Of a DNA stretch of 64,000 bases, positions 1 through 64,000 are shown piece after piece. Positions within the stretch are counted from its first letter, which is position 1, and every line of letters starts with the position of its first letter. Below the pieces are notes generated by a model. That model ran no database searches. It was not told the origin of the DNA and saw only the letters and a list, made by a program, of their open reading frames with translations. The stretch is from Squalus acanthias. Its lineage: Eukaryota. The position numbers and the translations under genes are program-made. The DNA lies in NCBI GenBank assembly GCA_030390025.1, contig CM059432.1, positions 92,568,001-92,632,000 of the forward strand. The letters are read 5' to 3'.

Positions 1-839
1 GTGTTTCTGTCCCATGAACTTAAATCAGAGAGCCTCGTTTCCCTCAATAGTAGCAGTTTTAATATATATTGCACAAAGCACCGCCCCCCCCCCCCCCCCC
101 CCCCCCATGATGGCATAGTCAGAAATGATGAAATGTAACATGCTCATGTTCAAAATGCACAATGTGGTTGGAAACTTAACCAACTCTTGTTAGAAAAAAT
201 ATCCAGTCAAAGCCCAGGCTTTTTTTATTTTGTTTAAAACCTTTTTAGAAATTCCCTACTGAGGAAAAAGGTAGCTGACACTTTTTTTTCCCAAAAGAGC
301 ATTTTGAGTGATTCATGTTGTTCGTCAACCAAGTGCGACTTTTCCATTATAACATGCTGGCACATGGTTTTTTCATTATAAATGTTGGCATAAAAAGTGT
401 GACGAAGAAATAATGACACAGGAAGTAAGGTTAATGTGGACAGGAAGTGAGTGCCATACTAAAAGCCTTGCACTACAGGAACTGTGCACAGATGCAACAT
501 GTACTTCCTGTAACAGTTTACTGTTTTTTTTTCCTGTCAGTCACACTTGTTATATAACCTACTGCTCTTAATTCAAAGTTGCTCAATTTGAATTCTGTGG
601 TAGTTCAAATATTTTACTACTAAATTTCTACTTTTTGTGTTATCTACATTGCTTAATGCAAATTATTGGATAATTCAGATTTTTTTTACGCACAAATAAT
701 GACTTTGTATAATCCAAAATAGATGGTATTACTGAATAATGGATATTCAAGAACAAATTTATCTGAACTCATTATAGTGTACACACAAAGGTTAGATGCT
801 GCGCTTTATACATGAAGAGTAAAATAAACTAAGTGTCAA

Positions 840-1163
840 CCGTGGCTCAGTGTGTAGCACTCTCGCATCTGAGTCAGAAGGTTGTGGGTTCAAGTCTCAC
901 TCCAGAGACTTGAGCACAGAAACCTACACTGACACTCCAGTGCAGTGCTGAGGGAGTGCTGCACTGTCAGAGGTACCGTCTTTCAGATGAGACGTTAAAC
1001 CGAGGCCCCGTCTGCCCTCTCAGGTGGATGTAAAAGATCCCATGGCACTATTTCGAAGAGTAGGGGAGTTCTCCCTGGTGTCCTGGCCAATATTTATGTC
1101 CCAATCAACATCACCAGAACAGATTATCTGGTCATTATCACATTGCTGTTTGTGGGAGCTTGC
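840..1163 (+). mobile_element. tRNA-derived Deu-domain SINE (SacSINE1/AmnSINE-like), 3'-truncated
   Basis: A box TGGCTCAGTGTG and B box GGTTCAAGTCT, followed by GAGGGAGTGCTGCACTGTC...GATGAGACGTTAAACCGAGGCCCCGTCTG; near-identical to 5784-6217. Confidence 0.85.
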
Positions 1164-4100
1164 TTCCAACTATCAGTTCATACTAAGTTGCTCACAGAAC
1201 AATCTCCCTGCAGCAGCATTTATTTATGATATGCAGCGCACTGAAACAACCCGACTAGCTGGGATAAAGCAGTTTCACTGGCGTTACAGATCAATGATAG
1301 GCTCTTCCAACACAGGGGAAGCATTCCAGGAATAACTAAATGGCAATTACTCCTGGAAGCATCTCTTATGGAAGAAGCATGCTGCTAATCCTCACTATGT
1401 AGCACCTCTAAAATGTACAAATAGCAACTGCCATTGGAAAAATCCTCCTTAATTAACTAGGTGTTTTTCAAATTTTTGAATAGCTGTGCTAAATTCTGCA
1501 ATTCAAGCCAGATAAAACCCAAGGCTGGCAGCAAGTTTTGTACGTGTTCTTTAGACACTGAGTGGCAAAAATCATTACCAGACTATGTGGGTAAACCCAT
1601 TTTATGTTGGCCCATTAGAGTTATATTTCTTGCATGTCCAGCACTCATCAAAACAAAAGTCTCTCCTGCAACTCAGCCCTTTTTGTTTTTATTTTATCTT
1701 CTACACTGTCTTCACCTCTATTAACTTCTAGTCATTCTTCAGTTGCAGGATTGTATCTCATTACCAATGCTATTCTGTGATTTAGTGGACAAGAGGCACA
1801 CATGCTGAAGACGTTGATCAAATGTCAGTCCTATCCCTGGGATGGGTGTGCCCAAGACATTCCCATCAAATAGCCCTGCTGAGAACTGACAAAACCCCTC
1901 AGACATCAGACACATCAACTCAAGTGTCTGCCACCACCCACTCAGGACAGTGCTGTGAAGCTTGCACCTTAACCTTTACACCACAGGGTCTTTTCAACCA
2001 TAATACTTTTTTTACTGCTTTTAGTTGACAAGTTCATCAACATTTATCGTGACAAACAGCAGCCAGAGACTGCCTGAAATCATTCAGAATCTGACCTATT
2101 TCCTGTCATAAATTCTCTCCAATTATTAACTCTGAATCAATCCCAGTGGGGACACACATGCAATGTGAACAAATGCAACTTACATTTTTTTTTTTAAAAG
2201 GGGTACGAGGGGGAAACTGGGTGATATGGTTCTTTAACCTCTGGACCCAGAGCACAAACCAAACCCAGGGTGACAGGGCAGGGATATTCACTTTTTACCA
2301 GCTGTACCTGCCCTATATGGAATGTGACTGGATGATTTCAACCCAGTTTCTAGTCAGCCAAAACCCTGGGCAAAAAACTGCCAGAAATATGGTGCAAATG
2401 AACAATAAATCTGGAATCTCACCCAGGATGGTTGGTGTGGGAAATTAACTTTCACAGTTGTTGTGGAAGCTCTTAAACCACATTGTTGGGAGCAGATCAC
2501 AGGGTACTTGAGTCTGTATCATTCCATTCTATAAGGTCCCTGACCTGGACCTGCTTCATGCTGACACCAGTTGCCAAAAGTGGCAAATTATACTATTCTC
2601 TCTCCTGGCTTTGATGAATACAAAAATTTACCAAGATCAATAAATATAAGCATTTTGTGGAGTTTCTCACTAGTTTAAACAGAGGAGCTCCATTAAATAT
2701 GCTTGCACAAAATTGACTGCTGTGTCCAGATGACTGCAGAGGTTTTAGTATAAACAAATAAAAAATATAAATGACTCAAATTTAAAAACAGCAAAAGGTA
2801 CAGCACATACTTTTCCATAAGGAGGGATTGTAGGTTAAATCACTGCTGCCAGACTGATTACTTCTAAAATTCAAGTCTTGGCCAAATTATTAGATCTGCA
2901 GACTCAGTTAAAATAAGAATTTTTGGAGCGTGGAATGATTTGTCACAGGGAGGGGTTGAGGCAGAGACAGTTATGCCTTAAGGGAAAAGTGGACACATAT
3001 TTGAAGCAGAGGAAGATTCAGAGCTATGGAGAGAGAGCAGGGCAGTGGGATTAGTTTTAGATTGCTCTAGCAAAGATCCAGCATAGACACAATGGCCTCT
3101 TTCTGTGCTGTAAACTTCTGTGGTTCAATGGAAGAAGGTGGGAGATGGGAAGAAAACGAACACCAACCAACTCACTGTGCTTAAATGCAGTGCTTGAAGA
3201 TAAACAGTGATGAAAAAAATGGGAAGCTGAGAATGAGCAAGGAAATCATCCCTTTGAAGAATGAAGACCAGTAAATTGTTTACTGTACGAATTGCCAGGG
3301 AACAATACATGCCAGTTTTTAAACAAAGTCGATTTAAAACTCTACAAAGGTTAAAAGGTAGTTAGGTAGGTGCCTTTTTTCCTTGGAAAATAATACAATG
3401 TCTAACTCTTTTCTCATCAGGAGATTTTTTCATCAAAAAGTCATTCACTTCAATGTGTTTGTTTTTCTGATGGGACCAATGTGTTAATTGCTGACAGTAG
3501 GTGGAATTACAAGTTAATTGTACTAACATCAACCCTGCATCATTTCATGGAAAAATAAGGCTGAATGATTAGGCTTAAATTTGGTTACTTTGTAATGTAT
3601 TTCTCGTTTTACTCCATCTCTTTACATGACGTGACCCACATTACAATCACAAATACAACCGAAATTTTAGGCAGATCGGCTCTTTTTAGTCTCTTCTCTA
3701 ATCTCCTGGTGGGAAAGTGCCTTTGGCAATGAACCGTAGTCTCAGGGGGCTTCGGGCAGAGTGGAACCACTGGCTGCAGATAACATCTTGTGCATGACCG
3801 TGAAATCTGACGAGTGTTACCACATTTCACTCAAACAGCATCCCCGTCTCTCCTACTGAGTGAAGTGCGTCTGAATAGTGAGAGCGGCTATAAACTTTAA
3901 TGTTTCAAAGTGCAGTACATTTGGAAGGCATTGTAGCCAGAGTGTAGTCTTTTAAAAGTTAGTATGCTCATTATGACAGAACTAATTTCACTAGTTATAA
4001 TCCTTTCCAACTGTTTAAACCACCTACAAAATTTGGAGAAGGCCAGCAAAAAAACACAGGAATAAGTTTTTTTTTAACCCTCTGAACACCTTGGATGAAT

Positions 4101-4999
4101 TTACCATTTACATGTGATTATGCCAATACAGGGTTTTCGTTGATTGGAAAAATCTGCCTTTCAACTCGTCAAAATCTTTTTTTGGAAGGGGAGGGGGAAG
4201 CAAGGAGGTAGAAGGAAAGGAAATATTTTCAAGTTAAGATACATTGCAAATACAGATAGAATAAGTAGAATAAACAGAACGAACAAAGGAGTAAAGGTGA
4301 AGTTAATTTTATTTTCAAAAGAGGAAAATGGATGGCAGGATCAGTACAGGCAAAGTGCTTATTTTATGTATTATTGTATTTTCACTGCTTAATTTTATAT
4401 TTTAGGTTTATTACAGAAATAAGGTTATCTTTGAGATTTGAGAAGCTCTTAATTGTAATATTAATATTTTCAGCATCATAGTAAATAAGCTGGAAACAAA
4501 CCAAGCTGGATAGCCACGGGGCACAGGAGGTTCAGAGATCTTCCTGGCATCCTAATTGTTAATTCACCCAAACTAGAGTATGTATTTATAACATTGGGGC
4601 TGAAGATACTAGGCTGAATTCTACAATGCCTATTAGGTTGATTTGATGCAATATTTCACTTTTCCATGAAGTTTGTGCACAGCATTGCTCACATCTACAG
4701 TGAGTATCGGATCTGGGGTCCAAGGTCTGAATGGAGTCGAGGCATTTCCTCACAATAAGGAAAAATTAACCAACAAATCCCTGTATATGACACATCCACC
4801 AATAATCTATTACAAAATGGTTTGAAGACACAGGCCATTAAATTCCTGATGACAAAATAATAGCTGGCTTTCCCATCAGTCGAGTAACTGTTATGTTGAG
4901 GCTTAACATCACTCAGGTCCTTTTAGAAACTGGCATTTTCATTGCCTCCAGGACTTTTACAAGATAGGTTCAGATGAAGGTAGCCCTTTAACCTATAGA

Positions 5000-5210
5000 G
5001 TCAGTTTAGCTCAGTTGTAGCACTCTCCCCTCTGAGTCAGAAAGTTGTGGGTTGAAGCCGCATTACAGAGACTTGACCACATAATCTAAGTTAACACTTC
5101 AGTCCAGCACCAAGGGAGTGCCTACATTACAACAGTAAATACATTTCAAAATTACTTTACTGGCTGTGAGGCACTTTGGGATGCCCTGAGGACATGAAAG
5201 GTGCTATATA
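5000..5210 (+). mobile_element. Internally deleted copy of the same SINE
   Basis: GCTCAGTTGTAGCACTCTC...TGAGTCAGAAAGTTGTGGGTTGAAG head fused to the ...TGAAAGGTGCTATATA tail. Confidence 0.75.
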
Positions 5211-6490
5211 TCACAGAATCATAGAAATTTATGGCACAGAAGGAGGCCATTTGGCCCATTGTGTCTGTGCCGGCCGAAAAAGAGCTATCCAGCCTAATCC
5301 CACTTCCCAGCTCTTGGTCCGTAGCCTTGTAGGTTACAGCACTTCAAGTGCATATCCAAGTACTTTTTAAATGGGGTTTCTGCCTCTGCCACCCTTTCAG
5401 GCAGTGAGTTCCAGACCCCCACCACCCTCTTCTACCAATTACTTTAAATCTATGCCCCCTAGTTATTGACCTCTCTGCTAAGGGAAATAGGTCCTTCCTA
5501 TCCACTCTATCTAGGTCCCTCATAGTTTTATACACCTCAATCAAGTCTCCCCTCAGCCTCCGCTGTTCCAAAGAAAACAACCCCAGCCTATCCAATCTTT
5601 CCTCATAGCTAAAATTCTCCAGCCCTGGCAACATCCTCGTAAATCTCCTCTGTACCCTCTCTAGTGCAATCACATCTTTCCTGTAATGTGGTGATCAGAA
5701 CTGTATGCAGTACTCTAGCTGTGGTCTAACTAGTGTTTTATACAGTTCAAGCATAACCTCCCTGCTCTTATTTTCTATGCCTTAGCTGTGGCTCAGTTGG
5801 TAGCACACTCGCCTGTGAGTCAGAAGGTTGTGGACCTGAGCACATAAAGCTAGGCTGACACTCCAGTGCAGTACTGAGGGAGTGCTGCACTGTTGGGAGT
5901 GTGCCATCTTTCGGATGAGACGTTAAACCGAGGCCCTGTCTGCTCTCTCAGGTGGACAGAAAAGATCGTAAATGCCACTATTTCGATAGAAGAGCAGGGG
6001 AGTTATCCCCGGTGTCCCTCAATCAACATAACAAAAACAGATTATCTGGTCAGTATCACATTGCTGTTTGTGGGAGCTTGCTGTGTGCAAATTGGCTGCC
6101 GTGTTTCCCACATTACAACAGTGACTCCACTTCAAAAATACTTCATTGGCTGTAAAGCGCTTTGAGATGTCCAGTGGTCGTGAAAGGCGCTATATAAATG
6201 CAAGTTTTTCTTTCTTTCGGTTAATAAAGGAAAGTATCCCGTATGCCTTCTTAATCACCTTATCTACCTGTCCTGTTACCTTCAGGGATCTGTGGCCATG
6301 CACGCCAAGGTCCCTCTGTTCCTCTACACTTCTCAGTATCCCTACCATTTATTGTGTATTCCCATGCCTTGTTATCCCTCCCCAAATGCATTACCTCACA
6401 CTCCTCTGGAATGAATTCCAGTTGCCACTTTTCTGCCCACCTAACCAGTCATTGATATCTGATTGCAGTCTACAGCTTTCTTCCTCACTA
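5211..6490 (-). mobile_element. CR1 LINE 3' fragment, interrupted by a SINE
   Basis: ORF 5344-5673 IALERVQRRFTRMLPGL...RLRGDLIEVYK; the CR1 sequence resumes at 6218 after the SINE. Confidence 0.9.
5784..6217 (+). mobile_element. Deu-domain SINE with L2-like tail, nested in CR1
   Basis: TGGCTCAGTTGGTAGCAC head; tail GGCGCTATATAAATGCAAGT plus (TTTC)n, the same tail as the L2 fragment ending at 27657. Confidence 0.88.
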
Positions 6491-6739
6491 TATGCACTTT
6501 TTTTTCCTTTCTTTGTCTTCACCCTTCTAGAATGCCAATTCTATTACCTTTTCATGACAGAACCTAGCTGTGTCTTAAATACATCCAGTATTGTGACCTC
6601 AATCACCCTTTTTGGCAACCCATTCCAGCTGTTGATCCCCAATACTTCACAATGCTTGCCCTAAATTCAGCATTCACAACCTGCTGCTCTGGCATATCTG
6701 AAAGTATTGCTTTGATTTTACTTCCTCTATTGTTAATGA

Positions 6740-7400
6740 CAACTTGAATTTATATAGCACTTTTTAAAATGAGAAAACAGAGGCATTAGGAAGAAAGAAA
6801 ATACAAATTAGGAGGGTGCCCAAAAGCTTGATCAAAAAGATGCAGTTTATTGAGGGTCTTAAAAGAGAGAGATGAAGAGATGGAGATGTTTAGGAAGGGA
6901 ATTCCATACAGTGGGATCTAGGCAGCTGAAAGCATAGTTTCCAATGGTGGGACAAGGGGGAATGCACAAGAGGTCAGGGTCAGAGGAAAGGGGAGCACAG
7001 GAGGAGGGATGGTTGTTAGGCAGAAGGAGATTATGGAGATGGAGGGGTCTGAGGCTCAGGAAGGATTTAAAGACATGAGGCACTGGGGGACAGAGAATCA
7101 ATGCAAGGGTGATGGACGAATAGGACCTGCTGACGAATAGGATATGCGCAGCCAGTTTTTGGACGTTCTGGAGTTTATGGAGGGTGGAGATGGGAAGCTA
7201 CCAAAGGGAATTCTGGAATAAGATATTGGAGTTGGTAGACGAAGATGATGGCTTCAGTCTTCCCAGTGTTTAGCTGGGGAAAGTTAAGCTTCATACAACA
7301 GTGGATGTTGGACAAGCAGTCTGACAGCACAGAGAGTGAGGTGGTTGAGAGGTGTGTCGAGAGGTAGTGCTGGATGTCATTGGTGTACCCTTAGAAGCTG
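6740..7400 (-). mobile_element. Degraded L2 LINE 3' fragment
   Basis: AFSCLDPTVWNSLP in ORF 6859-7101; ACTTGAATTTATATAGCAC tail at ~6742-6760. Confidence 0.7.
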
Positions 7401-7865
7401 AGGTGACAGTGCATGGGTAGGAAAAGGCGCCAATCCTAGAGATTCTCTGGCTACCATCAGATAGGTAAAAGTGGAAGCAAAGAGGGTCCCTTCTTATAGG
7501 TCTCTTTCAGAGGCTGAAGAGCCCCATTTTATCAGGTCACACCACCTAACCCATGCCACTGATACCAGGGATCAGATTCACTGCTCTACTCTGTACCTTC
7601 TCTAAGGTCTGGGTGACTCACTTATGTTGTAACTAGAACTGTATATAGTACTGCAGGCACAGCCTGACGAGGGCTCTGTACAACTTCAGCATGTCTGTTG
7701 GGAATTTGAATGCAACTGATTTGGTAATATAACCCAACATCCTGTTCACTCTGCTACTGCCACCTTACACTGTTTAGGCATGGTGACTATCGAGTCAAAT
7801 AACATCCATAGGCTTTTTTCAACTTACCCTTTGGCAAGTTCTATAAACATGCCTCCTATTTTTAC

Positions 7866-8238
7866 AAGAAAAAGAGGAAATGAGAGAGAGGGAGGCCGGG
7901 GGGAGGGAGGGCGAGGGAAAGCAAAAGAGAGAGAGAGGGAAGAGAAAGGGAAAGAGAGAGGAAGGGAAAGAGAGAGAAAGAGTGAGAAAAGGAAAGAGAG
8001 AGAAAGGGAAAGAGAGAGAAAGGGAGAGAGGGAAGAGAAAGAAAGTGAAAGAGAGCGGGAAAGAGAGCGAGCAAGAGAGGGAAAGAGAGGGAGAAAGAAA
8101 GAAAAAGGGAAAGGGAGAGAGAAAGGAAGAGAAATAAAGGGAAAGAGAGAGAGAGAGAGAGAGAAGTAAAAAAGGGAAGGAAAGAAAGAAGGGGAAAGAA
8201 AAAGAAAAGGAGGGCGAGAGAGAAAGAAAGAAAAGAAT
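7866..8238 (+). repeat. Polypurine (GA-rich) low-complexity tract, ~370 bp
   Basis: Almost exclusively A/G on the plus strand; accounts for the spurious R/E/K-rich and S/L/F-rich ORFs. Confidence 0.95.
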
Positions 8239-9542
8239 TAACTTGTATTTATATACGAGTGATGGTGTTGGGTAGAACCAGGGGTCACCCATACACACTG
8301 AGAAAGCAAGGAGTGAGGATAACGCCAAGATATTTTACTTTTCCCAAAGAGTGACTGACCTGTAGAAAAGGATTCCATTGGTGTAGTGAAGACTGGCTCT
8401 TTACATAATTCAAGGTGTTAAGTCAGATTTATGGAAAATTAGGTGATTGTGACATATGGAAGGCAGTCTAATTATTCAAATAATAACTAATGATGTGGGG
8501 CTTCCTCGAGCTTGCCTGGTTGACTATGAGCAGTCTAAGCGGAATTTTTTCGACAGGTCTGTTTTTTTTGCCTCTCCCAGGAGTTGAAGAGATGGTTTCA
8601 GTACATGGGGATGTGATGAGACACAACATAAGAAAGAAAGACTTGCATTTATATGGAGCAAATGTGTATGACCCTGATGGCCTTTTACCATTCTTAGTAC
8701 ATAGTATAACACAATATAACATAACATTGAAACCCTTTTATTTTTTAAAGAGTAAATTAAGCATTATTGTGTACTACTGTTCAGCAATAAAAGTGCACTG
8801 CCTAAAATACTGCCTTCAAAAGAAACACAAGTCCATTATTTTAAGACAAAATAAATTATACAAGAATTTTCTGTACTTACCAGGACTTCCAACCATTGCT
8901 GAAATGGAAGTGATGGAGGCAACTGAACAGATCTTTAGTACTTCTAGTACCTCCCTTGTCGGTCAACAATGCACTCTAGCTAATACAAGGTTCAGATAAT
9001 TGCATACTTAAAGTTGCTTGTTCTGGAATTTATGCTAGTGTTCTCATGCTTACCTGGTCCTGCATTTTCTTGCTTACACAGGAACAGTAACTCAACCACA
9101 CACTGACACAGCCCATGGTTTCTTACTATCCATAATACACCAATCATAGTTTCCCATTAACAGGGATTCACTCATTGTTCCTTATTGCTCTGTGCTGCTT
9201 GCTCTCATATGTTTTTTTCTTTCTACTATCGTAAGGCATCAATATATTATGGGTACCAGTTTGAGATCAGTGCATGTTTAAGGTGATGCAGAGCCAGCAG
9301 ATCCATATTATACTGCACACTCCACATCACTTTCTGATCAAAGTTTTTGTGAAATTTTAATGTTGACAAGGAACCAATAAGTGTCAGTTCTCTGCTAATA
9401 TTAAAATGTTCTTAGTCTAATAAGCCTCCTGGGAACTTGCAAAAGTGAAGTTTAAAATACCTTTAACACCATTGTGCAAAGTTATATTGGATCCAGTGTG
9501 ATGCTGAAGCAGTGCAAGGCCATATCCTCAATCTGGTTTCAT

Positions 9543-10285
9543 GGGGGCAGAGTTCCCGCTCGGTTGCGCTAGTTTTTCCAGTGCAATTCGCCCAAAATCA
9601 GCCAAACCAGTGCAAAAGATCGACGAATTTCAAGCGCAAATTACATCCAACGCAAATTGAATTACCGCAATCTTTTGTGTTGGTTTAAAAACCATCTCGT
9701 TAGAAGCAGGCCCCATCCACAAAACTGGCAACGACCCCCATGACGAGTTTCCACTAATTGCGGCCGTTTGCGGGCCTTCGAGGAGCGTCTTAAAATTAAA
9801 GGGTGTAGGTTTTTTTTTTTAGGCACAAGGGCACTAATAGGCACCTTTTAAAAGCTTTTCAATATTAAAAATTATTTACTTTACTAAGAAACTGACTGCT
9901 GTACACTAATGAAACTAATAATGGTTCTGTATAGTTTTTTAAAGTCATTTTCATTTATTTAAAATCCGGTTACTCACAGGTGGTGGACTAGACACTGATT
10001 AAAAATGCTTATTTTTTGTGATAAAACCACTTTCAGCTGTATTAAAACTGCACCAGGTTACCACTTTTAAATATATCAAGGAATAGTTTTTAATGCGAGA
10101 AAAAAAACCAATTACGTTCTAAAACGCTGCCTGATTGCGCTGGTTCATGGAAGATTTTGCGTTCAGTGATATGCAAATGAGTTTGAGCAGAAACTTGAGC
10201 AAAAAATTCAATTCCGAAAACTAGCGCAATTTTAAGTGCAATTTGTGCCCGAATTGCTGATTGCACCCAAAGTGGAAACTCTACC
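9543..10285 (+). mobile_element. Non-autonomous TIR element (MITE, G-rich Harbinger-like ends)
   Basis: Ends GGGGGCAGAGTTCCCGCT ... AGTGGAAACTCTACC; repeated TTGCGC/GCGCAA motifs; related copy in opposite orientation at ~20829-21490. Confidence 0.65.
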
Positions 10286-10976
10286 ATTGACGTCTTTCCA
10301 CCCACATCGGGCTCTAAAAATTACACAAGAAAATTCAGCAAGGTGCATTTCTGTAGAATTTAGAAATAATTAAAATACATCTATGTATTATGAAATCAAC
10401 AAAATGGAATGAAAATATTTCTCTGCATTTAGTACAAAGTGACCTTTAATGAATGCAAAGTAATTAAAAAAAAACTTACAATACATTAAGAGGAAGAAAA
10501 AGCAAGTAATACAAAAAAAATAAACAAAATGAATATAATGTTAATGAAAGAGGAGAGAAAAGACCCAGTTGGTTGAGTACAAAAACTCTGAACTAGTCAC
10601 ACAGTCAACTCCCAGGACTCCCTGTCACCACTACATGGGGGGCAGAGGAGCCTCTCACCCTGGCCACATTATGGGATTCTCCATCTCAGGGCGAGGTATT
10701 CCCTATTCTGTTTAGTCACAAAAAAAGAGATTGGTCCTCAAATTGGCAAAATACAATTTCCATTCCGCACTACAAAATCATCCAAATGATTTATTTTGAT
10801 AACATATACAAAATGTAAGTGAAAGAATCCCTCTGTACTGGTTGATGCACTTCTCCCTCCTCCATGTGACCTGTTGCTGCTTCATCACCATTACTACAAA
10901 AAAGTTACAAATATGTTGTGTGTGTGTAGATGTGTTTACAATGTATATACGTAACAAACCCTCATTAAATAAAATA

Positions 10977-12091
10977 AGACAGTTCCGACGGGCCACAGCG
11001 AAAAATCGCATAGACCTCCTCAGAAGGCGAACACGGGACACAACCATAAGGTACCCTACGTCGTCCAGTACTTCCCCGGAGCGGAGAAACTACGCCATGT
11101 TCTTCGCAGCCTTCAACATGTCATCGATGACGACGAACACCTCGCTAAGGCCATCCCCACGCCTCCACTACTCGCCTTCAAACAGCCGCCTAACCTCAGA
11201 AGTACCATCGTTCGCAGCAAATTACCCAGCTTTCAGGATAACAGCGACCACGACACCACACAACCCTGCCACGGCAACCTCTGCAAGACATGCCAGATCA
11301 TCAACACAGATACCATCATCACACGTGAGGACACTACCCACCAGGTACATGGTACATACTCATGTGACTCGGCCAACGTTGTCTACCTGATACGTTGCAG
11401 GAAAGGATGCCCCAGAGCATGGTACATCAGCGAGACCATGCAGACACTGAGACAACGTATGAACGGACACCGTGCAACAATCGCCAGGCAGGAATGTTCC
11501 CTCCCAGTCGGGGAACACTTCAGCAGTTAAGGACATTCAGCCTCGGATCTGCGGGTAAGCGTTCTCCAAGGCGGCCTTCGAGACACACGACAACGCAAAA
11601 TCATCGAGCAGAAACTGATAGCCAAGTTCCGCACTCATGAGGACGGCCTCAACCGGGATCTAGGGTTCAAGTCACGCTACATGATGTAGAGTCATCCAGA
11701 CTCGAGTCGTCGTTGGCTTGTTCACAGATGTGATGTCCAGTAAAAAAAAAAGTAAAAATTTTTAAAGTTTATGGTTTTCCATACAGACTGCAGCATTTGA
11801 CACATTAGACCCCCTGTGACCTCATTGTCTCAATTGTATCTTGCTATGTCTTTGATGTGGTGCCTTCCTGGCTGACCTGATTGTTTCTCTGCTGAGGTGT
11901 GACGAAAGGCAGTCAGGAGGATTAAATGTAGTCGTCTGACATTGTACGCTACACATGCATTGTTCTCTGTCTATATATGCTTTGTCGATTCGTATTCCTT
12001 TAATTCACCTGACGAGGGGGCAGCAGCTCCGAAAGCTTGTGATTTCAAATAAAACTGTTGGACTATAACCTGGTGTTGTGCGACTTCTCAC
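10977..12091 (+). mobile_element. 5'-truncated Penelope-like retroelement (linker + GIY-YIG endonuclease + 3' terminal region)
   Basis: A frame absent from the ORF track, starting ~11051, reads VPYVVQYFPG...LAFKQPPNLR...PCHGNLCKTC...YSCDSANVVYLIRCRKGCPRAWYISETMQTLRQRMNGH...VGEHFSS*GHS...RKIIEQKLIAKFRTHEDGLNRD, with one stop at 11528-11530. Flanked by the 12-bp direct repeat TTAAATAAAATA (10965-10976 and 12092-12103). Confidence 0.92.
12005..12042 (+). ncRNA. Minimal type I hammerhead ribozyme of the Penelope element
   Basis: TCAC-CTGACGA-G-GGGGC(AGCA)GCTCC-GAAA-GC-TT-GTGA: CUGANGA and GAAA cores, stem II hairpin, stem I TCAC/GTGA, and a palindromic AGCT in place of stem III. Confidence 0.8.
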
Positions 12092-12880
12092 TTAAATAAA
12101 ATACAACAGTGGAACTGTGCAGCATTATTTAATCCATCCACATAGACTTAGTTTCTGAGGCTCAACTACAGAACCAGGCCTAATAAAATCAAGGCATCTG
12201 ATTGCAAACACTTCCCATCGTTGATCACACAAGCACAGAGCAGGAAGCTCCCATACCCTAGCTCCAGCTGAAGCAAGATGTATAGCGATAAGCAGGTCCC
12301 AGAGTAACATAACAAATCTTAGGAACAGAAAAATGTCACAAAGCCAAAATATGTCTGTTCTTTTTCCGAGATTAACTCCATCTACCAGGTTTCTCAACAT
12401 ATCCTTCAATACCTTATCTCGAAAGAAGCAAATCCATTTAACCCATTTATCTCAATGGTCTTCCCATGTAATTTATTACGCTTTGGGTGAAAAGCTTCCA
12501 ACTGACTTGCCTTCTTAAACCTAAGTTCCTAATTTTTAACTTGTATATTTAACTAGCATGTGAACCCTTCACCACAGTCACCCATCTGACTGGATCAACT
12601 TTGCCAAATGCCTTCATAATCTTGGAAACTTCAATCAGGTCACCATGAAGTTTCTTTTCCCAGAGAAAATACGTCCAAAGTTTCGTAACCTCTCTGCATT
12701 ACTTAAATTTCTACTACCAAGAAGGCAAAGAATTTTATACCCTCTCGAAGGCAATAATATCCTTCTCATGACTAGGTCATCAAAACTGCACAGAAGACTG
12801 AAGACAGGGTCTGACCAATGACTTATAAACACATGCAATCTCTTCAGATTTGTACTCTATTTCCATACCAATGCAACCTA

Positions 12881-15003
12881 GGCTGCGAAATTGGGACCTT
12901 TAGCGCCAGCCATAAGGCTGGTTTTGCAGAAAAAATGGCGGCTGCCTTGCTTCCGGTTGGCAGTGCTGCCGTTGCCTGCGCTCGCTGCACATATTTAAAT
13001 GATGCAGATCTTGACGTCAATCGGCGTGCAATGCCTGAATTGATGCAGGATCTGTGATTTTCGACGTGGCTGCTCTTAATACCGCCCTCTCCAAACCACG
13101 CACAGAAGAATGTGCGTGCAGCAGTACAACAGAGATGCTGCCAACGCTTCAAAGGGACACACACAACTTTCAGGCAAGTTTAGATTTTTGCTTTTGGACT
13201 TTTTTTTACATTTTATTGGAATAGTGGCTTGGTGCAATATATTTAAAAAGTTGTTAAAGTGTGCAGGGAGTGCTGCTGGACGATTGCAAGGCTTTGGCTG
13301 TTAAAGGAAGGCCTCTGAGAAGACCACTTGCTCCCAGTCCTGGGGGCTCTAGTTGCAGTCCCCCTTGGGCTGCAGCATCACATGGAGGTGGAGCAGAGGC
13401 AGCAAAGGTAACAAGCTGCTCGCAGAGGGAGGAGGAAGCAGAAGAAGAAAAAGCAGAAGGAAGGAGGCAACTCAGGCAGCCCCCTTTTTGGCCGGGATAT
13501 CCAGGATCAAATCATACGCCTGTGGTATCAGTGAACATAACCCCAATTCCCCTTTCAACATTTGTCCCACACCTTACCTTCCCTCTGTTACTGACCATCA
13601 CAGCGTCCTCTTGGCCACAATGCTGAAATAAAATCGCCAACTTTATCCATATATGTATCCAATATGACATAAAAAAATTAACTAATCACCCTTGTGCATT
13701 CCCTTCGTGACTGTCTTGCGTGTACCTTTGCCTATCCTAGTGCTCATACGTAGTGCTACCCCAGTGGCTGCAGCATGGCTGGTGGAAGGCTGCTGACTTT
13801 CAGTGGGGGAGACTGCAGATGGCCTTGCAGGATGACCTCAAGGAGCTGGTGGCTGGGAGTGTGAAATTGAGTGATGGTGTTGTTTCTTCTTCTTCACTCT
13901 CCTCTCCCTTTTCCTGGTCAACCACTGGCTGGGCAAGCTGGATTTCTTGGGTGTCTGAAATGAGGAAGGCACAAAGGTAGGGTTGTGGGGAGGGGGTAAA
14001 GCAAGAGGTGCATGCTTACACCATGTGCAGCTTGTAAATCAGAAGAGATTGTGGGATGAGTGGGAAGTGGGATGTGAGAAGGAGGATAACGTATGAGGAT
14101 ACCAGCATCTTGTATTCTTCCAGCCCCGCTGCTGGCCAAGGGCTCAGCCATGCCCCTGCCAAGAAGGGCCAGCACTGTGTCCTCCAAGGGGGTGAGGTGA
14201 AGCTCAGAATGTGAGGTGTGCCTTGTGTTTGGTAGAGATTGTTGGTAGGTGAGTGATTTGGGGGAGTGGGGGGTCATGCATTGAGCAGTGTGTGAGGCTA
14301 GTGGTACAGTTGGTAGGAAACGGCTTTTGAAAATGCATTCACTGACCAGGACCACTTCTTCGGTCACTAGAGCCAGGTCCTGGGGGCGACACTGCTGGCA
14401 GTGACCGCCTCGGTGATCTGGTCCCACATCCTTCTTTCTGGAGGGCCTCCTGCGCCCCTGTGGATAGAGGTCCTCTCTTCCAGTGTTGACCCCCTGCACA
14501 AAGCTCGAGTGCTACGTCCGAAACCCTGGCTGCCCTTTCCCTGGCCTGTTGAGCCATTTGTATTGGTGCTGAAGCACTTTTAGCATTTTTATGTGCAGAA
14601 GGCAGCTCAGCTTTAAGAGCTGCAGACTGCCTAGTGCTGAAGGATTTTTAATTTTTTTATGTGCAGAAGGCAGCTCCGTTTTAAGAGCTGCAGACTGCCT
14701 AGTGCTGAAGGATTTTTAATTTTTTTATGTGCAGAAGGAAGATCAGCTTTAAGAGCTGCAGACTGCCTTGAAGCAGAGCAGGCTAGCTGTAAGTAAAGCT
14801 AGCCTCGCTCCAGCGATGCGAACTTCAGCCCCCTGCTGAGCGTACAGCCAGTCAGCAGCGCGTTCCACGCTAGGCTGTGCACTCCTATCACGTTAATTAG
14901 CAGGCAGCACCAAATTGACGTGCTGCCTACGCTTTCTGAACGCATGCGGGCATATTTCGCAACGCGGTGCCCGCTTTTTTTGCGCTATCGAATTTCACCC
15001 CCC
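12881..15003 (-). mobile_element. Older, internally deleted Harbinger relic with degenerate Myb/SANT exons
   Basis: Minus-strand MAQQARERAARVSDVALE / GREDLYPQGRRRPS at 14330-14557 parallels Myb exon 1 of the intact element; LTPLEDTVLALLG at ~14100-14200 parallels exon 2. Ends GGCTGCGAAATT ... AATTTCACCCCCC with CTA/CCA flanks. Interrupts an old CR1 fragment. Confidence 0.75.
14586..14768 (+). repeat. 68-bp tandem repeat, ~2.7 copies
   Basis: ATGTGCAGAAGG recurs at 14591, 14659 and 14727; lies just 5' of the relic Myb start. Confidence 0.9.
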
Positions 15004-16952
15004 CCAGTATCTTATTTGCCCTTCTTTACCACAGTTAAGCACTGTGATGACAGATTTATAGATTGCTTAACTCTATAACTCTTGGATCTCTTTTGTGATT
15101 AGCATGCTGTACCATTTTAATACATGTATGGTACATGTACAGGGTGCTTTTATAGAGGTGTTTAAAATAATGAAGAGATGGAACAGAGAAGATAGAAATT
15201 GACAGCTTCCGGTGGTTGAGGGGTCTAGACTAAGGGGAAATGGGCGCAAGATTAAATGCAAGAAATTTAGGGCAGAAAGCAGCAACAACTTGTATTTATA
15301 TAGCGCCTTTAACGTAGAAAAATGCCCCAGGCGTTTCACAGAGGTGTACCAGAATCAAATGGACACCGAACCAAAGGAGAAGACATTACTTGGGGAGGAT
15401 GAAGAACTGTAGATCATTTGCATGATGGCACCTTATGCAAGTGAAGTAATGATGCACTTCAAAGTGATTTACAACAGTTGTCAAATGTTTGCGAACAAAA
15501 AAGGAGTTACCAAACACGTTTTCATGAAACCACTGCCCCTCCACATTACCCCATCTTTTAAAAGACTTGTTCAAAATCCTACTGTATCTGCCTTGTTTCA
15601 AACGGAAAAATGTTTATTGTAGAAGTATTTTATTTATTCTTCTTGCACGGATTCTATCCACAGTGCATTCTGGCCTGTGACTTACAGTTAGTTGGCTTTT
15701 AGTTTCAGAAAACTGCTTAGGTCAACTTGCCTTTAAAATCCACTTCAAGTGGAAAAGGTCTGCTAATATTCTTCTCTAAATCTACGTTATTTTAGAATTG
15801 CACTTGCCCACTCCCCAGAAGAAAATTCTTAAAACAAATGTTTATTTGTGACAGGAATTGAGATTGTTTTCACAAGTGAACGATATGGGCCGAGTTGAAA
15901 GATGGATCTGCGATCTCTGATAGCGATTTATCTAATAGCGATCATAATATGATAAGAGTTCAACATAGTGTTTGAAAGGGAGAAACGCAAAGATTCTAGA
16001 TTTCGGTAAGGCTGACTACAATGCGATGAGACAGAGACTGTCCACAGTAAACTGGGTACATCTGCTAAAGGGTAAAACAACAGAAGATCAGTGGGAGGTG
16101 TTCAAATACAGAAGCAATTTATACCCCTTAGGGGCAAGAGCTCTACTCGCCAAAATAAACAGCCATGGACGACTAAAGAGGTAAGGCGCAACATAATTCT
16201 ACGAGAAAAAGCATACAAAAATGCAAAAAATAGCGCAGATCCTGGTGAAAGATACAAAGAACAGCAAAGGGTGACAAAACAGATAGAGCTACAAAAAGGG
16301 AGTATGAAAAGAAACTTGTAAGGGATATCAAAATCAACACAACATTTTTTTACAATTATATTAGGAAAAAGAGGGCGGTCAGGAGAAAACTGATATCAGT
16401 GATATTGTCAATGAAAATAAGGAAATGGCAGAAATGTTGAATAATTACTTTGCGCCAGTATTTACAGTAGAGGAAGAGGATAGCATGCCGGACATCCCAA
16501 GGAAACTAATATTGAATCAAGGACAGGGACTCACCAAAATTAACATCAGCAAAATAACGGTAATTAAAAAAATAATGGCACTAAGGAATGACAAATCCCC
16601 AGGACCAGATGGTTTCCATCCCAGGGTTTTAATGACAATAGGTGAGAGCATTGCAGGTGCCCTAACTATAATCTTCCAGAGCTCTCTCGATTCGGAAAAC
16701 GTTCCTTTAGATTGGAAAATTGCACGTAATTCCGCTGTTTAAGAAGGGTGGGAGAGGGAAACCAGGGAATTATAGACGAGTTAGCCTAACATCTGTTGTC
16801 GGGAAATTACTCCAGTCTATAATTAAGGATTGAAAGTTTTCAGCTGATCAGAGACAGTCAGCATGGATTTGTAAAGGGTAGGTCATGCCTGACAAACCTG
16901 ATTGAATTTTTTGAAGACGTGACTAAAGTAGTGGACAGGGGAATGTCTATGG

Positions 16953-17052
16953 AATAAAAACAGAAAATGCTGGAAATACTCAGCAGGTCAGGCAGCATTC
17001 TGTGGAGAGAGAAACAGAGTTAACGTTCAGGTCGATGACCTTTTGTCAGAAC
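16953..17052 (-). mobile_element. Short Penelope-derived terminal fragment with a degenerate hammerhead
   Basis: Minus strand reads GTT-CTGACAA-AAGGTC(ATC)GACCT-GAA-CGTTAAC. Shares AACAGAAAATGCTGGAAA.ACTCAGCAGG.CAGGCAGCATT...GAGAGAAACAGAGTTAACGTT with 27680-27750. Confidence 0.6.
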
Positions 17053-17328
17053 ATGTCCAGGTACATAGATCATTAAAATGTCATGAACAGGTACAGAGAA
17101 TAATAAAAAAAAAGGCTAATGGAATGCTAGCCTTTATATCTGGAGGACTAGAATACAAGGGGGCAGAAGTTATGTTACAGCTGTACAAAGCCCTGGTTAG
17201 ACTACACCTGAGTAATGTGAGCAATTCAGGGCACCACACCTGAGGAAGGATATATTGGTCTTGGAGGGAGTGCAGCGTAGATTTACCAGAATGTTGCCTG
17301 GACTCCAAGGGTTAAATTACGAGGAGAG

Positions 17329-18252
17329 TTTTTTAAAAATCCGTTCATGGGATGTGGGTGTCGCTGGCATTTATTGCCCATCCCTAGTTGCGCCTTCTTG
17401 AATCGCTGCAGTCCGTGTGGTGAAGGTACTCCCACAGTGCTGTTCGGGAGGGAGTTCCAGGATTTTGACCCAGCGACGATGAAGGATCGGCGATATACTT
17501 CCAAGTCAGGATGGTGTGTGACTTGGAGGGGAACTTGGAGGTGGTGGTGTTCCCATGCGCCTGCTGCCCTTGTCCTTCTAGGTGGTAGAGGTTGCGGGTT
17601 TGGGAGGTGCTGCCGAAGGAGCCTTGGCGAGTTGCTGCAGTGCATCTTGTAGATGGTACACACTGCAGCCATGGTACGCCGGTAGTGGAGGGAGTGAATG
17701 TTTAAGGTGGTGGATGGGGTGCCAATCAATCGGGCAGTTTTGTATTGGATGGTGTCGAGCTTCTCGAGTGTTGTTGGAGCTGCACTCATCCAGGCAAGTG
17801 GAGAGTATTCCATCACACTCCTTACTTGTGCCTTGTAGATGGTGGAAAGGCTTTGGGGAGTCAGGAGGTGAGACACTCGCCGCAGAATACCCAGTCTCTG
17901 ACCTGCTCTTGTTGCCACAGTATGTGTGTGGCTGGTCCAGTTAAGTTTCTGGTCAATGGTGACCCCCAGGATATTGTTGGTGGGGGATTCGGCGATGGTA
18001 ATGCCGTTGAATGTCAAGGGACGCTGGTTAGACTCTCGTTTGTTGGAGATAGTCTTGTGTGGCGCGAATGTTACCTGCCACTTATCAGCCCAAGCCTGAA
18101 TGTCGTCCAGGTCTTGCTGCATGCGGGCATGGACTGCTTCATTATCTGAGGAGTTGCGAATGGCACTGAACACTGTGCAGTCATCAGCGAACATCTCCAC
18201 TTCTGACCTTATGATGGAGGGAAGGTCATTGATGAAGCAGCTGAAGATGGTT
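17329..18252 (-). mobile_element. 3' part of a different non-LTR retrotransposon (CR1/L2-group RT C-terminus) nested in the CR1 at 15930-18680
   Basis: ORF 17283-18200: FADDCTV, QQDLDDIQAWADKWQVTF, ILGVTIDQKLNW, IYKAQVRSVMEY, WNSLP. Host sequence GAGGAGAG|ATTACACAAACTAGG is split around it. Confidence 0.88.
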
Positions 18253-20828
18253 CAGATTACACAAACTAGGGTTGTATTCCCTGGAATTTAGAAGGCTAAG
18301 GGGTGATTTGATCAAAGTTTTCAAGATATTAAGAGGAACAGATAGAGTAGATAGAGAGAAACTATTTCTGCTGTTGGGGAGTCTAGGACTAGAGGGTATA
18401 GGCTAAAAATTTTGAGCCAGACCTTTCAGGAGTGAAATTAGCAAACACTTCTACACACAAAGGGTGGTAGAAATTTGGAACTCTCTTCCGCAAACGGCAA
18501 TTGATGCTCGATCAATTGTTAATTTTAAATCTGAGATTGATAGATTTTTGTTAACCAAAGGTATTAAGGGATATGGAGCAAAGGTGGGTATATGGAGTTA
18601 GGTCGCAGATCAGCCATGATCTCATTGAATGGCAGAACGCGCTCGATGGGCTAAATGGCCCACTCCTGTTCCTATGTTCCTCTGCATTATGAGGCATGTC
18701 CACCTCTCATACACAGAGGTGGATTACCAAGTTCCACCAAACTGCTGAACCCTCTGGGTTGGTGGTTCAGTAAAAACTGATTTCTACCCAATTTTGACCT
18801 ACAAAAAAAAATTCTCCCTGGTCTTACTGCATCCCGAGATGCAAGTGCATTGTGTTTGTATGTATGCAATGTGCACAATTACATGACTAACGCAATGCGC
18901 TCACATCCCAGGACCCGACTTTCAGTGCCAAATTCTGGAAGAGGTGTAACCCGAGATAAGTTTTCTAAGCACTTAGAAGTTGTGCAAGAGTTTAAATGCT
19001 GTCTCATGCCTACCAACTTGACCTGTGGTGCCAAAAGGAAAACAAAGGTGGTATTCAAAGAGGCATTGTAACAACATCTAATAGGTTTGCACACTTAATA
19101 GGTAATTCTGATTACTGGCCACCCAAGCATTAGCCTAAATTATAACACTGAGCAACATTCTAGAAAACCCGTTAAGCAACATGAACAATTATAGTTTACA
19201 ATGAAGATGATACAAGGAAGGAATGAAAATGTGTATCAGGATGTATGTTCATTAAGAGCTTTTATACTTTTTGAAGCAAATTGTACAAAATGAACTATAT
19301 CTGAACTGCCTTCATAATGACTACAGCAATGTTAATAAACCAAATGAATACCCTGACTATAATGAAGGCAATATACCATTCATCCAAGATTCCAGACTAA
19401 CAAACCGTGGCAAACATTGTTCAATGCAACTGCTGCGAGCATACACTTGCCAAAATTTTGGAACTGCCATTGAGGCCAATAAAAGTGATGCTTGTGAACT
19501 GTGTAAAAAGATTGTGGGTGCCATTTAGCTTAACTGCACCTTATTAGTCTCTTGCTTGCTTTCCAGAGGTTCAGTGATGCTCAAATAAAACTGGTTTTAA
19601 CTAATTTTCTATGAATTTACCCTGGGTTTTGGGCTCTAATTCCGCACCACCCCACCCCAGTTTTTTTGATGCCAAGAACTGAAAAACATCCAGAAAAAAA
19701 ACAAGTTTATAAATTGCCAATTAAAACTGACTTTAAAGGTCTTTACAGGGATGGGTTACCACCAAAGACCTATAAATGGAAAAGGATGCTGCTACAATGT
19801 TCTGGTTCTTAGATAATAAAATATGATACTGAAAAGGTATCAGCTGAATTGTTTATTAATTGTCTTAGCATTCAATCCAATTATACCCATTATACTGTTT
19901 TACAATGCAGTTAAGCTGCAAAATATCTTAATACTCGCTTAGAAACGGTTAAGAAAAGATTTTCCTAATTTTCAGGCAAAAATATTGACAGCTAATTTTT
20001 TGTCCCTTCCTGTGATTTTCTCTCTGTTCCATTTGGAGGTGACTCTGATTTTTCCTCCCTTCCAAAAGAATCTGGATTCTATTCAGCGCTACCTATAGTG
20101 ACATGGCTACAATCATTATCTGAGCAAAACTGCATCCCACCATTATGTGGCTCAGCAAATTAGTGTTGCAATGCTTTGTACCACACTTTAAAAGTCAAGC
20201 TCTGTTATTACAAAATTTCAGAAAATCTAAAATAATTTTAAAAAGTGATTGCAACATTAATTGGTCAGTATTATTAATTCTGAACTATTGCAAACAATTT
20301 TGTGACAGTGTATGTACGGAATTCTTTAAAAGCCACAGACCTGAGGTCAGTATACCTGAGTGTGCCCTGACCAAACTACACAGCTGCCAGTATGAGAGCA
20401 GCAGTTTGACAGTCTCAGCAGTGCTTTTCCCCCAGTTACAAGCCTGAGAATCTGTCAGAAAGGTGCTGTCACAGCAGATGACACCATGTTTCAGCTGTCA
20501 GCACCCAGCAGGCTGCTGCAGTTTTCACCAGCATCTAACAGCTTACCAACCCCTCACAACCTGACAGTTCGCCAATTGCCAGTAACACTATCCATCTGCT
20601 AATGAGCTGTGTATGCAGTTAGAATACAACAGATCGCACCAGGAGTCATTTAAAATAAATTATAATTTGCTGTCTATTCAAATAGACCAAGTACAATATA
20701 CAACCATGTGGGCACCAGCATTTAGGGTTTTCAGCCTTTTGCAGGCCTGTCCCTTCCAGGATATCTTCCACAATAATATCCAAAAAGTGAAGTTAGCTGC
20801 TTGCAGTGCTCATTAATCATGAGAACCA

Positions 20829-21490
20829 GGGGGTAGAGATTCAACTTTTGGCACAATTGGGAAATTGCACCCAAAATGCGCTTGAAATTGCACTGGTTAA
20901 GTTACGCTTCAAGTTTTCGCTAAAATTCATTTGCATAATCACAAACGTAAAATCTTCCATGAACCAATGCAACCAGACAGCGTAATAGAACTTAATAATT
21001 TCTTTTTTTTCAAAAAAGTATTCTTTGATGTATTTAAGAAGGGTAACCTGGAGCCGTTTTATTACAGCTGAAAATGGGTTTATCACCAAAAATAAGCATT
21101 TTTAATAGGGTGTCCAATCCACCGCCTGTGAGTAACCTGATTTAAAGTAATTGAAAATGACTTAAAAAAAACTATACTGAACCATTTCATTGGTGTACAC
21201 TAGTCAGTTTCTTAGTAAATTAAATATTTTTTGATATGAAAAAACTTTTAAAATGCGCCTACTAGTGCCTAAGAAAATGAGCGTAATTGGAAGATTCCTT
21301 CCCGTACCAGCGCAATCGATGGAATCTTCCAATTTAGACCTGGGGGACTGGGGGGCCCTGATTTGGGCAAATTGAATCTTGAACCAATGAAAAAGATGGC
21401 AGAAAACACGATCGCAAGTGCTTTTAGGCGTAACTCACCTACATTTTAAATTTCCCGACCTTTTGTGCTGGAATCTGGGCGCATAATTAG
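20829..21490 (-). mobile_element. Second, inverted and diverged relative of the 9543-10285 MITE
   Basis: GGGGGTAGAGATTCAACTTT, CATTTGCATAATCAC..AAAATCTTCCATGAACCA, ATTACAGCTGAAAATGGGTTTATCACCAAAAATAAGCATTTTTAAT and CCTGTGAGTAACC match the reverse complement of 9830-10285. Confidence 0.7.
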
Positions 21491-21665
21491 CAGAAACTTC
21501 TTTAATTTTGTTTATTTGGTAATAGTTAGTTGGACCACTCCTATTCACATTTCTCCTCTTGCATCTGCGCATTCTCCAATGAATGTCAAAATAATGAACA
21601 GGAAAGGAAGCAAACTCCATGATTTCCTCCCTTAACTCCCACACCAGATACTTCAATTTAACAGG

Positions 21666-21684
21666 GTGTGCCACCTAGTGGCCT
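21666..21684 (-). promoter_or_regulatory. Candidate CTCF binding site
   Basis: Minus strand AGGCCACTAGGTGGCACAC fits the CCASYAGRKGGCRS consensus at every core position, in apparently non-repeat sequence. Confidence 0.6.
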
Positions 21685-22724
21685 AAATAAGATCTCAATT
21701 CTCATCACGCTATTGACTGGCAAAAGCCTCAAGCAGTCGCAAGACTTGCATCTACAATCACAGAAAGCAAGAAATGAAAAGTCAGCTTCCTAAAGCAAAA
21801 CTGCAGGCCTGACATGCATTTGTAAAAGTGGAAAGAATGCTATTCCAATATAAGTTAATTCTGATTGTTTAATATTGGCAGCAAAAACAACTTTTTTTAA
21901 AAAAAAGGGCATTCTTCACATACTTAATAAATCAAAGTAACTGCTTTGCAGAGATTGTTAGCAGCCAGTCATCAGCTGGGGCAGCATTGACTGAAAAAAT
22001 AGGAAGGTAAAAATTGTGTCTTTAATTAGTTTCTTTTCCTCTCAGCAGTGTGCAGAAATACAGCTTAAGACAGAAAGTTAATAAACCCTAGTAAAATTGT
22101 GTTCTTATGCAATCTAGAAGAAAATATAAAATGCTACACTGCGTTTTGAATTTTCCATCTACTTCAGTCAACAGCAGCTATTCCTGGACTCCGTATGGTA
22201 ACACAAATCCATTAATTTGTCGATCACAGTTAATAGCCACTGTGAAGTAAAAAGGATCTACTTAATTTAAACAAATTTCAAAGTGGCTAAAATGGTTAAA
22301 ACGAAAACCAAGTGAAAAATTAGATATTAGAAGAACACCTGGCCTGGACCCTCAGGGTATTAAAGATGATTTGAGGCCCACTTATATTTTCTAGGGATAA
22401 GCCATTTAAATTATAGACCTGCAAGTCTCGCTTCAGTTTTAGGAAAATTGCTTGAAATTATGTTGAGGGAAAATATAAGGGGTCACATTGAAAATACAGA
22501 TTAATAAGAAATGGCGAGCATTTCTTTAGGATGGGAGTTTGTGTTGGAAGAATCTTAGATTTTCTTGACAAAGTTACTTGCCTTGTGGATAAGAGTGAGA
22601 CAGTAAACGTTATTTACAAAGGCATTTGACACTATACCACATAAAGGGAAAAGTTCAGGACCACGGAATAGATAGAAGTATGCCAACTGGATAAAAAAAT
22701 GACAAGTTGAAATAAATGAACAAG

Positions 22725-23155
22725 TATTTATTTAGCACCTTTGTCATTGTAAAGCATCCCAAAGTACTTAAAAGCAAAACCATAAACTAAGCATAATGAG
22801 ATGGGTTCGGTGCTGACATGGTCAAAGAGGTAAGTTTTGAGCTGGCTTTTGAAGAAGGTGTGAATGAGGTTGAGAGAGATTGTGCCAGAGGGTGGGGCCA
22901 AAATGGCTGAAGGTTGTTTGGCTGAACTTGAAGGGGAGATTGAAAGAGTCTGAAGAGCAGATAGCATGAACTGAGACAGAAGACTGGAGGAAGTTGCAGA
23001 GATAGGGAAGGGCAAGGCCATGGAGACGAGAAAAAGAATTTTGATTGATGCATTGAGGGATGCAGAACTAATGAAGGTTGACAAGGAGTGGGACAAAAGC
23101 AGAGAAGTTAGTGCAGGTTAGGATGTGAGTGGCAGGGTTTTGGACAAGTTCATGC
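22725..23155 (-). mobile_element. Degraded L2 LINE 3' fragment
   Basis: FFKSQLKTYLF and ELVQNPATHILT remnants. Confidence 0.7.
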
Positions 23156-24504
23156 AGAGCTCTCAGAACCCACAAAGGAATTCCCATTTTACCACCTTGC
23201 ATAGTACTATTTAAATTGCAGCAACAACCAAGAATAATAAAGGGAAGCATTGGAAGGAAAATATCCCTAAAATGCAAAAATGGTGTACTACCTAGCAAAA
23301 AGAACTAATACATGGAGCAAAATGTAATTAGCTAATGCAAAATAAAACATAACTGAGGAACAATAATCTTTAAGAAGCATACTTAAGTAGGCCAGGTCCC
23401 AGGATTACCAATGCATCCATTTTATATTGGCAAACTCAGCATGAGACAGCTACCCGCTCATTCAAGTAATTTTGAAAGTTCTAATGCAGTTTTGCTGGCC
23501 CCACAGGAAAAATGTAACTACAGACAGGAAATATAGCACAGTTTCATTCCTGGCACACAAGTTTCCTGACCCAATGTGCCCAGGCCCCCCAGTGAAGCTC
23601 TGCTCCTGGTGTGGGCTCTCATAAAATCTACCCTCTGATATCTAGTTGTGTATAAGTTTGAAGAGAATCCAGTAGAAAATGCAAAATGGAAACCACTGAC
23701 CCACTGTCTACCAAGGTGTCAGCATTATTAACATTTTGTTTACTCGAGTGCTTTAAAAGAAATGTCTTCATATCATAGAATTTGCACATAATAAATATCC
23801 CAGTCTTGGTTGCTTGTTTTTAGTTCTGGCAAAGATGCACCACGCTCAGTGGGTGCTTTAGGTTCATGTATTCCATGTAACATCTCACCCTGAAAGATGC
23901 ACTTTGAGATTGTGGACTATGTATCAACAAAAGAGAAAGCTCAGCTGATTCATCCAAACTTACATTTAGGAAAATGTAAAAACAGCATTTTGAAAAGGAT
24001 TAACAACCACTTGCAAACTGATTCCATGTCGATTTAGTGTTGCATTGTTTTGCATTGTGCCCATGCCATTTTGCATCTGTATTATTTTATTTGTAAATAA
24101 ATCTGGAATAGTTGTTTAGTCTGCATAAAGTGATTTAACATTAGGTAAGTGGTTTAAGGAAAGAGAAATAAAGGGATAAAGGAACAGAGTGCGCACATGG
24201 GAATACTCATGTGGAGGATAAACAGAAATACGGACTGGTTGGTTCAAATGGCATGTTTCCGTGTTGTACTTTATATACAAATTCTACGTGATATTTCCAA
24301 TGCCCATATTGACAGGGGTTGTAGCTAACATGCTAGAAATTCTCCAGTAGATAATTTACTATAATTGGAATTAATTGTTTGTAACTCAAATACTGCAGAG
24401 AATACAAGGAAAAGGTGTGAGAGAAAGCCCCAATTGTATGTGATTTTAAAGCTGTACATGGCTGATGGAAGTTTGGGTCTGTCTTACATATTATAGTGGA
24501 AAGA

Positions 24505-24620
24505 AAGAAAAGACAGACTTGCATTTATATAGCGCCTTTCACGACTACCGGACCTCCCAAAGCGTTTTACAGCCAATGAAGTACTTTTTTGATATGTAAT
24601 CACTGTTGTAATGTAGGAAA
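24505..24620 (-). mobile_element. 3' tail fragment of the Deu-SINE
   Basis: GACTTGCATTTATATAGCGCCTTTCACGAC...TTTACAGCCAATGAAGTA is the reverse complement of ~6110-6205. Confidence 0.8.
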
Positions 24621-25166
24621 TATAGTTTGAAAATAGAGAAGTAGAATAGTATAGATGAAGGAATTCAAGAAACTGGAAACAGAACTATATCTTCTGTTGT
24701 ATAAATAATTATAGATCCAGGAAGCATAGTTTCATGATGAGCAAAATGAAACAAAATAGCAAATGGATGATCAACATACAATAGAGACATTTTTAATGGG
24801 TTTTTAAAAAAGGACATAAGCAAGTTCTTGGCCTCTGAAAAGATTCATTTTTAATACTAATTATGTAGAGATAGCAAAGCAAAGAAAGAGGGTAGGAAGA
24901 TTCGTGGATCCTAGATCTAATATATGACTGTCTCAAATATGATTTGATTGGACTAAAGATTTTTTTTCCATTGCTGCACTACCATACCTGACAGAACTGT
25001 TTCATATACAGCAGTGAATGATTGGCAAATAATGATAAATAATTTGGTAATATAAGGTTACTGTTTTCTGTCAACATACAGGAAAATTAACACCATACAC
25101 TATTGACTACTTCCTGAATGAACATCAAGTGGTCTCCTGATATCCTCTCGATTAGAATCATTGTGA

Positions 25167-25430
25167 GGGGAACTGGGTGGAGCAATAGGCGAGACCTTTC
25201 ACTTCTGAGATCTAGGTTCAAATCCAGCCCAGATTAGTGGTTGCAAGGGTTCAGTCCAATTCCTAGTTGGCACAGGCCTACCACACAAAACTGTCCCTAA
25301 TTGTTCCTACTTGCCAATGTCACTCAGACAGGCTTAAGGATAGTTGGTATGGGAAATGGAAAAATACCACATTAGTACAGTGGGAAGTGCTCTTCTGAGG
25401 TTAGGGTTAAGGCAGAGTAAAGGGATTTAG
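25167..25430 (+). mobile_element. LF-SINE-like ancient SINE relic
   Basis: CCTTTCACTTCTGAGATCTAGGTTCAAATCCAGCCCAG (B box), TCAGTCCAATTCCTAGT, CACAAAAC and AGGTTAGGGTTAAGGCA occur in the order I recall for the LF-SINE consensus. Confidence 0.55.
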
Positions 25431-26203
25431 GGAGTGCTGATACTGATTACCCAAAATACAAAGGTTCTTCACGCAGCACTGACATCGCCCACCTAAATGA
25501 GCAGAATACCATCTGTGTGATTTCAAGGAATATTAATTAAATAATTACAACTATACAATTTATTCTTGTGTACCCAATCACCACTTAAATCTGGATGCAG
25601 TACTGACTTCTTCAGTTGGATTATGAATGCATTATGTACGATAAGCCTAGTGGCATTTCATTTTTCCTTTAAGTATGAAGTTCATGGGATATGGTCATTC
25701 CTAACAGACACATTTCAACATTTTAAAAGGCTGCTATGCTGAAAATATACTGTTGGTCCCACAAGATCATTGCTATTAACTGCCATCCTTTCCATACATT
25801 TGAATTACATTATTGGGACTAACATTCAACAACCATTATGAAAGAAAGCCATGAATGGCTTTGTTGCATATTTATTTCAAAGATGCATTGCATCTGTGCG
25901 GTGGTACACCACATGAAAAACATACACAGGAGACCTCGGAGCCCCTGATCTCAGCTACACTGAGGAGGCTTTGAGCGCACCATTCTCACATGCAGAGTTC
26001 TGGGGGTATTTCAACAGATTCTGTCACCTGTTGTGCCACCATTTGTGGCTTTAAAATCAAAAGCAATTTTGGATGTCATCTTATTCAAATGGAGCATTAC
26101 ATCACATCCAACAGATTTATAATAAAAATCTTACACAAAGTCGAGGTTAAAAATGGGAGTATTTTACTTTCTGTAAGTATGTAAGAATCTGCAGGAACAT
26201 ATA

Positions 26204-26759
26204 CAGGAAACTCTTGTTTATCCGGCACCCAAATATCCGGAATTCTCGCTTAACCGGCAAAAATCATCCTCCGAAAACTCCTCTCAAATAACCGGCAATG
26301 TTGCCGAGTCGCAGTCCGAGTCTCCGCGAACGCCGAGTACTCCGAAAACTCCTCTCAAATAACCGGCAATGTTGCCGATCCCGAGTCCGCGAACGCCGAT
26401 TTAGTCAGTAGGGGTAGTTTTCAAAAGTGCCACTACTCGGCCTCCTGGCGCTGTCGGAAGTCCGAAACACTGCAGTAGCAGGAGTTGATTTTCCCGCGCT
26501 GCCGGGAGTCTCACTTACTGTTAAGTAATTAAAGAGTTATGGATTAGTCTCAACTGGCAGTACTGTACTTAATCAAGCATCTTCCACCATCCATTTAACA
26601 CAACATTCTGTAGGTGAGTACCCAAATACTGTATACTGCACATTTCTTTATTTTTTTTATTTTTCTTTGTTAAAAATAGCCTCGGTAGATATAACTCTGT
26701 TATCCGGAACTTTTGATCAACCGGCACCATGCCGGTGCCGGATACCAAAGAGTTTCCTG
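26204..26759. mobile_element. Tc1/mariner-pogo (Tigger-like) MITE, 556 bp
   Basis: 26-bp TIRs CAGGAAACTCTTGTTTATCCGGCACC / GGTGCCGGATACCAAAGAGTTTCCTG, TA duplication at 26202-26203 and 26760-26761, and an internal direct duplication at ~26269-26399. Confidence 0.9.
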
Positions 26760-26874
26760 TATTAGTGAATGTGCTAAGTGTTGACAAAGCAATAATTACT
26801 CTTATATTTGGATATTCTCTTTAGTTATTCTTAAAATTCACAATCCATCAGTTTGGCAGTGCTATAGCATAAGG

Positions 26875-27658
26875 TTAAACATTGGAAAGATCAAAGCCAG
26901 TGTCCATCCTCGCCACAAACTCCGTACCCTAGCCACCAATTTCATCCACACTTCTAGCCACCGTCTCAAATTGAAGCTTACTGTTCGCAACCTCAGTCTC
27001 CTATTCAACTCCGAGCTGAGCTTTGGACCCCATATCATCTTCATCACAAAGACCACTTACTTCCACCTCCATAATACTGCCCGTCTCAGCCCCTACCTCA
27101 GCCTAACTGCTGTTGAAACCCTCATCCATGTCTTTGTCACCTCCAGACTCAACTATTCCAATACTCACTTGGCCAGGCTCCCATCCTCCACCATCCATAA
27201 ACTTCCAAAACTTTGCTGCCCATATCCTAACCTGCACAAAGCTCTGCTCACCCATCACCCCTGTGCTCGCTGCCCTGCATTGGCTCCTGGTCTCCCAAAG
27301 CCTTTAATTTAAAATTCTCATCCTCATGTTCATATCCCTTCATAGCCTCGTCCGTTGCTCTCTCTGTAACCTCCTCCAGCCCTAAAACCCTCAGAGAACT
27401 GCGTTCCTCCAACTCTGGCCTCTAATGCATCCTCCACTCCCTTCGCCCCACCATTGGTGGCCATGCCTTCAGCTGTGTAGGCTCCAAGCCCTGGCATTCC
27501 CTCCCTAAACATCTCCACCTTAAAACCTACCTCGTCGACTAAGCTTTTAGTCACCCCTCCCAATATCTTCTTTGTCTCTATCAATTTTTGTCTGATTACG
27601 ATTCTATGAAGCACTTTGAGACATTTTTCTACATTAAAGGCGCTATATAAATGCAAGT
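26875..27658 (+). mobile_element. L2 LINE 3' fragment
   Basis: VRNLSLLFNSELSF..HI...TYFHLHNTARL..YLS...ETLIHVFVTSRLNYSN and SPITPVLAALHWL; ends GGCGCTATATAAATGCAAGT. Confidence 0.88.
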
Positions 27659-27682
27659 AGACGAGTTAAATGTGTATAGAAC

Positions 27683-27836
27683 AGAAAATGCTGGAAAAAC
27701 TCAGCAGGCCAGGCAGCATTCGTGGAGAGAGAAACAGAGTTAACGTTTCAGAACTGACGAAAGGTCTCTTGCTGAGTTTTTCCAGCGTTTTCTGTTGTTA
27801 TTTCAGATTTCCAGCATCCGCAGTATTTTGCTATTG
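27683..27836. mobile_element. Fold-back Penelope-derived mini element with 16-bp target duplication
   Basis: Inverted arms AACAGAAAATGCTGGAAAAACTCAGCA / TGCTGAGTTTTTCCAGCGTTTTCTGTT, internal CTGACGAAAGGTC half-hammerhead, and flanking direct repeat TAAATGTGTATAGAAC (27667-27682 and 27837-27852). Confidence 0.7.
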
Positions 27837-28370
27837 TAAATGTGTATAGAACCTTGGTTAGACCACAGTTGGAGTACTGTACACTGTTCTGGTCTCCCTA
27901 TTATATAAAGGAAACAGAGGCATTGGAGAAGGTGCAAGAAAGATTCACAAAGATGATACCAGAACTAAGAGAATATACTTATCAGAGAAGGCTGAACAGG
28001 CTGGGGCTCTTTTCTCTAGAAAAGAGAAGGCTGAGAGGTGACCTAATAGAGGTCTTTATGATGAAAGGGTTTGATAGGTAGAGGTAGAAAAAATGTTTCC
28101 ACTTGTGGGGGGTGACCAAAACTAGAGGTCATAAATAGAAGATAGTCATCAATAAATCCAATAGGGAATTCAGGAGAAACTTCTTTACCCAGAGTGGTAA
28201 GAATGTGGAATGCACTACCACAAGGAGTAGTTGAGGCAAATAGCATAGATGCATTTAAGGGGAAGCTAGATAAGCACATGAGGGAGAAAGGAATAGAAGG
28301 ATATGTTGATAGGGTTAGATGAAGAGGGGTGGGAGAAGGCTTGAATGGCCTGTTTCTGTGCTATAGACTT
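27837..28370 (+). mobile_element. CR1 LINE 3' fragment
   Basis: YRTLVRPQLEYC...LEKVQERFTKMIP...LFSLEKRRLRGDLIEVF. Confidence 0.9.
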
Positions 28371-29019
28371 TACAAACAGAGTGCTTATTTTGAAAATAAA
28401 GAAAAATCAATATTCAGAAGATTAAACAACAGCAGTGTTTGCTGGCAGTCTGTTCCTTCCAATGTTATTACTGGTACCAAAACTGTCACAGAAGGGAAGA
28501 GAAATATTAGCACAAATTGAGAGGCACACTCAGTACTAATTATCTACAGTCAGCAGAACTGTCTGAGCTGCCAACTGATGACTGGGAGAGTATTTTTCAT
28601 GCCCTTTGCAATTACTCTTACAGATTGTTAAAATTTTGACGCGAGTGGGTGAGATCTTGGGAGATCTAAAACTTGCCTCGAAATTCGGACTTCCTCTTAA
28701 ATTGGAGACATCTTTTTTTTTTAAAAAAGCAGCTTTCGAGGAAACTCATGTTTGAAATAAAATGACTAATCCGTATATGTCCCATATAGTATAACCAGGA
28801 TAGCAGATTGCATACTTCTCAATCTTGACCAATCTTATTTATAATAGTATTATTTGTACATACAAATTTCTTTAAAACCCCAACGGAGAGTACCGACCAA
28901 TTTATGATTTATTTTAGAACTGCACTTACAATGCAAGAGCAAAGCAAAATACTAAAAATGTAAATTTATTGAAATTTAAAAATAGTAAGAATTACTTTCT
29001 ACCTTGCTTATGAACAACA

Positions 29020-29437
29020 GAAAGAAAGAACTTGCATTTATAAAGCGCATTTCACGACCTCGGGATGTCCCCAAGGTGTTTCAAGCCTTAAGTACATTTT
29101 GAAGTGTAGTCATGTTGCAATGTCGATAAATGTGGCAGCAAATGTGGGCACAGCAACGTCCCACAAATGAAATAAATGACCAGTAACCCTTTTTTCAATG
29201 TTGGGCAAGAGATAAATGTTGGCCAGGGCCTTGGGAGATCTCCCATACTCTTCTTCGAATAGTACCATGGGATCTCAGTTTAACATCTTATTGAAAGATG
29301 CCATCTCTGACAGAACAATAAGGCTCATACGACAGTTAAGTGTCAGCCTAGATTATGGTCTCACGTTTCTGGAGTGGGACTTGAACACTCAACCTTCTAA
29401 CTCAGAGGCGAGAATGCTACCACTAAACAAAGGCTGA
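29020..29437 (-). mobile_element. Diverged Deu-domain SINE
   Basis: ACTTGCATTTATAAAGCGC tail; TGGAGTGGGACTTGAACAC.CAACCTTCTAACTCAGAGGCGAGAATGCTAC is the reverse complement of the SINE head. Confidence 0.8.
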
Positions 29438-30188
29438 ACAATGTATTTAATTTGTGACAGCAGCATATACACTTAACTCCATCATAAATCTGAGTTTTAC
29501 AAAAGTAGGATGGTATAATTGTTGGCCTTATATGAAAATAAGATTTATGAGTTGTGGGGCAGTCTATTTTTGAATCAACCTGAACTTTATGAAATTTGGA
29601 GCGCATATTTGTTGTGGTCGGAAAATATTCACATACAAACTAATTTATCATGATTCACATATGCAAATATTAGAAAAAACATCTCAAAAACTGCTACCCC
29701 AACGGTTGTTATATTAGGTGTAATATTAACATCTTATGCTAATTGAGCCCAAATTATTTATGCCCTCTCAGTCTACCCCGATCCTAACTGTTTGATGTGT
29801 TGCAGATGCAGGGTCTCACATCCACACGAGTTCTTGCTCACATCTGGATCAGGATTTATTTCACTTTACACAGTTGCACACACAGATTCACTGTGCTTTA
29901 ACCTCAAGAATTCTACTTAGTCTTTGATTATTTATGCCTATTTTGGCCACCTTTCCAAAAATGCAAACATAAATCTTATCTTTACAAAAGTTGCTGAGTA
30001 AAGCAAATACAACCACTAAGTAAGCTTTAGAAAAGGGAGTACTATGTTTGTTTCTGGACTGCCACAAGCCATTGCTTTTCAAATTAAGTAACTCATACAA
30101 ATTATTCAGAAGCTAGTTAGCAGTTACATAGGAAAAGTACAGTAGTAGCACTATATACAGCAAGGCTCATCACAGTATGTACCAGACT

Positions 30189-30592
30189 CATAGAAACATA
30201 GAAACTAGGAGCAGGAGTAGGCCATTCGGCCCGTCGAGCCTGCTCCACCATTCAATACGATCATGGCTGATCATCCAAATCCAGTACCCTGTCCCTGCTT
30301 TCCCACACAGAATCCCCATCGAGCCTGCACCGACACATATCCCACCCTATCCCCGTAACCCCACGTATTTAATTCCCCCTAACATATCCCATCCTATCCC
30401 CGTAACCCCACATATTTAATCCCCCCCTAACACTAAGGGTCAATTTATCATAGCCAAATCAACCTAACCCGCACATTTTTGGACTGTGGGAGGAAACCGG
30501 AGCACCCGGAGGAAACCCACGCAGACACGGGGAGAATGTGCAAACTCCACACAGACAGTCACCCGAGGCCAGATTCGAACCTGGGTCCCTGA
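30189..30592 (-). mobile_element. V-SINE (HE1-like) with a 48-bp tandem duplication, abutting a CR1 3' tail
   Basis: V-domain GGAGGAAACCGGAGCACCCGGAGGAAACCCACGCAGACACGGGGAGAATGTGCAAACTCCACACAGACAG and B box GATTCGAACC; ACATATCCCA.CCTATCCCCGTAACCCCAC repeated at ~30333 and ~30381; ATAGAAACATAGAAAC CR1 tail at ~30190. Confidence 0.85.
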
Positions 30593-30715
30593 CTCGGATG
30601 GGAACTCACCTCCGCCCCTCCAATCCTAACTTATAATAAATATAACAAAGTGCTCCCTTTTCTAAAGTTGGGGGGAGAAGAAAAGGGGAACGTAAAATGC
30701 AAACTGGAAGATATT

Positions 30716-32297
30716 GGCCCGTAATTTGCGGTCAGTGGCGAAGCAAAGGCACTTGCCGCTGGCCCCGAAGAAAGCTGCCGACAGACATCTCGCGATGTTT
30801 GTGGCAAGAAGTTTGCCTTTCTCGACGTGTAATTCACTGTAGCGCTGTGTAATGGGGATTCCCAGCGAAGAGCTGCAGTGACATCAACAAGCTGTCTCTG
30901 CAGCCAATCACATTGAAGAATTCTCAGACAGCAAACCAGGAAATGAAAAGCTGCTTTTATCCCCACTTTTAAAAAATATTACAGAGAGTGAAATAAAGAT
31001 TGAGAAATTCGATATCGCCCTGTTTGGGGCGCAATTATCGGCCGGGCGCAAAGTTCAGCGTCTGATGCTAATTATCGCCTCCGACTGCAAACTTGGCCTC
31101 TATCGCCCCTGGAGGTGATTGCAGCGCTAAATCAGGCGCTACACACCTCTCTCAAGGCGCTAATGCCGAGGAGCGAGGCGCTATCGCAGAGCGCTGGCGA
31201 AGCTCATGTGATGTCAGTTAGCAATGGAACACAGACACAATGGCACGGGCCAGTTCTTAAAGGGGAGGGTTGATCTTGCTCTCCAGCCACATCCTGCTCA
31301 TTGCAGCCTTGAATCTCGGGCTGGAGAGACCTGTACATCAATTCTACTGGAAGGAACAATGGAGAGGCCCAGGGAAAGAGCTCAGAGTGCAGCCCCAATA
31401 GTCTCTTCTAAATTGATGCAAGGAAGGTCAAATCAAAATGAACCTGCAAAGTGCTGCTCAGTACCCAAAACTCCTTCACACAGCGTTGAATCTCTCTCTC
31501 TCTCTCTCTCTGAATGCGTGGTGCAAAAATGTCGCTGACAAAAAAAGGCAGGAAGCGGCCGCCTTTAAATAGCGCTCCCCCAGTCCCTTCCCGGCTGCAA
31601 AACATTCCCCTCTACCTGTCGTTGCTAGCGGCAGGCAGAAAGGAAGGGGGCGCCACTCAATATCTGGTCCAGGGCGCTACACGCTCGACTGACATCACGA
31701 TCTGCGGGCGCAGGAAATCACGGCGGTAGTGTTTAGCGCTGCCGCAAAATGTCTGGTCATCACCACGTCCGGGTGCTAGTTGCTTTGCGCCCGGGAGGCG
31801 CTAATCAACCGAATTTTTCCCCCTGGGACTTTAACATGGGGATAAGGTAGAAGCTGAAATATCATGAACAAACTTTTACATTTTTTTTAAGTTTAGAAAA
31901 AATTGTAAATATCATAAGAAATTTGACACTCCACAAATATAAAATGTATTTTTCAGGGCCATAACTTTTGTTTAGCCGTCAATATGCTGTTAAAACCCCA
32001 GTTACAGCTATTCTCACAAGGCTTAACATATAATGGGGTATTTAACAGCGATATTACCACGGAAAAGCCCAAGTTTTTGTCAGTTTCACGGATTTCCCTG
32101 ATTACACCGATTGCCAGCTATGAGGGGTGGGTCCACAGCACAGCCTGTGTCGGAGCATTGAATGACTGACCACAACTTCAGGATTTCCGCGTTTAGATGC
32201 ACATGCGCTAAATCCTGAAGTTACGGTCAGTTTCAGAGGGGTAATGATGGCGAACGCTGACAGTTCGCTGTCATTACCCACCGCAAAATTCCAGGCC
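30716..32297. mobile_element. Non-autonomous TIR element (probably Harbinger-like MITE) hosting the 31002-31823 MITE
   Basis: Ends TATTGGCCCGTAATTTGCGGT ... ACCGCAAAATTCCAGGCCAATA are imperfect inverted repeats; no coding capacity. Confidence 0.65.
31002..31823 (+). mobile_element. Non-autonomous internal-deletion derivative (MITE) of the Harbinger family
   Basis: 5' part is collinear with 37664-38045 (TTTGGGGCGCAA, GGAACACAGACACAATGGC, CTCATTGCAGCCTTGAATCTC). 3' part is collinear with 41445-41967 ((TC)n run, TTTAAATAGCGC, GGGGGCGCCACTCAA) and ends GAATTTTTCCCCC. The left terminal G-run is eroded. Confidence 0.85.
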
Positions 32298-33319
32298 AAT
32301 AAAATTAAACTTCTTTTGCAGACTATAAACAGATTTGTCATTACGGTTTTCCATTTACTACTGTTTGAATCTACTCTACACATCTGTAAAAGGGCATAAT
32401 TTGGTAAATTAATTTCCTCTTCACTAAATTTGAAGTTTGCCTCAGCTCTTGAACCCCATCAGTGGCTTTGGATTTCAAGCTCAATGTCTCTTTATTCTAG
32501 AAATATTAAAAATATGTAAAACCTCAACAAAAACTCTTTTTTGAAAAATGTCTCATCTCTAATTAGTTTTTGTTGTGGTGGTTCTATTTCAATTGAAGGC
32601 CACAAAAAGCAGCTGGATTAAAAATAACAAAATTAATTACTCACGATGAAAAAAAAAATCGGGTGACAACCCTGAACACATGGAACACAGCTCAAACTTA
32701 ATTCCATTAGAGACAGACTGCCTCCGCAGTCTTGAGGTTAGTTGCACTAAACAAGACATCATTTCATTTGCTGTGGTCTTCCTGCTAGCCTCGACATTCT
32801 TTCCCAGGCAGAAACAATGCAGCATGGTGCCCTGAACACCATACACCCCCAGTTTCACATTTCTTTCAGGCCTAGAACCTGTTTCTTCTTTTCCTTTCAC
32901 TTAGTTGAATTTTAGCCTGAATCAGTCAGCCACTGCCATCTGGCAGATTCTTATCCCTTTAGCAGCTGATCAGTACCAAGAGACCAGAGTGATGTTCTCA
33001 CAAGAAGGATCTGTGCACATACCATGGACATTAATTGACATCAACAAATGGGGAAAAGAGAGTTAAATTCCTGCAACAGAAACGGTTGCACTGTCATATA
33101 AAGTTAGCTCGGCCCTTAGTCTGAATTACCGTCAGTCTCTGTAATCATAGAATGATACATCACAGAAGGAGGCCATCATGCCTGTGCCGACTCTTTGAAC
33201 GAACTATCCAACTAATCCCACTCCCCTACTCTTTCTGTATAACCCTGCAAATTTTCCCCCACATCCCAATGAGACGTAGGGGAAAAGTGGGAGGGGGGGG
33301 GGGGGGGGGAAGGGCAGAC

Positions 33320-36202
33320 GATCAGGAAGGACAGGCAGGAAGGAAGGGGAGGTGGGGTGGCTATGTTAATAAAGGAAGGAATCACTGTAATACAGAGAAA
33401 TGATATTGGGTCAAAAGATCAGGATAATGAAACAGTTTGGGTGGAGATAAGGAATAATAAGGGGAAAAAAACACTAGTGGGCGTAGTCTATAGGCCTCCG
33501 AATAGTTGTAACTCTGTTGGACGGAGTATCAATCAGGAAATAGTTGAGGCTTGTAATAAGGGAACATCTATAATTATGGGGGATTTTAACTATCATATTA
33601 ATTGGACAAATCAAATTGGGCAGGGCTGCCTTGAGGATGAGTTCATTGAGTGTATTAGGGATGGGTTTCTTGAGCAGTATGTAACTGAACCGACCAGGGG
33701 GCAAGCAACCTTAGATCTGGTCCTGTGCAACGAGACAGGATTAATTAAAAATGTCCTAGTAAAGGATCCCCTTGGAATGAGTGACCATAACATGGTTGAA
33801 TTCCATATTCAATTAGAGGGTGAGAAGGTTGGATCTCAAACAAGCGTGCTAAGCTTGAATAAAGGAGACTATGAAGGTATGCGAGCGGAATTTAGTAGAG
33901 TGGATTGGGAAAATAGATTAAAGGGTAAGACGATACATGATCAGTGGTGTACATTTAAGGAGTTATTTTACAACTTCCAAAACATATATATTCCACTGAG
34001 AAGAAAAGGGTGTAAAAGAAGACAGTCATCCGTGGCTAAGTAAAGAAATTAAGGATAGTATTCGACTAAAAACAAGGGCTTATAAGGTAGCCAAATCTAG
34101 TGGGAGGATAGAGGATTGGGAAAACTTTAAAAGACAGCAAAAAATAACAAAAAGATTGATTAAGAAAGGGAAGATAGATTATGAAAGTAAATTAGCAAAA
34201 AATATAAAAACAGATAGTAAGAGTTTTTATAGTTATATAAAAAGAAAAAGGGTGGCTAAAGTAAATGTTGGTCCCTTAGAGGATGAGACCGGGAAATTAA
34301 TGGTGGGAAATATGGAGATGGCAAATACACTGAATGAATATTTTGTATCAGTCTTTACAGTAGAGGACACTAAGAATATCCCAACACTGGACAAACAGGG
34401 GGCTATGGGGGGGGAGGAGCTAAACACGATCAAAATCACTAAGGAAGTGGTACTCGGTAAAATAATGGGACTCAAGGCGGATAAATCACCTGGACCTGAT
34501 GGCTTACATCCTAGGGTCTTGAGGGAAGTGGCGGTAGGGATTGTGGATGCATTGGTAATAATTTTCCAAAACTCCCTGGACTCAGCAAAGATCCCGGCAG
34601 ACTGGAAAACTGCTAATGTAACACCCTTATTTAAAAAGGGCAGTAGACAGAAGGCTGGAAACTATAGACCGGTTAGCCTAACATCTGTGGTAGGTAAAAT
34701 TTTGGAGTCCATTATTAAGGAGACAGTAACGGGACATTTGGATAATCATAATTTAATAGGACAAAGTCAGCATGGTTTTATGAAGGGGAAGTCATGTTTG
34801 ACAAATTTGCTGGAGTTCTTTGAGGAAGTAACACACAGGGTGGATAAAGGTGAACCAGTGGATGTGGTGTATTTAGACTTCCAAAAGGCATTTGACAAGG
34901 TGCCACACAAAAGATTATTGCTTAAGATAAAAAAATCACAGGATTGGGGGTAATATTCTGGCATGGATAGAGGATTGGCTATCTAACAGAAGGCAGAGAG
35001 TTGGGATAAATGGTTCATTCTCAGACTGGCAATCAGTAACTAGTGGTGTTCCGCAGGGGTCAGTGCTGGGTCCCCAACTCTTTACAATCTATATTAACGA
35101 TTTGGAGGAGGGGACCGAGTGTAACATATCAAAGTTTGCAGATGATACTAAGATGGGAGGGAAAGTAGTGAGTGAGGAGGACATAAAAAATCTGCAAGGG
35201 GACATAGACAGGCTAAGTAAGTGGGCAGAGATTTGGCAGATGGAATACAATACTGGAAAGTGTGAGGTTATGCACTTTGGCAGGAAAAATAGTAGAGCAA
35301 GTTATTATCTAAATGGCAAGAAACTGGAAAGTACTGAAGTACAAAGGGATCTGGGGGTCCTGGTGCACGAAACTCAAAAGGTTAGTATGCAGGTGCAGCA
35401 AGTGATTAAGAAGGCCAATGGAATGTTGGCTTTCGTTGCTAAGGGGATAGAATATAAAAATAGGGAGCTATTGCTTCAGTTGTACAAGGTATTGGTGAGA
35501 CCGCACCTGGAATACTGCATACAGTTTTGGTATCCATACTTAAGAAAAGACATACTTGCTCTCGAGTCAGTACAAAGAAGGTTCACTCGGTTAATTCCGG
35601 GGATGAGGGGATGGACATATGAGGAGAGGTTGGGTAGACTGGGACTCTACTCATTGGAGTTCAGAAGAATGAGAGGCGATCTTATTGAAACATATAAGAT
35701 TGTGAAGGGGTTGGATCGGGTGGATGTGGGGAGGATGTTCCCGATGATGGGTGAAACTAGAACTAGGGGGCATAGTCTTAGAATAAGGGGCTGCTCTTTC
35801 AAAACTGAGATGAGAAGGAACTACTTCACTCAGAGGGTGGTAGGTCCGTGGAATATGCTGCCCCAAAAAGCTGTAGAAGCTACATCATTACATAAATTTA
35901 AAACAGAAATAGACAGTTTCCTAGAAGTAAAGGGAATTAAGAGTTACGGGGAGCGGGCAGGAATTTGGACATGAGTCTAGGTTCGGATCGGTCATGGCCC
36001 TGTGGGTAGCGTAGCGGGCCCAGGGGCCGTGTAGCCTGATCCTGCTCCTATTTCGTGTGTCCAATTCTGTTAGGTTCAGGAGATGGTTCTGTGATAGTAG
36101 ATTGGCGGTTAGGATCAGATCAGCCATGATCTTATTGAATGGCGGAGCAGGCTCGAGGGGCCAATTGGCCTACTCCTGCTCCTATTTCTTATGTTCTTAT
36201 GT
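33320..36202 (+). mobile_element. CR1-clade LINE: near-complete ORF2 (APE endonuclease + reverse transcriptase) and 3' UTR, frameshifted
   Basis: ORFs 33357-34043 (GVVYRPP, MGDFN, LDLVL, SDHN), 34156-34953 (KSPGPDG, NYRPVSLTS, QHGF, YLDFQKAFDKVPH) and 35063-35974 (LGPQLF, FADDTK, RPHLEYC). Ends in the CCTATTTCTTATGTTCTTATGT short-repeat tail. Confidence 0.95.
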
Positions 36203-36959
36203 CTCAGAAGGAAACATGTAGAAATACAACACAGATGACCATTCCATAAAAAAGTTATTCAAATAAAATCTTAGTTTTCTCCCCTTAATCCTTCTCTTCT
36301 GAAGGTTGCAGAAATATAGTTCCACAAATACCAGCAACCCTCAGGTATCTTATCCAAGTTCATGTAATGACACAATCTTCATGTTAGAATCTGGACAGTG
36401 TTGTAAAGCTATGTGACAACGAGAAGGCATCACAGACTTGCTCAATCCCATCCTTGTCCAACATCTGCACATACACACTTCCAGGTAGAATCAAAAGACA
36501 GCAATCAGGAGTGGAAACCCTGGCAGTTCCTCCCACCCCACCGCCCCCTCAAGCTTGAGATGCTGAGGCCAATTGTAGTGCCTTAATCCTGTTCAATCTG
36601 TGGCCAATTAGATCGCGTAGCGCAGCATAAACTTTAGAGCTTCTTGGTCTGTACGGCTATAGCGCTAATAATGCTACCTACATTAGAGAGGTGGTTGAAA
36701 GGAAGGAGATAAAGGGATATGGAAACACAGCAGGCACAGAGGAATAAGACCATTGCTTATGTGGAGGATAAACACCAACATGGACTAATTAAGCTGAATG
36801 GCCTGTTTCCGTGTTTTAACTTCTATGTAATTATTTCTCTACATCCACTAAAGCCAGCTCAATGATACCAGGCAGTTTTCTCTTGCTCTATAGGAGTTAA
36901 TGAATGGACAGAAAATAAGATTTCCAAGCAAAAGGTTCCTAGAGTGACATCTGGGATGT

Positions 36960-37256
36960 ATACACATTGCCGAGCCTACTTTCAGACCCCAAATCTTCGC
37001 CACCTCAAAGACCGCTTACTTTCACCTCTGCAACATTGCCCTAACCATATCATACATGCATTTGTCACCTCCAGATTTGACTATTCCACCACTCTCCTTA
37101 CTGGCCTCACTTCCTCCACCCTCCATCAATTTCAACTTGTGCAAAATTCTGCTGCACTCATCTCTCCTTTTCTAGCTCAGCATCCACTTTTTTTTATACC
37201 TATCTGTGAAGCATCTTGGAATGCTCTTTATAAAGGCACTATATAAAGCGAGTTAC
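36960..37256 (+). mobile_element. Deleted L2 fragment
   Basis: IIHAFVTSRFDYSTTLLTGL..STLHQFQLVQNSAA; tail GGCACTATATAAAGCGAGTT. Confidence 0.75.
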
Positions 37257-38025
37257 TGTCGTAGGTGCTCAACCGATTTAATTCCTTCTACACTACATCC
37301 AGTGGAGAGCTTGGAGGTCAAATAAACCACAAATTAGAGGCCACTTACGATAGAAACCATTTCCATGGTTTCGCCCATGGTTTCTCCCAAATAAGTAGAC
37401 AAAAAAATGGAATGATAAATCTATCCAAATATCTATCTGTAGAATATATTAAAAATGGTACAATAGTATGGTTCCTGTCTGTAAAGCTCTACATGTCACT
37501 TTTTGATTGGTTGCAATAAGAACAAATCACAACTCTACAACTATCCAGAATCACAAAAAGCTTTGCGAATTCAAAATCTTTTCAGCTATGATTTTTCTTA
37601 GTAACTGAAATTTCAAATGTCCAAAATAAAGATTGTGGCATAATAAAGACATTATAAGATTATGGGGTAGAAATTAGGTCGCGCCCCATTTGGGGCGCAA
37701 ATATCGTCCGGACGCAAATATTAGCGCCTGGCGATAATTATCGGCACTGACAGGAAACTTCACTTTTACCGCCCCGGGAGGTGAGTGGAGCGCTAAATTA
37801 GGCGCTGCACACCTCTCTTAAGGCGCAAAGGCCAAGGAGTGAGGCGCTAACTCAGCGCACGAGCGCAGTGCAGCTGCTGCCAGTTAGCGAGGGAACACAG
37901 ACACAATGGCGCCGGACACTTCTTAAAGCGGGGGGGGGGGGGCCACTTGATCCCCAGCCACACCCTACTCATTGCAGCCTTGAATCTCAGCCTGGAGAGA
38001 CCTGTAATCCATTTTGCTGCCAAGC

Positions 38026-40017
38026 ATGGAGAGGGTGAGAGAACGCGCTCATCGCTTCACCGAGCGGGCCTTGGATGCTCTGGTTGGCGCAGTGGAGCGC
38101 AGACGATGCATGCTGTTCCCGGAGAGTGGCAGGAGGCCTTTGCCACGCGAGTTCAGAAGAGTGTGGAGGGAGGTGGCTCAGAGCGTCTCCTCCAGGAGCA
38201 TGGTGCCCAGGACCCATGTTCAATGTCGCAAAAAGTTCAACGACCTCACTCGGGTCGTCAGGGTGAGTGGCTTTTTCTCAATACCTCTCCATCCCTCCAT
38301 CTCAACCTCACTCTATGGCCAGAGGGTCTTAAAACCCCAATGCACAACACTCATCCAACACCAATGGCCCTTTCATCAAACACACACACACATTCCACAC
38401 TTTGCATACAGTAAGGGCTATTCACCTATGGGAGGCACATCAGGCAAGACCATGGCTGTATATTGTAAGGGCTATTCACCTATGGGAGGCACATCAGGCA
38501 AGACCATGGCTGTATATTGTAAGGGCTATTCACCTATGGGAGGCACATCAGGCAAGACCATGGCTGTATATTGTAAGGGCTATTCACCTATGGGAGGCAC
38601 ATCAGGCAAGACCATGGCTGTATATTGTAAGGGCTATTCACCTATGGGAGGCACATCAGGCAAGACCATGGCTGTATATTTACTCAGATGCTGTCCTTTT
38701 TCTTGCAGGCTAAGCTGGCTCATAATCGGAGACAGCAGCAACGGACGGGTGGAGGGCGGCTTCAGCTGCAACCCCTCAGCGATCTGGAGGAGCGCGTCCA
38801 CAGGATTGTGGCAAGCCGGGTGATCGGTCCCGTCGCCACTGGAGACGCCGACCCCGTTGTGGACAGCAATGGTAAGGTCATCACCTTTTTGTCCTCTGTC
38901 CTTCCACTTGTCACTCACAATACCAGCCTTTGACACTTTCAATCCAACTTGCTAACTCGCTGCACTTATTCCTCCCTTACTGCCACCCTGTCCTCACGCT
39001 AAAGCCACTCTTGTACCTCCCTGCTTTCAGATGGTGATTCACCAGCTGAGGAGACGGGCCCTGAAGCTGCCACTGGGAGTGATGCTGCAGCTGAGGAGGA
39101 AGAGGAAGCCGGAGCATCAGTGCCACCCTCTCCCGAGGAAGCCCATGCCCACACTGGGAACACGCCTTCCCCGGAGGGGAGCAGGGGGGAAGGGGCTGAT
39201 GATGGTGAAGCTCCAGGACCCAGCGGGCTGCAGCAACGCCATGGGGGGGGGGGGGGGGAGGGAAGAACGGGGGCCTTCTCCCCAGAGGGAGAGTATGCCA
39301 GACACTCCTACTGCAATGGACGCAGAGGAGGAGCGGCTGATTGCAGAAATGAACAGCCAAGCGGTGGGCATGCACACTGAGCTCATGGGTGCAGTGGGAA
39401 GGGTGCCCGAATGCATTGAGTCACTGGCAAGGAGTGTGGAGCACTTCGCTGTAGCACAGGCGGATGCCACACTAAAGCTTAGTGCTGCAATTCAGTCACT
39501 GGCTGCCAGGAACCCATCTGAGACTGCTCTCATGCAGACTCAGATTGAGGCCACGCGAGCACTGACTGCTGCCATCCTCGATGGTTCGTGCACATGTCCC
39601 CGGGGCTGTCACCGCGCCGCAGCAGGCCAGCAATCTGTTCTCCGGCAAATTGCTCCGGATGCTGAAGTGCTGCCCCGTGGGAGTGCCAGTGTGTCGGGCG
39701 AGCAGGGAGTTGCTGTCCTCTCTCACGATGACAGCATTCCTGCTGCCAACACTGTCACTTCTCCACTGCACTTGCCACCGCCTGTAGGACAGACTGCTGC
39801 CGCCCATGCAGAGTTGTTGCAGTCTGCAGCCGGGCCCTCCAGGCCCAGAAGTGGTCGAGGCCGTCCTTCAGGGGCATCTGCAGTGTCAGGGTCTGACGAG
39901 CAGCAGCCTTTCACCAGCCTTGCTGCAGCCACTGAGGTCCCATTACGGAGGAGCAGTAGGGTTAGAAGGGGGGAAGTGCGCAAGGGAAGGAGATCACCCT
40001 CGAAGGGCAAAAAGTAG
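38026..40017 (+). pseudogene. Harbinger Myb/SANT-like (NAIF1/MSANTD-type trihelix) DNA-binding gene, 3 exons: 38026-38262, 38709-38871, 39031-40017; frameshift at a G16 run
   Basis: Exon 1 MERVRERAHRFTERALDALVGAVERRRCMLF...VWREVAQSVSSRSMVPRTHVQCRKKFNDL is a Myb_DNA-bind_5-type domain. Splice sites AGG|gtgagt, ttgcag|GCT (AKLAHNRRQQQRTGGG), AATG|gtaagg and tttcag|AT have compatible phases (0, 1). The spliced frame stops at 39380, while the helical C-terminal region continues in another frame after the G run at 39243-39258. Confidence 0.85.
38411..38680 (+). repeat. Minisatellite: 5 perfect copies of a 54-bp unit inside Myb intron 1
   Basis: Unit GTAAGGGCTATTCACCTATGGGAGGCACATCAGGCAAGACCATGGCTGTATATT starts at 38411, 38465, 38519, 38573 and 38627, with no spacers. 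Confidence 0.97.
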
Positions 40018-40311
40018 GAGGTGTGCCAAAATGCTGGTCATTTTTTTATTAAAGGCCGAGGTTCATGGTCCAACTTTTGTTTAGTGTTTTGGACATTATC
40101 TCCAGGTTGTGAGAACCAGTTATGTTATTGACTGTTTTTTTGTGTTTATTTCTATGAGTTTGTCATGAGGAATTGACACACACAGAGTTTGTAAAATAAA
40201 TAAGTTTCTGTATTCAAAATATACATGGCTGGTGGTTGGAATTATTGGTGCCTTGGCCGGCTTAGGGGTTGCGTGCTGGGTTGATTAGTGTTTGTAGCAA
40301 TGGCAGGGGCC

Positions 40312-41456
40312 CTAGAAGCGGCTTGCTATTAGTCGTTGACGGACGGCCCTTGCAGTTTGACCATTGTGGGCCGCCCTCCCGCCTTGGTGCTGCTGATGAT
40401 CATCGTCCTCGTCCTCTTCCTCCTCCTCCTCTGGTGGTGCTACAAGGCCTGGTGGCATTGGCTGGGTCCTGAGGATTGCCATGTTGTGCAACATGCAGCA
40501 CACGACTACGAAGTTCGAAACTTGCTCAGGCGAGTACTGCAGGGCTCCTCCGGAATGGTCCAGACAGCGGAACCGTTGTTTCAGCACGCCGATTGTGCGC
40601 TCAATAATGTTCCTGGTTGCTTGATGGCTTTCATTGTACCGCAGCTCAGCAGGGGTGTTTGGCGTACGGAGCGGTGTCATCAGCCAGGTGCTCAATGCGT
40701 ACCCCTTGTCCCCCAGAAGCCAACCAACTGGCTGGCCTCGAAAAGTTCTGCCACAGTAGTCTGGCGCAGGATGAAAGCATCGTGGCAGCTGCCCGGATAG
40801 TGGGCATCGACAGCGAGTATCGCCTGTCTGTGGTCACAGACCAACTGCACATTCAAGGAATGGAACCCCTTTCTGTTCCTGAATTCCTCTGCATTCTCTC
40901 GCGGAGCACGCAAAGCCACATGCGTGCAGTCAATGGCGCCCTGCACCATGGGGAAGCCCGCTACCCTCGCAAAGCCCAGAGCACGGTCACGCTGCTTGTC
41001 TGGGGTCATAGGGAAAGAGATGAAGTCTCGTCTCCTTCTGAAGAGGGCATTGGTGACCTGCCGGATGCAGCGATGCACCGCAAACTGGGAGATATTGGCG
41101 AGGTCCCCAACAGCAGCTTGGAATGAGCCAGTGGCGTAGAAGTTCAAAGCCACTGTGACCTTCACTGCCACCGACAGAGACGTCCTGGACCTCAGCTGAG
41201 GCTGCAGATCTGGCTGCAGCAGGTGGCAGAGCTCAGTGACCACCTCCTTGCTGAATCGCAGCCTTCGCAAACACAGCTCCTCGGACATATGGATCTAGGA
41301 GAGCTGTTCACGATATACCCTGGGAGGGTAAGCTCTCCTGTACATGCGCCTGATGGCCCTCCTCCGTCTGGCCATCATTGCCACTCTCTGTCTGCGTCTC
41401 ACTATCCTCCGATTCAGCTGGAGCAGGACGACGCCCCCAATCATTGCAGCCCCCAT
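40312..41456 (-). pseudogene. Harbinger (HARBI1-like, DDE_Tnp_4) transposase with one nonsense codon and one frameshift
   Basis: Motifs YPPRVYR, RLRFSKE, ALNFYATGSFQ, GAIDCTH (D), [35 protein letters not shown] (D, read in the shifted frame), [26 protein letters not shown] (E), CCMLHN. In-frame TAG at 41297-41295 (EQLS*IHMSEE); frameshift near 40725-40740. Probable ATG at 41456. Confidence 0.93.
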
Positions 41457-42145
41457 ATTCTCTTTGCCAGAAAAGTAATGAGGTACAGCAACTAAAGTAG
41501 CAACAAAGTTAGGATGAATAGGCAAAACTACCTCACAAAGCGTTGAGTCAATGTAGAAGTCTCTCTCTCTCTCTCTCCGAATCTCTCTCTCTCTCTCAGA
41601 ACGAGTGGTGCATAAATGTCGACCACAGAAAAAGACAGGAAGAGGCCCCCTTTAAATAGCGCCCCCCCCAGCCCCACACCGATTGATAACGTTCCAGTCT
41701 TCCGGTCGTTGGAAGCGCCAGGCGGTAAGGCAGGGGGCGCCACTCAATTTCCGCTCCGGGGCGCCCCAAGGGCGTTGCACCATGGAATGACGTCACAATC
41801 TGCGCGCGCAGGTGGTCGCAGTGGTAAGTTTTAGCGCCGCCGCACAATCTCAAGTTAAGTTCTCGAGCGGCGCAAACAGCGCTGCGCCCGGGCGTTAGCG
41901 GCTTAACGCCCCATTAGCGCCCTCTTAAGGCGCTAACGGGAGGCGCAACCAAGTGAATTTTTACCCCTATGTATTTACAATAACATAATTACATTTGTAT
42001 AGGATATAATAATGTCTTTTGTGTCTTTATACATGCCGAACAAGAAAAACAGTAAATGCTGATCAACAGTCTCTAATAAGGTGACAACTTAATAACGACC
42101 TTTATTATAAACATAACATTGTAAACAAAGTAGTTACATGGGCTT

Positions 42146-42248
42146 TGCCAATGACCCACCCCTCCTCACCCACTGACTGCCAATGACCCACCCCTCCTCA
42201 CCCACTGACTGCCAATGACCGACCCCTCCTCACCCACTGACTGCCAAT
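42146..42248 (+). repeat. 32-bp tandem repeat, 3 copies plus a partial
   Basis: TGCCAATGACCCACCCCTCCTCACCCACTGAC at 42146, 42178 and 42210, partial at 42242. Confidence 0.92.
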
Positions 42249-44024
42249 CACCTCCACCCCATCCCCACCAATTGTAGTTAGCCCTCACAAGCTACCTCTA
42301 TCTACCCTGCTTCATTTCCCCTTCCACAGTTACCCCATCCCCTAGACTACATTTTCCATACACAGCAGCTCCATGGGTGTAGCTCCCCTCCTCTCTTAGC
42401 CTGTAGCCAAGGGTGGTTATAAATTCATAAATGTTAGCCTCATTCAAAAAACAGCATCATATTCATAACTGGACTAACCATATAGTCTTTACATATTTGA
42501 AAAGTGTGTAGACTCCATGGCAGGTCTTTTACCAGGGAGGCTAAGAATAAACTTTGCAATATATGCAACAAAATAGGCTGAGGTAGCAGGTAACATTATT
42601 AAAGATCTCATTCCTGATTTAAAAAGACAAGTACCAGACCAAAAATACAGAACTGTTTATTTGTCACATCCAATTTGTGTCATCCAATTCCCTTCTTCAT
42701 TGCTCTCCATTTCCTCCCCCTCGCTCCCCTTCAATGTCATGTTACCCTCTTCACTGCCATCCATTTTTCCCTTCTTTATCCCTTTCATTGCCATCAATTT
42801 TCCCACTCCGACCAGAGTCTTGCTGCTAATAGGTACTACTCTAGGGAGGAACTCATCAGAATTCCTGCCTATAGCACGTGACAGCTAGAGTCACTTCCAT
42901 TAGCAACAGGACACGTATAGGAATGGCAATGAAGAAAGAGAGGCCTGGTGTGCACTGATTCTCGTCAGTAAATGCTAACTATGCATTGGGTACCTAACAC
43001 ATTGACTGTTCACATTTAAGTTCCTTTGACTACCTTAATTCAGGTTTATTATTTGAAGGTCTCAGCTTCTCTCAAAAGCCTGGACTTGAAGTTTATACCC
43101 TTCCCACAGCTATGACTCTGTGCCTGCAAAACCCTGGATGCTGTCATGTGAACTTGTGCATCATTTCCCAGCATGAAATTCTATGTACAAATTGAAGCCT
43201 CTCCTTCCTCACGCCATAATTACAGAATTTTAAAACAACTTAATTTATGTAAAGTTTCACAATCAAACTGTCAAGTTCTTAATAATTTGTTGGTAGAACA
43301 AGTAAATACTACTGAATCATAGGTGTGCTATGTATCTAGGTGTAAGCATATTCTGCTCCCCTTACTCTCCAGTACCCACTGCAAACTTTCCCTACTTTCC
43401 ACTGCCCAGCTCCCAATTATTCACTTCCCAAGCACCAACTGGCCCCCAAGTGCCCGCATTCCATCCTGCTCACTCATCTACCTCAACTACTCGTGACTCT
43501 CATACTCACGACCTAGCCCTGAAAATACTACTGCTTCTTCAATTACTCACAACACCTAAATGTTACTTGCCTTATCTACATACCATAACTCTTATCAACC
43601 CACAACTAGCCCCCAGTACTCACTATGCCAATTCTCCCAATATTCACCGCCCCAAAACTCTCCACACTTCCCTTGACTACTTGCTGCCCCTTCACTACTC
43701 ATTCCTCTACCCTATGGAGCCACTCTCCCACATCCTGACTACTTTCATCCCCAACTATTCACTACTTTCCCCAAAGTACTCACTACCCTCCCACAAGTGC
43801 TCACTTCCCTAGCACCTTTCACAGCTCCCACTCCCCGCATAGAAGCATTAGAAACCCAGTGTTCCTTTCCCAAAGATTGGCTCACATATTATGAGCAACG
43901 TGACTGAACATACACATCCTTACACCACTGAAGATGCACTTGCTTATAAAAAATTGTGTCCTCCAACTTCCTGTCCGCAACTTTACAATGCTAGGTCCGT
44001 CATATTAACAACCTTAAAATACAT

Positions 44025-44626
44025 GGGGTGAAAAATTCTGTTGCTTTGCGCCTCCCGTTGGCGCTAACGGGGCGCAAAGCACCTAGCGCCCGGGTGCCGC
44101 TGACGCCTTCCGCGAAATTCAGCGGTGGCGGTAGCTGGTAGCGCCCTGCGCCTCCGGCGATGATGTAATTGCCGTGCGCAGCACCCCGGCCACAAACTTG
44201 TCTCGCGCCCCCTGACCTACTGCTGGACGCTAAGTCCGACAGGGCCAGGGTGGAGTTTTTGCGGCCAGGGCAGCACAAATTAAAGGGCGGGTGTCGGGCG
44301 GCCATTTTTTTTGGGCCGCCTGCCAGCACGTGCCCCCTCTTGCCTCCCCCTGTGGGGTGCCGGCCGCGATCGGTCAGCCCGGCACTCCTCCTGAGTGCCG
44401 GGCTCTTTTGCCGGCATCCCGCTCCCCGCTGGTCCAGCAGGGCCCCGGTGCACCCCTCCCCTTTAATCAGGGGAGCTGCACGTAGCGCCGCGATATTCAA
44501 TGGGAGCGCCCCAAGAGGGAGGGGGAGCGCTTCCAGTAGCACCCCGCCTCCTGCTTGGGGCGCTACCATTCAATTTCGGGTGTGGGGGTGCTAATTTTTT
44601 TGGGGTGCGACCCAATTTTCCCCCCC
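44025..44626 (-). mobile_element. Harbinger-family MITE (~600 bp), inverted relative to the 37664-41967 element
   Basis: Starts GGGGTGAAAAATTC...TTGCGCCTCCCGTTGGCGCT (matches the reverse complement of the right end near 41967) and ends GGGGTGCGACCCAATTTTCCCCC (matches the reverse complement of the left end GGGGTAGAAATTAGGTCGCGCCCC). Interior is GC-rich with no recognisable coding sequence. Confidence 0.8.
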
Positions 44627-46724
44627 GAGGTCCTTTTGAGCTGTGAGCTAGAACTAACAAGCACGTTACTAAGCAGGTTCAAATCTCAAAGTTCCCTGGC
44701 AAACAATTGAACTAATAACTTTTGAGACAATCTTTACCGAACAACAACTGAACTTTGTGACATAGCTATACCCTAGCAGAATAACAAATTCTAAAATATA
44801 TGATACAGCATTCACGTCCTTATTAACTGGATATCATCTAACTTATCGCGATCAATACCACACGAGATGTTAGCTTAGACATTAAATTTACTCTGCAACT
44901 ACATAGCAAAACTCTTCTGAACAACAAATAAGGCCATCTTTGTCTGTGTGGAGAAAATTCACAGCAAGTGTTCTGAAGTGTCCCTCCAGTTGAACTTGCA
45001 CTTCTAGGTACGTATAAAAGAACCTAAAAATTCCCACAAGAGAATAGTAAACCTAGGGTAGAACCTCTCCAACCTATATTGATGCAGATTGGGAGAGCTC
45101 CCTCCTCCCAAATATAAACAATGTAGCAATGTATCAGACTTAGTTGAAACAATTGGTGGATTGATTACTTCCCCATGCATGGGACAATAAACCAGAGCTT
45201 TGGCAGATTTAAAATGATTTGGGCATTAATTGAATGTTACTTCAACTTTCAACAAAACTGGAACCTTGAGAACATCATACTTCAAGCAGTCAATAAAACT
45301 AATGTTGTATTCGGGAGGGGGAATTATGAGTGTATGAAGGACAAAGCTGCTCTCCTCCTGAACACATGGGTGTGGCACTTAAAGAAACCACACTATTTGG
45401 GAAGACCATAAAGCGAGAAAGTTCAAAAACATCAAACTTTTAGTCTATTAAAGCTTTGCACCAAGAGAATAAATGTACCACTTTTACATATTTAAAGGAT
45501 ATGTATAGCAACGCCTGTTTTTCATTATATACAGTTACAACTAACAATAGACAATTCAAAGTCTGCTCATGATCCTTTTAGAAAGGGGGATGATTGGAGT
45601 ACATGTTTCATAACTAAAGGCCACAGTTTATTAAAAAAACAAAATTGTTTTCCCGGTTATGGGGTGTGCAGAATATTAATTGGGTTGCCCCTGGAAGTAG
45701 AAATACATTCAACTAAAGTCCCTGGTAGTAGCATGTCACGATACATCTTGTTCAAAATTAAATCTTCAATTGTTTGTGCATGAGTCCCAAAAAATTGAAG
45801 AGTAGGTTAGTCACAGTAACTGATTTAAATGCTAGCCCAAGAAAAGCACATTGCTGCACCTGTTGGAATGCAATAATAACAAAAGTGAGTGATAGATTTC
45901 CAGACCAGACATCTGGATGTACATGTTTTTCAATTAGAAATGTTCTAAAATATCCAGTTCTGGTTTGTGGCCACAACCACAAAACTAGAAGAGTTTCCTG
46001 GGTTTGCTAGTGGCTAAGAAGTCTGGCTTACGATCCTTAAACCTACATTGTTTACCAGCTAGCGGTATAGATTTCAAATTTTGCAGATTTCAACTTTAAA
46101 GGGAATGGGAGCGAGGACATAAAACTAGGCATTAGAGAGAAACTTCTCAAAGTAAGTGCTTGTCCCTTCACTTGGGAAAAACAGCAGCCCTCAAGCTCCA
46201 TCAGTATAAAAATGAGGAGTCAGAATGTCTTGTTGGGTTGAGTTTATTCCACTGGAGACTTGCAAGACTCATACTGTGAATTTCCTGCCAAATTCATGGA
46301 GACTGAGGCTATTTTTTGTACCTACAGTGTGCTACTTAAACTTTGCAATGACACCTAAAGAAGCATCCCAGAATAAGGCACTGGGTTGGCTTTATCCTGC
46401 AGTATTTGCAGGAAAATGTTCTCCACATCAAGTTAAAAGTTACTTCATTTTTTGCAGCTCTCAGATATCTTTCTTTCCTCCACAACAAAGTAAACAAGTA
46501 AAACGGTTGCTGCGAGCCATGAATAAATGAAGTGTCATGCTTCCCCATCCCAAAAATCAGTAAAGTTTCTTCACCCCAATCACAGAAACAGAGTTAGTAA
46601 CATCACTAATCAGAATCACAGCCATCTTACTCCAGCAACTTCAAAAAAAATACATTCAAATTATGTTTGCTAAATTAGATACGGATATTTTCTCCATGAA
46701 GATCTGAGAATAAGGCCATTGTAA

Positions 46725-47275
46725 GGAACATAAGAAATAGGAGCAGGCCATTCAGCCCCTCGAACCTACTCCACCATTTAATGAGATCATGGCTGATCCG
46801 ATTTTGGCCTCAGCTCCACCTTCCTGCCCGCTCCCCATAACCCTTGACTCCCCTGTTGCTCAAAAATCTGTCTATCTCAGCCTTGAATATATTCAATGAC
46901 TCAGCTTCCACAGCTCTCTGGGGTAAAGAATTCCAAAGATTCACGACCCTCTGAGAGAAGAAATTCCTCCTCATCTCCGTCTTAAATGGGCGACCCCTTA
47001 TTCTGAGACTATGCCCCCTCGTTCTAGATTCCCTGATGAGGGGAAACATCCTCTCAGCATCTACCCTGTCTAACCCCCTCAGAATCTTGTATGTTTCAAT
47101 AAGATCACCTCTCATTCTTCTAAACTCCAATGAGTATAGACCCAACCTGCTCAACCTTTCCTCATAAGACAACCCTTCCATTCTAGAAATCAACCCAGTG
47201 AACCTTCTCTGAACTGCCTCCAATGCAAGTATATCCCTCCTTAAATAAGGGGACCAAAACAGTACACAGTACTCT
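46725..47275 (-). mobile_element. CR1 LINE 3' fragment
   Basis: ORF 46810-47223 closely resembles the C-terminus of 35063-35974; GAACATAAGAAATAGGAGCAGG tail. Confidence 0.92.
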
Positions 47276-47399
47276 AGTTAGCTGAAACTTCCCTTTGATG
47301 CTCCAAAAGGATTTATTATAGCTCATAGCAGTCTAACCTCAGTTATAAGGTAAGTTACCAACTAATAACCACTTTTAGGATGACGTGATATAGGAGAGT

Positions 47400-48680
47400 G
47401 ATGTACTATTGCTCAAATTTGGGAATGGTTTAAAAGAGCGTCAAACAACCAGTGAAAGTGACAGAAAGAAACAGAAAAAGAGAAAAGATGTGAGCTACCG
47501 TAACAATATTGGAAAGGTCAGTGCTGAAACTATAATCTAGCTCAGATGTTCTTGACTGTGTGAAGATGTCCACCTGAAAACACTTCAACTTCTATATTAC
47601 CATGGGGGAGACTTCTATGTAAGGACTACTTCTAAAGTAGGATCATATTCTGTGCTCAACATGTAATGGGCTATCACAGGTATTTTGTATGCACTTCATC
47701 AATCTTACAATCTCTACAAACATGGAATGAATAATTTTTTTTGCACCGTAGAAAATCTACATCAGTCCATAATAGGACTGACTTGCAATGAAAGATCCTG
47801 TACATCTATCAGCGTGGCACGCAGTTTCAAAATTACTATTGCTTACCCGAAGAGAGGTTACCGGTGACAAGTGTCTTAAGTGAGGGAATTGTTTGAGCCA
47901 GGTCGCTCCCTTAACTATCCACCACAGATAGGGTTGATGGATTTTGTTTCTGCATAAGTCTAAGAGGGCAACCACTGTACCAGTAGATTGAATAGCTGAA
48001 ATAAACAGCCTGGTATTGGAGGGTATAAATATGGTTGCTATCAGGCTCGGGTTCCCTGAGGTATGGTTTTGCCATGCATATGTTTCTGAACATCTAGCAA
48101 TGCAACCCCCGACAAGACGACATGACCCAGCACCACCTTGAACCTGGCTATGTACATGGTGTTATGAGGTGTTTTCAACTGGAACTTTACTAGAAGACCC
48201 AGATAGACAACATCTTGCATTGCCTGAAGGATCACTGGAAGTGAGTGTACCTACACAAGGCAAGAGTTAAGGTGTGGTAAACATGGTGCAGGTGAGCATC
48301 ACTTGTGGTCTAAAATGCATTTGATTTTTTTTCTTGAAGAACTGGCAAAATCCATGGTCCACTGGAAAGTGAAAAGGTCTTCATGTAATTGATATAAAGT
48401 TTGAAGTGTAAATCAAAAGTCAATAGCAAATGTCGAGTAATAACTTGTCTATAATATATTACACTTATTCCATGCATCACACACTCCTTACTTGGGTGTC
48501 ATCATTCATCTCCTGCATCTCGGTGGCACATCAATAGAATTTCCCATTATTAAGCTCCTAGTTGTCACAGGCGCCCAGACACGCCAGCAGCTCTAGCTCT
48601 AACACTAGATGGAACTTCAAAGCCTGCAGATCTGCAGACCACAACCAACATTGCAGCCTCTCTCCCTGGATACAGGCACA
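47400..48680 (+). mobile_element. Very old, fragmented non-LTR retrotransposon RT relic
   Basis: Faint ordered remnants resembling GVPQGxVL (GGTTCCCTGAGGTATGGTTTTG, ~48050) and PYLGVII (CCTTACTTGGGTGTCATCATT, ~48486). Confidence 0.35.
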
Positions 48681-48684
48681 TTGA

Positions 48685-59897: not shown

Positions 59898-62800
59898 CTA
59901 AAAGAAAAACATTAAGACATTAAAAAAACAATTATAATGAAGGCATATTATGAATACAATTCCAATTCAATCTACTCATTCAGATCAAATTTTACAATAT
60001 TTTGTCTATGTAACTCATTTCGACGATAATTCTTACAGAAAACGCTAAATTTTTACTAAAGGACTAAATAAAGTGTATAATTCCTGGTGTCACTAATAAA
60101 TCAGCGGTTTTCAAATCTTTGAGATGGGGACTCCACCCCACCTGTAAATATTAACATACTCCCAGGGACCCTCGCTATCCTAACTTCCAAAAAACAGTGC
60201 TAGCACTGGAGAAAACAATTTATTAACATACAGCAACAGAAACAATGTGCTACTAGGTGTACAATTACAGAAAATTCACACATTTGATAACAGACTGACA
60301 AAAAGCTAGTGGCCTTGAAGAACCTTTGGACTCCTTCATGGTCCCCCATAGGATGACCTATGAGCTAGAGGAACAAAGGCTTCTGCAGATCGTCACATAA
60401 CAATTATTCCTATAAAATGTGTCCCACTTCTTTGTTTTATATGTAGCATTAACATGCGAAAAGTCTTTGCTTCAAGCCAAAGTCAGTCCTAGGAAAAGCA
60501 ATCAATAAGCACTTGTGTTTCTCTCAACTACTTCTATATACACCCGAGGTAACCTTCCTTGAAAATGAGACTGCACAAGGAAAATCTTGGTAAATTTTTG
60601 ACTTGCAAGGCCAATGCTATAACATTCAACTCATTTAATATTTGTAATTTACTACATATAACAAATTCCACCGTACATTTCTTTTGTACCTTAATGTAGT
60701 TGTGCTGCATTACTAGTCTGAGATCTGTAGTGGCAGAGTGGGAAAGCATATCTAGCAACACGAGAGTTATACTGCAGGCTGAGCCTGATTATGAACTGTA
60801 TCCATCCACCAGGTGTAAGCTCTATGTATGCGCGCTTACATACACATGTAGAGCTCGGCACCTTGAGTTATTTTTAATTAGGTGAGCACCAACAAGAGTT
60901 TCTGCTTTCCCATAACATTAAAAAGATTGGAGTAAGTTTATAAAGTGCTCAAGCCCAACACACCACCCAAGCATTTTTTTTAAAAATCTGACTTCAGAGC
61001 ATACTGGAGTTATGTTGCAAAAAGAGTCAAGCCCAAGCAGTGCAAGACGCCCTTCCTGAGGATGTTTTGTACCATGTGGCATGTCTTTTGGAGTCATGCA
61101 CACCTGAAATACCTTTGCATCAGTGCAAAAGTAGCAATATAACTGCTGCCTAACATGTTTTCCCGATTCTTCTACAAGACTGGAATACTGGAAATGGCAC
61201 AGGGAGAGGAATGAAAATGAACTGAAATCAAATACAGAATTCTTGTTTCTCTAACAACAAAATGAAAATTCTAATTAGGGCTGTAACAAGGCTTCAGAAA
61301 TTCAAAGGTTTTTACAAAGTTAAACGACTTTGATGCTATTTTTCTGGGTTTAAAGCTGTCTGGTAAAGGGGATCCCAATACAGATCCTCATGTCACACTA
61401 ACTAAAAAGCTAAATGATTTAGAGTAATAATTACAGATGCAATTCCCTGTTTTCATAAAATAATAAATGTAAAATCCAAATTACACTCTTTTTGTACAGA
61501 AGTACTGTTCCTTAAAAGTTTAAAGCACGGTTCAGACTTTAGCAAAGACAATCATAAAAACTTTGACATTTAACTCCTGACATGAGCTTTAGTGAAAGCA
61601 GTGGCAAAGAATAATCCTGAGACAAAAAATGAAAAGGAGAAATAAACATTACTTTTTATGGTGAAAGTTTTTTTTAAATTACCTTTTAGTACATTCACTG
61701 GATCTGGTCTTCTCTAATGCCCCATCTTCTGAAGATGGAGTCTCAGCTCTGTTCAAAACAGGCTTACCTTCCAGAATTCATATTTAACTAACGTTGAGTC
61801 TATTGGACAGTTGGGTAGTGTAATAAATCGGAGATCTGTCTTGTTTTGAATCATAGACTGTATTTTTAATATTTCTTTATGGGAATTTGTAGATTGGTAG
61901 CATGATGACAAGTTTAAAATAATTCCACTACGTTCTGGAGGCTGCTTGTTATTCTGTATTGGGAAAATACACATCTTGTGATACAGTCACTTCAAAAGGG
62001 GTTGTCTGAATCGGACAAGGTGGATTAAAAACTGTAAAAGACAATCGCTGTTATCGGCACTGGCCAGTCCACAAGGCTGTCACCAAATGCATCAAAGATG
62101 CTGTTCTATAAATGTTCTATAGGCAGTTTCTGTGCCACTGAATACCTCTGATTGACAGTGTTGTATAATTGGGAAGATTGTCTTTGTGTTATCTTCCTAC
62201 GCCCAGTTCCAACTTCAAAGCAGAGGCAGAACTGGAGCACTGTGTCAAGGTTCCTTCAGTGAATCTTTGCTTTGTCAGGCAACTAATGAACTGGAGCTAC
62301 TGGAAAACTCCATGAATATCCAATTTCATGTATAAACTTCACATTAAGGTGTAATACTCCAGAGAATGACAGGAACTGGAGATATTTTTAATATTTTATT
62401 ATTTTACAATAGCTTCTGTAAGCTAAGTGAGAAACACAGCAATTTCTCTATTCACTTTTGTTTTTGCCAATTTTATTTTTTAAATAGATTTGACTTGTAG
62501 TAGCCTGAAACATATGGTCTATTAGAGCATTATTTGCTTGTCAGTCAGAGAAGTCCAGAGTTGTTGTTTCTGGTGTCCATGTTGGCAGGAAATGGGGTTA
62601 TTGTTCAGCTGGAGCACGCTAGCACCCAGACCACTTCACATATAAGGTTAATGTTTCAGTTCATAGGAAGCATGGGCATACCTTTGGAAGGAGTTCTTCG
62701 CACCGGGCAAAAAAATCTTGAAAATGCCCACATTTTTAAATCATTAACACATTCACATCAATCAGCTTTGTTGTAGTTTGAATTTTTAGGACACAATATA

Positions 62801-64000
62801 TCTAATCACAAGAAAACCTTGCAAACAATCATTCATGGATAACAAGGTCCTTATCAAGTTGACGTAGTACTTAATTAGAGGATAGTTTACCCATAATACC
62901 CTACAGATATGATGTTGTGACTTTGCAGTTCTTGATAAGTAGGACTTAGTTGATTATAATTTAAGGTGTTGGATAACTTTTATCCTCTAATAATCAATGG
63001 CAAAAACAGAGTACTAACAATGATCTAGGGTACAGTATAGCTAGCTAGCAAGCATCAGAATTACTTGTCGTTTTTGCTCAATACACCCACAGCATCGCCC
63101 AATGATCAACAGTACAACCATGCACATGTCTTTAGTAATGTAGTGGGATCGTTAGAACAACAGGCAGACAGGACTATTATTAGGAAGCCAAGAAATGCCA
63201 AACTATTTGACCTAAAAAGCACTGATGACTAAAGGTTACAAGTTAGCTTTAATGGGAAATAGAGTCAAAAACATTTCACACAACACTTTGAGATAACTTG
63301 CCTTATTTATCAAACTTGACAGTTTTAAATACCAAAACATTCCATAAGTCCTAAGATAAACAGTTGCTGACATCACTATTATAGTACAGTGCAAAACATG
63401 CACCAAACAAGATTCACACCACCTACTTCAATCCACATGCCAAGTACTGTGCGTTGTTTATTGCAACACAAAAGAATTTTGCTCTTGTAATGTAAATTAG
63501 AGATCTTTTCATATTTAATACCTGTATCACAGAGTATTAATGACAATCAATTAAAATTCAGTTTTTCTGTTTACAAAAAAGGTTATATTTGTGAGAAGCA
63601 GTTTTTATCAAGTTTAAAAGCATAGCTCCTCAGGCTTTTCTTTTATTCCCAAGCTGATTGCTTGAATCACTCATGCTCCATCATAAGGTTAGATCTAAAA
63701 GTGGATACGGTTTCAATATTTGGCAGTAAATGGAGGGAAAAAATACCTTGTTCTTTTCATAACTGTTCAGACATCATCTGTTCTCAATGAGTATACTTGT
63801 GAGTAAGAAATTATAGTTTAAAAGTCTCAAATACATAGCGGTAATATTAAAAACAGAATTTGCATTTCTGTTGGTACTCTGAGAAATGTCACTGCACTTG
63901 GATACGCTGAAACAAACACTGTTAAATGATACTAATGATTCAGCAATAAATTTCTAAACATTTTCCTCATACAGAATTATAAATTCTCTGTTTTGAATTT

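What the first reader, a model, noticed from the sequence alone, without database searches (positions are those of the whole stretch)
37664..41967. Nearly intact two-gene Harbinger transposon, three lesions from coding-complete, inside the MRPS28 intron
Seen: both TIRs, a TAT duplication, a 3-exon Myb/SANT gene with canonical in-phase splice sites, and a convergent transposase with a full D-D-E triad. Only three defects are visible: a TAG at 41295-41297 (one base from TAC/TAT), a frameshift near 40730, and a G16 length change at 39243-39258. Established: Harbingers need both transposase and Myb-like protein and gave rise to HARBI1/NAIF1; intact vertebrate copies are uncommon. Inference: this is a young, possibly still active family whose consensus could be reconstructed. 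The TAT duplication departs from the TWA usually quoted for PIF elements.
Basis: partly seen in the sequence, partly recalled or inferred. Interest (0 to 1): 0.75.

Follow-up and report, generated by a model that had tools for sequence, protein, structure and literature searches.

The report
Broken copy of shark Harbinger transposon
This is a full-length but broken copy of an abundant two-gene "cut-and-paste" transposon in a shark-type genome; most of its family lacks the three breaks, but nothing here shows that the family still jumps, so it is a new member of a known kind.

Summary
The anatomy is confirmed. The element is 4,304 bp, with 12-bp inverted ends, TAT on both sides, a three-exon Myb/SANT gene and a convergent DDE transposase.

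In public runs the three breaks look specific to this copy. No laid contig carries the stop; the frameshift is a 7-base loss; the G16 run is 10 G longer than in two runs' long contigs. The family is abundant (24,032 and 35,914 contigs in two runs; hundreds of copies at least by a crude floor), and coding parts are well represented. The copy differs from prevailing letters by about 0.2-1.2%.

Activity is not shown: no splice joint was listed and no empty site found. At a published shark mutation rate that distance means millions of generations. TAT is not a family anomaly: the flanks match 9 of 12 bases of zebrafish Harbinger3_DR's target.

The host gene is plausibly MRPS28, but only one exon lies in the window. 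Harbingers are already reported in sharks, and the scan noted a similar copy elsewhere in this genome (e1-7789957). Verdict: new member of a known kind.

The parts
37655..37663 (+). Left target flank (6 bp) plus TAT target-site duplication (37661-37663)
37664..37675 (+). Left terminal inverted repeat, 12 bp, starts GGGG
   Evidence: 11 of 12 bases complementary to the right end
37676..38025 (+). Left subterminal region rich in GGCGC/AGCGC motifs (likely Myb-protein binding sites, inferred), with a TATA-like motif at 37921 and a G13 run at 37930-37942
   Evidence: GGCGC 8 in the first 300 bp vs 6 in 3.4 kb of interior and 0 in 5 kb of left flank
38026..38262 (+). Myb/SANT gene exon 1 (DNA-binding domain)
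   Evidence: PF13873 E 4.7e-9
38263..38708 (+). Myb intron 1 (GT-AG, 446 bp), holding five exact 54-bp tandem copies at 38411-38680
38709..38871 (+). Myb gene exon 2
38872..39030 (+). Myb intron 2 (GT-AG, 159 bp)
39031..40017 (+). Myb gene exon 3 (acidic part, helical middle, basic tail), frameshifted at the G run
39243..39258 (+). Lesion: G16 run, 10 G longer than in long contigs of two runs; shifts the Myb frame
   Evidence: table 4 (X13, X17; no row for X1, X2)
40018..40311 (.). Shared 3' region of the convergent genes, with AATAAA on both strands (+40195; -40150, -40050)
   Evidence: function inferred
40312..41456 (-). DDE transposase gene (383 aa when read through with X at the breaks; D176, D252, E288)
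40734..40735 (-). Lesion: 7 bases missing relative to family contigs; frameshift between the first and second catalytic D
   Evidence: table 4 (X13, X17) and table 7 loose ends (X1, X2, X17)
41295..41297 (-). Lesion: premature TAG at codon 54, not carried by any laid contig
   Evidence: table 3: other letter at full depth in 4 of 4 runs
41457..41955 (-). Transposase 5' region: possible short 5'UTR intron (41531-41462), TATA-like motif at 41658, CpG-rich subterminal GGCGC motifs
   Evidence: function inferred
41956..41967 (-). Right terminal inverted repeat, 12 bp
41968..41976 (+). TAT target-site duplication (41968-41970) plus right target flank (6 bp)
59715..59897 (-). MRPS28 internal coding exon (probable host gene; the element lies about 17.7 kb downstream of it)

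Best explanation
A full-length, non-autonomous (broken) copy of an abundant chondrichthyan Harbinger family of the Harbinger3_DR/NuwaI type. How it works, from known Harbingers and not tested here: the Myb/SANT protein binds the ends, recruits and imports the DDE transposase, which cuts the element out and pastes it into a roughly 15-bp site, duplicating the central 3 bp. Shown here: both ends, the duplication, both genes, an intact triad, a target whose flanks fit the zebrafish consensus, and three frame breaks absent from prevailing family letters. Inferred: the copy was inserted from an intact source element during a burst that left hundreds or more gene-bearing copies, and then picked up a stop, a 7-base loss and a G-run expansion. 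It cannot make a working transposase but keeps its ends and could be moved in trans. Whether any source element is still active is unknown; I think the burst is more likely past than ongoing.
For: Anatomy. Lineage: 109 of 120 listed transposase homologs carry shark or ray names, best 69% identity; in a quick tree of 47 rows the window lies in a 38-row all-chondrichthyan clade, SH-aLRT 99. Abundance: 24,032 (X1) and 35,914 (X2) contigs laid; summed depth 1e5-2e6 on the element against 13.7 and 0 on the flank; the subterminal bins are only about 3 times the transposase bins; crude floor 350-560 copies. Lesions private: tables 3, 4, 7. Target: 9 of 12 flank bases match AAACAC-CWG-GTCTTT, a level reached by 57 of about 59,700 window sites. 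Three further relatives of different ages lie in the same 64 kb.
Against: No genome was held, so copy number, TSD spectrum and intact copies could not be counted. The depth is 'no copy number' by the tool's own warning, and my range runs from about 350 to about 50,000. The window's private letters at 40808 and 41295 and the right flank have no depth in X2 (95% read), so organism A may not be the window's species, and part of the distance may be between species. The G-run difference rests on one contig each in X13 and X17. TAT fits neither TWA nor CWG. Placement in the Nuwa clade was not tested with reference transposases.
Confidence: 0.85

Rival explanations
1. The family is currently active: intact source copies are expressed and make polymorphic insertions, and this is a recent, since-damaged daughter copy.
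For: The prevailing letters keep both frames open at the three breaks; D-D-E and 94 of 94 conserved columns are intact; long low-difference contigs are within about 1%; CpG is retained at the right end (o/e 0.99 vs 0.38 for the window); gene-bearing copies are abundant.
Against: This copy has at least 7 private substitutions among 40 listed places plus two length changes, i.e. millions of generations at the published shark rate. Most laid contigs are under 99% alike (7,797 of 35,914 at 99%+ in X2, though short variant contigs inflate this). No splice joint was listed in the possibly-RNA run, and no empty site was seen.
Confidence: 0.2
2. The breaks are assembly or sequencing errors and this copy is really intact.
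For: One break is a homopolymer, a second long G run sits at 37930-37942, and the window's stop letter has no depth in any of 4 runs.
Against: A clean 7-base loss, a C/G substitution and a 10-base run extension are three different error types, and other private substitutions accompany them. The right flank is also missing from X2, so the absence of the window's letters more likely means this locus is not in those runs.
Confidence: 0.05
3. A domesticated HARBI1/NAIF1-like host gene pair in the making.
For: Databases name the relatives 'putative nuclease HARBI1', and apparently single-copy HARBI1-type proteins of this lineage are conserved across shark and ray genera.
Against: TIRs, a TSD, very high copy depth and three frame breaks; the window protein is not in those conserved sets and joins long-branched sawshark copies.
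Confidence: 0.01
4. The family has moved horizontally into several unrelated organisms.
For: Seven further organism labels (B-H) hold 0.46-0.67 of the sampled words; organism H has long contigs within about 1% of the window copy.
Against: Only H was laid (1 of 7). It shows flat depth of about 10, prevailing family letters, two overlapping subfamily forms and no contig reaching the terminus or a flank, which is what trace DNA of a high-copy repeat gives. The other labels may be related sharks or host-associated samples; names are coded.
Confidence: 0.08

Closest known systems
Harbinger3_DR / Harbinger3N_DR of zebrafish (Sinzelle et al. 2008, not read; seen as cited in passages of PMC3016246 and PMC2836001)
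   Same: Two required proteins (Myb-like plus DDE transposase), 3-bp duplication, and an extended 15-bp target whose flanks match this site at 9 of 12 bases.
NuwaI group of the PHIS superfamily (PMC4482050, Results section read)
   Same: TIR of 12 bp (range 12-61) starting GGG, length 4.3 kb (mean about 4.46 kb), DDE gene plus Myb/SANT gene, animal host.
   Different: The defining CWG duplication is not met by this copy; no chondrichthyan host is named among the 16 genomes; clade membership was not tested.
PIF/Harbinger group in the strict sense (PMC4482050)
   Same: Two genes, short TIR starting with G, about 4.1 kb mean length, 3-bp TSD.
   Different: The TWA duplication is not met.
Harbinger-Snek of sea kraits (PMC8437027, parts 1-2 of 4 read)
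   Same: High-copy, gene-bearing vertebrate Harbinger with intronic insertions.
   Different: Snek has counted intact copies (269 in L. colubrina, 1 in L. laticaudata), RNA support and a horizontal-transfer case; none of these is shown here. Here the relatives are spread across sharks and rays.
Shark and ray proteins annotated 'putative nuclease HARBI1' and 'uncharacterized' Myb-like proteins (e.g. UniRef100_UPI00398EE6FF, UPI00398E995F of Pristiophorus japonicus)
   Same: Closest sequences: transposase up to 69% over 306 aa; Myb 38% over nearly the full length.
   Different: Different families; annotated as genes, not as transposons; of 103 that cover the triad only 42 keep D-D-E.

Membership tests
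Harbinger / PHIS superfamily (two-gene type) | DDE transposase of the DDE_Tnp_4/HARBI1 type with the catalytic triad | tested here: met
Harbinger / PHIS superfamily (two-gene type) | Second gene with a Myb/SANT domain | tested here: met
Harbinger / PHIS superfamily (two-gene type) | Short terminal inverted repeats and a 3-bp target-site duplication | tested here: met
   the 3-bp length rests on one site, no empty site seen
Harbinger / PHIS superfamily (two-gene type) | Dispersed, multi-copy | tested here: met
   (tens of thousands of contigs; other flanks as loose ends at 41967 in X13); relatives in the window
PIF/Harbinger group, strict sense (Han et al. 2015) | TWA duplication | tested here: not met
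   TAT at this site vs definition; family spectrum not available
NuwaI / Harbinger3_DR type | CWG duplication | tested here: not met
   TAT at this site; one site only
NuwaI / Harbinger3_DR type | TIR 12-61 bp starting GGG, about 4.5 kb | tested here: met
NuwaI / Harbinger3_DR type | Extended 15-bp target preference | tested here: inconclusive
NuwaI / Harbinger3_DR type | Transposase falls in the Nuwa clade | not tested
   no reference Nuwa or Harbinger3_DR transposase among the fetched proteins
Autonomous (potentially active) element | Both reading frames intact in this copy | tested here: not met
Active family | Intact expressed copies, identical copies or polymorphic insertions | tested here: inconclusive
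   no genome held
Already catalogued Repbase/Dfam family | 80% or more identity to a curated consensus | not testable with these tools
   no repeat library is offered
Domesticated HARBI1/NAIF1-type gene | Single copy, no TIR/TSD, open frame | tested here: not met

The most novel reading that the evidence does not exclude
Some sharks carry a high-copy Harbinger family, dominated by gene-bearing rather than miniature copies, that still has intact expressed source elements and makes new insertions. It would be a naturally active vertebrate Harbinger in a slowly mutating lineage, reading a 15-bp target mainly through its flanks with a relaxed central triplet.
Probability: 0.2. Interest if true: 0.62.

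Novelty: new member of a known kind. Interest (0 to 1): 0.33.

Why it matters
A 2022 survey found no Harbingers in the elephant shark and asked for other cartilaginous fishes to be examined (PMC9179366). Two shark genome papers mention Harbingers in one sentence each. This copy gives a concrete two-gene model for an abundant shark family, and shows that many shark 'HARBI1' annotations belong to a transposon lineage. If intact source copies proved active, they would be a natural vertebrate Harbinger with an extended target preference, useful for studying target choice and as a DNA-transposon source of variation in slowly mutating genomes. As it stands, the locus is one broken copy among many.

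Tried and rejected
Own genome: none held, so no copy census.

Metagenome scans for element ends: the exact right-end pattern gave 0 matches. A looser pattern gave 4 loci, and 0 of 4 showed similarity to the element by blastn or tblastn, so they are chance.

Expression: no RNA holder listed on record. The guessed-RNA run X13 covers intron 2 and the terminus, has other flanks as loose ends, and shows no splice joint among the 15 listed of 41 joints. This is no evidence for or against expression.

Empty site or polymorphism: the stretch laid (38685-42140) did not include the left junction, and the flank had depth 13.7 in X1 and 0 in the other three runs; undecided.

A search with Myb exon 1 for longer proteins found only 1 of 171 candidates, a weak search.

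The careful tree did not finish; the quick tree is used, with 46 rows chosen by me (mostly longer proteins) from the 146 homologs fetched by then.

The bacterial promoter/terminator scan is not applicable.

Earlier-finding look-ups by sequence and by relatives returned nothing.

Six literature searches listed no paper devoted to shark Harbinger families. Most subscription papers, Repbase and Dfam are outside the library. I did not open supplements (the repeat tables of PMC12498223 and PMC8455134 may bear on abundance and age).

No structure or complex prediction was run.
Full report
Observation. The sequence at 37664-41967 is as described. The ends form a 12-bp inverted repeat (11 of 12 bases) and TAT stands on both sides; chance identity of two 3-mers in this window is 0.019. 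The element is GC- and CpG-rich against its surroundings (GC 0.556 vs 0.42, CpG o/e 0.56 vs 0.38). GGCGC motifs cluster at both ends: 8 in 300 bp and 12 in about 330 bp, against 6 in 3.4 kb of interior and 0 in 5 kb of left flank.

The two genes. The Myb/SANT gene runs on the + strand in three exons (38026-38262, 38709-38871, 39031-40017) with GT-AG introns. Exon 1 hits Pfam Myb_DNA-bind_5 (E 4.7e-9). With the G run masked, the frame is open to a stop at 40017 whenever the run is shortened by 1, 4, 7, 10 or 13. The model aligns over residues 5-455 with a Pristiophorus japonicus protein (38% identity, E 4e-90), across both introns and the break. The transposase runs on the - strand (41456-40312). 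Read through with X at the two breaks it is 383 aa, has D176, D252 and E288, and matches all 94 columns that are at least 75% conserved among 120 homologs. As written, the transposase ends after 53 residues and the Myb protein after 249.

Host. 109 of 120 listed transposase homologs carry shark or ray names (204 hits among 652 candidates). In a quick tree of 47 rows the window lies in a 38-row chondrichthyan clade with SH-aLRT 99 (rows chosen by me, careful search unfinished). One MRPS28 exon lies at 59897-59715 on the - strand (97% identity to a Heterodontus protein). Neither the first nor the last coding exon is in the window, so the intronic position is inferred.

The family. No genome was held. 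Of 24 public runs listed, 20 hold the stretch or part of it; organism A holds 0.78-0.87 of the sampled words in DNA runs. I laid four runs on 38685-42140. X1 and X2 (organism A) gave 24,032 and 35,914 contigs, with summed depth of 1e5-2e6 over the element against 13.7 and 0 on the flank. The tool warns that this is no copy number; my crude bounds are about 350-560 at the floor and 35,000-52,000 at the ceiling. The subterminal bins are only about 3 times deeper than the transposase bins, so gene-bearing copies form a large part of the family.

The three breaks look private to this copy. At 41295 another letter holds the whole depth in 4 of 4 runs. Seven bases are missing behind 40734 (gap rows in X13 and X17; loose ends in X1, X2, X17). 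The G run is 10 longer than in one contig each of X13 and X17, with no row for X1 or X2. Of 135 variant places 40 were shown. Seven of these 40 are private (95% or more other letter in both X1 and X2), including amino-acid changes at 40808, 40822 and 39817. Against my reading: the window's private letters at 40808 and 41295 and the flank have no depth in X2 although 95% of it was read. Organism A may therefore be a relative, or the locus may be filtered or absent; this is undecided.

Age and activity. Seven of eight listed X17 contigs differ from the window at 27 of 2,355 letters (1.15%; 41 of 2,592 with the eighth, a different subfamily). The private substitutions give a floor of about 0.2%. 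With 7e-10 per base per generation, measured in the epaulette shark (PMC10587355, passages), this is about 3-16 million generations (1.4-82 million over the confidence range). The estimate is rough: the rate comes from another species, repeats may mutate faster, and subfamily or species differences add to the distance. It does show that a small sequence distance does not mean recent insertion in a shark. The run guessed to be RNA shows no listed splice joint and behaves like DNA, so expression is untested. Organism H (X17) shows flat depth of about 10, prevailing letters and no contig reaching the terminus; I read this as trace DNA, not as horizontal transfer.

Target site. Han et al. define PIF/Harbinger by TWA, and NuwaI by CWG with TIRs of 12-61 bp starting GGG and about 4.46 kb (PMC4482050, Results section). 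This copy meets neither triplet but fits NuwaI in ends and size. The zebrafish Harbinger3_DR target is AAACACCWGGTCTTT (PMC3016246, passage), and an extended 15-bp preference in vertebrates is stated in PMC2836001 (passages). The six bases on each side of the TAT match that consensus at 9 of 12 positions in the better orientation; 57 of about 59,700 window positions do as well. An earlier scan note (e1-7807215) pointed me to this comparison, and it rests on one site. The likely reading is that the flanks carry the preference and the central triplet is tolerant.

Mechanism. Established for Harbingers (PMC2836001, PMC9179366 and PMC9392472, passages; Sinzelle 2008 not read): both proteins are required; the Myb-like protein binds the ends and brings the transposase into the nucleus. 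Shown here: all cis parts and both genes, broken at three places. Inferred: insertion from an intact source element during a burst, later decay, and possible mobilisation in trans.

Comparison and novelty. Harbingers were not detected in the elephant shark (PMC9179366, passages) but are mentioned in the whale shark and grey reef shark genomes (one passage each). High-copy vertebrate Harbingers with intact copies are known: 269 in Laticauda colubrina (PMC8437027, parts 1-2 of 4). Six searches listed no paper devoted to shark Harbinger families, but Repbase, Dfam, subscription journals and supplements were not seen. The scan had already noted a near-intact two-gene Harbinger on another piece of this genome (e1-7789957; unchecked AI note).

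Verdict. Observation confirmed, interpretation partly supported. This is a broken full-length copy of an abundant chondrichthyan Harbinger family of the Harbinger3_DR/NuwaI type (confidence 0.85): a new member of a known kind, interest 0.33. The chance that the family is still active is about 0.2.

Noticed in passing
proteins P0010, P0016, P0122-P0127 and P0005, P0007, P0129, P0130: Two sets of HARBI1-type proteins are conserved across genera with short branches: one in galeomorph sharks (Carcharodon, Scyliorhinus, Chiloscyllium, Hemiscyllium, Rhincodon, Stegostoma) and one in rays (Mobula, Hypanus, Narcine). The four checked lack the catalytic E (K, R, K, Q). They are candidate chondrichthyan-specific domesticated, catalytically dead transposases; the ray set nests in the same clade as the window element. 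Synteny and copy number were not checked.
   Followed up: partly
window 31003-31823: Internal-deletion derivative related to the element (77% to the left end, 67-75% to the right end); left TIR degenerate, no matching duplication seen.
   Followed up: partly
window 44025-44625: CpG-rich miniature element with similar GGGG...AAAATT ends; its left end resembles the element's right end (71% over 89 bp).
   Followed up: partly
window 13736-15004 (-): Decayed Harbinger remnant with a TIR-like end near 15002, Myb exon-1 remnants, a 68-bp x3 repeat and a C-terminal motif shared with the element's Myb protein. Loose ends at 39901 match this other family.
   Followed up: partly
window 38411-38680: Five exact copies of a 54-bp unit inside Myb intron 1; 100% identity suggests a recent expansion or an assembly effect. 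Not covered by the read-laying run.
   Followed up: no
window 37930-37942 and 39243-39258: Two long G runs (13 and 16) in one element; the relative at 31.2 kb has an interrupted run at the first place, and family contigs have a short run at the second. Possible G-tract instability or homopolymer error.
   Followed up: partly
   Followed up: no
window 40050 and 40150 (-): The transposase gene has the same orientation as MRPS28 and brings two AATAAA motifs on that strand; an effect on the host transcript is possible but untested.
   Followed up: no
proteins P0271 and P0277: Database proteins join parts of this Myb-like protein to other domains (a RING/B-box/PML coiled-coil protein of Pristiophorus; an immunoglobulin-domain protein): exonisation or annotation artefacts.
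   Followed up: no
window 33273-35974, 56071-59116, 17283-18251, 10803-11530: Long frames resembling LINE reverse transcriptase/endonuclease fragments (CR1/L2-like, by eye) and a Penelope-like GIY-YIG fragment; labels recalled, not searched.
   Followed up: no
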